Origin: a virus
Lineage: Duplodnaviria; Caudoviricetes
DNA length: 64,000 nucleotides
Virus record (IMG/VR): IMGVR_UViG_3300043466_001519
Coordinates: 32,001-96,000 of that record
Reading direction: 5' to 3' (one strand)
The notes under the pieces were generated by a model. That model made no database searches. It was given only the letters and a program-made list of their open reading frames with translations, and had not been told where the DNA came from. Positions 1 to 64,000 of the stretch are shown one piece after another (the first letter of the stretch is position 1; each line of letters starts with the position of its first letter). The position numbers were made by a program, and so were the translations under genes.

Positions 1-232
1 CTCGATCTAAATTATCTACATAGAAACCAATATGATCTTCATCAGCAGTTCTATCATCTGGTTGATGTTGTAAATATGTAGGATCATCATCGTAATCTAC
101 ATAATCAAATGCAAGAGTGACATCATTCCACATAGGAAGTTCATATCTCTCACATATCTCACGAGCTATGTCACAGTCTTCTTGATTATCAACTTGTACA
201 ATAGCTTTGAATATTGAATGTTCTTTTTTCAT
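1..232 (-). CDS. Hypothetical protein, runs off the window edge (MKKEHSIFKAIVQVDNQEDCDIAREICERY...)
   Basis: Read manually: ATG at 232 on the minus strand, open to position 1. Its leader motif matches that of the next gene. Confidence 0.7.
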   Translation of the reverse strand, partial: MKKEHSIFKAIVQVDNQEDCDIAREICERYELPMWNDVTLAFDYVDYDDDPTYLQHQPDDRTADEDHIGFYVDNLDR

Positions 233-260
233 AGTTATTAAGGAATTTAAAATTCATTTA

Positions 261-536
261 TTATATATCACAAGGATAATCATCACAATTACAAACATCA
301 TCATGACTGTGTAATGTACCATGTGAACATTCCCAATCACTCTCCATTATATAATTTATAGGAGAATATTGTTCAAATACTGTTTCTTCAAGAATATAAT
401 ATTTCTCTATAGCATCGTAGTTGATAATATCATCTAAGAATGTATTAGCTAATTCTCTTGTTGTAAACATTTTTCTATTATATGGAGCATAATAATCATC
501 TGTATAATGTTTCCAATGTGCTGTGTATATTTTCAT
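261..536 (-). CDS. Small hypothetical protein with Cys/His-rich C-terminus
   Basis: ORF track, 91 aa; ends CSHGTLHSHDDVCNCDDYPC; AAATCCTTAATAAC leader. Confidence 0.7.
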   Translation of the reverse strand: MKIYTAHWKHYTDDYYAPYNRKMFTTRELANTFLDDIINYDAIEKYYILEETVFEQYSPINYIMESDWECSHGTLHSHDDVCNCDDYPCDI

Positions 537-574
537 GTTATTAAGGATTTGCGGTTGAAGAGCCTATTAATATT

Positions 575-706
575 CTATATATAAAAAGATAATAGATAAA
601 CAATAACAGATCTATCTTCAATAAGAGACTGAAGTTTGTTATAACATCTCTCTAATACTATTTGTTGTTCTATGGCAATTAGCTTTGATTCTATGTATTG
701 TTTCAT
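575..706 (-). CDS. Putative 43-aa protein (MKQYIESKLIAIEQQIVLERCYNKLQSLIEDRSVIVYLLSFYI)
   Basis: Manual translation; AATAAC leader like its neighbours; below the ORF-track size cut-off. Confidence 0.45.
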   Translation of the reverse strand: MKQYIESKLIAIEQQIVLERCYNKLQSLIEDRSVIVYLLSFYI

Positions 707-1020
707 TGTTATTGCTATATATATTTCGTTAGTTGATTGATTTTGGTCATTGATGATTGTGCTTTGTTTATGTCCTTATGTACCCACGTCAACAAGTAAA
801 CACCTATAAACACTACAAAATATTCTACATGTATATTCATTTTACACTGATTCATACATTATTATAAGAATACACTTACAATAACATATGAAAACAGCAT
901 AAAAAGTTTTTTTCTCCCTCGTAGAAAGTTTTGTTTTTACACATTATGTATATATATGTGTTAATTTAGTATACATGAAATGTGTGATGATGATATATAG
1001 ATATATATGAATCAACAGGC

Positions 1021-1395
1021 TTAGTAGCCTGCTAATTCATTATAACTTACAGCATCAAGTTGTTGAATCTCTGTATCATCAACATTACCCAATGCTCTAG
1101 CTTTAGGTGCAACAAAGTAAAGACCATCATTGTCTCCTCTTAGTACAGTAAACCCAAGCAAGTGATTGATTGTAATCTTACCTGCTCTAACAGGTTGCTC
1201 TAAGTCTTTCTCAACACATACAGTGATTGACTTGTTTGTCTCTTCATCAATGAAAGTGACCGAAGGTCGCTTGTCTTTTCTAATGTTAAGGATATAACTT
1301 AATCCTTTAAATAAATCTTTTGCAATACCACTTTCAGTAGTTCCTGTACTTGCTGTTAAGCCTAATTCTTCTCTTGTTTTTAATACGATTTCCAT
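1021..1395 (-). CDS. Hypothetical protein, 124 aa, first gene of the leftward arm
   Basis: ORF track; A-rich leader; hairpin CAGGCT-TAGT-AGCCTG over the stop codon. Confidence 0.8.
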   Translation of the reverse strand: MEIVLKTREELGLTASTGTTESGIAKDLFKGLSYILNIRKDKRPSVTFIDEETNKSITVCVEKDLEQPVRAGKITINHLLGFTVLRGDNDGLYFVAPKARALGNVDDTEIQQLDAVSYNELAGY

Positions 1396-1426
1396 TTTTC
1401 TGTTTTTAAATGTTTATATTAACTAT

Positions 1427-1590
1427 GTAGGGGGTATCCCCACATTCCAAAAACTAGGTGGGGTTGTTGGTTGGAATGGGTCTAACACCCCACACACACA
1501 ATGGGTTTCTAAATTTTGAAAAAAATTTTTGAAAAAAAATTTGGTGGGAACATGAAATGTTTTATACCTTTGGCTGGGTGGGTGGGTATG
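1427..1590. other. GC-rich structured divergent intergenic element (candidate origin, packaging site or leader RNA)
   Basis: GGGG-TAT-CCCC, CATTCCAA/TTGGAATG, GTGGGGT/ACCCCAC, A/T tracts and GGGTGGGTGGG at the strand switch. Confidence 0.45.
1540..1572 (+). promoter_or_regulatory. Bacteroidota-type sigma70 promoter (TTTG-N21-TACCTTTG)
   Basis: Matches the established -33 TTTG / -7 TAnnTTTG consensus. Confidence 0.55.
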
Positions 1591-1654
1591 TCTATGTAAG
1601 AAGATAGTCTTTCATAATATAGCATAGGGATTTAAATATTTCTTTTGTAATGTA

Positions 1655-1684
1655 TTGATTATAAGTTTTTATTATATATCTTTG
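1655..1684 (+). promoter_or_regulatory. Bacteroidota-type promoter (TTG-N19-TATCTTTG) for the rightward operon
   Basis: Consensus match ending 24 nt upstream of the ATG at 1709. Confidence 0.7.
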
Positions 1685-1708
1685 TCTTTATAATGTCAAA
1701 ACTAAATT

Positions 1709-2113
1709 ATGAGTCAAACAAAGATTATAGTACAAAGACTAAAGAAAGAGACATATAGTGATATGGAATTAGCTATAAAGTATTATTCTATTCTATCTGC
1801 TATAAACACTCTTCATCTAACTGAAAGAGAAATTCAACTTATTTCTTTTACAGCTATTAAAGGAAACATTACATATGCTAATGTAAGAGAAGAATTCTGT
1901 AAGACATACAATACAACATCTCCTACAATTAATAACATTATTTCTAAGTTGAAGAAGATAGGTATATTTGTGAAGGAGAATGGAAAGGTGAAGGTGAATC
2001 CTGTCATTGTTATTGATTTCAAGAAAGATTTAATGTTAGATATAAAACTAGTACATGGAGAAACCACAATCAATGTCAATGAAGGAGTGGATCATCAAGA
2101 AGATGTCCATTAA
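1709..2113 (+). CDS. Winged-helix DNA-binding protein (MarR/RepL-like)
   Basis: LTEREIQLI...TSPTINNIISKLKKIGIFVKENGKVKVNP resembles a wHTH. Confidence 0.6.
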   Translation: MSQTKIIVQRLKKETYSDMELAIKYYSILSAINTLHLTEREIQLISFTAIKGNITYANVREEFCKTYNTTSPTINNIISKLKKIGIFVKENGKVKVNPVIVIDFKKDLMLDIKLVHGETTINVNEGVDHQEDVH

Positions 2114-2444
2114 TATGGTGATATCAGAGAAGGTGATTGACGCTATTGTTGTACATCAATTTGATTCAGCTAATGATGCTTTGAATATACATAAGAGTGT
2201 AGAGATTTCTGGATTTGGAAAATTCTATTTCAATGATAAGAAAGCTCTTGCACAATATAATAAGTTATTAGCTATCAAAAAGGCATATGAAAGAATGCTT
2301 TCAGATGAGAACATTACAGCTACAAAAAAGAATGCTGTAGAATTTAAATTACAAATATTAGAATCTAGTATAAAGACACTAAAACCAAAAATCAATGAGT
2401 CTGAATCAAATGATCGAGGGATGGAAGAATCATCTTCTTCCTGA
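2055..2444 (+). CDS. HU/IHF-like DNA-binding protein
   Basis: SVEISGFGKF resembles the HU/IHF VxIxGFGxF signature; IHF-like genes are typical of crAss-like phages. Confidence 0.6.
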   Translation: MEKPQSMSMKEWIIKKMSINMVISEKVIDAIVVHQFDSANDALNIHKSVEISGFGKFYFNDKKALAQYNKLLAIKKAYERMLSDENITATKKNAVEFKLQILESSIKTLKPKINESESNDRGMEESSSS

Positions 2445-2676
2445 AGAAAGAAAAAGAGCTTTTATAGAACACGTTAGTTCTACAAGATTAGCTACATGTA
2501 ACGAATGTGAAGAACATTCTTCTAATAAGAAAGAGTATAAGAGCTTAAGGCTAGATGCACATTGCACAAATTGTGGATGTACGTTAGCTGCAAAGACTAA
2601 ATGTTTAACCTGTGAATGTCCATTAAAGAAATGGCTTCCACAACCAATGCCAGAAGACAATGGATCCACTACGTAA
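2395..2676 (+). CDS. Cys-rich zinc-binding protein
   Basis: CNEC, CTNCGC, CLTCECPLKKW. Confidence 0.7.
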   Translation: MSLNQMIEGWKNHLLPEERKRAFIEHVSSTRLATCNECEEHSSNKKEYKSLRLDAHCTNCGCTLAAKTKCLTCECPLKKWLPQPMPEDNGSTT

Positions 2677-2932
2677 AATTCCTTTGGAAATGCTTATTCA
2701 AATTCTTCAAGAGCTCTACGATGGTGGAGCTGATTATGTTGATATATCAGGAGACACAGATGTTGATGGTGTTCCAAGAGATACAATTAAGATTACAGTG
2801 AAGCCTGAATACATATCTGATATAGATGATGGTCTAACTTTAGAACAAGAACTAACTATGGAGTGGACAGAAGAAGATGATGATGACCAACCATCAGGTC
2901 TTTCTGACGAGGATATAAATGATTTAATATAA
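2660..2932 (+). CDS. Acidic hypothetical protein
   Basis: ORF track, 90 aa, in a tightly overlapping gene run. Confidence 0.7.
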   Translation: MDPLRKIPLEMLIQILQELYDGGADYVDISGDTDVDGVPRDTIKITVKPEYISDIDDGLTLEQELTMEWTEEDDDDQPSGLSDEDINDLI

Positions 2933-3207
2933 TGGCAAAACCAAACTACTATAGCCAAATTACAAAAACGCTCAATCGTTTACAAAAGGCCTATCCAACA
3001 TACAATATGGGAAGACATCTCTCAACAGCATTGTATGAATATAATGACCTTTGGGGTGTAAGTGATAAAGAGCTTCTTCTTGCTTTAGAGAAATATGAAA
3101 TAGAGCTTAACATAGATTATCCACATGAAGATGAAGATGATTTAAAGAAGATAATAAAAGGTGGCATGAATTTAGAAAGAATGTTCCTTGAGGAAGACGA
3201 GGACTAA
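2932..3207 (+). CDS. Hypothetical protein
   Basis: 91 aa; TAATG stop/start overlap with the previous gene. Confidence 0.75.
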   Translation: MAKPNYYSQITKTLNRLQKAYPTYNMGRHLSTALYEYNDLWGVSDKELLLALEKYEIELNIDYPHEDEDDLKKIIKGGMNLERMFLEEDED

Positions 3208-3220
3208 TAAAAACTACATA

Positions 3221-3553
3221 ATGGCAGTAAAAAAGAACACATATATCAATACAGAACTTGATTGGGCAGAACAGCAACTATCAAGTTGGAAAGAATACGT
3301 TGATGCAAATCCATTACATCTATTAAAAGATAGAATAGAATGGAAACCAACAGCTAAAGGAGGAATGTTACCTATGGTGATAGCCTCTATCGAGTCTCAA
3401 GGTAAGTTTGTTCAGGAAACAATGAAGAACTATTTAGCTCTTCTTGAACAAGTAGATAAGTTACGTGAGAAAGAAGAAGCAAAAGCAGTGCCTGTAAGAG
3501 GTGGTGTTGAACTAGGAAGTATGGCAGAGGATTTCTTAAAAGGACGTAAATAA
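3221..3553 (+). CDS. Putative terminase small subunit (start corrected to ATG 3221, MAVKKNTY)
   Basis: Helical protein with C-terminal VRGG, two genes upstream of TerL; AACTACAT leader. Function inferred from position. Confidence 0.5.
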   Translation: MAVKKNTYINTELDWAEQQLSSWKEYVDANPLHLLKDRIEWKPTAKGGMLPMVIASIESQGKFVQETMKNYLALLEQVDKLREKEEAKAVPVRGGVELGSMAEDFLKGRK

Positions 3554-3783
3554 TGAATACACCAAAAATAAGTCTTAAAATTATAAGACATGAGTATGTT
3601 AAAAACTTATTAGGAGATTCTTACGATGAACATTCTAATCCTTTTCCAAAAGTAGTTAATGTAGGAACATATACATTAGCTCATATGGAAGGTATGCAAG
3701 AATCCTTAAGTCAAGAAGAGGATGTAACGTCTATTATTGAATATTTAGAAGAAGATGTTCTTAATTTTGAAAATATAAGATAA
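3553..3783 (+). CDS. Small hypothetical protein between the TerS candidate and TerL
   Basis: 76 aa; TAATG overlaps on both sides. Confidence 0.65.
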   Translation: MNTPKISLKIIRHEYVKNLLGDSYDEHSNPFPKVVNVGTYTLAHMEGMQESLSQEEDVTSIIEYLEEDVLNFENIR

Positions 3784-5810
3784 TGATGAACGGATTACAA
3801 AGTATTGATTACAAAGACTGGTTTATTAACCAGAAAAGAGTTCCCAGTAAGGATTCAGAAGAGTATAAAGAATTCTATGCTTTCCATAAACAATTATGTA
3901 TGGATGGTTGTATGATGGGAGGCGTGTACATCAATCCTTTTTTATATTGGCATTTGAACTTCTGGAACACAGAGGTGGATGTTATAGATGATCGTGGTAG
4001 AATATCACAAAAATATGCCAATCCTTATCTACGTGATAATGAGTGGATTATAACAAATGAAATAGATAGAGCACATAACGAAAAGAAAGGCCTAGTAATT
4101 CTAGGAATCAGACGTTTAGCTAAGTCAGTAATTGAGAGTTCTTACATAGGTCTTGGAGCTACATTTGATGAAAACTCCCAGAACATTATTGCAGGATTGA
4201 ATGCTCCCGATATAAAGCTTATCACAGATAAGATTGACAAAGGACTTAACTTCTTACCAGAAGCCTGGAGATGGCAGAGAGTGGAAGACAATTGGAAAAA
4301 CCAAGTTACATTAGGAATCAAGACAAAAGCTGGAGAGAGAATACCGTTCTCTCAGATTCTTATTCGTAACTTAGATGGTGGTAACAATGAAGAGGCTATT
4401 GCAGGTACTAAGCCAAGAAGGCTTATTATTGATGAGATAGGTAAAGGTAACTTCTTGAGAGGTTTTCAAGCAGCTGTTCCTGGTTTTACAACACCATTTG
4501 GTTGGGGATGTAGCCCTATTCTTACAGGTACAGGTGGAGATATGCAGAATTTCATGGACGCAAAAAGCTTAATGTTTGATGTGGCCAATTTTAACTTCTT
4601 AGAATACAATAGTGCTAAGGATGAACAAAGAATCCATGGACTATTTATTTCACATAAATATAGAATGGAAGCTAAAGAGCCTTCTTCTTTAGGTGCTTTT
4701 TTAGAACAACCAGTAGGTTCAGATTTACATAATGTAAGTATGTTAGTTTCTAATGAAGAAACAGCAGACAAAATTACAAACGAAAATCTTGAGAGATTAA
4801 AGAAAGCTGGTGATAGACTAGCTTATTTAAAAGAAAAAATGTACTACCCACAAGAAGTGGATGATATATTCTTAAATGAGGATACAAACATATTTGATAT
4901 TGAAGCAGCTAAACGTCAGAAATCCAGACTGTTAATGCAAGAAAGAACAGGAACACCTGTTGTTCTATATGATGATGGTCAAGGAGTGAAACATGAGTTC
5001 ACAGATAAACTTCCTATATCAAATTTCCCTCTTAAGAATAGTGACATGAAAGATGCTCCTGTAGTGATATATGAGTTTCCTGTTGATAGTCCTCCATATG
5101 GATTATATGTAGCAGGAATTGACCCTTATAGACAAGGTAAGTCTGCATATTCAAGTTCATTAGGATCTGTCTATATATACAAACGTATGCATGCTATTTC
5201 TGGAGAGAAGTATCAAGATATGTTTGTGGCCAGCTATTGTGCTAGACCAGACAAGAAAGAAACATGGGAAGAACAAGCTAGATATCTAATCAAGTATTAT
5301 AATGCTAGAGCTTTATGTGAGAATGATGAAATATCTTTCATAGACTATATGATAGCTAAAGGAGACTCTCATTATTTAGAAAGACAACCAGATTGGTTAA
5401 AAGAAATAGTTCCAAACACCACTGTAAGAAGAGATTTTGGAATACATAGATCTTCTGAGAAAATACGAGACTTCTTACATGGAGCATTGAAGAAGTATAC
5501 AGAAGAAGCTATACATGTAGAGAAAGATGAAGATGGAAACATTATATCAGAGATAAAAGGTATGTCAAAGATATTTGATCCTGTCTTGTTAGAAGAGATG
5601 ATCCAATATAATGAACAAGGTAACTTTGACCGTATAATTGCTGCAGAGCTTGCAATAGCTTTAGCGATGAAACTAGATCCAATTATGGGAAAAATAGGTG
5701 GAGAGGAAGATGTAAGAATTAAATCAATGTTCACTAAGAACAAAAAGAATATGCTGTTCACAGAGAGCAGATCAATGTTTAACTCACCAAAAAATAAAAT
5801 GTTTAGATAA
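3783..5810 (+). CDS. terL: Terminase large subunit
   Basis: Walker A-like GIRRLAKS, Walker B LIIDEIG, motif III GTGG, RNase H-like AGIDPY and NFDRI; directly upstream of the portal. Confidence 0.95.
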   Translation: MMNGLQSIDYKDWFINQKRVPSKDSEEYKEFYAFHKQLCMDGCMMGGVYINPFLYWHLNFWNTEVDVIDDRGRISQKYANPYLRDNEWIITNEIDRAHNEKKGLVILGIRRLAKSVIESSYIGLGATFDENSQNIIAGLNAPDIKLITDKIDKGLNFLPEAWRWQRVEDNWKNQVTLGIKTKAGERIPFSQILIRNLDGGNNEEAIAGTKPRRLIIDEIGKGNFLRGFQAAVPGFTTPFGWGCSPILTGTGGDMQNFMDAKSLMFDVANFNFLEYNSAKDEQRIHGLFISHKYRMEAKEPSSLGAFLEQPVGSDLHNVSMLVSNEETADKITNENLERLKKAGDRLAYLKEKMYYPQEVDDIFLNEDTNIFDIEAAKRQKSRLLMQERTGTPVVLYDDGQGVKHEFTDKLPISNFPLKNSDMKDAPVVIYEFPVDSPPYGLYVAGIDPYRQGKSAYSSSLGSVYIYKRMHAISGEKYQDMFVASYCARPDKKETWEEQARYLIKYYNARALCENDEISFIDYMIAKGDSHYLERQPDWLKEIVPNTTVRRDFGIHRSSEKIRDFLHGALKKYTEEAIHVEKDEDGNIISEIKGMSKIFDPVLLEEMIQYNEQGNFDRIIAAELAIALAMKLDPIMGKIGGEEDVRIKSMFTKNKKNMLFTESRSMFNSPKNKMFR

Positions 5811-5811
5811 C

Positions 5812-8397
5812 ATGGCAATAATTAGATATACAAAAGATGCAACAATCAGGTATGCATACTTAAACATCTTTCCTGATCAGTTTAAGACAGAGAAAGAAAA
5901 GCAAGACGAGAGTTGGATCAAGAACACAATGGATTATTTCTCCAACAAAGCATATGCTGAATATGTAAAGAATAGAGATACATTTGTTAAGAATTACGAT
6001 CTTATGAAAGGCATTCTTCGTATGGAAGATTTCTATCAAGAACCAGAGGTGAGAAGCTTTACAGATGTGTTAACATCTGATTTAGAACTTCCTGCTTATG
6101 TAAAGATGTATTCTATTATCACTACTCCTGTAAATGAATTGGTAGGAGAAATCAGCAAAAGACCTGATACATTTAGAGTGAAAGCTTTTGATGAGGATAG
6201 TCAATCAGAAGAGTTACAGTTTAAAACAGATACATTACAACAATATGTAATGAGTCAAGCTAGACAACAAATCATGGCAAAAGCTGCTATGGAAGGAAAT
6301 GAAATTCCTGAAGAAGAACTTGAACAAATGACAATGCAACAAGTTCAAGATCAGTTAGATAGCTACACTTCTGTTGCTGAAAAATGGGCAAACCACATTC
6401 TTACTTGTCAAAAAGCTGAATTCAATTTAAAAGAAAAATCAGAAGATGCATTCAGAGACATGCTTATTTCTGCTAGACAATTTTATCACATATATGAAGA
6501 CAACTCGAAACTTGGTTTCAACATCGAAGTGGCTAACCCAAAGAACACCTGGTTTCTTACTACTCCTGATAGAAAATGGATATCTGATCCCACAGGTAGA
6601 GCTCAGGGAGCCTATGCTGCTGGTACAGTACAAGTTATGGAGCTTTCAGAGATCATTGAAAGCATACCAGATCTTACGAAAGAGGAAATCGATCACTTAC
6701 GTTCATCGTTACAAGACTATGGATTAATCAATGTTAGAGAATCTAATCTTGGTAACCCAGATGCTATTCCTGGACAAGATTCTGTAATGTACGATACATT
6801 TGACCCTCTTGTTCTTCAGACACGTATGATTATAGAATCAGAAATGAAAGAGAACAATGATGGATTAAAAGACTTCTTAGGTTTAACTAATAACGTAAGT
6901 TCATTTGGTTATAAATATGTTGTTGTGCGTTCTTATTGGATTTCTAAAAGAAAGATAGGTAAGCTTATTTATATAGATGAGATGGGTAATGAACAATCTA
7001 TGCTTGTTGATGAAACTTATAAATCAGGCACAATGCCTACACAACAATCATTAGAATGGGGATGGATTAATGAATGGTATCAAGGAACTAAGATTGGACC
7101 AGACATCTATCACATTAAACCATTCAAGCTTTTAAACTATTGTCCTATTATAGGAACAACATATGAGGTGAAGAACACAGAAGCTAAAAGCTTAGTTGAT
7201 CTTATGAAACCTTTCCAAGTGTTATATAACGTATGTATGAACCAATTGTACAAACTTCTTGAGAAAGAAGTGGGTAAGGTTCAACTTATGTCATTAAGAC
7301 ATATTCCTATTCCTAAAGATGGAGATGCACAAGATGCTCTTGACATATGGGAAATGGAAGCACGTAACAGAGGAGTGGTATTTATTGATGACTCTCCAGA
7401 AAACATGAAGAGTCCTAGTTCATTTAATCAGTTTACAGCTCTTGATCTTACACGTACGCAGGAGATACAATCTAGATATACATTAGCACAACAACTTAAA
7501 GCTGAGTGTTGGGAACTTGTAGGTATGTCTAAACAACGTATGGGATCAATAGCTGCATCAGAAAGTGCTACAGGTACTAACACTGCTATGCAACAAAGTT
7601 ATTCTCAGACAGAGCCTCTATTTGTGGCACATGAATATGTAATGGGACAATTGTACCAAGCTATCATAGATGCTGCTCTTTATGTAGAATCATCTAAGCC
7701 ACAATCTACACTTTCATATATTACAAATGAAGGAGAAGCTGCCTTTGTACAAGTGAATGGATCAGATCTTAAATTCCGTGACTTGAAAGTATTCTTAACT
7801 AATAGACCTGAAGATACACAAATGTTTAATGAGCTTCGTCAATTGGCACAACCTTTGATGCAGAATGGTGGTTCATTATACGATGTTATTGAGCTTTACA
7901 GCACTAAGTCTATGAGAGAAATGAAGAAAACATTCAAAGACCTTAGAGATCAACAACTTGCTCAACAACAACAAGCTCAACAACTTGAACAACAAAAAGT
8001 TGAACAACAAGCTCAACAAGCACAAGCTCAAATGCAACAAGCTATTCAAATGAAACAAGCTGATCAAGCTCATGAGGATTACCAAAACGAACTTGATAGA
8101 ATCAATAAGAAAGAAGTTGCTCTTATTAACGCATTAGGTAGAAATGAAAATGCAGCAGCTGATGTTGATAATTCAGGAGTGGCTGATGCTTTAGAAGTTA
8201 GTAAATTATCAAATGATCAATCTAAAGCTGCTCAAGCATATCAATTAAAAATGCAAGAGATACAAGTTAAATCAAAAGAATCTAGCGACAAGAAGCAAAT
8301 AGAAATGGAGAAAATTGCTGTAGCTAGAGAGAATATGGTAAACGATCTTGCTGTTGCTAAAGAGAACGCAAAGGGTAGAAATAACAAAAAAGGTTAA
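5812..8397 (+). CDS. Portal protein (crAss-like)
   Basis: 861 aa after TerL; SLVDLMKPFQVLYN and LVGMSKQRMG motifs; Gln-rich coiled-coil barrel. Confidence 0.9.
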   Translation: MAIIRYTKDATIRYAYLNIFPDQFKTEKEKQDESWIKNTMDYFSNKAYAEYVKNRDTFVKNYDLMKGILRMEDFYQEPEVRSFTDVLTSDLELPAYVKMYSIITTPVNELVGEISKRPDTFRVKAFDEDSQSEELQFKTDTLQQYVMSQARQQIMAKAAMEGNEIPEEELEQMTMQQVQDQLDSYTSVAEKWANHILTCQKAEFNLKEKSEDAFRDMLISARQFYHIYEDNSKLGFNIEVANPKNTWFLTTPDRKWISDPTGRAQGAYAAGTVQVMELSEIIESIPDLTKEEIDHLRSSLQDYGLINVRESNLGNPDAIPGQDSVMYDTFDPLVLQTRMIIESEMKENNDGLKDFLGLTNNVSSFGYKYVVVRSYWISKRKIGKLIYIDEMGNEQSMLVDETYKSGTMPTQQSLEWGWINEWYQGTKIGPDIYHIKPFKLLNYCPIIGTTYEVKNTEAKSLVDLMKPFQVLYNVCMNQLYKLLEKEVGKVQLMSLRHIPIPKDGDAQDALDIWEMEARNRGVVFIDDSPENMKSPSSFNQFTALDLTRTQEIQSRYTLAQQLKAECWELVGMSKQRMGSIAASESATGTNTAMQQSYSQTEPLFVAHEYVMGQLYQAIIDAALYVESSKPQSTLSYITNEGEAAFVQVNGSDLKFRDLKVFLTNRPEDTQMFNELRQLAQPLMQNGGSLYDVIELYSTKSMREMKKTFKDLRDQQLAQQQQAQQLEQQKVEQQAQQAQAQMQQAIQMKQADQAHEDYQNELDRINKKEVALINALGRNENAAADVDNSGVADALEVSKLSNDQSKAAQAYQLKMQEIQVKSKESSDKKQIEMEKIAVARENMVNDLAVAKENAKGRNNKKG

Positions 8398-8404
8398 AAA
8401 AGTT

Positions 8405-8422
8405 GCCCCTCTTCGGAGGGGT
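8405..8422. terminator. Hairpin CCCCTC-TTCG-GAGGGG after the portal gene
   Basis: Perfect 6-bp stem with a cUUCGg tetraloop; the U-tract is on the minus strand only. Confidence 0.6.
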
Positions 8423-8477
8423 AAATAATATTAATGCTATATTATCTGGAAAATTGGATCACATTGATGCATATTCC

Positions 8478-8508
8478 TTTGATATTAAAAACTCTTATTA
8501 TACTTTTA
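8478..8508 (+). promoter_or_regulatory. Promoter TTTG-N19-TACTTTTA for the capsid operon
   Basis: Near-consensus Bacteroidota promoter, with ATGCTATATTAT at 8434-8445 upstream. Confidence 0.55.
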
Positions 8509-8539
8509 CATAATAAACCAAACATAAATACAACTACAT

Positions 8540-9802
8540 ATGGCTGATAATTTAGAAACTATGGGTAACTTTAGTATTCAAGATACTATGGAAATGGGTA
8601 TGGGTAACCAAGAATTGCTTCAAGGATTATTCGAACCTGAGACAGCATCTTCTAATCCAGATGATGTTCAACCTATTATTAAAAACGCAGATGCTCCTGC
8701 TGCACCAGATGCACCAGCAGTACCAAAAGGTAAGGACATTGTTCCTCCTAAAAGCGTTGATGGTAAAACAGATGAAGAAAAACAAGAAGGACAATCAATG
8801 ATTTCTGATTTCTTGAGTGATTCTGAAGATGATGATGAAGATGATACACCTGCTCCAGCAAAACCTGCAAAAGCTACAGAAGCTGCTGCTGATGGAGATG
8901 AGGATGAACCACAAGGTACACAATTCACTGCTCTTGCAAACGATCTTTATAAATTAGGAGTGTTTACTTCTGATGAAGATGAAGATCCACAACCAATTTC
9001 CACTGCAGAAGAGTTCTTAGAACGATTCAATGAAGAAAAGAAGAAAGGTGCAATTGAAACAGTTAATAATTTCATAGGACAATTTGGAGAAGATTATCAA
9101 CAAGCATTTGAAGCCATATTTGTAAAAGGAGTTAATCCTAAAGAGTATTTTGGAACTTACAATCAAGTAGTTAGTTTTGCTGAAATGGATCTTAGTGATG
9201 AAGATAATCAAGCAAGAGTAGTGAGACAAGCATTATTAGATCAAGGATTTGATAATGAAGATATTGATACAGAGATTGAAAGATTTAAAAATTATGGTGA
9301 TCTTGAAAGCGTAGCTACTAAACATCACAAGGTGTTAGTTAAAAAAGAAGCAGTTAAGTTGCAACAAATGGAAGTTAAGGCTGAACAAGAATTACAACAA
9401 AAAGCACAAATTAGAAATCAATACATTAAGAACGTTCAAGACATTCTTAATGATAAAATAAAATCAAAAGAGTTTGATGGTATTCCTATCAATCCAAAAT
9501 TAGCAGGCGAACTACAAGACTTCTTATTAGTTGATAAGTGGAAAACTCCTTCAGGAGAAACTCTTACAGACTTTGATCGTGCTATTCTGGATATGAAAAG
9601 ACCAGAGAATCATGCAATGAAAGTTAAGTTAGGACTCATCATGAAGATGTTAGAAAAAGATCCTACATTATCAACTATACAAAAAACAGGTGTGACTAAA
9701 AAGTCTAACGAGTTATTTGGAGAAGTTGCAAGACAAGTAACTAAAGTTAAATCAACTGGAGCTACTGGTTCAAAATCTAATCCTAATTCATGGTTCTTAT
9801 AA
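8540..9802 (+). CDS. Capsid scaffolding-like protein (conserved crAss gene between portal and MCP)
   Basis: Acidic disordered N-half and helical C-half; canonical position. Confidence 0.7.
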   Translation: MADNLETMGNFSIQDTMEMGMGNQELLQGLFEPETASSNPDDVQPIIKNADAPAAPDAPAVPKGKDIVPPKSVDGKTDEEKQEGQSMISDFLSDSEDDDEDDTPAPAKPAKATEAAADGDEDEPQGTQFTALANDLYKLGVFTSDEDEDPQPISTAEEFLERFNEEKKKGAIETVNNFIGQFGEDYQQAFEAIFVKGVNPKEYFGTYNQVVSFAEMDLSDEDNQARVVRQALLDQGFDNEDIDTEIERFKNYGDLESVATKHHKVLVKKEAVKLQQMEVKAEQELQQKAQIRNQYIKNVQDILNDKIKSKEFDGIPINPKLAGELQDFLLVDKWKTPSGETLTDFDRAILDMKRPENHAMKVKLGLIMKMLEKDPTLSTIQKTGVTKKSNELFGEVARQVTKVKSTGATGSKSNPNSWFL

Positions 9803-9840
9803 CAAAACAAATTAATAATTAACAAAAAAACGAATAAACA

Positions 9841-11403
9841 ATGGCAATTCAAACTATCCCTGGGTTAACAGGTTTTACTTATGCTCGTGTTGCGTCTATG
9901 GACAAACGTGCAGTAGGAAAACTTACAGACTCAAATCACTTAGAGAGTTTTCACTCGACTGAGCCTGCAGATTATGATAAAAAGATTATCTCTTTATATA
10001 CTCAGAGCTCGTTGTACAGTAATGACTTCTTAGACATGATCAACAAAAGCACACCTTATTACATTGATAATAATAGTGATGCTTGGAAATGGCAAGTAGC
10101 TGTTCCTTACAAGTTCCCAAAAATTATTGACATTCCTTCTACCACACAAGATTTAATTACGTCTGGTAAAACAGGTATCGATGGTCAAGAATTCACTTTA
10201 GTATTAGATACTAATGAATTCTCTAAAAATGCTATCGTTTCTGTAGGTACACGTCAATATGGTCCTAGATTCTACGTAATCAAAGATCCTGTGCCTTGGA
10301 ACATGGGTTACTTATACACATTTACATTAGTAACTGACAACCCAGTTGTTGATTATGTAAATCCTATCTTTTTACAATATGGTGTTGAGTTAGAATTAGT
10401 TGACGCTGCTATTGGTGAGTTTGATCAAGATTTATTAGGATTACCAAGATTAGGTGAGCAAATCACTATGTTCGAATCTTTAGGTTCTGCATATGGATAT
10501 GAGCACAAAATTACTGAGTGGGCTGATGACAAAATGATGAGAGATGCTTCTGGTAAACCATTAGACATTTTAGTATATGCTCCACAAAGACGTAACCAAT
10601 TACCTTTAACTCGTAATGATGTTAAATGGGAACCGTTCATCGAATTCTGGATGCGTAAATCAATGTTAGAATTGAAAGTTAAACGTATGATTTGGGCTAA
10701 GCCTGGTACAGTTAAAACTAACGGTTCTAAACAAGAATTGAAACGTACATCTGCTGGTGTTTACCACAGAATGAGAAACAATGGTAACTTAGTACAATAC
10801 AACAGAGGTGAGTTCTCTGCTAACTTAATCCGTTCAGTATTTGGAGATTTATTCTACAGACGTGTGGATGTAAAAGATAGAAGTGTTAAAATGTATACTA
10901 ACGAGGCTGGTTTTGACGTGTTCCAACAAGCTTTGAAAAATGATGCATTAAACTCTGGATTAACTTTCATGGCAGATTCTGGAAACAGATATATGCAAGG
11001 TGAAGGACAACATATCACTTACAACTTTGCATTTGATGCAATGGTAACTCGTGAGACTGGTAGAGTTGAATTGATCCACTTAAAAGAATTAGATTTACCT
11101 CAAACTAACTTAGAGTTTGGACAAAACAAAAAATCTACTCCAGTATTTATGGTGTTTGATGTTTCTCCAATGTCTGATGGTTCAATGGTAAACAACATTA
11201 GAGAAGTGAGAATGAAAGGTGCTCCTTCTATGACATGGGGTTATATTGATGGTACTCGTCACCACTTAGGTTTTGCTAAATCTCAAGGTATGAGTTCTGC
11301 TAATAAATTCCCAGGATACGAAATCTGGATGAAAGACAGATGTGATGTATTTATTGAAGACTTATCTAGAACTGTGTTGATTGAGGAAATGCCACAATTC
11401 TAA
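9841..11403 (+). CDS. Major capsid protein (crAss-like, HK97 fold)
   Basis: 520 aa; position; strongly biased, highly expressed-type codons; W-x-W/V N-terminal and GYEIW..D..GVFIED-like C-terminal motifs as in crAss MCPs. Confidence 0.9.
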   Translation: MAIQTIPGLTGFTYARVASMDKRAVGKLTDSNHLESFHSTEPADYDKKIISLYTQSSLYSNDFLDMINKSTPYYIDNNSDAWKWQVAVPYKFPKIIDIPSTTQDLITSGKTGIDGQEFTLVLDTNEFSKNAIVSVGTRQYGPRFYVIKDPVPWNMGYLYTFTLVTDNPVVDYVNPIFLQYGVELELVDAAIGEFDQDLLGLPRLGEQITMFESLGSAYGYEHKITEWADDKMMRDASGKPLDILVYAPQRRNQLPLTRNDVKWEPFIEFWMRKSMLELKVKRMIWAKPGTVKTNGSKQELKRTSAGVYHRMRNNGNLVQYNRGEFSANLIRSVFGDLFYRRVDVKDRSVKMYTNEAGFDVFQQALKNDALNSGLTFMADSGNRYMQGEGQHITYNFAFDAMVTRETGRVELIHLKELDLPQTNLEFGQNKKSTPVFMVFDVSPMSDGSMVNNIREVRMKGAPSMTWGYIDGTRHHLGFAKSQGMSSANKFPGYEIWMKDRCDVFIEDLSRTVLIEEMPQF

Positions 11404-11415
11404 TAATAAAAATCC

Positions 11416-11463
11416 GAGAAGAATCCCCTCAACTCCTCTCCCTCCTACGAGGGGATGATTCTC
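11416..11463 (+). terminator. Stem-loop after MCP (GAGAA..ATCCCCTC...GAGGGGAT..TTCTC)
   Basis: Long inverted repeat starting 12 nt after the stop; no U-tract, so possibly an mRNA-stabilising hairpin. Confidence 0.55.
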
Positions 11464-11469
11464 AAACCT

Positions 11470-11634
11470 AAAGCAGAACAACATCTGGACAGCTTAACAG
11501 CAGGATTTAGTTTGGACAGCTTTAGTAATAGTGCCCAACTAAGCATTTGCCTTAGCTCTGCACTTTAAAAAAATAAACAAGAGTGTTTGATATGGATAGT
11601 ATCCAGGATCAAGTTCCTTCGATGGGACCACTCT
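11470..11634 (+). ncRNA. Candidate structured RNA ending in a 55-nt tRNA-like element (11580-11634)
   Basis: GCAGA/TCTGC closing stem, two TGGACAGCTT repeats, then an AGAGTG/CACTCT stem stacked on a GTTCC-TTCGAT-GGGAC arm. Confidence 0.4.
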
Positions 11635-11669
11635 ACAAATTAAACCAAATATTATTAAATAACTACATT

Positions 11670-12638
11670 ATGGGTAAAACAGGCAAAATTTCTACTATTA
11701 AGAGAGAATATAATAGTTCTCAGTTACAAACAATGGATAGTGGGTTAGCACAAAAAGGAATGACAAGAATCCCTGGAACAGGTGTATTCAAATATCCTTA
11801 TAAGGAATTAGATGGTAAGTATAGAACAGGACTTGATCCAGATGCTGCTTACATTAGACGTATCAAAGATGATACTGAAAGAGAACTTGAAGTTGAAAGA
11901 GTAACTGCTCTTAGAGCAAAACTTGAGAGTGAAATAGGTGATATTGACTTAGGACCACGTTCTAAATTTTGGAACTATGGATTGTCATTATCTCCAGATG
12001 ATCAAACTCACGTACAAGCAGTTAAATTAATGGATGGTGATAACTATTTTGATTTATCAAATGCTTTCCAAGAAATAGCCTTTTCATGGTTGAGAGTACA
12101 TCCAACTATTGCATCTTCTCACCAAGCATGGGAAAGAGGAGAATATCCAGCAGAAACACAGTTTTATGTTGTTGATGATGAGATTGAGAATGCAGTGATC
12201 TTCAAGAAAAAACAATTGATCAACAAAGCAATTGTTAAGTTTGATTCTATGACTCCTGAGAAGAAACGTAAAGTTGCAAGACTATTAGGTCTTCCAGTAT
12301 CAGAAGATTCAAAAGAAGAAGTGGTGTATAACTTAGTAGATAATGTATTGAAACAAACTGAATTCAAGAATGGTAAATATTCAGGATTAAATCCAGTTGA
12401 AGTGTTCAATAGATTTGCTGACATGAAAGAGAGTTTACTCCATATTAAAGATTTAGTAAAACAAGCTGTTGCACATTCTATCTACAGAATCAAACCTAAT
12501 GGTAAGGTTTATGAAGGAGAGTTTGAAATAGCTAAAGATGAAGAAGATTTAATTAAATTCCTTGCTGATGATGATAACCAAGATGAGTTATTAGTATTAG
12601 AAGGCAAATTAAAAACTAAAAAACTAGCTTCTATTTAA
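11670..12638 (+). CDS. Conserved crAss-like virion protein after MCP (start corrected to 11670, MGKTGKIST)
   Basis: AACTACATT-ATG leader; conserved synteny after MCP. Confidence 0.75.
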   Translation: MGKTGKISTIKREYNSSQLQTMDSGLAQKGMTRIPGTGVFKYPYKELDGKYRTGLDPDAAYIRRIKDDTERELEVERVTALRAKLESEIGDIDLGPRSKFWNYGLSLSPDDQTHVQAVKLMDGDNYFDLSNAFQEIAFSWLRVHPTIASSHQAWERGEYPAETQFYVVDDEIENAVIFKKKQLINKAIVKFDSMTPEKKRKVARLLGLPVSEDSKEEVVYNLVDNVLKQTEFKNGKYSGLNPVEVFNRFADMKESLLHIKDLVKQAVAHSIYRIKPNGKVYEGEFEIAKDEEDLIKFLADDDNQDELLVLEGKLKTKKLASI

Positions 12639-12650
12639 GAGGCTAGTTTT
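12620..12650 (+). terminator. Intrinsic terminator-like hairpin AAAACTAGCTTCT-ATTTA-AGAGGCTAGTTTT
   Basis: Inverted repeat over the stop codon, ending in a T-run. Confidence 0.6.
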
Positions 12651-12666
12651 ATAAATATAAAAGAAT

Positions 12667-13398
12667 ATGATACCAGTAGATAGTTTATTATATAAGATCG
12701 ATCAGAAACTAAATAAGCTATCAACTAATGAGCACCAACAGATTCAATTAGAAGACAAAATCTTAGCTTTGAATGAGGCTCAGATCAAGTTGATAAAACA
12801 AAAAGTTGATGGTCTTAGTGTTACTAGTGGATTAGGGATGGATTCGTTTAAGAAACGTTATGAAGACTTACAAAGTCTTATAATGAATTATAATCACCAA
12901 CCTCTAGATCTTGTATTAAAGAATCCTGAAATAAATCAATGGTGTACGTATGTACACAATCTTGAGCCACAATATATGTTCTATATAGATTCATATGTTT
13001 TAGCAGATAAAGGAAGATGTAAGAATAGAAAGATTTGGATTAATCGAGATCTTGCAAAACATGGTGATCTTCAGTTCATTATGAATAACGATCATTACAA
13101 ACCAAGTTTTGAATACCAAGAAACATTCAACTCTTTATCATCAGATGAGATAAGTTATTTTACAGATGGTACATTCACACCAACAAAAGTTTACATAATG
13201 TACATGAGATATCCTCAATATATAAATAAGACAGGATATATAATGTTAGATGGAACACCATCATTTGATCAAGATTGTGAACTTGAATTATATTTAGAAG
13301 ATGAATTGTTAGACTTAACAGTACAAAATCTAGCAATGTATACTGAAAATGCTTCTGCAGCTCAGAGTGCTCAATTCAGAATACAAACAAACGAATAA
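12667..13398 (+). CDS. Head-tail ring/connector protein (crAss-like)
   Basis: LNEAQ, YMRYP and DCELELYL...LTV motifs; synteny. Confidence 0.7.
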   Translation: MIPVDSLLYKIDQKLNKLSTNEHQQIQLEDKILALNEAQIKLIKQKVDGLSVTSGLGMDSFKKRYEDLQSLIMNYNHQPLDLVLKNPEINQWCTYVHNLEPQYMFYIDSYVLADKGRCKNRKIWINRDLAKHGDLQFIMNNDHYKPSFEYQETFNSLSSDEISYFTDGTFTPTKVYIMYMRYPQYINKTGYIMLDGTPSFDQDCELELYLEDELLDLTVQNLAMYTENASAAQSAQFRIQTNE

Positions 13399-13426
13399 AC
13401 TTTATTAACATTTAAAATAAATAAAA

Positions 13427-14617
13427 ATGGCTGATTTTTCATTAACCACGTTATTCGTGGTTCCAGTAGGGCAAACTGCTGTCCCTAGCTCTGGCTCAAC
13501 ACAAGACCTTACTGCAGGTACTGTGGGAATCTTTAACAATTTGTATGCTACTGTAAATGCTACCACTATTAAAAGTGCTCCGTATTTTTACATTGCACAA
13601 GGTAGAACAAACACTTATTTACAAGGATCTAAAAGATCTGATAAGATTGGTGTTCAAACAACTGCATTAACAGGTAATGTTCAAACAATTTCAACAAAAA
13701 ATTCTAATGTAACAGAATGGTACAAAGTAACAGGATGTCCAACTGCGGCAAACCAAATTACTGATGTAACTGATTTCACTGTACAATGTGGAGAAGTTAT
13801 CACGTTAACTTTACGTGCTCACTCTTCTTATATTGATACATTATATTTCAATGGTTTCACTCGTTCAGTAACTGTTCAGGCTCCATGTTGTAATTGTGAT
13901 GACAATCCATGTGATGATGTAAGTGCTAACACTATCATCAATGACTTGATCTATCAATTAAACTTGAAAGCTCCAGGAAACAACCCTGACAACATTTCTT
14001 TCTCTACATTCTATACATTTGAAAATGTAGGTGGAACTATCTTACGTATTACAGGAAAACCATTAACTAAATATGGACAACCTTGTGATATCGCAGCGTT
14101 CCCTTTTGAATATGATAGAATGTCTTTTAGAACTTTTGTTTATTCTGGTCCAGCTACAACTGCTGACTTTATTGTAGCAGATGCTTGTAACTTTGTTGCT
14201 CAACCAATCATTACTCAACGTGCTTCTTATGCTACTGGTACATCTGCAGAAATTGCTCAATTAGAGAAAAACTTCTACAGTTACCAAGCTGGTTACTTGA
14301 AACATTTATATAGAATGAATGGTTACAACGAGAACTTTGAGTCTTGGGTATCTGATGGTGCTACTTATAACACTTTCTATATTAGATTTAACGAGTATAA
14401 CAGATCTGAGTACCAATGGGGTGATTATATCATGGAAGATTCTACAGTGATTCTTGCTGTACCTCAAGGTGGTAATGATCTTACAGATGAGTTCCAAGCT
14501 ATCTTAGAAGGTGCTTTAGGTGCTGTTGTTGATAACAATGCTTGTATCACAACTACAACAACTACTTCTAGTGCTCCTGCATCTACAACAACTACTACTT
14601 CTACTCTTATTCCTTAA
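13427..14617 (+). CDS. Abundant structural protein (auxiliary capsid-like) with C-terminal Thr-rich tail
   Basis: MCP-like codon bias; ends CITTTTTTSSAPASTTTTTSTLIP. Confidence 0.7.
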   Translation: MADFSLTTLFVVPVGQTAVPSSGSTQDLTAGTVGIFNNLYATVNATTIKSAPYFYIAQGRTNTYLQGSKRSDKIGVQTTALTGNVQTISTKNSNVTEWYKVTGCPTAANQITDVTDFTVQCGEVITLTLRAHSSYIDTLYFNGFTRSVTVQAPCCNCDDNPCDDVSANTIINDLIYQLNLKAPGNNPDNISFSTFYTFENVGGTILRITGKPLTKYGQPCDIAAFPFEYDRMSFRTFVYSGPATTADFIVADACNFVAQPIITQRASYATGTSAEIAQLEKNFYSYQAGYLKHLYRMNGYNENFESWVSDGATYNTFYIRFNEYNRSEYQWGDYIMEDSTVILAVPQGGNDLTDEFQAILEGALGAVVDNNACITTTTTTSSAPASTTTTTSTLIP

Positions 14618-14650
14618 GAATAAAAGAAGAGAGTAAATTAATAATAACCT

Positions 14651-14696
14651 ATGCCAGGGGATAGAGGATAACTCACATCCTCTGGCATATTTATTT
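14651..14696 (+). terminator. Hairpin ATGCCAGGGGAT...ATCCTCTGGCAT followed by ATTTATTT
   Basis: 12-bp stem with one G-U pair, after a highly expressed gene. Confidence 0.7.
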
Positions 14697-14705
14697 AAAA
14701 ACAAC

Positions 14706-15269
14706 ATGGCAAACTTACAATTAGATATATTAGTAGTTCCTACTTATAGTGTACTTACACTTGGTGTTGCAGATGCTTCTGTATATCCTACCAATCCTCC
14801 AGTGGTTTCTGCACCATCTATTGAGATTGACATTCCTGGATTTGGAACCAAAATATTACCTTTTGTTCCTAATGAAATCAATGTATTTACATCATCTAAT
14901 TTAGGAATAACAGATCCTGGTTGCAATCAAGCTCTTCCTGATGGAATATATAGAATTAAATATTCCGTTGCTCCTGCATATGCAAATTATGTAGAGAAGA
15001 CAATTTTACGTGTTGATAAACTTCAAGAAAAGTTTGATACTGCATTTCTTCAATTAAATATGATGGAATGTGACAGAGCACTTAAAACACAATCTAGTGT
15101 ACAATTAAATACAATCAACTTCTTTATTCAAGGAGCTATTGCAGCAGCTAATAACTGTGCAGAATATGAATCAAACACATTATATGCTCAAGCAGATAAT
15201 ATGTTAAACAACTTTTTAAAATCCAACTGTGGTTGTTCTGGTAACAACTACCTAATAAACTTTTATTAA
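14706..15269 (+). CDS. Putative tail/neck structural protein
   Basis: 187 aa; LPDGIYRIKY motif; C-terminal CGC. Confidence 0.6.
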   Translation: MANLQLDILVVPTYSVLTLGVADASVYPTNPPVVSAPSIEIDIPGFGTKILPFVPNEINVFTSSNLGITDPGCNQALPDGIYRIKYSVAPAYANYVEKTILRVDKLQEKFDTAFLQLNMMECDRALKTQSSVQLNTINFFIQGAIAAANNCAEYESNTLYAQADNMLNNFLKSNCGCSGNNYLINFY

Positions 15270-15271
15270 TT

Positions 15272-15367
15272 ATGGCACAATGTACTTCATGCGGAGCTAG
15301 AGTGGGATGTGGATGTCAATTAACCAATGGGTTATGTGGACAATGTGCATCTAAAGTTGAAAAATAA
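15272..15367 (+). CDS. 31-aa Cys-rich microprotein MAQCTSCGARVGCGCQLTNGLCGQCASKVEK
   Basis: Manual translation; fills the gap between two genes; CxxC-CxC-CxxC. Confidence 0.7.
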   Translation: MAQCTSCGARVGCGCQLTNGLCGQCASKVEK

Positions 15368-15378
15368 AAAACCTGATT

Positions 15379-15741
15379 ATGTTATCACCAAGACTAACTA
15401 ATTGTCCAGAATGTGCAAACATTCCTTCTTTAATTAAGAAAATAGATTGCAAGTTGGCAGAACTTGGCAACAACTTATACAACAATATTTCATATATGTT
15501 GAATAAATCTGTGCCTTCTAATGACATACTTCAACTAATTGGATATAGAAGAATTCTTATGTACAAATATTACAATCCTAATTATGTACATACCTACTCT
15601 GTACAAATGATTGCTAGTAGAGTAATTCGTCTTACATCGGGATGTGTTAGTAAATGTAATGAACCAGAACGTTGTTTAGAAGAACCTTGTGACATAATTA
15701 TTGTACAAAATCCAACTACTACCACCACAACAACAGTTTAA
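15379..15741 (+). CDS. Cys-containing structural protein with C-terminal T7 tail
   Basis: Ends QNPTTTTTTTV. Confidence 0.7.
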   Translation: MLSPRLTNCPECANIPSLIKKIDCKLAELGNNLYNNISYMLNKSVPSNDILQLIGYRRILMYKYYNPNYVHTYSVQMIASRVIRLTSGCVSKCNEPERCLEEPCDIIIVQNPTTTTTTTV

Positions 15742-15761
15742 ACTTTTTAAAATAAAATAAT

Positions 15762-16901
15762 ATGTCCAATTGCTCAAATTGTTATAACGGATGTACAGAG
15801 ATTGTCTCTGACAGATGTGTTAAATATACAGGAATTGATGTTCCTGTCTTAGGAATTCAAACTGGTGATTCTCTATCTTTTGTAGAACAAGCATTAATTA
15901 CGTTTCTTACATCTACATTAGATGGTACAGGAATTATACTAGATATTAACTCATCAATTATTTGTGATGTAGTGAAACAATATCTTCCAACATGTAAAGA
16001 TATTAATGTATTAGATCTTTCTATTGCTTTAATTAAAGCTACATGTAAATTACAGGAAGAATTAGATTTATTAGATGAAGCTATTGATGTTATAGAAGCT
16101 CCTTACACAACAAATTGTTTAGCAGGAGTTACCTCATCTTCTGGTACACATTCTATATTACAAGTTACAATTAATACATTGTGTACATTAAAAACAGATT
16201 TTAATGGACTTCTACTTAATTTACCTAATACATATGTGCAGATAGATGATCTAGATGCTTTAATTCAAGATTACATAGATGCGTCTGGTCAAACTACATT
16301 AATCAAAAACAGAATGGTTCCTTATGCTGCTGTTCCTTATTATGGTCCAATAACATATTTTAATGGATCTGGAGCTGGTACAGGAGATTGGATTAATATT
16401 TATTTATGTAATGGTAACAATGGTACTCCTGATTTAAGAGGTAGAACATTAGTTGGTGTTACAGATGGTACAATGTTAGGAGGAACAATGGCAGCAGCAG
16501 TTGATCCTACTATTGCAGGTAATCCTAATTATTCTATAGGAACTGTTACAGGAGCAAATCAAATTGTATTAAATGATAATCAAATTCCTTCACATACACA
16601 TACTATTACAAATGCTGTAACAGTTACAGATGATGGACATAGACATAAATTTTCTGATGATTCTACTAATCCTACAAATACTTTAAGATCTACAAATGAT
16701 ATTATTCCTTTTGTAACAACTCCTTCTAGTGCAATAATCAGTGGAACTGGTACAGGAAGTGGTCAAATTTATGAAACATCTAACGAAGAAACAGGTGTAA
16801 CTGTAAGTGTGAGTTCTAGTGCTGCACCATTTGGTGGAGGTTTAGCTCACTCAAATATTCAACCATCAATTGGTTGTCGTTATATTATTTATATTCCTTA
16901 A
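15762..16901 (+). CDS. Tail fibre protein with tail-collar-like domain
   Basis: YLCNGNNGTPDLRGRTLVG, QIPSHTH and HSNIQPSIGCRYII are typical collar/short-fibre motifs. Confidence 0.8.
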   Translation: MSNCSNCYNGCTEIVSDRCVKYTGIDVPVLGIQTGDSLSFVEQALITFLTSTLDGTGIILDINSSIICDVVKQYLPTCKDINVLDLSIALIKATCKLQEELDLLDEAIDVIEAPYTTNCLAGVTSSSGTHSILQVTINTLCTLKTDFNGLLLNLPNTYVQIDDLDALIQDYIDASGQTTLIKNRMVPYAAVPYYGPITYFNGSGAGTGDWINIYLCNGNNGTPDLRGRTLVGVTDGTMLGGTMAAAVDPTIAGNPNYSIGTVTGANQIVLNDNQIPSHTHTITNAVTVTDDGHRHKFSDDSTNPTNTLRSTNDIIPFVTTPSSAIISGTGTGSGQIYETSNEETGVTVSVSSSAAPFGGGLAHSNIQPSIGCRYIIYIP

Positions 16902-16913
16902 CAACTTATCAAA

Positions 16914-18062
16914 ATGGCATATCCTTTTTTACCAGTTAATCCTTGCTGCACAGATGTAGTTTTAAATGATCCTTGTGGATGTAGTTCTACAATCACTAAT
17001 AATGGTTGTAACAACAACAATCCATGTTCAACACATTTAACTATATCTAGTACTATTGTTTATGATGGTCCTGAATTACCATGTATAGTGGCTGAACCAT
17101 GTGATACACTTAATGTAGTGTTACAAAAGATAGATGAGATTATTTGTAATTTGATAACGCAGATAAATTATCTAACTAACCAAGTTACAAACATCACTAA
17201 TCAAGTGATTAACATTAATGGTGATATAATTAATATATACAATACATTAGGTCAATGTTGTTCTGCAACTACTACTAGTACATCCACTACAATACGTATT
17301 TGTGAAAACTTCTCTTTAGATAATACAGGAGATGATCCTGTAGCTATAATCATTACTGATTGTACTACACAAGAACAAGAAGCTATAGTGTTATTGCCAG
17401 GAGATACAAATATTTGTGTTGTAACAAATAGTCCTTTAACTGTTCCAGGTACAGTGATTGTTACACCAAACGGTCCTTGTACTCCTTCAACAACTACCAC
17501 TACATCATCTTCTACCACTAGTACAACTTCAACTAGTTCTACAACCACTACAACTACAACAGCAATTCCTTGTGAATGTTTAACTTTATATAATGCAGAT
17601 AATATAACACGTGGTTATAGATTTACAGATTGTAATGGTGTTGTAAGTTCAGCTCTTGATATTCTTTCTAAAGAAACTATAAATGTATGTGGATGCTGTG
17701 TATTAACTGATGACCCTTTAGTTACTGTAACAATAGGAGCTAATTGTATTGATAACCAATGTCCAACTACTACCACTACTACCACTGCAGAAGTATCTTG
17801 TATAGAAATATCAATTGATGTTAGTACAAATTGTCCAGATCAAGATTATGCATTAGTTCAATATACAGATTGTGAAGGAAATGTTCAAACGGTTGAAACT
17901 GATTCAGGTGAATTACTTACATTCTGTATGTTAAATTATCCACCTCCTGTATATTTATGTGGAACTGGAGGCTTTCAATATGGTGAAGTTTGTGCATTAA
18001 CAACTACTACCACAACTACAATTCCGCTAACTACTACTACTACTACTACTAATATAACATAA
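16914..18062 (+). CDS. Fibre-like Cys/Thr-rich protein with repeated YTDCxG modules
   Basis: N-terminal YDGPELPC anchor, coiled coil, three Cys modules separated by Thr/Ser tracts. Confidence 0.7.
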   Translation: MAYPFLPVNPCCTDVVLNDPCGCSSTITNNGCNNNNPCSTHLTISSTIVYDGPELPCIVAEPCDTLNVVLQKIDEIICNLITQINYLTNQVTNITNQVININGDIINIYNTLGQCCSATTTSTSTTIRICENFSLDNTGDDPVAIIITDCTTQEQEAIVLLPGDTNICVVTNSPLTVPGTVIVTPNGPCTPSTTTTTSSSTTSTTSTSSTTTTTTTAIPCECLTLYNADNITRGYRFTDCNGVVSSALDILSKETINVCGCCVLTDDPLVTVTIGANCIDNQCPTTTTTTTAEVSCIEISIDVSTNCPDQDYALVQYTDCEGNVQTVETDSGELLTFCMLNYPPPVYLCGTGGFQYGEVCALTTTTTTTIPLTTTTTTTNIT

Positions 18063-18072
18063 ACATTAAGTA

Positions 18073-18840
18073 ATGGCAAATTGCTCTCAAATAAATAATA
18101 CAACTATAAAAGGAACGAGTGCTGTCAAATATGATAGCACTCCACTTCCTTGTACAGATGTAAGTACATGTGATGGGTTAAATGATATTCTTAGTAAGTT
18201 TGATGCTGTTATATGTGATGTTAAAACTAGTGTTGATTCTATTACAGAAGATGTGATAAATCTTACAGAAGACATAATGATTATAACAGAAGATGTAATC
18301 AATATAAATAATCAATTAGAGATATGTTGTCCTACCACAACTACAACAACAACATTACCTCCAACAACTACCACTACCACTACGTTACCTGTAACTACAA
18401 CTACAACTAGTAGCAGTAGTTCAACTACTACCACTACTTCTTCTTCTACAAGTACATCAACTAGTACGACTAGTAGCACATCTACAAGTACATCTACTAG
18501 TACATCAACAACCACTAGTACAACTACTACATTGACTCCAACAACCACTACCACTACAACTACTAGTGGTCTAATGCAAGGTTCAATATCAAGTACATCT
18601 CATCCAACAGATGCTTGTAGTTCAACTTTAGATACTGGATGTTGGATTTCTAATACTGGAGGTTTTCCTGGTAGTGAAGTAATTACAGTAAGTAGTGTTG
18701 TTTATACAAATCCTGGAGGAACAATTCCATTTGCAGGTGATGGTGACTTTTATCATGTAGAAATTGATTTTAGTCCAGTTTCTACAAATTGTCAAATTAA
18801 TTCAACTGGAAACGTTGTTTCTGCAATAGACCTATGTTAG
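18073..18840 (+). CDS. Fibre-like protein with a ~78-residue mucin-like Pro/Thr/Ser stalk
   Basis: Anchor domain, coiled coil, CCP followed by a long Thr/Ser tract, small C-terminal domain. Confidence 0.75.
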   Translation: MANCSQINNTTIKGTSAVKYDSTPLPCTDVSTCDGLNDILSKFDAVICDVKTSVDSITEDVINLTEDIMIITEDVININNQLEICCPTTTTTTTLPPTTTTTTTLPVTTTTTSSSSSTTTTTSSSTSTSTSTTSSTSTSTSTSTSTTTSTTTTLTPTTTTTTTTSGLMQGSISSTSHPTDACSSTLDTGCWISNTGGFPGSEVITVSSVVYTNPGGTIPFAGDGDFYHVEIDFSPVSTNCQINSTGNVVSAIDLC

Positions 18841-18870
18841 TTTAAATAATAATTTAAAAATCAATAACTT

Positions 18871-19155
18871 ATGACAGTATTAATAACATTAACAACCGCT
18901 GGAACTGATTCAGGACCATTTGATTTATATTCAAACTTAGATGGCTATTCATCAGCTTTTGAATCAGGAGTCTCTAAAGCATCCTTGCTTGCAGGATATG
19001 CTTCTGCTCTTGTTCCTGATTATACAACAACCGTTAGAATAAAATCAAATGGGACGTGTGTGAATTATGTAGATATTGTATTAGAAAATACAACTACTAC
19101 TACTACAACAGTTGCACCAAGTACTACAACTACTACCACCACTATAGTACCTTAA
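18871..19155 (+). CDS. Small beta-rich structural protein with two T7 tracts
   Basis: GPFDLYSN...VRIKSNGTC domain, paralogous to the N-terminus of 28071..28937. Confidence 0.7.
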   Translation: MTVLITLTTAGTDSGPFDLYSNLDGYSSAFESGVSKASLLAGYASALVPDYTTTVRIKSNGTCVNYVDIVLENTTTTTTTVAPSTTTTTTTIVP

Positions 19156-19196
19156 CAAAAATATAAAAACTTTGTTTTGTTGGTTTTACAAAGTTT

Positions 19197-19231
19197 CTCC
19201 TCGAGGTTATCCTCGGGGAGTTTTTGTTTTT
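19197..19231 (+). terminator. Rho-independent terminator CTCCTCGAGG-TTAT-CCTCGGGGAG-TTTTTGTTTTT
   Basis: GC-rich 10-bp stem plus U-tract. Confidence 0.9.
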
Positions 19232-19273
19232 AACTAATTTGATTATAAATAATTACAGCTCTAATTAAAATTA

Positions 19274-19306
19274 TTTGGAATATATAAAAACTATTAATTA
19301 TCTTTA
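19274..19306 (+). promoter_or_regulatory. Promoter TTTG-N21-TATCTTTA
   Basis: Near-consensus, directly after a terminator. Confidence 0.6.
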
Positions 19307-19335
19307 CAATATTTTTTTAACTAATATGAATATAT

Positions 19336-20550
19336 ATGTCTGAAAATCAAAGCTTATTAGGTCAATTGGAAGAACTACTTAGACAAAAAAAGAGTAAAAA
19401 ATTCTATGCTGAAAGACTTGGAATAAGCGAGTTTGAAGTTAATGAGCTTTTAAAAGAGCTTAGGGAAAAAGACAATGAAGATGTAATAAAAACTATTGCA
19501 GAAGAACGCAAAGTAAATGTTGAGAGAGGTACAATAGAGAGTACAATTGTATCTGACTTTGATCCTAAAGATGATCTTGAGTTAGCTAAGCTACACAAGA
19601 TAAACTTAGACAAATATGTAATAACAAACTATTGGTCTAAGATGTTACCAAGTGGTAAATTTACTTCCTCAGTGTTTTCAAAAAGAAAACAAGCAGAAGA
19701 TTACTCTCCTGAAGACTTTGCTAAGTTTTTAGAAAACTACAAACCAACTAACATAGAAGTTAAAAAACCAAATCCATTAGCTAATAAAGATCATGTAGAT
19801 GTAGAAATCTCAATAGCAGATTATCATTTAGCTAAGAGAACAGTAGATGGTGATAATGACCCAACAACTAGAGCTTTAAGATATGTTATAATGGCTCAGT
19901 CTTTGATTGAGAAAGTTAAAGCAAACTACAACATAAACACTGTTGTTCTACCTATATCAAACGATTTCTTCCACACTGATAACTATCAACATCAAACTAC
20001 AAACGGTACTCCACAAGACACTATAATGGATTATGCAGAAGAATATGAATTAGGTTTTGGAGTTCTTGTAGATACAATCAATATGTTGAGACAACATGCT
20101 AACAATGTCACTGTTGTTCTTGTACAAGGAAATCATGACAGAACTAAATCTTATTATCTAGCACATGCATTAGATGTGTTCTTTAGAGATGCATTAGATG
20201 TAGAGTTTATAAGAGAACATTCTGTTATAAAAGGAATCACATTAGGAAATACATTTATTGGATGGCACCATGGTAATTGTAAGATAGAAGATCTTCCATT
20301 ATTATTTGCAACACATTCTAAATATAGTCATCAATTTGGTGATGCTGTTTACAGAGAAGTTCATACAGGCGATAAACATCACTATATGGCTAAAGAAGTG
20401 AAGGGAGTAAGAATACAACAAATGCCTAGCTTATCTGGAACAGATAGATGGCACTTAGATAATAACTACGTACATTCAGTGCGTGCAGCTCTTGCTTTAG
20501 TCTATGATCGTAATCTAGGTAAAATAGCAGAGTTTGAAACTCGAATATAA
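19336..20550 (+). CDS. Calcineurin-like metallophosphoesterase with N-terminal HTH
   Basis: ADYH, NDFFH, QGNHD, HHGN and HTGDKHH motifs; YAERLGISEFEV HTH. Confidence 0.85.
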   Translation: MSENQSLLGQLEELLRQKKSKKFYAERLGISEFEVNELLKELREKDNEDVIKTIAEERKVNVERGTIESTIVSDFDPKDDLELAKLHKINLDKYVITNYWSKMLPSGKFTSSVFSKRKQAEDYSPEDFAKFLENYKPTNIEVKKPNPLANKDHVDVEISIADYHLAKRTVDGDNDPTTRALRYVIMAQSLIEKVKANYNINTVVLPISNDFFHTDNYQHQTTNGTPQDTIMDYAEEYELGFGVLVDTINMLRQHANNVTVVLVQGNHDRTKSYYLAHALDVFFRDALDVEFIREHSVIKGITLGNTFIGWHHGNCKIEDLPLLFATHSKYSHQFGDAVYREVHTGDKHHYMAKEVKGVRIQQMPSLSGTDRWHLDNNYVHSVRAALALVYDRNLGKIAEFETRI

Positions 20551-20552
20551 AT

Positions 20553-21281
20553 ATGGCAACATTAAGAAAATTAGTATCAGATGTTAGAAGTGTCCACAAG
20601 ATACTTTCTACAGATAGTCTTATTACAGATAGAGCAATTGCTTCTGAAATAAGAAACAATGCTTTGTTACTTATAAAAAGAGAAACCAATCTTAGAAAAC
20701 TTTGGGCAACTGATACATTGTTCACTACTATTCCTTGTTTAGAGATGATAGAAGTGCCTATCTCTGAATGTTGTAATTATGTAGATGAATGCACTATTGC
20801 TAGAACAAAATTTAAACTCCCACGTATATCAGAAGGTAATTACCAATATGTAATACAAGGAGTTTATTCTATTAATGCATTAGGTGGTCAAGGAAAGAAG
20901 TTAAAAGAAATTACTATTAATAGATATATCAATCTTTTAAGACTTCCTATAATCAAGAAAGAAGAGTATTATTGGATTACTAATGGATATCTATATGTAA
21001 ACAATCCAATGATTAAATCAATTAGGTTTGTAGCATTATTTGAAGAAGATGTAGAAAATGAAATCATGTATCCAGAATGTGGATGTGGATCTCCAGAGTA
21101 TACATTAGATGAGATATGTAAGAATCCATTAGATAAAGAGTTTCCTCTTCCTGGATACTTAGAGCAACAAACATTACAACTTACATCTCAAAAACTTTTA
21201 TCTACATACTTCAATCTTAAAACAGATATGAGTGCAGAAGGAATAGATGGACAAGCACCTAACTCAAAACCAAATAGTTAA
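20553..21281 (+). CDS. Tail ring protein (crAss-like)
   Basis: CLEMIEVP..CC, NGYLY and FPLPGYL motifs; synteny before the IHF-like and tail-tube genes. Confidence 0.65.
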   Translation: MATLRKLVSDVRSVHKILSTDSLITDRAIASEIRNNALLLIKRETNLRKLWATDTLFTTIPCLEMIEVPISECCNYVDECTIARTKFKLPRISEGNYQYVIQGVYSINALGGQGKKLKEITINRYINLLRLPIIKKEEYYWITNGYLYVNNPMIKSIRFVALFEEDVENEIMYPECGCGSPEYTLDEICKNPLDKEFPLPGYLEQQTLQLTSQKLLSTYFNLKTDMSAEGIDGQAPNSKPNS

Positions 21282-21760
21282 TGAGAACGAAGATTGATTG
21301 GAGAAGCTCTAGTAAAGAAAACTATAATCAGTTTTGTAAAAAACACCCTTCTATAAAACTTACATATGATGAGTGGAGAAATATTCTCTATACATTCAAT
21401 GAGTTATTTAAAGAATACATTTTAGAAACAGGTGATAAAGCAAAACTACCTTATGGGTTTGGAGAGTTCTCAATCAATAAAAAGAAAAGAAGAAAACTAA
21501 AAAATAATATAGATGGCAAAGAGTTTGTAAACCTACCTATTGACTGGCAAAAAACTAAAGAGAAAGGTAAGGTTATATACAACTTCAATTATCACACAGA
21601 AGGATTTTTCTTTGGATGGATGTGGTTTAAATCAACAGCACGTTTTAAACATTCTGATCTATGGTATTTCAAACCTTCTAGACTTACATCAAGACTTTTA
21701 TCGCATTACTTAAAAACCAACGACAAGTATCAACACATTTATCGTGAATGGAAAAAATAA
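21281..21760 (+). CDS. IHF-like protein of crAss-like phages
   Basis: KLPYGFGEFSINK, IDWQKTK and NYHTEG motifs. Confidence 0.7.
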   Translation: MRTKIDWRSSSKENYNQFCKKHPSIKLTYDEWRNILYTFNELFKEYILETGDKAKLPYGFGEFSINKKKRRKLKNNIDGKEFVNLPIDWQKTKEKGKVIYNFNYHTEGFFFGWMWFKSTARFKHSDLWYFKPSRLTSRLLSHYLKTNDKYQHIYREWKK

Positions 21761-21766
21761 TAAACT

Positions 21767-22741
21767 ATGTCATACTACTATAAATATAATTTCGTATCAC
21801 CAGAACCTGTTTATGCCACTGTTAAAGAAGAACTTAAAAGTTATTTCGATACTGGTGCAATAGATGATCTTTTATTTCCTACTTATTTAGATAAAGCTCT
21901 AAAGAAGTTAGGAAGAACTACATTTGTAATAAGTGAAGAAATCTTGTTTATAGAAGATTTTCAAGCTAGACTTCCTGATAACTTTTATGCTGTAAGAGAA
22001 GCTTGGATGTGTACAGAAGTTTCTGGATATCCATATCAATCAGCTAATTCATTTTATTCACAAGCTGCTAGTGCAACCACTATTCAAGTGGCTCCATTAA
22101 CTATTGGAGGAACTCCTTGTAACAGACCAGGTTGTCAAGATCCTGCATGTAATGGTACATGTATGCCAGAATTAGTACAAGCTGTATACAAAACAAACAA
22201 CACTGTTGCTAGAGGATTTACTCATCAGTATTTACTTAAACCTGGTAATATATCTGCAAAACAAAACTGTGGAGTGGAATATACAAACAATTGGGACTTC
22301 TATGCTGAAGCTCCTCCTATTCATGAATTCACTCCTGGTGCTGCTAGTTACGATAGTTTTGATATTAGAGACAATAAGTTTGTAACTAATTTTAGAAATG
22401 GTGTTGTACATTTATTATTCTATGCTACAGAATATGATGAAATAGGTAATCAAATGATTCCAGACAATTATCGTATTAGAGAATATGTAGAAGCATTCAT
22501 TAAATTTAAAATGTTTGAAACTCTTACTAATCAAACTAATGATGAAACTTTCAATCAGTTGCAACAAAAAATGATGTATCATAAACAAGCTTATGAAGAA
22601 TCTTACATCATGGCTGAGATTGAAATGAAGAAACAAACTCCTTGGGAGAAACAAAGAAGAATTAAAAACGATCTTAAAAGATTTAATATGTATGAGCTTC
22701 CTAACCGTACTAATAGATATGGTAGAAGACGTAACAATTAA
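21767..22741 (+). CDS. Tail tubular/ring protein (P22 gp4-like crAss family)
   Basis: LPDNF, TNFRNG and DEIGNQMIPD motifs; directly before the stabilisation gene. Confidence 0.7.
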   Translation: MSYYYKYNFVSPEPVYATVKEELKSYFDTGAIDDLLFPTYLDKALKKLGRTTFVISEEILFIEDFQARLPDNFYAVREAWMCTEVSGYPYQSANSFYSQAASATTIQVAPLTIGGTPCNRPGCQDPACNGTCMPELVQAVYKTNNTVARGFTHQYLLKPGNISAKQNCGVEYTNNWDFYAEAPPIHEFTPGAASYDSFDIRDNKFVTNFRNGVVHLLFYATEYDEIGNQMIPDNYRIREYVEAFIKFKMFETLTNQTNDETFNQLQQKMMYHKQAYEESYIMAEIEMKKQTPWEKQRRIKNDLKRFNMYELPNRTNRYGRRRNN

Positions 22742-22746
22742 TAACC

Positions 22747-25700
22747 ATGGCTGAAGAACAACAACAAGGAAACATTAAGCAGGAGTATAATAATGCCACT
22801 GTAGGACTGAACATGGATCAATCTGTTAATCAGATTAAACCAGGTACTCTTACATATGCATTGAATGCTGCTGTTGAAAACTTTGATGCTAATTCTGTAA
22901 ACTACCAGAATGAGCCAGGGAATGAATTATGTATTAGTTTCCCTAACGGATATTCCTTAATTGGAAGTCATTTTATACAGGAAAGAAACAAGTTTATTTT
23001 CTTTTTAGCTAACTCTTCTACAGGAGAAAGTGAAATAGGACAGATGATTAATAATGATTGTATTTACAGAACAATTGTAAATGCTAATTGTTTAAACTTT
23101 AACATTGACCATCCTATACCTAAAGTTGTTCATAGAATAACAAACTGCTCTACAGAGATTTATTGGACAGATGGATTTAATCCTAGAAGATATATGGACA
23201 TTGATAATGTGCCTTATGTAACAGAGATTATTCCTAATTCTTGTAGTGTACTTACATTAGATGAATTAGATTGTAATAAATTAAAAATACAACCTAATTT
23301 TAATATTCCTCAATTAGAAATTATAGATGTAATTTCAGGAGGAGATTTAATTGCAGGTACTTATCAATTTGGTATACAATATACAGATGCACAAGGTAGT
23401 CCATACACTTCTTTCTATTCTATAACAAATCCTACACCTATTGCAGATCCAGACTTCACTACAGTGAATTTTAACTATCCTGTAGGAAAGTCAATAGTTA
23501 TTGATATAACTAATTTAGATACAACAGGAAAGTATCAATATTATAACTTAGCTGTAATAAAAACAATTAATGGTATTTCATCAGTTGAACTTGTTGGAAC
23601 ATACTTCATAGATAATTTTACACAACAAATAACTTATACAGGACAAAGTAAAACTGATATAAGACTTTCTATAAATGATATATTTGAAAAGTTTCCATAC
23701 TATGATGTAGCAGGAGATTTAACTGCAGTGCAAGATGTTTTAGTTTGGGATAAACTATCTACAATAGATAGAGTGAATTATCAAAAAATAGCTAATCAAA
23801 TAACTCTTCAGTGGGAAAGTTGGAGAATACCTTCTACAGAAAGTTATGCAGATGAAGTGAATGCAACAAACTTACGTGGGTACTTGCGTGATGAAGTGTA
23901 TGCACTTGAGATTGTATTCTTATTAAGAAATGGAAAACAAACAGATGGTTTTCATATTCCAGGTAGAAAACAAACAAACAATGAGATAGTAAGTCAACCA
24001 GATGTTCCAAACACCAATCCTGATTTTATAGGAGAAGGAACTTCTGCTCCTTATTGGAAAATATATAATACAGCTTCTGTAATAGGAACATCTCCACAAT
24101 TCTCTGATGAGCCTAGTTATAAAGGACCATATCAATTTGGTCAATTTGCTTATTGGGAATCTACAGAAACTTATCCTTGTAATGTAGAAGTTTGGGGAGA
24201 CTTAGCTAATCAACAAATTAGACATCATAAGTTTCCTGATATATTAATTAGTCCTTCATTTGAATCTTCTGTTCCTGTAATTGTTTCAGATAGATATCAA
24301 GTGGAAATGCAACAATCTAGTGCAATTTATCCTATTGGTATAAAAATTAACAACGAACAGGTTATAGAATTAATTAGAGAGTCTAATTTAACAAATGAAG
24401 AGAAAGATGATATTGTAGGATATAAAATTGTTCGTGGTGATAGAAGTACAAATAGATCTATTGTTGCTAAAGGTATTCTTCGTAACGTAGGAAGCTATGT
24501 TAAAGAAGAAGAAACATATTACTATCCAAACTATCCATATAATGATCTTAGTGAAGATGCATTTTTAAATGCTAATAATAATGCATATTTTGAATCATGT
24601 GAATCTTTTGATATCATTGTTCGTAGTTTTAATAATGAAGATGAATTAGGTCCATATACAGCAGTTAGATATACTGATTGTAATACAAACAAAGAAATAA
24701 TAAAAAAAATATATGAACTTCATCTTGAAAACAATCCTTTAAAAATTTGTTCAATTATAAAACCTACATTCTTAGGAGAAGGTGTATTTAATAAAGTGGA
24801 ACAAGTAAGATGGGATTCTGGTCCTGTAGCTTATGGATATGCTTCTTATCAAATTACACCAGGAATTCCAGGATATGTTCCAGATGATAAAAAATGTGTA
24901 GCTTATTCTAGATATGCAAATTATGACATTTGGACTGTTGGAGCTGAAAATGGTAGAGCTGGTATAACTGTATATTTTGATGATGCTGTAGAAGGACCTA
25001 TAGAAAGTCCTTGGATAGGTTCTGGTCATAATCTTAAAATATATGTAAGAGTTGGAACTTTTCCTACATTAGGTAGAGGAAAAAGAAAAAACTTTTCAAA
25101 AGATTCTGAAGTAAGAGATCCAGGTTGTAAAGAAGAAGAACCTCTAGCTCCATTATCAGAATCTCTTACAAACAGACAAATATTTAATTCTCCAGAAACA
25201 TCTTTTGGACAACCGTTCTTAGGTGATGTATTAAAGCTTGAGAATGTAATGTATGGTGGTGGTAGAGCTCACTTTGTTGAAGTGAGAGACAATGCTAAGT
25301 ATAGATTATTAAGTAAAGAAGCTCAACAAGTTGCATTACAAAGTTCTTCAAACATTGCTGGAGGAGATATTGTTGCATTGTTTGCAGCTTATCAGGCTTA
25401 TTTAGAAATATACATTAATGGTATAACTAGAAAAAACTATGCATACTCATTTAATTCTATAGCTAGTTACAGTTATCATTCTCCTGTATACAATAATTTA
25501 GGAATCAAACAAAGAAATCTTGATATAAAAAGATATTTAATTCCTGGATTACAAAACGTTGGTGATGATAACAATATTAATAATTACAATAGAGAAACTT
25601 CTGTCTATTTAAAAACAGATGATAGTCTTCCTTTTCCTAGTAAAACAGATTCATTAGTTTACTTAGGGAATTCTTTAATTGAAGATAATTCTAGATTTAC

Positions 25701-28071
25701 AATTGGGGGAACTAACGCTTGTGCCACTCCACAGAGAGAACAAGACATTAATGTTGTTTCATATTATGGATCAATTAAAAATATTGTTCCTGGACAATGG
25801 GGTCAAATATATTCATATGAGAAAGTGGATACAGGGTTTCAAGTGATATTTTCACAATTTACTCCTACAGAATCCACTATATTTGGAGGAGATACATTCA
25901 TTGGTAAATTTGCATTTAAAACAAAACTTCCTTTCTTTTTACAAAATAGAGTGAATGCTCCTGATGATTCAGATGTGTTTTATGATGCAATTGGAAACAT
26001 TGCTTATCCAAAATACTGGCATTCTGCAAGAAGCGTATTACGTAATGCAACAGCTGCGAACCAGCAATTAGTAAACTTTATTTCATATAAAGCTCATAAT
26101 TTTGATTGCCCTAATGATACAACACAATACACAAGTATTAATTCACCTAGTGAGTTAACTTATTATGATGGATATTTTTATATGTTTGCATATGGTGTTC
26201 CTAACTTCTATTGTGAGAGTTCTTATAATTTAGATCTTAGACAAGCATTCAATAATAGAGAAGGTGATTTCTGGCCACATGTATCTACAAGTATTCCTGA
26301 TGCATGGGTGCAACAATCATTTGTTCCTATTGAGCAAGATAATACATATTATTATAATGTAACTTTCTCAAAACAAAATAAAGAAAATTCATTTACGAAT
26401 CTTCCTATTGATTGGAATTCAATCTGTTCTACGTATTATCCTTTTAGAACTATTTATTCTGAAAAGCAATTTACAGATGCAGATAATAAAGTGAATAACT
26501 GGTTAATATACAGAGCTCTTTCTTTTTATGATTTTCCACAAAACTATGGAAATCTTATATCATTAGATGGTATTCAAAACAGAGCAATCCTTGCTAGGTT
26601 TGAAAACAAATCATTAATGTATAATAACTTATTAACTATTGATACAAGTAATCCACAAGCAGCATATGTAGGTAACCCTAACATGTTTAGTGCACCTCCT
26701 ATTGATTTTGCTGAAACAGATCTTGGATATGTAGGAACACAGAATAAGTTTTTATTAAAGATTCCTCAAGGACAAATAACCATTGATGCTAAACGTGGAC
26801 AAATATTTCTTATACAAGGAACAGAAGCTGTAGATATGACAGCATTTGGTTCTGGTGTAAATAGATTTATGACAGACAATTTACCATTTAAAATATTAAA
26901 ATATTTTCCAAATGTAGACACTGATAACAATTTTAATGGAATAGGTTTACATGGAGTGTTTGATGCTAAATTTGATAGAGTGATAATTACAAAATTAGAT
27001 TATGTGCCTTTAGATGAAGATATTAAATATGACGAAGTTAATAAAGAATTTTATGTTGAAAACATAATTAATGATGTTGTTTTTAGAGATGTAGTTTATT
27101 TAGATGATGCTGAATTTTTCTGTAACAGATCATTTACAATATCATTTAATTTTAATACAAAATCTTGGGTTTCTTTCCATAGCTATGTTCCTAATTTTTA
27201 TATAGCAGAAAATAACTTCTTTTATACAGGACTTAATGGATGTTGTGATTCTGTAAATGGAGAAGCTACATTTACTGCTTTAGTAGGAGAGATAGATAGA
27301 ACTAAACCAACAACAACCTCCACTACAAGTGCTGCACCTATACCTTTACCTACTACAACAACAACTAGTACATTAGCATTAGATTGTGAATTAGAAGGAA
27401 CAATTATTGAAACATATTGTAACCTTGAAGGAGATGCTATAATAACTGTTCCTCCTACAACTACCACTACAATATGTCAAAGAGGTAATCTTTCCAGTGA
27501 TAATTTATTTATAACAGGATATTCTGAAAGTTGTGATACAAATATATTAGATACAACAGGAAGTTTTGAAGATGCTTGTTTAGGAATAGAGTATTTGAAT
27601 ACAAATGAAGATTGGTCTTACATAAATATAGAAACAATATCTGTAGCATATAATGAATTAGAAATAGGACAAATTGTTTATCTTGATGCATATTCTACAG
27701 ATTGTACATTAGTTCCTGATGGTTTTTATTTTACAGAAGAAAGTGCGTTTGATACCACTGTTTATCAAGTAGAATCAGGAGTGATTGTAGGAATTTATAA
27801 TTGTGGTACAACAACTACTACTACAACATTTGTTCCTGATACATATTGTTATAACGTAACTATTTATGGTAGCGTAGTTTTAATCTGGACAGATGGATCA
27901 AATGTCACTCATTATGATGAATATTCAGATACATTTGTAACGTTATGTGCACAATACGAATCTATATCATTTGAAACAGATTCTGATGGATATATATTTA
28001 TTCAAGCTTGTGGAGATCCTTGTACAGAAGTTATAGATTGTCCAACCACAACAACAACCACTACTATATAA
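22747..28071 (+). CDS. Tail stabilisation/muzzle protein (P22 gp10-like), N-terminal part, with Cys/Thr-rich C-terminal extension
   Basis: GLNMD, YALNA, IYWTDGFNPRR, FGGDTFI and WVSFHSYVP motifs, followed by four Thr tracts. Confidence 0.8.
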   Translation: MAEEQQQGNIKQEYNNATVGLNMDQSVNQIKPGTLTYALNAAVENFDANSVNYQNEPGNELCISFPNGYSLIGSHFIQERNKFIFFLANSSTGESEIGQMINNDCIYRTIVNANCLNFNIDHPIPKVVHRITNCSTEIYWTDGFNPRRYMDIDNVPYVTEIIPNSCSVLTLDELDCNKLKIQPNFNIPQLEIIDVISGGDLIAGTYQFGIQYTDAQGSPYTSFYSITNPTPIADPDFTTVNFNYPVGKSIVIDITNLDTTGKYQYYNLAVIKTINGISSVELVGTYFIDNFTQQITYTGQSKTDIRLSINDIFEKFPYYDVAGDLTAVQDVLVWDKLSTIDRVNYQKIANQITLQWESWRIPSTESYADEVNATNLRGYLRDEVYALEIVFLLRNGKQTDGFHIPGRKQTNNEIVSQPDVPNTNPDFIGEGTSAPYWKIYNTASVIGTSPQFSDEPSYKGPYQFGQFAYWESTETYPCNVEVWGDLANQQIRHHKFPDILISPSFESSVPVIVSDRYQVEMQQSSAIYPIGIKINNEQVIELIRESNLTNEEKDDIVGYKIVRGDRSTNRSIVAKGILRNVGSYVKEEETYYYPNYPYNDLSEDAFLNANNNAYFESCESFDIIVRSFNNEDELGPYTAVRYTDCNTNKEIIKKIYELHLENNPLKICSIIKPTFLGEGVFNKVEQVRWDSGPVAYGYASYQITPGIPGYVPDDKKCVAYSRYANYDIWTVGAENGRAGITVYFDDAVEGPIESPWIGSGHNLKIYVRVGTFPTLGRGKRKNFSKDSEVRDPGCKEEEPLAPLSESLTNRQIFNSPETSFGQPFLGDVLKLENVMYGGGRAHFVEVRDNAKYRLLSKEAQQVALQSSSNIAGGDIVALFAAYQAYLEIYINGITRKNYAYSFNSIASYSYHSPVYNNLGIKQRNLDIKRYLIPGLQNVGDDNNINNYNRETSVYLKTDDSLPFPSKTDSLVYLGNSLIEDNSRFTIGGTNACATPQREQDINVVSYYGSIKNIVPGQWGQIYSYEKVDTGFQVIFSQFTPTESTIFGGDTFIGKFAFKTKLPFFLQNRVNAPDDSDVFYDAIGNIAYPKYWHSARSVLRNATAANQQLVNFISYKAHNFDCPNDTTQYTSINSPSELTYYDGYFYMFAYGVPNFYCESSYNLDLRQAFNNREGDFWPHVSTSIPDAWVQQSFVPIEQDNTYYYNVTFSKQNKENSFTNLPIDWNSICSTYYPFRTIYSEKQFTDADNKVNNWLIYRALSFYDFPQNYGNLISLDGIQNRAILARFENKSLMYNNLLTIDTSNPQAAYVGNPNMFSAPPIDFAETDLGYVGTQNKFLLKIPQGQITIDAKRGQIFLIQGTEAVDMTAFGSGVNRFMTDNLPFKILKYFPNVDTDNNFNGIGLHGVFDAKFDRVIITKLDYVPLDEDIKYDEVNKEFYVENIINDVVFRDVVYLDDAEFFCNRSFTISFNFNTKSWVSFHSYVPNFYIAENNFFYTGLNGCCDSVNGEATFTALVGEIDRTKPTTTSTTSAAPIPLPTTTTTSTLALDCELEGTIIETYCNLEGDAIITVPPTTTTTICQRGNLSSDNLFITGYSESCDTNILDTTGSFEDACLGIEYLNTNEDWSYINIETISVAYNELEIGQIVYLDAYSTDCTLVPDGFYFTEESAFDTTVYQVESGVIVGIYNCGTTTTTTTFVPDTYCYNVTIYGSVVLIWTDGSNVTHYDEYSDTFVTLCAQYESISFETDSDGYIFIQACGDPCTEVIDCPTTTTTTTI

Positions 28072-28937
28072 TGAAAAGAGAAATTACAATAAAGATAACA
28101 CAGACAGGTCCTAATACAGGACCTTTCAGTGTTTACGATAATTATAATAATCTACTAGATGAAAATGTAAGTAGAAAACAGTTAATTAAAGGTAGGACAT
28201 ATCTAGTAGATAATGAAGTAACAAATGTAAGACTAGTATCAAATGGAGAATGTGGGTTTGAAAAAACCTTTCCATTAAGAGAAATTCCTTATTTAGAATA
28301 TTCTAAGAGTGGATATAAACAAACTAAAACTGCTTGTTTGTGGAAACATTTAACCAACACGCAAATCTATAATTATTTTTATGGAAATATAAAACCATAC
28401 GTAATAGAATATCCATTTGCTTATCAATTCCAAGATGAGATATTACAGAACGTTAAAGACTATACAAAAGCGTATGAATACATAAGAAATCCATATGAAG
28501 CATATGATAGTAATTTAAAAATTGAAACAAACGACAAATGGTTTAATAAAGCTATTCTATATAATGGACAACAGAGTTCTGGAATATTAAATCTTGTTGC
28601 AAAACCACTTCATAACTTACAAGCATATGGACAATATCCAATATACAATACAGACAGTAAAACAATCACTTATACAAAGAGTGATAACTTCTATCAGTAT
28701 AATACATTCTGGGCTTTAGAGAAGAGTTCTCAGGTTCCATTGTTTAGATCATCATGTGAGTCTATGTCAATAGATAAAGAAGTGAATCAAGAGAACATGG
28801 ACTACGGATTGAGAAGCTTTAAGAAAGCAACATTAAGAGCAAAAGAATTGAAAGTGAGACACATTCTTGATAACTCATCAACAGTACATTTAGTGTCTCA
28901 ATTTATATTAACACCTGCACAAATATCTTATAAATAA
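28071..28937 (+). CDS. C-terminal part of the tail stabilisation protein fused behind a GPF domain (start corrected to 28071, MKREITIK)
   Basis: TAATG overlap; LWKH...YFYG..PYVIE and FNKAILYN..QSSG motifs. Confidence 0.7.
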   Translation: MKREITIKITQTGPNTGPFSVYDNYNNLLDENVSRKQLIKGRTYLVDNEVTNVRLVSNGECGFEKTFPLREIPYLEYSKSGYKQTKTACLWKHLTNTQIYNYFYGNIKPYVIEYPFAYQFQDEILQNVKDYTKAYEYIRNPYEAYDSNLKIETNDKWFNKAILYNGQQSSGILNLVAKPLHNLQAYGQYPIYNTDSKTITYTKSDNFYQYNTFWALEKSSQVPLFRSSCESMSIDKEVNQENMDYGLRSFKKATLRAKELKVRHILDNSSTVHLVSQFILTPAQISYK

Positions 28938-30769
28938 TGAATAATGGTAAAGTAAAATGTACATGCGGATGGAGCTGGAACAAATCTGATTCTAGTAAGA
29001 AAGACATGTATGTATGTCATGAGTGTGGTAGAGATAATTCTAACAACATGAAAAATGGTGGTTGGTTAGATAGCTATGCTGATGGTGGATCTATGCAAGA
29101 ACACCAAGAGAACTATAATGATAATTCTGTTTCTTTACCAGAAGGATATGTAGGTGAAGGATATAATACCAAAGGTAGAGATTATTCTCCTGCATGGGGA
29201 GGGCAGTTTCAAATGGGTGGATCTGTATATCCAGTTAATTATGTTCCTCAAGCACAAATGGGTGGTTCTATTCCAGGAGCTGTAGGTTTCTCATATGCAC
29301 GTACAAACAATCCTGCTCCAAGCAATGGTCCTTATGCAAAGAAAACAATGGCTAGTGCACAGAATGGAACTGTTAAAGAATCTACTTCTGTAAATAGAGA
29401 TAGAAGAATTCCTTCAGTAAAAGATGTTATTAAAAAAGTTCCAGGTACAAAAGCTTACAAAGATGTATATGGAAACTTATTAGAAAAAGATGATGATGGA
29501 GTTTATAAACCTCGACAAAAAGAAAAAGAAGAAGTTAGAAAACATGTTCCTCAATCTAAATTATCTAAAGCAAAAGAAATAGCACTTAATCCAATGACTG
29601 CTGCAGGATATAAAGTGAGAAACGAAGATATTCCTGACAATTTTAGTTCAGGAGAAAGAAACAATCTTGATACAGCTGTTGATTTTATTAATCCTGTATA
29701 TTATGCTGAGTCTGCAAAAAATCTTGCAGAAAGTCAAGGACAAGTGTTTAGTGATTTGTCTGAAGGTAACTTTGGAGATGCTGCTTTAAATCAAACAATG
29801 GCAGGTGTAGAAGCTCTTAATTTTATTCCTATAGCAAAAGGAGCAAAACCATTTGTTCAAAAAGGAATGAAACAATTAGGAAATATTAAAACAAGTATAT
29901 CTCCTGAGTTAAGACAAGGATTAAGAGCTAATGGATTTTCAGAAATTTTTAAATCTAAACCTAAATCAGAAATAAATTGGGGAAATTGGAATAAAGAAAT
30001 TCCTGATAATCCTCAATTAATGAAAGAATATGATGCGATAGAACAAACAACTAAAGCTAATGGCAGTTGGATGAAGAATCCTGATGGTTCTGCTTTTCAA
30101 GGAACGCCTGAACAATTTGTACAACAGAATAGTGAGAATTTTAAAAAAGCTTTTGGTAATACAAAAGTAAGAGATGTAGATGGAAATATACAAATAGCAA
30201 ACCACAGTACAAATGCAGAGTTTGATGAATTTGATTTAAGTAAATTTGGGACATCTACAGATGATGGTTTTTATGGAAAAGGAGTGTACTTTCATCCTAA
30301 GACCAACAACGTAGCACTATACGGAGATAAAAATATCAATGCTTACTTAAACATTGAAAACCCAATGCCAAAGGATATAGTACCTTATTTTGGAAGAGAA
30401 GGAAAAGGATCTTTTTGGAATGAAGACTATACAAAACAGACGGTGGTAGATGATGTAAGCTCCCTATGGAAAAATAAACACGATGGGGTAATAACAGACC
30501 ACCTTGAAAAATACGGAGATTTTAACTCAACAGAATATGTAACAAACCCTAAAAATATAAAATCAGCAATAGGTAATAATGGAATGTTTGATATGACTAA
30601 TCCTAATATATATAAATCTGTATTACCAATAGGTTTAGGATTAGGAGCAGCTTCTCAAATAGAACAAAAGAAACAAGGAGGAATAATTAAAGATGATAGA
30701 GGACAATGGGCAAAAAATAAAAAAAATTTACTACCTTTACAATCTAACTGGTTAAATAAATTTGAATAA
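28937..30769 (+). CDS. Putative ejection/cargo protein with Zn ribbon, xxGG repeats and ADP-ribosyltransferase-like (ART-PolyVal-like) domain
   Basis: CTCG...CHECG; NHST...FDEFD...FYGKGVYF...YLNIENP...HDGVI...NIKSAIGNNGMF. Confidence 0.65.
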   Translation: MNNGKVKCTCGWSWNKSDSSKKDMYVCHECGRDNSNNMKNGGWLDSYADGGSMQEHQENYNDNSVSLPEGYVGEGYNTKGRDYSPAWGGQFQMGGSVYPVNYVPQAQMGGSIPGAVGFSYARTNNPAPSNGPYAKKTMASAQNGTVKESTSVNRDRRIPSVKDVIKKVPGTKAYKDVYGNLLEKDDDGVYKPRQKEKEEVRKHVPQSKLSKAKEIALNPMTAAGYKVRNEDIPDNFSSGERNNLDTAVDFINPVYYAESAKNLAESQGQVFSDLSEGNFGDAALNQTMAGVEALNFIPIAKGAKPFVQKGMKQLGNIKTSISPELRQGLRANGFSEIFKSKPKSEINWGNWNKEIPDNPQLMKEYDAIEQTTKANGSWMKNPDGSAFQGTPEQFVQQNSENFKKAFGNTKVRDVDGNIQIANHSTNAEFDEFDLSKFGTSTDDGFYGKGVYFHPKTNNVALYGDKNINAYLNIENPMPKDIVPYFGREGKGSFWNEDYTKQTVVDDVSSLWKNKHDGVITDHLEKYGDFNSTEYVTNPKNIKSAIGNNGMFDMTNPNIYKSVLPIGLGLGAASQIEQKKQGGIIKDDRGQWAKNKKNLLPLQSNWLNKFE

Positions 30770-30770
30770 A

Positions 30771-31457
30771 ATGGTAACACAAGATTATAAATATCAAACT
30801 ATAGAAGGTGTAGTAAACAAAAGATGTTCAAGATGTAGAGTTTTTAAACCTATTACTTTTGAGTATTATGCTAAAGGACAAGATAGTAAATATGGAATTA
30901 AATCACATTGTTTAGAATGTAACGACAAGCCTAAATTTAACTTTCCTAACTTTAATGAAAAAGGGTTATTATTTTGTAGAAAATGTGAAATATATAAAAC
31001 TGAAGAGGAGTTTCATACACAAAAAGAAAACAAGCATAGAAATGGTAAAACTAGTCATTGTAAACAATGTAATAATGATTATAAAACTAATTTTAGAAAA
31101 TCTACAAAAGGTGAAGACTTAGAGAGACATTTAAGTAAAATACTTTCTACATGTAAACTTAGAAGCAAAAAATTAAAATTATCAAGTTTTGAATTTGAAT
31201 TAGATGTAAATTTTTTAAAACAATTATTTAAAACACAAAATAAAAAGTGTAAATTATCTGGACTAGAAATGACATATATTATTAACAATGGTAAATCCAT
31301 ATATAATATTTCTGTAGATAGAATTAAAAGTAATAAAGGATATACAAAAGACAATGTACAGTTAGTTTGTAATCAAATTAATACAATGAAAAATTCTTTA
31401 GAAGAAGAGGATTTTTTATTTTTTTGCAAAACAATAGTTAATAATTATGAAAGGTAA
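30771..31457 (+). mobile_element. Free-standing HNH/EndoVII-like homing endonuclease with two N-terminal Zn-finger repeats
   Basis: CSRC..CLEC, CRKC..CKQC and CKLSG...SVDRIKSNKGYTKDNVQLVCNQINTMK; Lys-rich; inserted among cargo genes. Confidence 0.8.
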
Positions 31458-34400
31458 AGTTAGTAATACAGGGTATAAAAAAAATTCTAAAGATAAGAAT
31501 AATGATTACAACATTATTCCTACTAACAGAATTACTATGAAAAATGTTGATTTTCCAGTTTTAGGAATATCTGATAAGAATGATGTAAGAGTAATGTATC
31601 CAGGAGAAGAACATTTATTTGATGGAAACTCTGTTTTAGAATATCGTATGGCAAAAAATGGAATTAATCAACAAGATCAAAAAGTTGATGAACAATTAAA
31701 ACAATTAACTGATTTTTCTAATAATCAAATGAATATTGGAGGAAATATAAAAAAATCATATAATATGAAATCAGAATTTCTTAAAATAGCAGGAGTAAAA
31801 AGTGACTCTGCTTTTTACAAAAAATATCCAACTGAAGCAGCATTCTTCAAAGCTCATCCAGAAGCTAAGAAAATGATAAAGAAAGCACAACAAGGAGCAA
31901 TGATGTCAGGTATGAGTTCTTATTTGCAAGGAATGCAAGGAATGAATAATCTTCCTAACATGCAGAACATGATGCAAGGACAAACACAATCTGTTGGTGT
32001 AAATGCTGGAATGTTTAATGGTCCACAAGTTGACAATAGTGTATCTACAATTAATGCTTCTACATTAGCAGATGATAAGTCTGGATACGCTTCTCCTGGA
32101 GGGCCTAACACTAATGTTGGAAAAATGAATAACATTGGAGATCAAGTTAGCAAGTTCGCTGGACCAGCTGGAGAACTTATTTCTGGTTATCAAAACTTAA
32201 GAGCAGGTAGAAGAGCTAAAAAAGAAGCACAGAAATGGGCAAATGTTACAGATGTTCAAGCAAGAGCAGCTGAATCTACAGATGTTGATGACTTAAGACA
32301 ATACACTGAGAATGCAAGAAAGAAAGCAAATGCAATGATGCCTGAAATGACAGGTGAAGAATTCTTTCCTGTATATGGTGTAGGAACAAATGTTCTTGCT
32401 AGAAATGGTGTTAGGTTACAAGAAGGAGGAATGGTTGGTGGTAACCCAACAGAGATACAAAATACATATGAAGGAGGAAATGATATTTATTCAGATCTTG
32501 AATATGAACCATTGTATAATGTAAACCAAGTTAAATCATATAGAATGGGAGGATACCTTCCTAAAGCACAAGGTGGAGCAGAAATGTTTGATCCATCTAG
32601 TATGATGTCTTCAATGGGTGGAGCTAGTGGAGGAGGAACTCCATGGGGAGCAATTGGAGGAATGGGTTCTAGTCTTGCTGGTAATATGACAGGAAATGAT
32701 GGTGGTGGACAAATTGGTGGTGCTATTGGTGGTGCTGCTGGTATGGCTATTGGTGGTCCAGCAGGACAAGCAATTGGTCAAACTGTAGGTACACTTGCTG
32801 GTGGATTACTTGATACAAATGATAGAGATCAAAGAAAAGCTGAAGCAAAAACTAAAAATAATATGAATAGAATCATGGCTTCTCAATTCAAAGATTCTGT
32901 TCATTCACAATATGGATCTTATATGAGAAATGGTGGATACATGAATCCTGAATACAATCCACAAGTGATCACAATGTTTGGAGATGTTAATGATCAAGAC
33001 TTTGCTGATTTTGCACATAAAGATGAATTCAGAGCTGGTGGACATTTAAAAGCTTATAGAGAACCTAGTGAAAGAGCTATGCAAACTTATGCTATGGGTG
33101 GTGAACTTCAAACGCATTGGGGTGGATATGCTGAACCTATGTCTGAAAATCCATACCTACCTGGTAGTGGAGAAACTGTAATGTTCAGAGGAAAATCTCA
33201 CGATGAGTCTGATGGAAAAGGTAACACTGGTATTGGTATTACATATGGTGATAATCCTGTAGAAGTGGAAAGAGGAGAACCTGCTGTAAAACTAAAAGAT
33301 GGATCTTCAGGAGAAGAAAGTCTTGTTGTATATGGTAATTTAAAAATACCTAATCAATACATAGATTTATTAGGAGATCCTAAAGCTAAAGGTAAGAAAT
33401 TTAAAAACTATATAGCTGATCTTTCTAAAACAGAAGCTAAGCAAAATAAACTTATTGAGAAATCAACCAATGAGTTGAATAGTCTTGATGTAAAAAATTC
33501 TTTTGATAGATTAAAACTTTCTGCATTAGAAGCAAACATTAAAGGAGGTAACATGAAACTTAAAGACATTGCTAATAAGAAAATAAAAGCTGCTGATTTA
33601 CAGAATGCTATTAATGATACAGCAGAAGAATATGGACTTGTTGCAGATGATCTTGCAAGAGGTAAAGCAACAGTAGATAAAAAAGCTATGAAAGAATATG
33701 CTAAGTTTGGAAAGTCTATTCCAAAAGCACAATATGGTTTAGAAGTTTGGGAAGGTAATAAAACTGGCTTAGGTAAAAAGACCGCATCTGAGTTTACATT
33801 AGATCAATGGAATGAAGTAGCTAAAAAATATGGATTCAAAGGACAAGGTAATTTAGAATTTCAAAAATTCTTAATGACTCATCCCGAAACTTCTAAAATA
33901 ATTAAAGCTAGACACAATATGTTATATGGAAAAAATCCAGAAACAGATCCTGAATTATATGATTCTAAATTAGGAAGAGGATATGCTGCTGCTGAATTAT
34001 TAGACATGCCTTCAGTTCGTACTGAACCAGAAAAAAGAAAAAATACACCAGCTAAAGAGGAAGTAGATGAATCATTTGAAACAGTTCCTTATAAAAGAAG
34101 TGCATTGCTAGATATATTTGGACAAGTGCTTCCATACATTAGACCAACAGATCAAGAAGAATTAGATCCACAACAATTAATGGGAGAGATGTATGCTATG
34201 TCAAGTAATCAATTAGAACCTGTACAAGCAACACCATACACTCCACAATTAAGAGTTCCTTATGATATATCATTACAAGATCAGTTGAATGAAATAACTG
34301 CTGATCAAAGAAGTGCTCAAAGAATGATGGGATATAATCCTGCTGCTCAGGCTAATCTTGCTGCACAAACATATGGTGCTAAATCAAAAGTGTTAGCTGA

Positions 34401-34959
34401 TCAGTTTAGAATGAATCAAGCTATGAAAGATCAAGTGTATTCTGGAAATATTGCAACATTAAATGATGCAGAGTTAAAGAATTTAGAAATCTATGATCAA
34501 CAATATCAAAGACAAGAACAAGCTAAGAGTAATACTAAAGCTACAGCACAGGCTGCTCTTAATTCTGTTGCTGATAAATATGCTAAAAACAAATTAGAGA
34601 ATAGAACATTAGGTGTTATGGAAAATATGTATAATTATAGATATGATAAATCTGGAAGAGCTGTAAACATGAATGCTCCTTTCCAACCAAATATTCCTTA
34701 TATATATGGAAATGATGGTAAGCCTACTCATAAGATAATTTATGCTAAAGATAAAAAAACAATATTAGGATATGAACCTGTTGGTAAAACAACTAAAATT
34801 CCATCAAGTGCAACTTCTCCTATAGCTCCAGAAGAAAATGTTGATTCAGAAAGTTATTCTCCAATAGATGAAGATGATATAATGTATCAAGAAAGAAATG
34901 GTGGAAAAACAAAAAAGAAAAAATATTCACAAAGTTCAATTGTAAGAGCTTTTAAATAA
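31447..34959 (+). CDS. Ejection/cargo protein with a Gly-zipper membrane segment
   Basis: GGQIGGAIGGAAGMAIGGPAGQAIG; GKSH..G..VEVERGE; many xxGG repeats; lies upstream of the vRNAP. Confidence 0.7.
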   Translation: MKGKVSNTGYKKNSKDKNNDYNIIPTNRITMKNVDFPVLGISDKNDVRVMYPGEEHLFDGNSVLEYRMAKNGINQQDQKVDEQLKQLTDFSNNQMNIGGNIKKSYNMKSEFLKIAGVKSDSAFYKKYPTEAAFFKAHPEAKKMIKKAQQGAMMSGMSSYLQGMQGMNNLPNMQNMMQGQTQSVGVNAGMFNGPQVDNSVSTINASTLADDKSGYASPGGPNTNVGKMNNIGDQVSKFAGPAGELISGYQNLRAGRRAKKEAQKWANVTDVQARAAESTDVDDLRQYTENARKKANAMMPEMTGEEFFPVYGVGTNVLARNGVRLQEGGMVGGNPTEIQNTYEGGNDIYSDLEYEPLYNVNQVKSYRMGGYLPKAQGGAEMFDPSSMMSSMGGASGGGTPWGAIGGMGSSLAGNMTGNDGGGQIGGAIGGAAGMAIGGPAGQAIGQTVGTLAGGLLDTNDRDQRKAEAKTKNNMNRIMASQFKDSVHSQYGSYMRNGGYMNPEYNPQVITMFGDVNDQDFADFAHKDEFRAGGHLKAYREPSERAMQTYAMGGELQTHWGGYAEPMSENPYLPGSGETVMFRGKSHDESDGKGNTGIGITYGDNPVEVERGEPAVKLKDGSSGEESLVVYGNLKIPNQYIDLLGDPKAKGKKFKNYIADLSKTEAKQNKLIEKSTNELNSLDVKNSFDRLKLSALEANIKGGNMKLKDIANKKIKAADLQNAINDTAEEYGLVADDLARGKATVDKKAMKEYAKFGKSIPKAQYGLEVWEGNKTGLGKKTASEFTLDQWNEVAKKYGFKGQGNLEFQKFLMTHPETSKIIKARHNMLYGKNPETDPELYDSKLGRGYAAAELLDMPSVRTEPEKRKNTPAKEEVDESFETVPYKRSALLDIFGQVLPYIRPTDQEELDPQQLMGEMYAMSSNQLEPVQATPYTPQLRVPYDISLQDQLNEITADQRSAQRMMGYNPAAQANLAAQTYGAKSKVLADQFRMNQAMKDQVYSGNIATLNDAELKNLEIYDQQYQRQEQAKSNTKATAQAALNSVADKYAKNKLENRTLGVMENMYNYRYDKSGRAVNMNAPFQPNIPYIYGNDGKPTHKIIYAKDKKTILGYEPVGKTTKIPSSATSPIAPEENVDSESYSPIDEDDIMYQERNGGKTKKKKYSQSSIVRAFK

Positions 34960-35001
34960 CAAATTTAATTATAAATACTTATGTGACGTGGAATATTTAT
35001 A

Positions 35002-35032
35002 TTGTATTATATAATTATTTCTGTTACATTTG
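35002..35032 (+). promoter_or_regulatory. Promoter TTG-N20-TACATTTG for the large cargo/RNAP genes
   Basis: Consensus match ending 16 nt before the ATG at 35049. Confidence 0.7.
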
Positions 35033-35048
35033 CTAATCAATAAATATT

Positions 35049-37868
35049 ATGGCAAGTTTTACTGACTCGATACCTCAATTTAACCCTTACGTGCAACAAT
35101 TACCTGTAGAGGCAATGGTTCAAGTAGGTATGTACAAACAAAAGCAATATGATGAGGGAATACAAAAAATACAAACTAGCATTGATAATATTGCTGGACT
35201 TGAAGTTAGTAGAGATGTAGATAAAGCTTATTTACAATCTAAACTTAATCAACTTGGTAGCGATCTTAGAACAGTTGCTGCTGGAGATTTTTCAAATTTC
35301 CAGTTAGTTAACTCTGTCAATGGAATGACTAATCAAATTGTTAGAGATCCAAATGTACAAAATGCTGTTAGTTCTTCTGCTAAACGTAAAAAAGAAATGC
35401 AATTGATGGAAGAAGCTCGTAAAAAAGGTGAACTTAATCCATCAAATGAATATGTTTTCAAAGTTAAAGATAGTGCTTGGATGGATAGTACAGAGTTAGG
35501 TCAATTTTATAATGCTCAATACACTCCATATTTTGATACAGAAAAGCATATAAGAGAGTCATTTAAAGGTTTAGAAAAGGATGGTGTAAGTGTTGATCAG
35601 ATATTTCAAACTGATGCTAATGGTAAGATTATGATGAGTAATGGACAGCCTGTACTATCTCCTTATATGAAAAGACTTAAAAAAGAAGGAATGTTTCCAG
35701 AAAAAGTGAAAGCTACAATTGAACAAGCTTTCTCTGATGGAAGAGTAAGCCAACAACTTTCTATAGATGGACAATATACATACAGAGGATATCAACAGGA
35801 AACATTAGGACAAAAAGTTTTAGAAGATAAAGATAAAATAATGACTCAATACGAAAATGAGCTTCTTGATTTAAATCTTAAAAAATCTTTTGGTGCAAAT
35901 GTGAATGATCAAATAGATGAAATGGTTGAAAAAATGAAAGGGATAGATAAATCATATAATGATTTATATAATTCTGCATTTGACAATCCAGATGCAGTTA
36001 GAGGAATGATTTATAAAGATGATGTTAAAAGAAGATGGACCTCTATGTATAGCAACATAGTACAAACAGAAGAAGTTGTTGATAGTCCTGCTTATAAAAT
36101 GAGATTTGATGAAGAAAAAGAATTACAAAGAAGAAGAGAGAAAGCTTTTGATCAACAATTAGAAGTTAAGAAATTTGAAAGAGAGGATTACTGGAAAGAT
36201 AAAAATTATAAATTAGATGTTCAAAAAGCACTAAATGAATCTAATAAAGGAAAACCAGGAAAAACAGGAGGAGTAACTGGAACAGGATATGGAGATCCTA
36301 CAAGTGGAATAGAAAATCCATATGCAACAGATAAAGATAACCAAGCTATTATATTAGCAGAAAATAAATATAACACTGCTGCAGATAGTTATAATTATAA
36401 TAGAGATGAATTCATTTGGAAAACAATTTATAACACTGGTAAAAATGCTGATGAGAATAATGCTAGAGCTCAAAAAATTGTTGAAGAAGGAAGAGCAAAT
36501 GGAAAAGATATAACAATTCAACAAGCTAGATCTATAATGATAGATAGAGCTGCTAAAAGAGATAAACAAAATCCTTACGAATTCAGAAGAAAATGGTTTA
36601 ATGAAGCAGAGAAACGAGTAAATGATCCAAAGAATACATTGAATTCAGATAAATCAGTGATGAACTTGTACACTTCTACAATGAAAACAAAAAAACTTTG
36701 GGAAAGTGAAAAGTCATTAAAAGACGAAAGAGATAAAGTTGAATTAAATACATTAGATAGAATAGGAGCATCAGAAGAGTTTAAAAATTTAAAAGATGAA
36801 ACTATTGATTATAGAGGACAGAAAGTTAAAATTACTAAACAAGATCAAATTGATATTGCTGCTTATATTGCAGGAAAAGAAAGTGTTTTGTATGGATTAG
36901 ATTCTTCAGATGTTGAAATACAATCTGCAAATTTAGCAAAAAGAAGACTTGATAAAAAAGGATTGGGAGATATTGCTGAGAGATACTTACAAATTAATAG
37001 AATGTATAGCACATCAAGTGGTCCTATAGATTTTGGAGTGGGATTAGTTAGTGAGACAGCAAGTGGAATTGTAGATTTATTTAAAGGAGGAGGAACTGAT
37101 GATTATGGATTAGATAAAAAAATTAAAACATTAGTAAAATCTGTAAAAGAAAAAGAATACACAAAAGCTTATGCATCTAAAGCGTCTGTAGCTAGAGCTC
37201 AATATAACATTGCTCCAAATAAAACATTCAATCTTATGAGTGATGATAAAGGTACTAATGATTTACTAAGATCTGATTTAGGTACAATTGCTTCTACATT
37301 TCAAACAGGAGGTAAGAATCAGAATCTAGCTTCAGATGATGAGTTTAAATCATTTATTGCAGACATTAAAGATGAAGATGCTACATTTACAATAACCTCA
37401 GAAGTAGATGAAGCAGGTAATCCTGTAACAGCAGTTGTGTCTATCGATAAAGATGGTAAACCTTCAGGTAGAATGGTTTTAAATCCTGATCAATCTACTA
37501 AGTTAGGTTATGATGTAAACATGATGTTTGAAACAAATGAGGTTACAGCAATGAAATCTATAATGAACAGTAGAGGAGGAAAAACATGTTTTGGTGAACC
37601 ATATGACATTGATACTTATTCAGTAGGAGATAATGCATATTATGATTTACATGCAGGAGATTTTCCAAACGTTAAAAATAAAAATATTACAGTTAAAGGA
37701 AACGTGTTAGAACAAGATGGTTTATATTTTGGTTACATTTATGTAAACAATGGTAACTCTGAACCAAAAGTTAAATCTCTTCCACCTTCTGATAACTTAT
37801 CAACATTAAACACTGCAATGCAAACTGTAGTGAACGATCAATTTATACAGTCTATTTTAAAAGAATAA
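35049..37868 (+). CDS. Large virion cargo protein
   Basis: 939 aa; N-terminal PYVQQLP...KQKQYDEG; directly before the vRNAP. Confidence 0.65.
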   Translation: MASFTDSIPQFNPYVQQLPVEAMVQVGMYKQKQYDEGIQKIQTSIDNIAGLEVSRDVDKAYLQSKLNQLGSDLRTVAAGDFSNFQLVNSVNGMTNQIVRDPNVQNAVSSSAKRKKEMQLMEEARKKGELNPSNEYVFKVKDSAWMDSTELGQFYNAQYTPYFDTEKHIRESFKGLEKDGVSVDQIFQTDANGKIMMSNGQPVLSPYMKRLKKEGMFPEKVKATIEQAFSDGRVSQQLSIDGQYTYRGYQQETLGQKVLEDKDKIMTQYENELLDLNLKKSFGANVNDQIDEMVEKMKGIDKSYNDLYNSAFDNPDAVRGMIYKDDVKRRWTSMYSNIVQTEEVVDSPAYKMRFDEEKELQRRREKAFDQQLEVKKFEREDYWKDKNYKLDVQKALNESNKGKPGKTGGVTGTGYGDPTSGIENPYATDKDNQAIILAENKYNTAADSYNYNRDEFIWKTIYNTGKNADENNARAQKIVEEGRANGKDITIQQARSIMIDRAAKRDKQNPYEFRRKWFNEAEKRVNDPKNTLNSDKSVMNLYTSTMKTKKLWESEKSLKDERDKVELNTLDRIGASEEFKNLKDETIDYRGQKVKITKQDQIDIAAYIAGKESVLYGLDSSDVEIQSANLAKRRLDKKGLGDIAERYLQINRMYSTSSGPIDFGVGLVSETASGIVDLFKGGGTDDYGLDKKIKTLVKSVKEKEYTKAYASKASVARAQYNIAPNKTFNLMSDDKGTNDLLRSDLGTIASTFQTGGKNQNLASDDEFKSFIADIKDEDATFTITSEVDEAGNPVTAVVSIDKDGKPSGRMVLNPDQSTKLGYDVNMMFETNEVTAMKSIMNSRGGKTCFGEPYDIDTYSVGDNAYYDLHAGDFPNVKNKNITVKGNVLEQDGLYFGYIYVNNGNSEPKVKSLPPSDNLSTLNTAMQTVVNDQFIQSILKE

Positions 37869-37870
37869 TA

Positions 37871-40800
37871 ATGGCAAAAGAATCATTCAATTTTCAAGGA
37901 GAAGAAATAATTGCATCTAATTTAGGAGGAGTTAAACCTCAACTTCCTGTATATAATACACCTCTTCCAAATTTTACAAATATAGATGGTGAAATAGGTA
38001 AAAGAAGTGTAGATGATATTTTTTCAAATGCTCTTTTACAAAATGCTGATAGTAGAATAGAAAGTATTCCATTAAGTTCTATTAGTACAGATAAAAGATA
38101 TCCATATGTTTTTAGAGGATCTAATCCTGAAGAGATGTATGCACAACAACAACAATGGACAGAGAAAGCATTTAATGATACATTAAAGTTTACTAACTTA
38201 GTTGGTACAACTATTGCTGGAGGTTTTGGTATGATGTATGGTGTAGGTAAATGGGCTTTACCTGGAGGAAAGTTTTCTGATATTTGGGAAAATGAAGCAA
38301 TGCAAGGTTTAGATGAATGGAATACTAAATTGGATAATGAGATTCTTCCTAATTATTATAAACAATCTGAAACAGATTCTGAATGGTATGATAAAGATAA
38401 CTGGTTAACTGCAAATTTCTTATTTGATAAATTATTCAAAAACTCAGCATATGCATTTGGAGCAATGTTATCTGGTAATATTGCAAATGGTCTAATAGGA
38501 ACTGCAGGAGCAGGTATTGGTGAATGGGCTACAGCACAAGCATTAGCTTCTGATGCTGCAAATGCTTCTAGAGCATTTAAAATGTTTACACCTATGCTTA
38601 GAAGTACAGCAAGAGCTTTCTCTGCTGGTAAAAATATTGAAGCTGCTCAAGTATTAACTTCTGAGTTATCATCTATTGCAGATGCATCTGTCAAATCATC
38701 AAAACTTTTTGACATTGCTAAACAAGCAAATAAATTTGCTGGAGTAAATGATTTTGGTAGAAAAACTGCAATCGCTGCTTATTCTTCTGCAGGTGAAGCA
38801 TCGTTTGAAGCATTGAATACTTCTAAACATTTTAGAGAAAAACTTATAAATGATTACTTCTATGAAAATGGAGTGATGCCTATTGGAGAAGAACTTGAAA
38901 AAATAAACAATGTTTCAAGAGAAGTGGGAGCAACTTCTTTCTTAGGTAATATGGCTCTATTAACTGTTACAGAATTTAATCAGTTAAAATACTTAATGGG
39001 ATCTAGCTATAGAGAAAGTAAACGTATGGCTAATTCATTAATTGGAGAAACTGATGATATAATATTAAAAGATAAAAAGTATGCATTAGATACACCTGAT
39101 ACTAAACGAGGAAAGATTTATCAATCAACATTAAAAACTGCAAAAAATATAGTAACAGGAAAAGCAACTTATGCTTTTGATACAAAAGAAGCTCTTCAAG
39201 AGATGAGTCAATATGCTCTTGAAATAGGTGTACAAAATTATTACGACAAAGCATATAAAGGACAAGAAGCTGAAAATATTGTAGATAAATATTTAGACAT
39301 TGCAGGATATGGTTTATTTGGAAGAGATGCGGAAGGAGAAGGAGTAGGAGCACTTGTTTCTAAAGAAGGAATTGAGTCAGGTGTAATTGGAGGTATTACA
39401 GGAGGTTTAATGCAAGCTCGTGGACAATATTCTCAAGCAAAAGAAAGAAAAACAAACACTGAAAAACTTATAGAACAATTGAACTCAGGTGCTAGTTTTA
39501 AAGATGCATTTGTTGATAAACTTCAATCTGTTAACAGAGGTGTTCAATTACAGAAAGAACAAGAAGCTGCAATTATAAATGGAGATAAGCTTGAGTATTA
39601 TGATTCAAAAACTGACACTCTTCATAACTACTTAGCAACAAGAGTTAAGTTTGGTAAGTTTGATATGATCATGGAAGATTTAGAAGAACTTAAGCAAATG
39701 GCTTCTTCTGAAGAAGGATTAGAATCATTAAAAACACAGGGGTATGGAAATATTAATGATAATATACAATCATTTAATAAAACATTAACTCAAATTCAAG
39801 ATTCTGCTAAAGCTATGTCTGAATTATACTCATATGTAAATCTTACATATGGAGGACAAACTATTACAGATGATTCAGGAAAAGAATATAAAAAATATTC
39901 TAATGATGTATTAGATAAAATGGTTTATGCTGCAACTAAAATTGCAGATTATGATAAACGTATACCATTAGTTTCTGAAAGTCTTTTAAAACAAAATATA
40001 TTAATAAATGATGTTATATCTGAAGTTATATCAAATCCTAAGTCAGATAGATTAACTGAAGAAATTAAAAACATAGATGGATTAGATCCAAATGTTTATA
40101 CAAAAGACAAAAAAGATCAACTTAAAAACGACTTATTAGAAACAGTTGAACTTGCATTAAGAAGAAAGAAATTTATTTCTGATTACAATGATATAATTAC
40201 TTCTCCAGAAAATTATAAAGAAGTAGAAAAAACAAAATTAGATGAAAATGGTAACATTGTTCCTAAAGAAACTATTACAGTTAAAGTTAAAGATGGTAAA
40301 ACAGGACAAGTAGTAGATAAGAAAATTGAAATAGGTACTGAGTATTTATTAGGAAAAGTTGTTAAGTACGACAAAGATGGTAATGAAGTTATTCAAGATC
40401 CTGTATTAACTATTCTTGCTGATAATGGAGATGGTACATATAAAATTAAAGATAACAAAGGAATAAGAGATGTGTCTGCACAAGTTCTTGAAGATTATCA
40501 ACTATCTAAATTATCAGACATTAAATCTGATAAAAAGAAAAACTATGTTTATGTAAACAGAAATAATACTTTTTCAAATAAATTAATAAAAGATGCTAAT
40601 GGTAATCCTGTTATAGGAAGACTTGAATACACAGCAAACAAAGATAGACTTATATTTGTTTATAAAAATGAGAAAGGAAAAGTTATAAGAAGAGAGGTTT
40701 ATAATAATATGTTTAAAGCTAAAGAAGGCTTTAAAGAAGCTATTATTACAAAAGTAGGAGAATACACAGCTGAAGAACAACAAGCTGCAGAAGAGTTTGT

Positions 40801-43800
40801 AAATGCTCCAACCACTATATCTCAAAGATTACAAACACGTAATAACATTATGTTAGATCTTTATGATAAAAGTGTTAAACGTTTAGATGAGATAACTAAA
40901 AAACTAAGTACCAGTAAAGAAAGAACTGCTAAAGCTATTGAAGCATTAGAAAATCAACTTGCAGCAGAAAGTCTTACTAAAGCAGGAAAGCCTAGAAAGA
41001 ATCAAACTCCTGCAATGAAAAAGATAATCAATGAATTATCTTCTTTACAGGAATTAATAACTAAAGAAAATGAGCAATTACTGAGTGAGAAAGAAGAATT
41101 AGAATCTAACATTCCATTCTTTAAAGAGTTTTTAGATAACCTTGATTCTCTTCCTGAATCAGGTAGAGAGATGATCAACCTATTGAAGTCTGATATTAAC
41201 ACTCTTGAAGATTTAATTGATATAACTAACAAAGCTATCAAGGATAACGATAGTCTTTTAAAACAAATAGAAGATGCTTTAATGAAAGCTCTTAGTATAT
41301 TTAATGATTATATCAAAAGACTTAAACAAGAAAATCCAGGTGTTCCATTATTTATAGATGATTTACAAGCTAATTTAGAAAAAGTTCTTGGAGAAGAAGG
41401 TGCACAATATTATATTGATAACAAACAAGGTATCACTTCGCAAGTGGTAGAACTAGAGTCAGACATAAATGATTTTTCAGCTGAGTTAAAAATACCAGCA
41501 TTAAATAAAAAAGCAGAGGAGCTTGTTAAAGATATAACAGATTTAAAAGAAGGACTGGATAAACTTGTTAGTGAACAAATAGCTAAACAAGAAATACTAA
41601 GTGCTTTCCAACAGTTTGCTATAGATACAGAACGTCAAAAACAAGAAGCTGCACAAATGCAACGTAATGTTACATTAGGACAAGAACTTCTTGGTACATT
41701 AACAGGTAGTGTGCAAAACTTCTTTGGTACAAGACCATATGAGCAAGAAGCTAAGAAAGATAAACTTGCTGTAGTAGGAAGTACTAAACCATTTACAGAA
41801 GATACTGCAGAAAGACCTCTTCCAGGATATGCTGCAAGGGTTAATCACTTTGGAGCTAGAGTGTCTGATATGGATAATGTAGATGATCTTAGAGGTGTTA
41901 TTGTAACAGCTAATACAGAAGATCAAATACTTTCTGGATTAACAGAAGCTTTTATATCTGAAGATATTCCAGGAAACACTCCTGCAGATATTAAAAGAAA
42001 AGAAGACATCAGAAAAGAAGTCATATTCTTAGTTGTAACAGAGAATGGACAATTAGTAGATAAGGATGGAAAACTTATTCCTGGAAAATCTGCTGAAGAA
42101 ACACAAGAAGAATATAACAAGAGACTTTATAACAATGCTATATTTCAAGTGTTTCCTTCTGCTAGTCTTACATCTAAAGGACAAGATGGTAAAGTTGGTT
42201 CTATGTTTAGAGATACTGTCCCTCAATATGAGAGAGATTCTCTTAAAGAACAATATAAAGCATGGAGAGAAACACAATTAGCTAATACAACATTAGATAA
42301 GAAAGGACAAAAGTTCAAAACATCTTTTGGTAATTTAGAGTTTGTTAAATATAAAAATGCAGATGGAACTATATCTAATGATACTTCTGCAAGAACTTCT
42401 GCACAAGATGCAGGATTATTGGATAAAGGTATTCTTAATAGAGATGCTGTAATCACTGTTGCTACAACTAATGATGATAAATCTGAAGGAAGTGTTTCTT
42501 TTAAATCTCCTAAAGGTAGAGTGTTTTTACGTATACCAGGACAAGGACTTGTTAGACTTTATAATAAAAAGTTTAACAAAGATGAATCAGAAACAATTTT
42601 TGATGCTATGTTAAACTTAGCTAAAAATGCTTCTGCGAATGGTTCATTGTATGGTAATGAAAAAGAAGAAGTTAATAAGAATATATTAAACTGGTTAAAG
42701 AGTGTTGTCTATTGGGGTATTGCTAAATACCCTGATGGTACAAGAAAACCTGCTGGATATAATAATATTTGGTTTGAGGATGTTTTAGAGAATGGAAAAC
42801 CAGTTAAAAAATTATTTATGTCTGGTCTTCAAAAAGAATCTCAAGCTTATTTTGACTTCACACCACAAGGTTTAATTAATAGTAAACAAGATATTCTTGG
42901 ATTACTAGGACAAATGTATGCTAACACAGATGCTAAGAAAGTAAACATAGATACATATAATGCTCCTTATGATGAAATATTAAGATTTGATAATTTAGGT
43001 AATCCTGTTACAAGAACATGGCCTAATTATCAAACATATTTATTGTCTGGAAATATTGTAGATAAAGATGGAAATGTTATAGGTAAAAGAACTGGAAAAG
43101 AAATTCCTCTTACTACACAAGTGAGACCTCTTACATCTGCAGAAGATACAAATAGAAAAGGTGTATATTTTACATTGAATAGTTCAGTGGAGTACACTGT
43201 ACCTGCTGCTCCTGTAGTTGCTCCTGTAGTGGTTACACCAACTCCTACACCTGCTCCAGTAGTAACTCCACAGCAACAACCTACAACTCCTGGTCAATAT
43301 GATTTAAATGGAACAACAGAAAATAGTATTACTATAGGTGGTAAACCAGATGGTAAAGGTGGAGTAACTCCAATTTACAATATAAACTTCACATTTGATA
43401 TTAGTAAAATATCTGAGTATTTAAAAGGACTAACAGACTTCACTAGTTTATATGAAAATGGTGCATTGACAAAAGAGTTTTTAAATATTCTTAAAGATAA
43501 TAAAGTTGTAACATATATTGATACAACAGATAACACTAATGGTATTTCAGCTTTTGTAAAAGCAGTAGGTGAAAATACAGCAGAAGCAGTTTCTTTAAAT
43601 AAAATATTTGAAGCTGTTGCTCCACAAATTGTATCAGAAATGATTCCTGTTCAACCAGCAATAGCTGATGAAGCTCCTGTAGTTGAATCTCCAGTTGTAC
43701 AACCAGAAGGTCCTGTTTCTGATATAGAAAATAATGAAGAAGTAATCACTCCTGAAGAAGTGGTACCAACAACTGAACTTCCTGAAGGATTTATTAATCT

Positions 43801-46800
43801 AGATGATATAGAAGATGTAGATGTTGATAGAAGTGAAATGAGAGTTGCTCAAGCTATTGACAAACTAGATCAATTCAAAACAGAGGACTGGACAAAATTA
43901 GAAGAAGCTTTTGCTAAAATGCTTCCTAATATTCCTTTCTATAGAGTGAAGAATATGATAAAAGGTACCAATGGTAGACAAGCCTGGGGTATGCTTCATG
44001 ATGCTGCTATATATGTATACGAGAATGCAGAAGAAGGAACAGCTTATCACGAGGTATTTGAAGCTGTATGGAAAATGTTTGCTGGACCAGCTCAAAAACA
44101 AGCTATCATTAATGAGTTCAAAGCAAGAAAAGGAACATTTGTAGATAGAGAGTCTGGTAAAACTATAGAATATAAAAATGCTACAGCTTATCAAATTAAA
44201 GAACAATTAGCTGAAGAGTTTAGAGAAGCAGTTCTTAATGATAAATTAGGAGTTCCAAGAGAATCAAAAACTTTAATAGGTAGATTGTTCTCTCAATTGA
44301 TTGATGCTATTAAAGCTTTCTTTACAGGAGAGAATGCTCAACGTAATACAAAAGAGTTATTCAATAGAATTGGTAATGGATATTACGCTCAGTTTAATCC
44401 ATATGAAACACAATTATCTTATGCTAAAAAAGGAATTATAGATATTGAAAATGCTCAAGCTAATGCTGATTCTGAAATGAGATCAACAACAATCCCTGAG
44501 ATTGAAATGCATGACATTATCCAGCATATGACATTCTTAACATTAACAAGATTATCTCTTAATAATGAGAGTGTATTTACTATTAATGATCAAAAAGAAT
44601 CAGAGTTATATCCAGCTCTTAAACTTGGTATATTAAAACTTCTTGCAGGACAAAAGAAATTAAATAACATATTAGTTACTGAAGGTAAGACAACTTTAGA
44701 AAAAGCAACTAGACTAAATAATAACATTGATACATTATCATACAACATTCAAATGGAATGGGCTGAGATTACTAAAAATCATAAAGCACATTTAAAAACA
44801 TTTGATGTTCAATTTGATGAGAGTGATGATAGTATTTTGAATAGTGAAGAAAACACTGGTAGAGGAGAACCTGATGGATCTAATAAAATTGATTCATATA
44901 GAAAAGCTAATGCTGCATTAAAACTTGTATTAAGCACACTTCCTGTTACACAAGTGGTTAATGGTAGAATAGATTGGTTTCCTTCTTCTATAGGAGGAGT
45001 TACACTTATTCCTGCAGATCAAATACACATTGATTTAAAGAGTAATTTACATAGCTCTATGGATATAGAAGATATGTTATTAGGTCTTAAAACAATGGCA
45101 GAAAACAATCCTAACTACAATGCTTTATTTAGAAGACTAACAGGTAATTCAGCTGATGTAGGATTGGACATAAACACTATACAAGAACATGACTTCCAAT
45201 TAGCTGCAGCATTGTGGAAATCCATCAGTATGCAAAATCCTGATGTAATCACTGTATTTTTACAAGAGGATGGTGATGTAGTTGTAAGTAATTCTACACT
45301 TAGTAGTGCAGCTAAACAAGCTAAAAAAGAAATGATTAATGATATAATATCTACACTGAAAGCAGATCAATCTAAGTATTTTAGATATGTACCAGCTACA
45401 GGTAAATATTATGCTAAAGATAATTTAAAAGCATTACAGTTTGATGGTGCTAATCTAAAACAATATGTTGATTTTCTTAATTCAATTGGAATACAATTTA
45501 ATGAAAGAGATGTAGCAGATTTAAAATCAGATCAAATTTCTGCATTTAAAAAATCAGTGGGGTATATTAGAGAAGAACTTTCTAAGGTGGGAGATACAAA
45601 AATAGTGAGAGATGCTAACAATAATGATGTTGAAGAAGATGGTGGTATAACAACCATTAATACTAAAACATTAAACATTGATGGAGATTTACTTAGACTA
45701 GCTATTGTAAAAGCTGTTATTGAAAATACAGAATTTCAATCTACATATTTTAATATTAATGGAGAACGTACACAATCATTTATTGGTACCAACCTTATTA
45801 GTGCATTACACAACACTCTATCTAGATTAAAAAATATAGAAGAGTTACAAAATGATCCTAGATATAAAAGATTTGCTTATTTAGCAGCAAACAATGATGC
45901 ATTTGTACAAGGAAGTCAAGTATTAAAAAAGATGTTTGATATAGTTGGACCAGATAGTACAGGTAAACGTAGAAGTGGTGCTGAAGAGTTATTAAAACCT
46001 GTAATTGTAGATGGTATAGTAGATGAAGAAACTGGTAAGAAGAAAGAAGCTTCTAAAGTTACATATAGACAAAGACTTATACAAGAAGTAAATCTTAACT
46101 TATCTGGTATATTCATGAACCTTGTTCCTGGAGATGCTTCATTAGAACATGCTATTAGAATGTATAATAAAGAAAATCCATTTGTTTCAGAAAATGAATT
46201 ATCTAATAAGAACTACTTAGATATATTCAAAGACTATTTTATTTCTGAAGTGGAATTAGCAAAAGAAAATAGAAATACAGCAAAAGATAATGGAAAAGAT
46301 CTTCGTTTCTTTAAAGCTATCTTAGGAGATGATGTACATAAAAAGATTGCTTCTAAAATTAATAAAAGCACTGATGCTGAGCAATTGTATAAAGATAATG
46401 AGCAAGCTATAAACTCTGCAGTGGAAGCATTTATTAAACAAGAGACAGCAGATACAGAAGAATTGTTAAGAGCATATGATATTATAACAATAGAAGATAG
46501 TATAGTTAAAGTAGACAAAGTAAACTTATTTAAAAAAGGAGAAGCAGTTACACAAGCTGGTTTAAATACAAAATTAAAAGCATTAAGTATTAATTATATA
46601 ATAGCTAATATTGAAATGCATAAATTAATTTATTCAGATCCTTATCAATATAATGATGAGCTTAAACGTATTAAAAACTTTACATCTCCTGGACAACCAT
46701 TGGTTCCTAGTTCACAAGCAATAGATGCTAGACTTAATGAAATCTATAATAAAGGATTTAAACCTGGTGACATTGGATATACAGATATGACTCAAGATTA

Positions 46801-49800
46801 TTTTAAATCTGTAACGGTTGCTGACGTATTAAGTACAAATGAAAATATAGGATATGATGTTCCTTATGAAGAAACAGATGGAGCAGGATTGATTACACTT
46901 AAAGCATACAGAGTATTTGCTTTAAGAGCTGGTACATGGACTGCTAATAATGAAAAACAATATAGATTTGATGTAGCATTTGAAGAACTTGTTAAATCAG
47001 GTGCTGATGAAACTGCTATTAAAAAATTCTTAAAAGGTAATCCAGGAATTAAAGATACATATACACCTGTTAAACCTATTGTTAGAGGTAATAAAGAGAA
47101 TGGTAGAACTTATAATGATATTGTATTACACAAGTTTGCACTTGCACCGCTATCATTTAGAATACTTTATGAATTAAATCCTGAGTCTAATGCTATCAAG
47201 TTGTATAATAAGATGCAAAAAGAGAATATAGATTATGCTGTATTTGCTTCAGGAGGTAAAGTGGGTAATGAAAAAATATCTCCTTTGTATAAAGCAAATG
47301 GTGAGTTTGATAATACACCATTTGAAGATGCTGCAGAATTAAAAGGTAATCTAAAAGATAATGTTAAAAGAGCTGTAAGTAAAATACCTTTTACTATTGT
47401 AGCTGTACAATCAGAAGTTCCTTCTAAAGATGCTCCAATTGTTACACAAGGATCTCAGATTACTAAACTTGCCACAATGGATTATTTAGAATCTGGAGTT
47501 CCTGTAGATTTTATGCCTGGAAAAGAATTTGAAGAAAGATTCATTGCTTGGTTAGGACTTGAGGATAAATCAAGCTATAACGATGGTAATAATATTTATA
47601 ATGAAATTATAAATAATCAAAAACTTTTAGAAGCTAGAATCGAAGATGCTGTAGAATCTTTATACAAAAAACTTGGTATTGAAGAAACTATAAACGAAGA
47701 AGGAGATAGAGAGTGGAGAATAGAAGATAGAGATAAATTAGTTAACACTCTTACAGAAGAAATTGGTAAAAGAGAAATCAATTATAACATTACAGATGCA
47801 TTTGAAGGATTTGTGAAAGGTGATGTTATATTAGAAGCTACTCCTGTATATCAACAAGTAAGAAACATTCTTTATTCTATTGCTGATAAAACTATTGTAC
47901 GTCCTAAAATATCAGGAGGTATGAAGGTGCAAGTATCTTCTGCATTGTTAGAATCTGTAAGAGCAGAAGGAAAACCTGTATTAGATAGTAAAGGTAATCC
48001 AACATTTAATAAAGATGGTAGTCCTAAACTTGTTTATTCTTCAGAAGAATTAGCATTCTATAAAAATGAAGATGGTAAGAGAGTATGTGAGATAATGCTT
48101 GGTAGATGGTTTAAATCTAATAAATCAGATGCTGAGTTAATGGACTATTTTAATAATGATCCAGAAGGCAAGAAAGAATTTGAAGCTCTTATGGGTGTAG
48201 CATTTCGTATTCCTACTCAGAAACAAAACTCTATTGATGTATTTAAGATAAAACAATTCTTACCTAAAGACTTTGGTGACTCAGTAATTATTCCTTCAGC
48301 TCTTGTTAAGAAAGCAGGATCGGATTTTGATATTGATAAGTTATCAATCTATTTGAAAAACTTATATACAGATGGTCAAGGAAAATTAAGAGTGGTTCCT
48401 TTCTTTGGATATGGAGAACAAGCAAAAGATAAATTTAAAGAATTATATGATAAAAAGTTATTTGGTAAAATAGATACAACAACATCTAAAATTTTTAATC
48501 AAGATGCATTAAGAGAGTTATTTAGAGATGTTTCTTTTGGTAAAGCTTCATCTACAGCAATGGAAAAATGGGTTCCTATTTTCAAAGAAATGTTTGAAGA
48601 AGCAATGATAGATGATTCATTAGCTACAAATATTGTAGAAGAAATATTCCAAGATAGATTTGAGAGTTTAGGTAAAAAACTAGATGTATTAACTAATGAA
48701 GATTTACAAAAAACATTATCTAAAATATTTGTACAAGACATGTATAAAAAATCTTTAGAGAATGCTTATATACAATCATTAGAAAACCTTATATCTAATT
48801 CATTGAACTACGAAAACTTAGTTAAACCTAATGATGCAACACCATTAAAAAATCTTTCTGAGAAGATTCAAGAAGAGATGGGTTATGATAAAGCAGACTT
48901 TGGAAATGTAGGTAATATGTTAAGTAGAGGATTTATGTCTAACTTGAGACAATCTTTTGTTGGTGGTAAACAAGCATTAGGTATTGCTGCTCAAGGTCAA
49001 ACAGGACATGCTCAAAGACAACGTAGTGTTACATATGTAGATGTAGATAGATTACAAGGTGACTTGATTGATGATGTAGATAAAACTATTCTTGGTAATG
49101 ATCCAGATTCTAATTTGTTTGCTACAGATACAGACATTAACTTTCAAGAATATAATTCTGCCACTATAAATGGTGTAAAAAGACCAATGCTTTCTTGGAT
49201 TAAAAATAAAGCAGGAGAATATATATCAGACATTAATGGAATGTTTATTGATGGATATGTGGATATCTCTAAAGGTGACTGGATTATCAAACTTGGTGCA
49301 ACTACTAATACAGCTTCTACATGGTTATTTTTAATTGATCTTGGTGTGCCTATTGAAACTGTAGGATATTTTATGAACCAGCCTATCATTAAAGACTATT
49401 TACGTGCTATTGAGAATAAAGGTTATTCATGGTTGTACATAGAAGATATGATCGCAGATAAATTAAATGATTATAGTCCTAGTAAAGAGTTTTTAAAATC
49501 AGGTACATCTGTGAAAGGAATTCCTTCAGAAACAGATTTATTCAAAATGCTTAAATATAATAATGCAGTTCCTAAAGCAAACATGACTGATCTTCAAAAG
49601 CTACAACAACAATATATGTTGAAAGAGTTCTTGAAATATTCTAAAATGGCTTCTCACATGTTTAATGTATCACAGGCTTCTAACTATGACACAGCTACAA
49701 TTAATGATCCATATTTAGTATTTAAGAAAATGGTTCAATTAGAGAAAGCAAGAAAAACCATTATATCTTCTGTAGATGATATAATTTCAGGATCTTTTGT

Positions 49801-51094
49801 TAAAGAATTAAAAGATAAGATATTTGACTATAGAGATGCATTCTCTGAGGTGTTAATGTCAGATAGAGGTAATGTTAGACAAGTAATGCAAAATGTTTTA
49901 GAGCCATATACAGATATGTCTGATAGAGATTTTGTTAAGCTTTCACAAAAAGCTGTAAATGATCTTTTTGATTGGGCTGTACAAACAAAAACAAACGTTA
50001 ATACAAAGATAGCTACAATATTATTAGGATCAGAAACAGAGAAATCTGCTGCTGAACAAATTATTGATTATAGAGACTCTATATTAGGCAATCCTGTAAA
50101 AGGAATAGCTCCTAAACCAGAACATAAATTATTCAATAACATCATTCTTAATTCGTTATCTATAGATCAAAACGATAAACAAGGAGGTAAAAAAGGTGCT
50201 CCTGTTAATCTTATATTAGACAATAGAGAAAACAAAGTGGCTGACCAAAACTTAACAATATATGGATTCAATGAGTTAAGAGAAACATTGAAAGAAGAGA
50301 ATAATTTAAAACTTTATGGTAAATTAACTAGACTTGCATTGTTGCAATCTGGTCTTACTAATTCTCCTATATCATTCACTAACTTACTTCCTTATAATGA
50401 TTTTAAAGGATTGTATCAAGATACCTTGTCTATATTAGAAAAACTTCCTAACTTAGCAAAATTTCAAGAACTAAATGTTTTTGAGAGAAACAATTGGAAT
50501 AATAGTGATGTAGTTACATATAAAAGAGCTACGTTATATTTTGGAGAAGATTACGTATCTAATTTAGATATAGATACATTAATCAAACCATTAAAAACTG
50601 CTGTAAAAAATAATGTTATTCCTAAATTAGTTGGACTTAGTCCAATGTCAGAAGCTGGTAGATCAGATTTCATTGTTTATTCTTATGAAGATGTTATTTC
50701 TTCAGAGCAAAGAATACTAAGAAGAAAAACTGGTAATACAGAACATCAACATAAAATGCTAATGCAGAAAGTGTATACAATAGATGAGAATAATAAAAGA
50801 GTTCCTCTTCTTCATATCACTGAAAAGAATGGTGTTGTTTATACTAAACATGTATATAAAGCAATCAATGCATGGGGTGATTCATTTAGAGCACAAGAGT
50901 TTTATACAACAAATCAACAATCAGTCCTTGACAATGGATTTGATAAAGTGAATGAAGTGGAAGATGATGTTATTGTAGATATATATAATGGTGGTGCTGT
51001 TACTTCTGTACCAACTATAAGTGAAAAACCTAGTACAAATGATGTTGTAAATGCACTTAATAAAGATAACATAATAGATAAAAATTGTAAATAA
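37871..51094 (+). CDS. Giant virion-packaged DNA-dependent RNA polymerase (phi14:2 gp66-like polyprotein)
   Basis: 4407 aa; catalytic GSDFDIDKL (DFDID at 48323-48337), FRIPTQ, ETDGAG; N-terminal hydrophobic segments; degenerate zincin HEVFE. Confidence 0.92.
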   Translation: MAKESFNFQGEEIIASNLGGVKPQLPVYNTPLPNFTNIDGEIGKRSVDDIFSNALLQNADSRIESIPLSSISTDKRYPYVFRGSNPEEMYAQQQQWTEKAFNDTLKFTNLVGTTIAGGFGMMYGVGKWALPGGKFSDIWENEAMQGLDEWNTKLDNEILPNYYKQSETDSEWYDKDNWLTANFLFDKLFKNSAYAFGAMLSGNIANGLIGTAGAGIGEWATAQALASDAANASRAFKMFTPMLRSTARAFSAGKNIEAAQVLTSELSSIADASVKSSKLFDIAKQANKFAGVNDFGRKTAIAAYSSAGEASFEALNTSKHFREKLINDYFYENGVMPIGEELEKINNVSREVGATSFLGNMALLTVTEFNQLKYLMGSSYRESKRMANSLIGETDDIILKDKKYALDTPDTKRGKIYQSTLKTAKNIVTGKATYAFDTKEALQEMSQYALEIGVQNYYDKAYKGQEAENIVDKYLDIAGYGLFGRDAEGEGVGALVSKEGIESGVIGGITGGLMQARGQYSQAKERKTNTEKLIEQLNSGASFKDAFVDKLQSVNRGVQLQKEQEAAIINGDKLEYYDSKTDTLHNYLATRVKFGKFDMIMEDLEELKQMASSEEGLESLKTQGYGNINDNIQSFNKTLTQIQDSAKAMSELYSYVNLTYGGQTITDDSGKEYKKYSNDVLDKMVYAATKIADYDKRIPLVSESLLKQNILINDVISEVISNPKSDRLTEEIKNIDGLDPNVYTKDKKDQLKNDLLETVELALRRKKFISDYNDIITSPENYKEVEKTKLDENGNIVPKETITVKVKDGKTGQVVDKKIEIGTEYLLGKVVKYDKDGNEVIQDPVLTILADNGDGTYKIKDNKGIRDVSAQVLEDYQLSKLSDIKSDKKKNYVYVNRNNTFSNKLIKDANGNPVIGRLEYTANKDRLIFVYKNEKGKVIRREVYNNMFKAKEGFKEAIITKVGEYTAEEQQAAEEFVNAPTTISQRLQTRNNIMLDLYDKSVKRLDEITKKLSTSKERTAKAIEALENQLAAESLTKAGKPRKNQTPAMKKIINELSSLQELITKENEQLLSEKEELESNIPFFKEFLDNLDSLPESGREMINLLKSDINTLEDLIDITNKAIKDNDSLLKQIEDALMKALSIFNDYIKRLKQENPGVPLFIDDLQANLEKVLGEEGAQYYIDNKQGITSQVVELESDINDFSAELKIPALNKKAEELVKDITDLKEGLDKLVSEQIAKQEILSAFQQFAIDTERQKQEAAQMQRNVTLGQELLGTLTGSVQNFFGTRPYEQEAKKDKLAVVGSTKPFTEDTAERPLPGYAARVNHFGARVSDMDNVDDLRGVIVTANTEDQILSGLTEAFISEDIPGNTPADIKRKEDIRKEVIFLVVTENGQLVDKDGKLIPGKSAEETQEEYNKRLYNNAIFQVFPSASLTSKGQDGKVGSMFRDTVPQYERDSLKEQYKAWRETQLANTTLDKKGQKFKTSFGNLEFVKYKNADGTISNDTSARTSAQDAGLLDKGILNRDAVITVATTNDDKSEGSVSFKSPKGRVFLRIPGQGLVRLYNKKFNKDESETIFDAMLNLAKNASANGSLYGNEKEEVNKNILNWLKSVVYWGIAKYPDGTRKPAGYNNIWFEDVLENGKPVKKLFMSGLQKESQAYFDFTPQGLINSKQDILGLLGQMYANTDAKKVNIDTYNAPYDEILRFDNLGNPVTRTWPNYQTYLLSGNIVDKDGNVIGKRTGKEIPLTTQVRPLTSAEDTNRKGVYFTLNSSVEYTVPAAPVVAPVVVTPTPTPAPVVTPQQQPTTPGQYDLNGTTENSITIGGKPDGKGGVTPIYNINFTFDISKISEYLKGLTDFTSLYENGALTKEFLNILKDNKVVTYIDTTDNTNGISAFVKAVGENTAEAVSLNKIFEAVAPQIVSEMIPVQPAIADEAPVVESPVVQPEGPVSDIENNEEVITPEEVVPTTELPEGFINLDDIEDVDVDRSEMRVAQAIDKLDQFKTEDWTKLEEAFAKMLPNIPFYRVKNMIKGTNGRQAWGMLHDAAIYVYENAEEGTAYHEVFEAVWKMFAGPAQKQAIINEFKARKGTFVDRESGKTIEYKNATAYQIKEQLAEEFREAVLNDKLGVPRESKTLIGRLFSQLIDAIKAFFTGENAQRNTKELFNRIGNGYYAQFNPYETQLSYAKKGIIDIENAQANADSEMRSTTIPEIEMHDIIQHMTFLTLTRLSLNNESVFTINDQKESELYPALKLGILKLLAGQKKLNNILVTEGKTTLEKATRLNNNIDTLSYNIQMEWAEITKNHKAHLKTFDVQFDESDDSILNSEENTGRGEPDGSNKIDSYRKANAALKLVLSTLPVTQVVNGRIDWFPSSIGGVTLIPADQIHIDLKSNLHSSMDIEDMLLGLKTMAENNPNYNALFRRLTGNSADVGLDINTIQEHDFQLAAALWKSISMQNPDVITVFLQEDGDVVVSNSTLSSAAKQAKKEMINDIISTLKADQSKYFRYVPATGKYYAKDNLKALQFDGANLKQYVDFLNSIGIQFNERDVADLKSDQISAFKKSVGYIREELSKVGDTKIVRDANNNDVEEDGGITTINTKTLNIDGDLLRLAIVKAVIENTEFQSTYFNINGERTQSFIGTNLISALHNTLSRLKNIEELQNDPRYKRFAYLAANNDAFVQGSQVLKKMFDIVGPDSTGKRRSGAEELLKPVIVDGIVDEETGKKKEASKVTYRQRLIQEVNLNLSGIFMNLVPGDASLEHAIRMYNKENPFVSENELSNKNYLDIFKDYFISEVELAKENRNTAKDNGKDLRFFKAILGDDVHKKIASKINKSTDAEQLYKDNEQAINSAVEAFIKQETADTEELLRAYDIITIEDSIVKVDKVNLFKKGEAVTQAGLNTKLKALSINYIIANIEMHKLIYSDPYQYNDELKRIKNFTSPGQPLVPSSQAIDARLNEIYNKGFKPGDIGYTDMTQDYFKSVTVADVLSTNENIGYDVPYEETDGAGLITLKAYRVFALRAGTWTANNEKQYRFDVAFEELVKSGADETAIKKFLKGNPGIKDTYTPVKPIVRGNKENGRTYNDIVLHKFALAPLSFRILYELNPESNAIKLYNKMQKENIDYAVFASGGKVGNEKISPLYKANGEFDNTPFEDAAELKGNLKDNVKRAVSKIPFTIVAVQSEVPSKDAPIVTQGSQITKLATMDYLESGVPVDFMPGKEFEERFIAWLGLEDKSSYNDGNNIYNEIINNQKLLEARIEDAVESLYKKLGIEETINEEGDREWRIEDRDKLVNTLTEEIGKREINYNITDAFEGFVKGDVILEATPVYQQVRNILYSIADKTIVRPKISGGMKVQVSSALLESVRAEGKPVLDSKGNPTFNKDGSPKLVYSSEELAFYKNEDGKRVCEIMLGRWFKSNKSDAELMDYFNNDPEGKKEFEALMGVAFRIPTQKQNSIDVFKIKQFLPKDFGDSVIIPSALVKKAGSDFDIDKLSIYLKNLYTDGQGKLRVVPFFGYGEQAKDKFKELYDKKLFGKIDTTTSKIFNQDALRELFRDVSFGKASSTAMEKWVPIFKEMFEEAMIDDSLATNIVEEIFQDRFESLGKKLDVLTNEDLQKTLSKIFVQDMYKKSLENAYIQSLENLISNSLNYENLVKPNDATPLKNLSEKIQEEMGYDKADFGNVGNMLSRGFMSNLRQSFVGGKQALGIAAQGQTGHAQRQRSVTYVDVDRLQGDLIDDVDKTILGNDPDSNLFATDTDINFQEYNSATINGVKRPMLSWIKNKAGEYISDINGMFIDGYVDISKGDWIIKLGATTNTASTWLFLIDLGVPIETVGYFMNQPIIKDYLRAIENKGYSWLYIEDMIADKLNDYSPSKEFLKSGTSVKGIPSETDLFKMLKYNNAVPKANMTDLQKLQQQYMLKEFLKYSKMASHMFNVSQASNYDTATINDPYLVFKKMVQLEKARKTIISSVDDIISGSFVKELKDKIFDYRDAFSEVLMSDRGNVRQVMQNVLEPYTDMSDRDFVKLSQKAVNDLFDWAVQTKTNVNTKIATILLGSETEKSAAEQIIDYRDSILGNPVKGIAPKPEHKLFNNIILNSLSIDQNDKQGGKKGAPVNLILDNRENKVADQNLTIYGFNELRETLKEENNLKLYGKLTRLALLQSGLTNSPISFTNLLPYNDFKGLYQDTLSILEKLPNLAKFQELNVFERNNWNNSDVVTYKRATLYFGEDYVSNLDIDTLIKPLKTAVKNNVIPKLVGLSPMSEAGRSDFIVYSYEDVISSEQRILRRKTGNTEHQHKMLMQKVYTIDENNKRVPLLHITEKNGVVYTKHVYKAINAWGDSFRAQEFYTTNQQSVLDNGFDKVNEVEDDVIVDIYNGGAVTSVPTISEKPSTNDVVNALNKDNIIDKNCK

Positions 51095-54000
51095 TGAGTT
51101 GTATAATAACATATAATAATCAACAAATGACTCAAGAGGAATTTGTTGAAAAACATATTCCTAAACAAGGAGAGATTATAGAATATGACGGAGTTGAATA
51201 TATGGTTCATGATTCTAATCGTGTAGGTTCTCAGTTTTTAAATCAAGAAGCTCTCTCAGAAGAATCTTATAACACACAGTATGAAGCAATAGGTACTGCT
51301 GATCAAATTCCATTTTATAATTTAGATCCTGTAGGTAAAGGAACTGTAGAATTAGGATTTGATCCAATTTTTAATATACCTCTTACTGCTCTTTTACAAG
51401 ATGGTTTTACTAAAACAGGTAAAACTTTTGACTATGAACAATATAAAAATGTATTTGGTCAAGGTTCTGCAGAACAAGACTTAATGTTTCAATCAGAAGA
51501 TATGCCTGCATCTAAAGCTTCAGAAGAGACTGTAGCTATAATGAGACAAGCTGCAGAACAAATGGGTATTGATATTCAAGACTTATTAGACTATGCTAAA
51601 TCTAATCCTGAAATAGATGTAAAAAATGTAAATGGTCTTGCTGATATTATAAAAGGAGCAGTGGCTATTGCACAAGGTAAAGAAGGTGTAGCATTGGTTG
51701 AAGAAATAGTTCACATTACAACAGCTATATTAGAACAAACTGATCCAAAGTTTATAACAGAACTTATTAGTAAGATAGATAGATTTAAAATCTACAAACA
51801 AGTGCTAGCAGTTTATAGTAAGAAGAAAGAATATCAACTAGCTAATGGTAAACCTAACATTAGAAAGATAAAGAAAGAAGCTGTAGATAAACTTATATCT
51901 GAAGTGGTAATTTATCAATCTGAGGGCTCTACAGAGTATCCAGAACTAATGGAAGAGGAAACTAGAAACATGATTCAGAAGTTATGGGAAATGATTCTTG
52001 ATAAGCTTAGAGGTGTGTATAGAAAATCTAACATTGATATATTCCAAACAGCAGGAACAATAGTTAAATCTGGTAAAGCTGGTACAGTTGCTGATATAAA
52101 AACTGATGGAATTTATTTTCAAGTAGATGATAGTGTAACAAATAAAATTACTGACTTTTGGAATAAGGCTAAAGAGTATTCTAAAGATATGATATTGCAT
52201 CCTGAAATAAAAGATGCTCAAGGTAATATAACTCAAAAAAGACATTATACATTTAAAGGAGAAAAAGTAGCTACCACTATTACAGAAAAAATTAAGAAGA
52301 ATAAAAAATTTCCAGAAAGATCAGAAGCAGATAAAGCTGTAGATGATCAAAAGAAAGATTGGGGAGATGCAGGTCACTTGTTTCAACAACAGGATCTGGA
52401 AACTAATTTCATTGATAAAACTACAGGATTTGCTTATGCACAACCATTAAATAATAGAATAGATTCTAAACTTCCTTTTGATTTACAGAAAAAGTTACAT
52501 AATTTTAATAAAGAGTTAATTGCAAGTTATCCTCCTGGAACAAGATTTCTTATAGAAGAAAAAGTGATCAATCTTAAAGAAAAAGGTATGATTGGTTCCA
52601 CTGTGGATTTTAAAGCCATTTATCCTGCACAAAAGAAAGATGGAAGTTGGGACATGAAAATTGATAATCTTGACTGGAAATTTACCACTGTAGATAAAAC
52701 CAGATATGATGATATATCAAGAGATAAAATAAAAGACTGGGTTCCTCAAATGGGACAGTTTGTTGCTATTGATTATACATATGGAGCTAACCAAAATCAA
52801 ATAGGTAAAGCTCGTATGATTCCTTTTATAATGAATTATAATTATAGAATAGCAGGAGATAAAAAATCTGGATTAGTTCCAGAATCTATAGAAATAGGTA
52901 AATTAGATTCTCTTAAGGAAACTAATCTTTATTTACTTCCTGTTCCAATCTTATCTGAAACTACAGGTAATGAGCAAGTAGATAAATTAATTAATTCATT
53001 ACAATCTCAATGGGATAAGTTATATAGTAAACCTGTAACATTTGAAGGAAAAGATAAAAGAATTGCTGACCTATCTGAATTAAGTAAAGCTATTCGTTTC
53101 TTACATTTAAAACTTGATTTTGAACCATTAGTTAATGTTGGTAAAACATTTTTAAACAATGCTGCTGATGTATTAAAAGACTTTAAAAATATAAAATTTG
53201 CAGAGCTAAATGATGTAGAATTGAATAAAAAATTGGAAGACTTGATTGCTTATGAAGAAGGAGCAAAAAAATATTCAGATTTAGATGAAGCATTTCTTTC
53301 ATACTATCCTAGAAAAGAATTAAATTCAGAAGGACAAAAGATAGTTAATGATCTTACTAATATAGGAAGAGCTACAGAGAACATGATTAAAGAGATAAAA
53401 GATCTTCAGAAACAATTTGTTGTAGAAATAGCTTTAAGAGAAAAGTTTACAACAGAAGATACACAATTATCTGTATTAGATGCAGAAGCTACTATCTCTG
53501 GCATAGAGAAATCTTTTGCAGAAGGAAGTAAACTATCTTCTAAATTGATAAACTTAGCTACTAATTTTATAATGGTAGCTAAAAAAGTTGTTGATGGAAA
53601 AATTAGAAAACAAATTAAACAATTTGGAGAGTTAATTGTTCCATTAGAACAAGAAGCAAAAGCTAAAGGAGTAAAAGCTTTTGATATGATAGCTACAAAA
53701 TCTGACAAAGGACTTTCTCTTATCAAAAAAATTAATCCAGAATTTTGGAAGAAGGTTAATAAAGCTAAAGAGGATAAGAACAAACAATTCTTTTTAGATA
53801 ACTTAAATCTAGATGAGTATAATGCTTTGGCCAAAACAGCTATAGAACAAAGAATAAGTGATGCTAGTAAAAGACAATATGCTTCAGATCCAGAAACTAA
53901 TGAGAGATATAAAGAATATGCTATAGAAGCTGTAAAAAATGCATTAGATATAACTAGTGACTCTTTTAATGGATATAATGATAGAACGTTTGGTTATTTA

Positions 54001-56133
54001 TTTAACAAATCTTTTAAAGAAGAGAAAAACTACTCAAAGGAATACTTAGAAATGTCTAAAAGTAAAGCAGCTTTAGATGTTTGGAACTTTTTTACTAATT
54101 TAAATAAAAGAGCAGAATCAATGGGTTACATTGGTGAACACCAAGATTCATTCTTTCCGTTAATGGAAGCTACTATATTAGAAAAGTTTTATCAAACTAG
54201 TAATATAGGATTTCAAACAAAAGATTTCTTTCAAGATTTTTACAAGATAAAAGTTAATGAAGAGCAACAGTTTTCTAAACTTGATCCTGAAACAGGAAAA
54301 GTCAAAAAGATTATTCCTAAATTTTTTACAAGAACAGATAAGGCAGTTGAACAACTTTCTACAGATCTTAATAAAGTGGGAAGTCTTTGGATTAAATCAT
54401 TAGAAGAATATGAGAGTAAAAAGAACTTAGAAAGTGTATTAACTACATTACATTCTGTAGAGAAAGCCAAAGGAAGTCTTATTGTGGAAAATGGTAAAGT
54501 GGTGTTTGAAAATAGAATAGCTAAAACTAATGATTCTGAAAACAAAAATGCAGATTTATTACAAGTAATAATTGATGATGAGTTGTATGGATTAAGAGAA
54601 AATCAAAGTTCATTAGGAAACATTGCTATTTCTGCACTGTCTTCTAAATTAGGTAAAACAGAAGAAGGAGTTGAGAAATTTGAGGTGGGTACAAAGAAAG
54701 TGATTGCTACAGCAGATACATGGGTACAATCATTAGCTGTAGGACTTAAACCAGCAATTGGTATAGCTAACTGGTTTGGTAACCAATTCTTAGCTTTTAT
54801 ACAAGCAGGTGGATTTTATAATTTTTGGACTGATTTTGAAAAAAATAATGTAAGAGTTTGTACAGGTCAAATGTCTACTATAGAAAGAGGACTTTTAGAT
54901 CTTATACATCCTTTAAATGAAGATGTAACAGAAGAAGAAAGAAGAAGTCTTGCTTGGAAACAAGGATTTACTAAATATCTTTCTACATGGTCTTTTACAG
55001 ATGTGATGCAAATTACTAACTCTTTTCCTGAAAGAAAGTTACAATATGCTAATGCATTAAGCTTTATTGATAACTCAATTGTAATTGATGGTGAGATTCG
55101 TAACATAAGAAAATATTTAAAAGAACAAGATAGAAAAACTAAATACAATCTATCTGTTAGTGAAAGAAAATCATTAGAATCTACATTTGAAAATAGAGTG
55201 ACTGAATTAAAAAAAGCTCCAAATGCTTTAAAGAATATAGCAAAGATAGAAAATGGAGAGGTAGTTATACCAGGTGTAAGTGATTTAAACATTGCTAAAT
55301 TTAGTTTACAAGTATCAGAATATGGTAGAACATTGAATGGACAAATGAGTCTTACTAATAAAGCTGATTATAGAAGAGATACAATGTTCAGTTCATTTAT
55401 GATGTTCAAAAACTGGATACCTAAATTAGTTACTGCTAGAGGTATGGATATTAAGAAAAATGTTGAACTTGATACATGGGAATATGGTAGAACAAGAGCA
55501 TTTTTTAAAACAGTTGCGTTCTTAGGTAAGTCAAATATAACATCTATGATTGATATCATTAATGGTACTGAAAAAGGACTTAAGATATTAGATGAGTTAT
55601 TAGAAGCTAAGAAGATAGAACATTACAAAAAAACTGGACAAGAGTTAGAAATAACACAAGAAGAGTTTTATGATCTTATGAGAGAACAATTAGTTAATCA
55701 ATCAAAAGAGTTTGCTTTATTGTTTGGAACATTAGCCTTAGTACTTGCTGCAGCAGCAGCAGAACCACCAGAAGATGCAACAGATGCTGAAAAAAATGCA
55801 TATAAATGGTATAGTAAATTGATAAATAAAATTTCTGATGAGGTGTCATTTTATTACAATCCTATATCATTTGAGTCTATAACTAAAGGAAGTTTACTTC
55901 CATCTGTAGGACTCTTATCTAAAGGATTAAAAATTGTACAGCAATTATCTTTAGAAGGATATGGTATGGCTACAGATGATGAAGAAATGATGAAGAAAGC
56001 ACATGCATTAAAATACGCATTCAATATTGTTCCAGGACTATCTCAATTACAAAATGAAGTACTTCCTTATTTGTATCCAGAATTAGCAAAAGAACAAGGT
56101 ATACGAGTTACTGGTGAATCTAGAAGACAGTAA
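51094..56133 (+). CDS. Large virion cargo protein with a PD-(D/E)xK-like nuclease region and degenerate zincin motif
   Basis: WGDAGH...IGSTVDF...LDWKF...QMGQF; LVEEIVH; follows the vRNAP as in crAss-like phages. Confidence 0.65.
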   Translation: MSCIITYNNQQMTQEEFVEKHIPKQGEIIEYDGVEYMVHDSNRVGSQFLNQEALSEESYNTQYEAIGTADQIPFYNLDPVGKGTVELGFDPIFNIPLTALLQDGFTKTGKTFDYEQYKNVFGQGSAEQDLMFQSEDMPASKASEETVAIMRQAAEQMGIDIQDLLDYAKSNPEIDVKNVNGLADIIKGAVAIAQGKEGVALVEEIVHITTAILEQTDPKFITELISKIDRFKIYKQVLAVYSKKKEYQLANGKPNIRKIKKEAVDKLISEVVIYQSEGSTEYPELMEEETRNMIQKLWEMILDKLRGVYRKSNIDIFQTAGTIVKSGKAGTVADIKTDGIYFQVDDSVTNKITDFWNKAKEYSKDMILHPEIKDAQGNITQKRHYTFKGEKVATTITEKIKKNKKFPERSEADKAVDDQKKDWGDAGHLFQQQDLETNFIDKTTGFAYAQPLNNRIDSKLPFDLQKKLHNFNKELIASYPPGTRFLIEEKVINLKEKGMIGSTVDFKAIYPAQKKDGSWDMKIDNLDWKFTTVDKTRYDDISRDKIKDWVPQMGQFVAIDYTYGANQNQIGKARMIPFIMNYNYRIAGDKKSGLVPESIEIGKLDSLKETNLYLLPVPILSETTGNEQVDKLINSLQSQWDKLYSKPVTFEGKDKRIADLSELSKAIRFLHLKLDFEPLVNVGKTFLNNAADVLKDFKNIKFAELNDVELNKKLEDLIAYEEGAKKYSDLDEAFLSYYPRKELNSEGQKIVNDLTNIGRATENMIKEIKDLQKQFVVEIALREKFTTEDTQLSVLDAEATISGIEKSFAEGSKLSSKLINLATNFIMVAKKVVDGKIRKQIKQFGELIVPLEQEAKAKGVKAFDMIATKSDKGLSLIKKINPEFWKKVNKAKEDKNKQFFLDNLNLDEYNALAKTAIEQRISDASKRQYASDPETNERYKEYAIEAVKNALDITSDSFNGYNDRTFGYLFNKSFKEEKNYSKEYLEMSKSKAALDVWNFFTNLNKRAESMGYIGEHQDSFFPLMEATILEKFYQTSNIGFQTKDFFQDFYKIKVNEEQQFSKLDPETGKVKKIIPKFFTRTDKAVEQLSTDLNKVGSLWIKSLEEYESKKNLESVLTTLHSVEKAKGSLIVENGKVVFENRIAKTNDSENKNADLLQVIIDDELYGLRENQSSLGNIAISALSSKLGKTEEGVEKFEVGTKKVIATADTWVQSLAVGLKPAIGIANWFGNQFLAFIQAGGFYNFWTDFEKNNVRVCTGQMSTIERGLLDLIHPLNEDVTEEERRSLAWKQGFTKYLSTWSFTDVMQITNSFPERKLQYANALSFIDNSIVIDGEIRNIRKYLKEQDRKTKYNLSVSERKSLESTFENRVTELKKAPNALKNIAKIENGEVVIPGVSDLNIAKFSLQVSEYGRTLNGQMSLTNKADYRRDTMFSSFMMFKNWIPKLVTARGMDIKKNVELDTWEYGRTRAFFKTVAFLGKSNITSMIDIINGTEKGLKILDELLEAKKIEHYKKTGQELEITQEEFYDLMREQLVNQSKEFALLFGTLALVLAAAAAEPPEDATDAEKNAYKWYSKLINKISDEVSFYYNPISFESITKGSLLPSVGLLSKGLKIVQQLSLEGYGMATDDEEMMKKAHALKYAFNIVPGLSQLQNEVLPYLYPELAKEQGIRVTGESRRQ

Positions 56134-56197
56134 CGCTATATTATAGCAAATATCTAACATACACCCTTTTATAATACATAATTAATATATAAATTTG
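56133..56197 (+). promoter_or_regulatory. Promoter region: GCTATATTATAGC palindrome plus TAAATTTG
   Basis: -7 box at 56190-56197; upstream motif shared with 8434, 56623 and 1613 (inverted). Confidence 0.55.
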
Positions 56198-56202
56198 CTC
56201 AC

Positions 56203-56592
56203 ATGAGAACAGCTGCAATTTGCCCAACGTGTGCCACATATGAAAATGCTAAATGCATTATATACAATGGCTCTTATTTAACTAATATACAAGCCAATCC
56301 TTTAGAAAGTCTTGAGTCTATATTAGCTAAAATAAATAATAACTTGGTACCAAAAACTGGTACCACTGCTCCTACTACTTCTGCTACATATATAGGACAG
56401 CTTTATTTGAATACAACTAATTCTATATTATACTTTGCTAAGTCAGTAGGTGCTGGATCAAATGATTGGAGTATTGTATTAACAACACCTAAAATCACTC
56501 CTCAATATTCTGATAATGCTTCTGCTATATTTGCAGGATTGAGTGTTGGTCAAATATATCGTACAGGAGATCTTTTAAAGATTGTTCACTAA
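56203..56592 (+). CDS. Short fibre-like structural protein
   Basis: CIIYNG...LESILAKIN anchor shared with 15762, 16914 and 18073; GQLYLNT repeat-like motif. Confidence 0.65.
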   Translation: MRTAAICPTCATYENAKCIIYNGSYLTNIQANPLESLESILAKINNNLVPKTGTTAPTTSATYIGQLYLNTTNSILYFAKSVGAGSNDWSIVLTTPKITPQYSDNASAIFAGLSVGQIYRTGDLLKIVH

Positions 56593-56622
56593 GAACAAGC
56601 TCTACGTAAATATATTTACCTT

Positions 56623-56687
56623 ATGCTATATTATATCAGAAATATAATATTAGCATTTCTTTATATGGAATAAACAATTTATATTTG
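56623..56687 (+). promoter_or_regulatory. Promoter of the lysis cassette (ATGCTATATTAT...TATATTTG)
   Basis: -7 box at 56680-56687; same 57-nt offset from the upstream motif as at 56133. Confidence 0.55.
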
Positions 56688-56782
56688 TTCTTTAATTATA
56701 TATGTAACCAACAAACCCACTCAACTTCGAGCTTGGGCATTTTGCGTTTAAATAAGTAATATATATAAAAATCTTTACCAGT

Positions 56783-57100
56783 ATGGCCCAATCATTTGAA
56801 CAACAAGTAGAAAAAGAATTGAAGAGCATGGATCAACGCCTATATGATCTTGAGGAAAAAATGACCTCTATAGATACAAAATTAAGTCAAGTAGTAGATG
56901 CTATCTTGGGAAATGCTTTAACTAAGACTGGCGGTTTTGTTAAAGACATTGAAGATCTAAAACTAAAAATAAAAGATTTAGAAACTAAACTTCAGAAACA
57001 AGAGGAGTTTAAGAAGAGATTCACATGGACAATTGGTATCATTGTTGCTGTTGGAGCTACGTTGCAATATCTAGCAAACATATATAGTAAAATCAAATAA
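56783..57100 (+). CDS. Coiled-coil protein with C-terminal TM helix (lysis/holin-associated)
   Basis: Coiled coil plus FTWTIGIIVAVGATL. Confidence 0.6.
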   Translation: MAQSFEQQVEKELKSMDQRLYDLEEKMTSIDTKLSQVVDAILGNALTKTGGFVKDIEDLKLKIKDLETKLQKQEEFKKRFTWTIGIIVAVGATLQYLANIYSKIK

Positions 57101-57101
57101 T

Positions 57102-57314
57102 ATGAGCAGAAATGAAAAAATAGATCTTTACTTAAAGAAATGGATAAGTAGAAAGTTAACAGTTTTTGTTGTTGCTTCTGTTGCATTATTCTTTAGTAGA
57201 GTTGATTCAGATAACTGGACAATAGTAGCTACAATGTACATAGCTGTAGAAGGCGCTACAAACATAGCAGAACGTTTAATGAAAACTAAATCAAATGTTA
57301 CTGAACAAAATTAA
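57102..57314 (+). CDS. Putative holin
   Basis: 70 aa, two TM segments, SRKL motif, near the endolysin. Confidence 0.65.
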   Translation: MSRNEKIDLYLKKWISRKLTVFVVASVALFFSRVDSDNWTIVATMYIAVEGATNIAERLMKTKSNVTEQN

Positions 57315-57906
57315 ACTAAGCTATTTAGTTATAATCGTATTAGTTGTTATAATCATTTTACAAAGAAGCTGTAGTGAAAAACATGTAAACGATGTTTCTG
57401 TTAAAACAGACACCATTTGGAAACATACTCACGATACTGTATATAAAGATGTCAAGATAGTTGAAAAGATTTTTATTAAACCTGAAAACGTAAATTATTA
57501 TCCAGGAGAAACAATAGACACTTGTAAGGCTAGATTTCAAAATCTTTTAAAAGAACATTTGGTAAGAACTGTTTATTCTGATACATTGAAATTAGATAGT
57601 CTTGGTACCATAGTGGTTAGAGACACTGTTTGGATAAACAAACTTTACGGTAAAAGATCTTATACTAAAAATTATAAGATTCCTCAAGTTACAAAAACAA
57701 TCACTATTACTAAACAAGAAGAACCTAAAAGACAATTGTATGTAGGTCTTAATGCTTTTGCTAATAGAAATGATATAACAGCATTCAGTCCTGGATTTAT
57801 ATATAAGACAAAAAAAGATCAAATATATCAAGCATCTGTTGGTGTTAGTTTTGATGGAACTGTCACTTATGGATTTGGTACGTATTGGAAAATTAAAATC
57901 AAATAA
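57295..57906 (+). CDS. Membrane-anchored lysis protein (spanin-like candidate)
   Basis: N-terminal TM ending LQRSC, DTIW/DTVY repeats, amphipathic beta C-terminus ending YWKIKIK. Confidence 0.5.
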   Translation: MLLNKIKLSYLVIIVLVVIIILQRSCSEKHVNDVSVKTDTIWKHTHDTVYKDVKIVEKIFIKPENVNYYPGETIDTCKARFQNLLKEHLVRTVYSDTLKLDSLGTIVVRDTVWINKLYGKRSYTKNYKIPQVTKTITITKQEEPKRQLYVGLNAFANRNDITAFSPGFIYKTKKDQIYQASVGVSFDGTVTYGFGTYWKIKIK

Positions 57907-57908
57907 TA

Positions 57909-58337
57909 ATGGTAACAAGTGCTCAGTGTTTAAAAAAGTGGGGTGACCCAACTGTTACAACCAACGAGTTAAAATATATGACTGTATGGGATGTACCTGC
58001 TCATTTAGAGATAGGTGTGATACCAAAGAAGTTATATTGTAACAAAGAGATGATTGGTCCATTAATGCAAGCGTTCTCTAATATAATAGATAGAGGACTT
58101 ATAAATGAACTAAAGACATGGGATGGATGTTTCAATGTAAGAAAGAAAAGAGGTCTTAATTCATTATCTTTACACTCGTGGGGAATAGCTATTGATATAA
58201 ACGCAGCATGGAATGGATTAGGTAAAACACCTACAATGTCTGCTAAATTAGTAAAGTGCTTCACTGATGCAGGATTTGAATGGGGAGGCACATGGACACG
58301 TAAAGATGGAATGCATTTTCAATTAAATAGAATATAA
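57909..58337 (+). CDS. Endolysin, M15 family Zn peptidase
   Basis: R...SLHSWGIAIDIN...WGGTW..DGMHFQ. Confidence 0.88.
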   Translation: MVTSAQCLKKWGDPTVTTNELKYMTVWDVPAHLEIGVIPKKLYCNKEMIGPLMQAFSNIIDRGLINELKTWDGCFNVRKKRGLNSLSLHSWGIAIDINAAWNGLGKTPTMSAKLVKCFTDAGFEWGGTWTRKDGMHFQLNRI

Positions 58338-58474
58338 TGGCAAAACAAACCAATACAGTAGAGAAAACATTTAAACCTAAGAAAAGTAGACCAGGTGTAC
58401 ATGCTAAATCTCAAACATCTTCTCTAAAAAGTTCTAAGAATTATAAGAAACTTTATAGAGGACAAGGTAGATAA
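58337..58474 (+). CDS. 45-aa basic microprotein MAKQTNTVEKTFKPKKSRPGVHAKSQTSSLKSSKNYKKLYRGQGR
   Basis: Manual translation; TAATG overlap with the endolysin; followed by a terminator. Confidence 0.7.
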   Translation: MAKQTNTVEKTFKPKKSRPGVHAKSQTSSLKSSKNYKKLYRGQGR

Positions 58475-58480
58475 TCAAAC

Positions 58481-58507
58481 TAGTTAGACTTGTTCTAACT
58501 ATTTTTG
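58481..58507 (+). terminator. Terminator TAGTTAGA-CTTGT-TCTAACTA-TTTTTG
   Basis: 8-bp stem plus U-tract ending the lysis cassette. Confidence 0.7.
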
Positions 58508-58552
58508 TTATTTTAGTTTAATAAAAAACACTTAAACATAGTGAAAAATACT

Positions 58553-58560
58553 TATTTTTG
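58553..58560 (+). promoter_or_regulatory. -7 box TATTTTTG for the accessory operon
   Basis: TAnnTTTG after a terminator, ending 23 nt before the ATG at 58584. Confidence 0.55.
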
Positions 58561-58583
58561 TATAACAATAAAAAATTTAACTT

Positions 58584-59108
58584 ATGGCAATACCATCTAG
58601 ACAGATAGGTTGGGGAACAGACTCTAATTTATTATGGCAAATATCAAAACAATTAGAATATTTAACAAAGGTTACTGGAACTGCATCAGATGTAACGGTA
58701 ATTAATGATGGATCACATCCAGTTCCTGTAACTGTAGAAAATACAGTTAATATTGTAGATATAAACACTACAAAACCTTTCAAACATATTTCATTAGCTT
58801 CAACTAATGCCACTGTAATAAATCCACAACAAGCAAAATTATATGTTGTTTCAGCTATTGGACTTACAAGTACAGTTAGATATTTGAAATTTTATGATAG
58901 TGCTGTTGCTCCAACAGTAGGAACAGATGTTCCAGTGTTTACTATTCCAGTTCCAGCAAATACTCAAGGAGCAGGTATTGTAATACCTTTTAACATTCCT
59001 ATTGATTTTAGTGATGGTTTATCATTTGCTATTACAAGTGGTAGTGCAGATAGTGATACAGGTGCTGTAGGAGCAGGAGATGTGATTGTTAATTTAACTT
59101 ACGCATAA
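58584..59108 (+). CDS. Putative virion decoration protein (beta-sandwich)
   Basis: RYLKFYD..APTVGTDVPV...PIDFSDGLSFAIT motif. Confidence 0.6.
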   Translation: MAIPSRQIGWGTDSNLLWQISKQLEYLTKVTGTASDVTVINDGSHPVPVTVENTVNIVDINTTKPFKHISLASTNATVINPQQAKLYVVSAIGLTSTVRYLKFYDSAVAPTVGTDVPVFTIPVPANTQGAGIVIPFNIPIDFSDGLSFAITSGSADSDTGAVGAGDVIVNLTYA

Positions 59109-59109
59109 T

Positions 59110-59886
59110 ATGTTAACATTATTAGGAGCAGGACAAGGACAAAATGGAGTAGCATTTGATACAGATTATCAAGCTGTATTGAATAGAGCTACTGTGCTTG
59201 GATATACATTACCTTCTGCTTCTCAAAGAATAAAACAAAATGCTTTAGTTTTATCTTTAAAAGCAGGTGATATATGGACTAAACTTGATGTACTATATAT
59301 TTTTGCAAATGATGGAGGTAGCAATTTTGGAACGTTAAATTGGAAAGCACCTACATTAAACCAAGCAACTTTAATTAATTCTCCAACTTTTACAGCTAAT
59401 CAAGGATTACAAGGTAATGGAACAAGTAGTTATATTGATACCAATTTTAATGCGGTTACTCAAGGAGTTAATTATGTTCAGAATGATGCAAGTAGATATT
59501 TATATTTATATACCGCAAGTGGAACTGGAGCTTTAGATGGTAAATCAGTCGCTTCTATTAATAATATGACAAGAGCTTCAACTGGCAATCAAAGAATTAA
59601 TCAAGGCACAACTTCATTGACTGGTGGTGCGTTTGATTTTACAGCTATTCAAGGAATGAAATCAATACATCGTACAAGTTCAACAAATGTTGAATTGTTT
59701 AATGGTACAACGCAAGGAAGTAGAACAGCAAATTCTGCAAGTATGAATAGTAATAATCAATTTGTTTTACGTTCTGGTTCAGTATATGGTGGTCATAGAG
59801 TATCTATGTATGCAAATGGTGCTTCTTTGGTAGCTGAAAATACAGCTTTTGTAAATGCGTTTAACACTTATATAACTTCTTTATAA
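59110..59886 (+). CDS. Putative virion protein with a ConA/LamG-like beta domain
   Basis: Thr/Ser/Asn/Gly-rich; IWTKLDVLYIFA and GNGTSSYIDTNF motifs. Confidence 0.55.
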   Translation: MLTLLGAGQGQNGVAFDTDYQAVLNRATVLGYTLPSASQRIKQNALVLSLKAGDIWTKLDVLYIFANDGGSNFGTLNWKAPTLNQATLINSPTFTANQGLQGNGTSSYIDTNFNAVTQGVNYVQNDASRYLYLYTASGTGALDGKSVASINNMTRASTGNQRINQGTTSLTGGAFDFTAIQGMKSIHRTSSTNVELFNGTTQGSRTANSASMNSNNQFVLRSGSVYGGHRVSMYANGASLVAENTAFVNAFNTYITSL

Positions 59887-59887
59887 T

Positions 59888-60091
59888 ATGTTAGTACTAC
59901 ACCCAAATACAGAACAATATACCGCTTTGAATGGGTATAAAAACAACGCTTCTGAATTACTATTTGTAAAAGATGGTAGCAATAGGTGGATAGTTGGTCT
60001 TGAAGTTTTAAACGATCCAAACTTTTTAGAAATTTACGACCAACTTAATGAGTTAGAAAGGATTGAATATACACCTTTCCCAGAAAACTAA
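59888..60091 (+). CDS. Small hypothetical protein (possible chaperone of the upstream protein)
   Basis: 67 aa, begins 1 nt after the previous stop. Confidence 0.65.
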   Translation: MLVLHPNTEQYTALNGYKNNASELLFVKDGSNRWIVGLEVLNDPNFLEIYDQLNELERIEYTPFPEN

Positions 60092-60130
60092 TAACCACAT
60101 AACAATAAAATATAATAAACCAACTACATT

Positions 60131-61147
60131 ATGAAAGATTTAAAATTTGTTCAATGTTGTCCAAGTGACATCTATTACACATGGCAAGTAAACTTATGGA
60201 TGGAAAGTCTAAAAGAGATAGGACATTCTGACAAAGCAATCAATCTTATATTCACTCCTAAAGGAAGAGAGAATAGAGATAAGTGGAAACAAATTGAAGA
60301 GTTGTATCCAGAAGCTGAATTTCATTTCTATGAAGATGAAGACAACTTAAATAGATTAATAGGAATATACATTCCTGTACTTAGACCATATGTTCTTTGG
60401 AAACATTTTAAGAAACATCCAGAACTAAGTGAGAAAGCAATCTTCTATTGTGATTCTGACATTCTATTTATGAAAGACTTTAATGTAGATCAGTTTTTAG
60501 AAGATGATATAAACTATCTATCAGACACAAATAGCTACATCAACGCTAAATATTTTGATAGTAAGATACATCAAGTGTTACCAGAGAAACTAGAAGAGTA
60601 TAAAGGTAGAGATGTTCTTGCAGAAATAGCAAGTGTTATTGGAATTAGTAGAGAGATAGCTGAAGCTAATAATGATCATTCAGGAGGAGCACAATATTTA
60701 TTAAAGAATGTAGATGCTGATTTCTGGAGTAAGGTGATGAATGATTGTATTCTTATAAGAACCTATTTACAAAAGATAAATAGAGAATTCTTTAAAGATG
60801 AAAACTCAGGGTTTCAAAGTTGGTGTGCAGATATGTGGGCTGTCTTATGGAACATCTGGTTAAGAGATCAAGAGACAAAAGTGGTGAGAGAATTAGATTT
60901 TGCATGGGCAACAGATCCTATTGTAAAATTAGAGTCTCACACAATCTTTCATAACGCAGGAATAGTTTCTGAAACAGGAAATGGATACCCAGCTTTCTAT
61001 AAAGGTAAATACCACATGGGAACTGATCCAACAAAAGATCCATATTTAGAAACTGTATTGAATGATGAGAATTCTAAAAAGTTTTGTACGTGGTTTTATG
61101 CCACTAAGCTAAACGAAATAAAAGAAAAATATAACCTAAACTATTAA
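60131..61147 (+). CDS. GT-A fold glycosyltransferase resembling GT95/GT96 protein O-glycosyltransferases
   Basis: YYTWQ, YIPVLRPY, DxD in FYCDSDILF, GGAQYLL, WCADMWA and IFHNAG; no signal peptide or TM. Confidence 0.75.
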   Translation: MKDLKFVQCCPSDIYYTWQVNLWMESLKEIGHSDKAINLIFTPKGRENRDKWKQIEELYPEAEFHFYEDEDNLNRLIGIYIPVLRPYVLWKHFKKHPELSEKAIFYCDSDILFMKDFNVDQFLEDDINYLSDTNSYINAKYFDSKIHQVLPEKLEEYKGRDVLAEIASVIGISREIAEANNDHSGGAQYLLKNVDADFWSKVMNDCILIRTYLQKINREFFKDENSGFQSWCADMWAVLWNIWLRDQETKVVRELDFAWATDPIVKLESHTIFHNAGIVSETGNGYPAFYKGKYHMGTDPTKDPYLETVLNDENSKKFCTWFYATKLNEIKEKYNLNY

Positions 61148-61169
61148 CCATAAATTAAAAAAAGAAAAA

Positions 61170-61379
61170 ATGGGAAGCATTAATTCAAGACCTTTAAAGG
61201 CTTATGTTAGATTCGATGGATCTGGCAGAATAGTTGCAGGAAGCTTAATCCTTAGAAAAAATAAGCCAAAAGTAGGAAAATGGAAAGAGATTCCAGCATA
61301 TGAGTGTTGTAATTATACTACTACCACTACTACCACTATAGCTCCTACAACAACAACTACTACAACTAGTATTGTTTAA
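61170..61379 (+). CDS. 69-aa protein: VRFDGSGR domain plus two T7 tracts
   Basis: ...YECCNYTTTTTTTIAPTTTTTTTSIV. Confidence 0.75.
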   Translation: MGSINSRPLKAYVRFDGSGRIVAGSLILRKNKPKVGKWKEIPAYECCNYTTTTTTTIAPTTTTTTTSIV

Positions 61380-61389
61380 ATTTTATAAT

Positions 61390-62922
61390 ATGGCAACTAA
61401 TAAAAGAAATTTAAAAGCTTTTGTAAGATTTGATGGTTCAGGTAGAGTTATACCTGGATCATTAATTTTACAACGCCATAAACCTAAAGTTGGAAATTGG
61501 AAAGAGATTCAAACATATGAGTGTTGTAATTATACACCTACAACCACCACTACAACAACTCCAAGATTTTTTCCTAGAGAATATTGTGTATGGTCTACAA
61601 ATTTTTTAGAAACATCAGAATATAATTTAGCTACAAATAACATTTATAATGTTTCTATAGATAATGATTTTACAGGAGTTGTAGGTATGACATCTACATC
61701 TACAAAATTATGGAAACGTGATTTAGCTACCAAGTATATTAGAGAATGGTTTATAAATTCTTATCCTGCTTCTCTTACATATAATAGAGAAATAAGATAT
61801 AGTATTTTTGATAATGTTATACTTAACAATGTTATAGTAGCAATAGATAATAATACTATTGTTAGTACAAGAAATATTTCGAATGAGACTTATCCAAATG
61901 GAATTCCTGGAGCAGTGTCTTTGGTAAAATATGATATATCTACAAGTTATGCAGGATATGGAACTAATGTATTTTCTATAATTGCAACACATAATGCATC
62001 ATCGATAATATATACTACAGATAATAAATTTATAATTGTTGCATCTAGATTGATTGATGATGTTCCTACATTTTATTTAACTCAATACTCTTATCCAGAT
62101 GGATTAAAAGAAGTAGATATTAGTTTAGAATCAATATCATTTAATCCTTCAGCAACTGAGTTAAATATTAATGTAATTACATATAATAATGAAATTTATC
62201 TCATAAGAAACAATGATAGTTCTTTATTCAAAATAGAAACTACTTATCCATATAATATAACAGAGGTTACCTCTGATTTAGGTTGGGAAGAAATTAGAGT
62301 GTTTCATTCCTCAACTGGAGAATGTAATAATGTTAGTTTCACACCTAGACTTCCTCAATGTGGTACAACTATTCCACAACAAGGAGAAACATTTACTTAT
62401 TTTGGAGTGACAGGAACTGTTACAACACTTAGTGGAGGTATAGCAAACTTCTCATATCTTGCCCAAGGATATTTTGCAGAGTGTTCAGGATTGTGGCAAC
62501 CTCCATATAGTTGGATTGCAATTAGCCCAGCACCTTCTACAATTGTATTAACATTTGATAGTCCTATAAATGATGTAGCTATTGTACTTAGTATATTAAA
62601 TCTTGGAGATAATTTTACTATTACAACAAATACAGAAATTCCTTCTATAACTATGTCAAATAGTTGTTATGCAAGTGTTTCTGGTAATCAAATAATAAGT
62701 GAACCAAGTATTTCATCTAATGGAGGAAGCGGACAATTTGTAATTACTTCTATTACCCCTTATACAGTTTTAACTATACAAGCTACAAGTGGTGGAAATG
62801 GTGGTCCTATTGGATTAAGTTGTGATCCTAATGCTCCAACTACTACCTCAACAACAAGTAGTACAACAACATTGGCTCCAACAGGATTTAATACAATTTA
62901 TACACATTTTGAAAGTTTATAA
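61390..62922 (+). CDS. Virion accessory protein: VRFDGSGR domain, T7 linker, beta-rich domains, Thr/Ser tract (start corrected to 61390)
   Basis: N-terminus paralogous to 61170..61379; CCNYTPTTTTTTTP; CDPNAPTTTSTTSSTTTLAP. Confidence 0.75.
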   Translation: MATNKRNLKAFVRFDGSGRVIPGSLILQRHKPKVGNWKEIQTYECCNYTPTTTTTTTPRFFPREYCVWSTNFLETSEYNLATNNIYNVSIDNDFTGVVGMTSTSTKLWKRDLATKYIREWFINSYPASLTYNREIRYSIFDNVILNNVIVAIDNNTIVSTRNISNETYPNGIPGAVSLVKYDISTSYAGYGTNVFSIIATHNASSIIYTTDNKFIIVASRLIDDVPTFYLTQYSYPDGLKEVDISLESISFNPSATELNINVITYNNEIYLIRNNDSSLFKIETTYPYNITEVTSDLGWEEIRVFHSSTGECNNVSFTPRLPQCGTTIPQQGETFTYFGVTGTVTTLSGGIANFSYLAQGYFAECSGLWQPPYSWIAISPAPSTIVLTFDSPINDVAIVLSILNLGDNFTITTNTEIPSITMSNSCYASVSGNQIISEPSISSNGGSGQFVITSITPYTVLTIQATSGGNGGPIGLSCDPNAPTTTSTTSSTTTLAPTGFNTIYTHFESL

Positions 62923-62924
62923 TT

Positions 62925-64000
62925 ATGAATATTGAAGATATAAAATTAAAGGTACAAGAGTTAGCAATATCCACTCCTAACATCAATAGTATATCATATG
63001 GATATAAATTTGTTGGAGGTGAACAAACTGATGAACTTTGTATAATGTATGGTGTTGAACAGAAAAAACCTCTTTCTGAATTATCTGATGACGAAATTTT
63101 ACCTAGTGAAATAGCAATAGGAGAAAATGTATTAAAAACAGATGTATTTGAAGTGGGTGTAGCAGAACAATTAGCTTGTAATGCATATTGTGGACAAATT
63201 GCTGGGCCTAATTCAGCAGTTAATAGAGCCTTTACAAGACCATTGAAAGGTGGTTTATCAATTACATCAACTAATAATATTTCCACTGTAGGTACACTTG
63301 GATTTATAGGTGTACATTCAGAAACACAAACATTAGTAGGTGTTACTAATAATCACGTAATTATCCAAGATGCTTTTTATACATCAGAAAGAAATTTATA
63401 TGACGTTATTGGTAATGAATATTCTCCTATAGATTATGTATACCAAAATGGTGAGAGTGGAACAATTCCTACAAATCCTGCATATACAATTGGACAATCT
63501 TTAAGATATGTTCCTATTTCAAAAAATAACATTAATTACGTAGATGGTGCAATATTTTCTTTAGAAGCTGATGATGTAAATATTGAAACATCGTATCAAC
63601 AAGTTGGAGCTAGTGATTATACACTTCCTCTTCCATTTGCTACTACAGAAGAAATTGATAATCTGTTATCTACAAACCCAATGTTATATAGTTCTGGAAG
63701 AACTACAGGACCTAAAGGTGGAAGTTCTTGTCCAATGAGAGTTTTTGCTTTATTTTCAGCAACAATATTAGCATATAACTTACAAGGAGTTCCTACAATT
63801 TGTCAGTTTCTTGATCAAATAACATTTGTAAAACCTGAAAATGATCCAAGTTTAACAACTATTTGTTCTAATCCTATTTATTCAGGAGATTCAGGGTCTG
63901 CATTAATTGCTGATTTTGATGGAACTAGAAAAATAATAGGACTTGTATATGCATCAGGAAGTGTAGGAGGTATTATTTACTATGGGTATGCAAATAGGAT
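62925..64000 (+). CDS. Trypsin-like (S1, NAL1-like) serine protease, truncated by the window end
   Basis: Missing from the ORF track; manual translation gives RPLKGG, GTLG, TNNHV (His at 63354), VDGA, SGRTTG and GDSGS (63885-63899). Confidence 0.85.
   Translation, partial: MNIEDIKLKVQELAISTPNINSISYGYKFVGGEQTDELCIMYGVEQKKPLSELSDDEILPSEIAIGENVLKTDVFEVGVAEQLACNAYCGQIAGPNSAVNRAFTRPLKGGLSITSTNNISTVGTLGFIGVHSETQTLVGVTNNHVIIQDAFYTSERNLYDVIGNEYSPIDYVYQNGESGTIPTNPAYTIGQSLRYVPISKNNINYVDGAIFSLEADDVNIETSYQQVGASDYTLPLPFATTEEIDNLLSTNPMLYSSGRTTGPKGGSSCPMRVFALFSATILAYNLQGVPTICQFLDQITFVKPENDPSLTTICSNPIYSGDSGSALIADFDGTRKIIGLVYASGSVGGIIYYGYANR

What the first reader, a model, noticed from the sequence alone, without database searches (positions are those of the whole stretch)
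60131..62922. Candidate phage-encoded protein O-glycosylation system: a GT95/GT96-like glycosyltransferase plus poly-Thr virion substrates
Seen: a soluble 338-aa DxD protein (YYTWQVNLWMESL, YIPVLRPY, YCDSDILF, GGAQYLL, WCADMWA) sits directly upstream of two proteins with Cys-Cys-anchored T7 tracts. Six further virion-module proteins carry similar tracts. Knowledge, from recall: plant peptidyl-serine galactosyltransferase (GT96) and Hyp O-arabinosyltransferase (GT95) have Y..WQ, Y...N(K/R)P, DxD and W..EMY motifs in this order, and they glycosylate runs of hydroxy-amino acids. Virion glycosylation by phage GTs has been reported in actinobacteriophages. Inference: the phage O-glycosylates its own Thr tracts in the cytoplasm to build a mucin-like brush on capsid, tail and fibres, for shielding, adhesion or linker stiffening. 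I know of no description of this in crAss-like phages.
Basis: partly seen in the sequence, partly recalled or inferred. Interest (0 to 1): 0.92.

Follow-up and report, generated by a model that had tools for sequence, protein, structure and literature searches.

The report
Phage sugar-transferase paired with poly-threonine tags
This 114-kb crAss-related phage encodes an unnamed sugar-transferring enzyme which, in many unrelated phages, occurs together with threonine-only tags on head, tail and fibre proteins, so it most likely sugar-coats the virus particle, although nobody has measured a sugar.

Summary
Observation confirmed. ORF 60131-61147 is a soluble 338-aa DxD protein. It sits directly before two genes with an "ECCN" domain followed by T7 tracts. 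Six more structural-module proteins carry such tracts: 22 pure-Thr runs of 5 or more, 14 of them exactly T7, where 0.0002 runs of T7 or longer are expected.

The protein folds confidently (pLDDT 96.8) as a GT-A glycosyltransferase. Its nearest solved folds are retaining GT8-type enzymes (glycogenin Z 14.5). By sequence it matches only phrog_4417, "unknown function".

The link to the tracts rests on comparison. Of 12 GT-positive phage genomes from Bacteroidota and Firmicutes hosts, 11 carry Thr runs of 6 or more on capsid, tail-tube, portal or decoration proteins, usually in the gene next to the GT. None of 9 GT-negative relatives does (Fisher p 3e-5). Homologues are fused to GT2, GT6, GT29 and methyltransferase domains.

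GT95/GT96 membership was not shown. The Pfam HPAT model misses this protein; only weak leads point that way. No sugar has been measured.

The closest known system is mycobacteriophage virion glycosylation, which uses other GT families and no poly-Thr tags. My ten literature searches found no description of this pairing. Follow-up agents of this scan reached the same reading earlier on other phage genomes; I did not count those notes as independent evidence.

The parts
60131..61147 (+). Soluble GT-A glycosyltransferase, 338 aa, of family phrog_4417. Candidate enzyme acting on the Thr tracts.
   Evidence: ORF. phrog_4417 at E 2.1e-56. No Pfam hit. AF2 pLDDT 96.8. Fold matches glycogenin Z 14.5, Skp1 alpha-GalT Z 14.2 and LgtC Z 13.8.
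60452..60460 (+). Codons of the DxD motif (D108-S-D110), right after strand 103-107 of the model.
   Evidence: D108 and D110 are invariant in 60 sequences. Secondary structure.
60950..60952 (+). Codon of invariant H274, inferred to be the third metal ligand as in GT8 enzymes.
   Evidence: Invariant column. The role is inferred from GT8 knowledge (recalled) and was not tested.
61170..61379 (+). Mini-protein of 69 aa: a 48-aa 'VRFDGSGR..ECCN' domain followed by T7-IAP-T7-SIV.
   Evidence: In the alignment of 16 homologues the domain and the first T7 are invariant.
61390..62922 (+). Fibre-like protein. It has the same N-terminal domain, then TP-T7, a 440-aa variable body and a C-terminal T/S tract. 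An alternative TTG start lies at 61372.
   Evidence: ORFs with this domain lie just downstream of the GT in nearly all related loci; the domain occurs in 77 of 81 sources.
13427..14617 (+). Conserved structural-module protein of 396 aa ending ..C-I-T6-SS-APAS-T5-STLIP*.
   Evidence: All 80 of 80 homologues (76-97% identical) keep a T/S tail of this form. Its role in the virion was not identified.
15379..15741 (+). 120-aa protein ending ..NP-T7-V*.
16914..18062 (+). 382-aa Cys-rich protein with five Thr runs of 5 or more (one T5, four T7) and a mixed T/S tract; it ends ..T7-IPL-T7-NIT*.
18073..18840 (+). 255-aa protein with an approximately 80-residue T/S/P stalk (CP-T7-LPP-T7-LPV-T5...T8) before a small C-terminal domain.
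18871..19155 (+). Small protein ending ..N-T7-VAPS-T7-IVP*.
22747..28071 (+). 1774-aa virion structural protein. Its last 300 residues carry T5, T5, T7 and a terminal CP-T7-I*.
   Evidence: phrog_37948 and phrog_15100 'virion structural protein'. Tracts.

Best explanation
The 338-aa product of 60131-61147 is a soluble, metal-dependent GT-A glycosyltransferase, probably retaining, of an unnamed phage-borne family (phrog_4417). During infection it most likely uses a host nucleotide-sugar to place O-linked sugars on poly-threonine tags. These tags are typically Pro-T7 followed by Ala, Val, Ile or Ser, and often lie at the very C-terminus or between an anchoring domain and a distal domain. The phage has put them on many of its own structural proteins before or during assembly. 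Further enzymes may extend and cap the glycan: a GT2 and a possible methyltransferase 39.6 kb downstream of the window's end-side in the same genome, and the GT2, GT6, GT29 and methyltransferase domains fused to homologues elsewhere. The result would be a glycan coat on head, tail and fibres.

Shown: the fold, the conserved DxD, solubility, the tags, their selection at the protein level, gene adjacency, and joint presence or absence across distant phages.

Inferred: that Thr is the acceptor, that this enzyme initiates rather than extends, the donor sugar, the retaining mechanism, and what the coat does (shielding, solubility or adhesion).
For: (1) Enzyme.
- The AF2 model has pLDDT 96.8.
- It is a GT-A fold nearest to retaining GT8-type enzymes, several of which act on proteins: glycogenin Z 14.5 (rmsd 3.9, 234 aligned), Skp1 alpha-galactosyltransferase Z 14.2, UGGT Z 13.5, GlyE of serine-rich-repeat glycosylation Z 13.2 and the PBCV-1 capsid-glycosylating A64R Z 11.1. 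Foldseek gives E 5e-7.
- D108, D110 and H274 are invariant.

(2) Fusions.
- 11 of 21 longer homologues carry GT2, GT32-like, GT6, methyltransferase or radical-SAM/SPASM domains.
- Among 66 other representatives, Glyco_transf_7C occurs in 5, GT2 in 3, GT6 in 2 and GT29 in 1.
- The phage's own genome has a GT2 (PF00535, E 1.8e-10) beside a weak methyltransferase match.

(3) Adjacency. A Thr-run ORF is the immediate neighbour of the GT in 10 of 12 GT-positive genomes read, and in 11 of 12 if SAC12B's (TTVxP)x7 tail counts. Examples:
- phiFL1A major tail protein ..T5ST6SST7QASSK*
- 1706 major tail protein ..T10HHD*, phiCTP1 tail tube ..T6V*, iLp84_8 with five tracts
- VPE25 and Iacchus
- vB-SscS-F1 and TPWB06
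- MA9V-3

(4) Joint presence and absence.
- 11 of 12 GT-positive genomes have runs of T6 or longer, against 0 of 9 GT-negative genomes (Fisher p 3.4e-5; 1.2e-4 with two near-identical phages collapsed).
- The GT-negative set is four TerL relatives and five phages with orthologues of the bIL285 tail protein. GT absence was checked by profile, with a 4-of-4 positive control. Thr-run absence was checked by pattern.
- The bIL285 tail protein ends T9RHD*. Six orthologues from GT-negative phages lack a run of T6 or longer, and five of them lack any run.

(5) Reverse direction. In 118 viral stretches picked only for an ACN x7 pattern (1.0 Mb), 6 hold the GT within the stretch. All 6 are among the 81 with in-frame T7. 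A further 3 of 13 whole contigs hold it, against 0 of 10 control contigs. The cultured-phage collection has 77 GT-positive records in 2.3 Gb.

(6) Conservation of the tags.
- 202 of 286 runs in 80 related loci are exactly T7.
- All 80 of 80 homologues of the 13427 protein keep the tail.
- T7 is also the commonest length in cultured GT-positive phages, 22 of 59 runs.
Against: - No biochemical datum exists: no sugar, donor or acceptor has been measured.
- Thr tracts do not need this family. Three T7-bearing viral contigs rated 96-100% complete lack it (G002, G006, G007), and only 9 of the T7-bearing stretches or contigs examined showed it.
- One GT-negative phage has a T5 at the same tail-protein C-terminus (NatCom_23091).
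- The tract is optional. 44 of 145 ORFs with the ECCN domain have no T5 after it, and 9 of 80 GT-positive loci have no pure T5 run.
- In bIL285 the GT follows an untagged capsid gene.
- SAC12B has the GT but no T5 run in the 120 of 136.6 kb read, only a (TTV[KA]P)x7 tail next to the GT.
- Fold neighbours also include lipo-oligosaccharide and O-antigen enzymes (LgtC, WbbM).
- The GT-positive and GT-negative genome sets are small and were chosen by me. No phylogenetic correction was done.
Confidence: 0.7

Rival explanations
1. The Thr tracts are unmodified spacers or stiff linkers. The GT acts on something else: a host envelope glycan (as prophage TarP glycosylates wall teichoic acid), an exopolysaccharide, or a small molecule. 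On this reading the association with the tracts is indirect.
For: TarP (Z 9.5), LgtC (Z 13.8) and WbbM (Z 13.4) are among the fold neighbours. Tracts occur without the GT, and tract-free variants of the same proteins exist. In the window the tracts often sit between domains, where a linker role is plausible.
Against: A linker role does not explain the tags at extreme C-termini of capsid, tail-tube and portal proteins. It does not explain mini-proteins whose only payload is the tract, or the all-or-none pairing with the GT in 21 genomes. The GT gene lies inside head and tail gene blocks in small siphoviruses, not among lysogenic-conversion genes. The family spans Bacteroidota and Firmicutes phages, which share no envelope polymer (established knowledge).
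Confidence: 0.12
2. The tags are glycosylated, but this enzyme is not the initiator. It would extend a sugar placed by another phage or host enzyme, as GlyE extends GlcNAc on serine-rich repeat proteins.
For: GlyE, Skp1 alpha-GalT, UGGT and LARGE1, which all add to an existing glycan, are close fold neighbours. The genome has another GT, a GT2.
Against: Small GT-positive phages such as phiFL1A, 1706, bIL285, phiCTP1 and iLp84 show no second gene annotated as a glycosyltransferase in the stretches read. I did not search them for other GT families. The family is the constant partner of the tags, whereas the fused or neighbouring GTs vary.
Confidence: 0.12
3. The enzyme glycosylates modified bases in phage DNA.
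For: The genome encodes ThyX and a dNMP kinase, genes often found in phages with altered nucleotides (recalled).
Against: No DNA glycosyltransferase appears among the 50 best fold matches. Temperate siphoviruses of 35-40 kb carry the gene between tail or capsid genes. DNA modification would not explain the pairing with Thr tags.
Confidence: 0.03

Closest known systems
Virion glycosylation of mycobacteriophages Che8, Corndog and Myrna (Freeman et al. 2023, Cell Host Microbe). The paper was not held. I know it from a citing passage in PMC12363180 and from recall of its abstract.
   Same: Phage-encoded glycosyltransferases, sometimes with a methyltransferase, lie among the structural genes (PMC4351075 passages). 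By recall, O-glycans sit at the C-termini of capsid and tail-tube subunits. Those are the same positions that carry the tags here.
   Different: The enzymes differ: Corndog gp35-38 give no match to the profile of this family at E 10 with filters off. The Corndog capsid and tail-tube C-termini have no Thr run. The hosts here are Bacteroidota-type and Firmicutes, not Actinobacteria. Nothing has been measured here.
GT8-type retaining GT-A enzymes (glycogenin, LgtC, GlyE, Skp1 alpha-galactosyltransferase)
   Same: These are the best structural matches: Z 13-14.5 over 218-234 residues. The DxD follows a beta-strand, and a conserved His lies late in the chain. Several act on proteins in the cytoplasm.
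   Different: Sequence identity is 8-13% and TM only 0.43-0.47 on the query. No Pfam GT8 hit appears for the protein or for 126 family representatives. About 100 extra residues remain unaligned.
Plant and algal hydroxyproline O-arabinosyltransferases (CAZy GT95; Pfam PF23452 HPAT) and peptidyl-serine alpha-galactosyltransferase (GT96)
   Same: By recall, these act on runs of hydroxy-amino acids. HPAT is the commonest Pfam label among the nearest named clusters in the protein atlas: 22 of 30 hits, carried by 10-58% of the members of the two such clusters listed. It is also the top weak Pfam family, in 2 of 60 members with best E 0.012.
   Different: The HPAT model does not hit this protein, its genome or five cultured homologues, and none of 66 further representatives at E 0.01. 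This protein is soluble, whereas the plant enzymes are Golgi membrane proteins (recalled). GT96 was not tested.
Serine-rich-repeat adhesin glycosylation in streptococci (GtfA/B followed by GlyE and others)
   Same: Long hydroxy-amino-acid tracts are O-glycosylated in the cytoplasm before the protein reaches its destination (recalled). GlyE is a fold neighbour at Z 13.2.
   Different: The acceptor there is Ser-rich repeats of hundreds of residues on a secreted adhesin, and the initiator is a GT-B enzyme (recalled). Here the units are short, mostly T7, and sit on virion proteins.
PBCV-1 A64R, the chlorovirus-encoded GT that glycosylates its major capsid protein
   Same: A virus-encoded soluble GT-A that modifies the virus's own capsid protein; Z 11.1.
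   Different: It belongs to a eukaryotic giant virus and by recall uses N-linked atypical sequons. It has no Thr tags and is a more distant fold match.

Membership tests
GT-A fold nucleotide-sugar glycosyltransferase | Rossmann-like alpha/beta/alpha fold shared with solved GT-A enzymes | tested here: met
   The model has pLDDT 96.8. 107 chains score Z 8 or more; of the 50 rows shown, most are GT-A glycosyltransferases, with some nucleotidyltransferases and phosphotransferases further down. Foldseek finds 273 matches at E 0.001 or better.
GT-A fold nucleotide-sugar glycosyltransferase | DxD metal and nucleotide-sugar binding motif after a beta-strand | tested here: met
   D108-S-D110 follows strand 103-107. 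Both Asp are invariant in 60 sequences, as are the equivalent Asp in 66 others.
PHROG phrog_4417 (unknown function) | Significant full-length match to the family profile | tested here: met
   E 2.1e-56, residues 4-313 on profile positions 1-279 of 293.
CAZy GT8 / Pfam Glyco_transf_8 | Sequence match to the family model | tested here: not met
   The protein has no Pfam family at E 1. GT8 is absent from the 25 families listed for 60 members at E 5 and from the families found in 66 members at E 0.01.
CAZy GT8 / Pfam Glyco_transf_8 | Fold closest to GT8 structures | tested here: met
   Glycogenin, Skp1 alpha-GalT, LgtC, GlyE and an Anaerococcus GT8 score Z 12.7-14.5.
CAZy GT95 / Pfam PF23452 HPAT | Match to the HPAT model at its cut-off (23.9 bits) | tested here: not met
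   No hit at E 1 by hmmscan. No hit at E 10 in the phage's own genome or in five cultured GT-positive phage records.
CAZy GT95 / Pfam PF23452 HPAT | Remote homology: relatives that bridge to HPAT | tested here: inconclusive
   2 of 60 members give hits with best E 0.012. 0 of 66 at E 0.01 and 0 of 10 at E 1. 22 of 30 atlas named neighbours fall in the HPAT set, with 10-58% of members in the two clusters listed. No profile-profile comparison could be run because no HPAT sequences were available to me.
CAZy GT95 / Pfam PF23452 HPAT | Type II membrane anchor (recalled feature of plant HPATs) | tested here: not met
   Maximum 19-aa hydropathy is 0.89 and the model has no long hydrophobic helix.
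CAZy GT96 (peptidyl-serine alpha-galactosyltransferase) | Sequence or profile similarity to GT96 members | not testable with these tools
I know of no Pfam model or solved structure for GT96.
Phage virion glycosylation system (mycobacteriophage type) | Glycosyltransferase homologous to Che8 or Corndog enzymes | tested here: not met
   The A1 profile against Corndog gp35-38 gives no hit at E 10 with --max. Che8 was not tested.
Phage virion glycosylation system (mycobacteriophage type) | Glycans on the C-termini of capsid and tail-tube subunits | not testable with these tools
   Only the candidate acceptor tags are seen, at those positions. Mass spectrometry is needed.

The most novel reading that the evidence does not exclude
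'Pro-T7' is a portable, length-quantised glycosylation tag read by one dedicated soluble transferase. On this reading, a two-part tag-plus-enzyme kit has spread horizontally among phages of at least two bacterial phyla. Any structural protein gains a glycan tuft simply by acquiring the tag. The sharp preference for seven threonines would reflect the enzyme's acceptor groove, acting as a ruler. Virion glycosylation would then be common in phages of the gut, dairy and aquatic worlds, including therapeutic Enterococcus and Staphylococcus phages, rather than a peculiarity of actinobacteriophages.
Probability: 0.3. Interest if true: 0.9.

Novelty: new variant of a known kind. Interest (0 to 1): 0.8.

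Why it matters
Glycosylated phage particles have been shown only for a few mycobacteriophages, where the glycans blunt antibody recognition (passage in PMC12363180). A 2024 review of viral O-glycosylation does not mention phages at all (PMC11139210, 0 occurrences).

If this family does what the comparison suggests, the consequences would be these:
- Many phages would coat themselves with sugars. They include lactococcal dairy phages, Enterococcus and Staphylococcus phages considered for therapy, and abundant environmental crAss-related phages.
- That would bear on immune recognition and pharmacokinetics of therapeutic phages.
- It would bear on adhesion to mucus or polysaccharide matrices and on particle stability.
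- It could explain unexplained masses and densities in proteomic and cryo-EM work.
- A short genetically encodable tag with a single soluble enzyme would be a handy tool for glyco-engineering proteins in bacteria.

The idea is directly testable, because several GT-positive phages are in culture.

Tried and rejected
- **Sequence searches for a solved relative** found nothing useful. phmmer gave 0 hits. The 60-sequence profile gave only two chance hits to designed proteins.
- **HPAT membership.** I tried hmmscan of the protein, of 60 + 10 + 66 family representatives, and the HPAT model against six GT-positive genomes. None was significant. I could not obtain HPAT sequences for a profile-profile comparison, so remote homology stays open.
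- **Complex prediction** of the enzyme (alignment A1, with Mn) and the 69-aa mini-protein (alignment A2) returned 'no answer', score 0.02. This is neither for nor against binding.
- **Identity of the 13427-14617 protein.** It has no PHROG and no PDB sequence match. An AF2 model from 27 close homologues reached only pLDDT 47.6, so I ran no fold search on it. Its role in the virion is unknown.
- **The major capsid protein** gave no PDB sequence match.
- **Chance or microsatellite origin of the tracts** is rejected by the mixed codons and strand bias and by the expected count of 0.0002.
- **A generic phage low-complexity habit** is unlikely. A survey of 102 phage proteomes found Ala, Gly and Pro, not Thr, enriched in low-complexity regions (PMC6821194 passages), and 9 GT-negative genomes have no T6.
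- **Literature.** Ten searches found no paper that links poly-Thr tags with a phage glycosyltransferase. The library lacks most subscription journals.
- **Papers seen.** I read passages only of PMC12801897, PMC4351075, PMC12363180, PMC13314858, PMC13313380, PMC11139210 and PMC6821194. Of PMC13419713 only a 1.9-kb stub was held.
- **Rows dropped.**
  - Of the 56 listed T7-bearing stretches I chose 15 contigs (ORF of at least 130 aa; 13 of them at least 30 kb, and two shorter ones added). Two of the 15 were not held.
  - Controls were 10 of the 24 listed stretches without in-frame T7.
  - SAC12B bases 100,001-116,174 were not read.
  - For five cultured GT-positive phages only 13-41 kb around the gene was read.

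Full report
**What is there.**
The window is the + strand structural block of a 113,985-bp virus record rated 99% complete. Its recognisable genes are:

| Coordinates | Gene |
|---|---|
| 3783-5810 | Large terminase |
| 5812-8397 | Portal |
| 9841-11403 | Major head protein |
| 22747-28071 | Large virion protein |
| 37871-51094 | 4407-aa ORF |
| 57909-58337 | M15 endolysin |

It has no hydrophobic segment.
- It is followed after 22 nt by a 69-aa gene, and then by a 510-516-aa gene.
- Both downstream genes start with the same 48-aa domain ending ECCN, followed by T7.
- Six other structural-module proteins carry tracts.
- In all there are 22 pure-Thr runs of 5 or more, 14 of them exactly seven long. 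Composition predicts 0.0002 runs of T7 or longer.
- There are no such runs on the other strand or in ORFs of 80 aa or more in the remaining 50 kb of the genome.

**The enzyme.**
- Pfam finds nothing. PHROGs places the protein in phrog_4417, 'unknown function', at E 2.1e-56.
- The family is large: 2744 proteins at E 0.001 or better among 3655 candidates, and 781 clusters at 50% identity.
- A 60-sequence alignment has invariant Y80, D108, D110, Y136, F257, H274 and K291.
- AlphaFold2 on that alignment gives pLDDT 96.8 and pTM 0.93.
- The model is a GT-A fold. Foldseek's best PDB hits are glycogenins, at E 5e-7 and TM 0.43-0.47 on the query.
- The Foldseek-independent aligner gives the Z-scores below.

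| Structure | Z |
|---|---|
| Glycogenin | 14.5 |
| Skp1 alpha-galactosyltransferase | 14.2 |
| LgtC | 13.8 |
| UGGT catalytic domain | 13.5 |
| WbbM | 13.4 |
| GlyE | 13.2 |
| LARGE1 | 12.7 |
| GT6 enzymes | 11.7-12.1 |
| PBCV-1 A64R | 11.1 |

- As far as I recall, all of these are retaining enzymes, and several act on proteins or glycoproteins.
- Among predicted viral structures only two family members, both 'uncharacterized', match well (TM 0.83 and 0.70). GT8-like giant-virus proteins follow at TM about 0.45.

**Context that points to glycan building.**
- Longer homologues are fused to other glycan enzymes. Of 21 found, 11 carry GT2, GT32-like, GT6, Methyltransf_24 or radical-SAM/SPASM domains.
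- Of 66 further representatives, 5 carry Glyco_transf_7C, 3 GT2, 2 GT6 and 1 a GT29 sialyltransferase-like domain.
I confirmed only part of it:
  - Genome 102764-103543 (-) is a GT2 (PF00535, E 1.8e-10, above the cut-off).
  - Its neighbour 102121-102777 (-) has only sub-threshold methyltransferase matches.
  - The third gene matches nothing.

**The tags.**
- In 80 viral loci with 65-100% identical enzymes, 71 carry Thr runs of 5 or more.
- The run lengths are sharply peaked: 37 of T5, 21 of T6, 202 of T7, 21 of T8, 4 of T9 and 1 of T10.
- Features of the 265 runs of T6 or longer:
  - All lie on the coding strand.
  - They use mixed codons, with 206 distinct DNA versions.
  - 155 follow Pro.
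  - They are mostly followed by Ala, Val, Ser, Ile, Pro or Leu.
  - 96 lie within five residues of the stop codon.
- The ECCN domain occurs in 77 of 81 sources, almost always just after the enzyme gene.
- Of 145 ORFs with that domain, 97 have T5-T8 right after it (67 have T7), 44 have no T5 and 4 lack the CC.
- The mini-protein family is the domain plus one to three T7 or mixed T/S units, each followed by x-A/T-P (alignment of 16).
- All 80 of 80 homologues of the 13427 protein keep a C-terminal T/S tail.

**Distant phages.**
tblastn finds the enzyme in 77 of 50,697 cultured-phage records. All are below 60% identical, and most infect Firmicutes. I read 11 of them. The GT-positive genomes examined, together with the window's own genome, are listed below.

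| Phage | Where the tags are | Gene next to the GT |
|---|---|---|
| phiFL1A | Major tail protein gp50 ends T5ST6SST7QASSK; gp45 also ends in a tag | gp50, directly before the enzyme gene |
| 1706 | orf13 tail protein ends T10HHD; two further tags | orf13 |
| phiCTP1 | Tail tube, a head protein and portal | Tail tube |
| iLp84 | Capsid and tail proteins end P/E-T7-SK; small protein with five tracts | The small five-tract protein |
| bIL285 | Tail protein ends T9RHD | Untagged capsid gene |
| VPE25 | Tail protein ends T10AGK; small T7-VKP repeat ORF | The small repeat ORF, before the enzyme |
| Iacchus | gp071 and gp072 | gp072 |
| vB-SscS-F1 and TPWB06 | Protease C-region, tail protein ..T9P, small repeat protein | The small repeat protein |
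| MA9V-3 | 15 T6 patterns, all on the enzyme's strand | A tract-bearing ORF |
| SAC12B | No T5 in the 120 of 136.6 kb read | Protein ending (TTV[KA]P)x7 |

T7 is again the commonest run length in these phages, 22 of 59 runs.

**Absence goes with absence.**
- The bIL285 tail protein has homologues in 203 records. I took six from phages without the enzyme. Five have no Thr run at the C-terminus and one has T5.
- The family profile finds nothing in those six genomes. It finds all four positive controls at E 2e-59 or better.
- Five of the six genomes have no T6 pattern anywhere.
- The nearest cultured relatives by terminase are Leptolyngbya phage Lbo-JY46, Cellulophaga phages phi17:2 and phi4:1, and crAss phage cr50_1. 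All four lack both the enzyme and any T6 pattern.
- The tally is T6 or longer in 11 of 12 enzyme-positive genomes and 0 of 9 enzyme-negative genomes. Fisher p is 3.4e-5, or 1.2e-4 with the two near-identical staphylococcal-type phages counted once.
- The sets are small and chosen by me, and relatedness is not corrected. The positives nevertheless span nine or more unrelated phage groups.

**The reverse direction is weaker.**
- A scan for ACN x7 returned 118 viral stretches totalling 1.0 Mb, and 81 have in-frame T7.
- Six stretches hold the enzyme gene within the stretch, all among those 81.
- Whole-contig searches found it in 3 of 13 further T7 contigs and in 0 of 10 control contigs.
- Three T7 contigs rated 96-100% complete lack it.
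- The tags therefore exist without this family, perhaps served by other enzymes or left bare. The enzyme, in contrast, is rarely seen without Thr-rich tails.

**Comparison with the known.**
- Phage virion glycosylation is established for Che8, Corndog and Myrna (citing passage). I could not read the paper itself.
- Corndog's methyltransferase and three glycosyltransferases sit among its head genes (PMC4351075 passages).
- They do not match this family's profile, and Corndog's capsid and tail-tube ends have no Thr run.
It survives only as a lead from atlas neighbours.
- 'crAss-like' is acceptable in a loose sense.
- Earlier follow-ups of this scan on other phage genomes reached the same overall reading, and some report closer HPAT matches for their own proteins. 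Those are unchecked AI notes and I did not count them as evidence.

**Verdict.**
The enzyme is a glycosyltransferase by fold. Its partnership with poly-Thr tags is supported by adjacency, by joint presence and absence, and by fusions. I put 0.7 on O-glycosylation of the tags by this enzyme. The chemistry and the biological role remain to be measured.

Noticed in passing
window 37871-51094 and 51094-56133: Two giant + strand ORFs of 4407 and 1679 aa follow the tail genes. Neither has any Thr run. They may be the ejected or cargo proteins typical of crAss-type phages.
   Followed up: no
window 19336-20550 and 30762-31457: A DNA-repair exonuclease (phrog_704, E 3.8e-52) and an HNH/endonuclease VII gene (phrog_3322 and phrog_1035) sit inside the structural gene block.
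   Followed up: no
window tracts and loci L003-L082: ACC makes up 18% of Thr codons inside the tracts (332 of 1866), against 4.6% (61 of 1322) in the window's long ORFs. This may serve to avoid repeats or to aid decoding of long Thr runs.
   Followed up: no
L094 (viral contig of 76.8 kb, 74% complete): Three ORFs end in T12 to T17 at the very C-terminus, yet the contig shows no member of the enzyme family. The gene may lie in the missing quarter, or another enzyme may serve these tags.
   Followed up: partly
L219:19610-19996 (Iacchus gp072), L086:6504-6881 (iLp84_8), L218:8462-8617 (VPE25, unannotated): Small proteins sit directly before the enzyme gene. They consist of a short N-terminal domain (absent from the short VPE25 ORF; in Iacchus it has an FN3-like 'GLSPDTTY' stretch, by eye) followed only by (T5-7)-VKP repeats. 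Two are annotated 'major tail protein', which looks wrong.
   Followed up: partly
L221:9422-9979 (SAC12B_0175): In this GT-positive myovirus the neighbour's tail is (TTV[KA]P)x7 rather than T7 units. This suggests that the acceptor motif can be as short as two Thr per repeat.
   Followed up: partly
L210:395-997 (Ruminococcus phage NatCom_23091 tail protein): It ends ..STTTTTKTS although the genome has no member of the family and no T6 pattern. This could be a remnant tag or a tag for another enzyme.
   Followed up: partly
window 62925-63998: The ORF that runs off the window end matches a phage protease family (phrog_20754, E 1.2e-18) right after the fibre-like gene.
   Followed up: no
P0287 and one member of alignment A4: Some homologues are fused to radical-SAM and SPASM domains. 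This hints that the family also works in peptide-modifying gene clusters.
   Followed up: no
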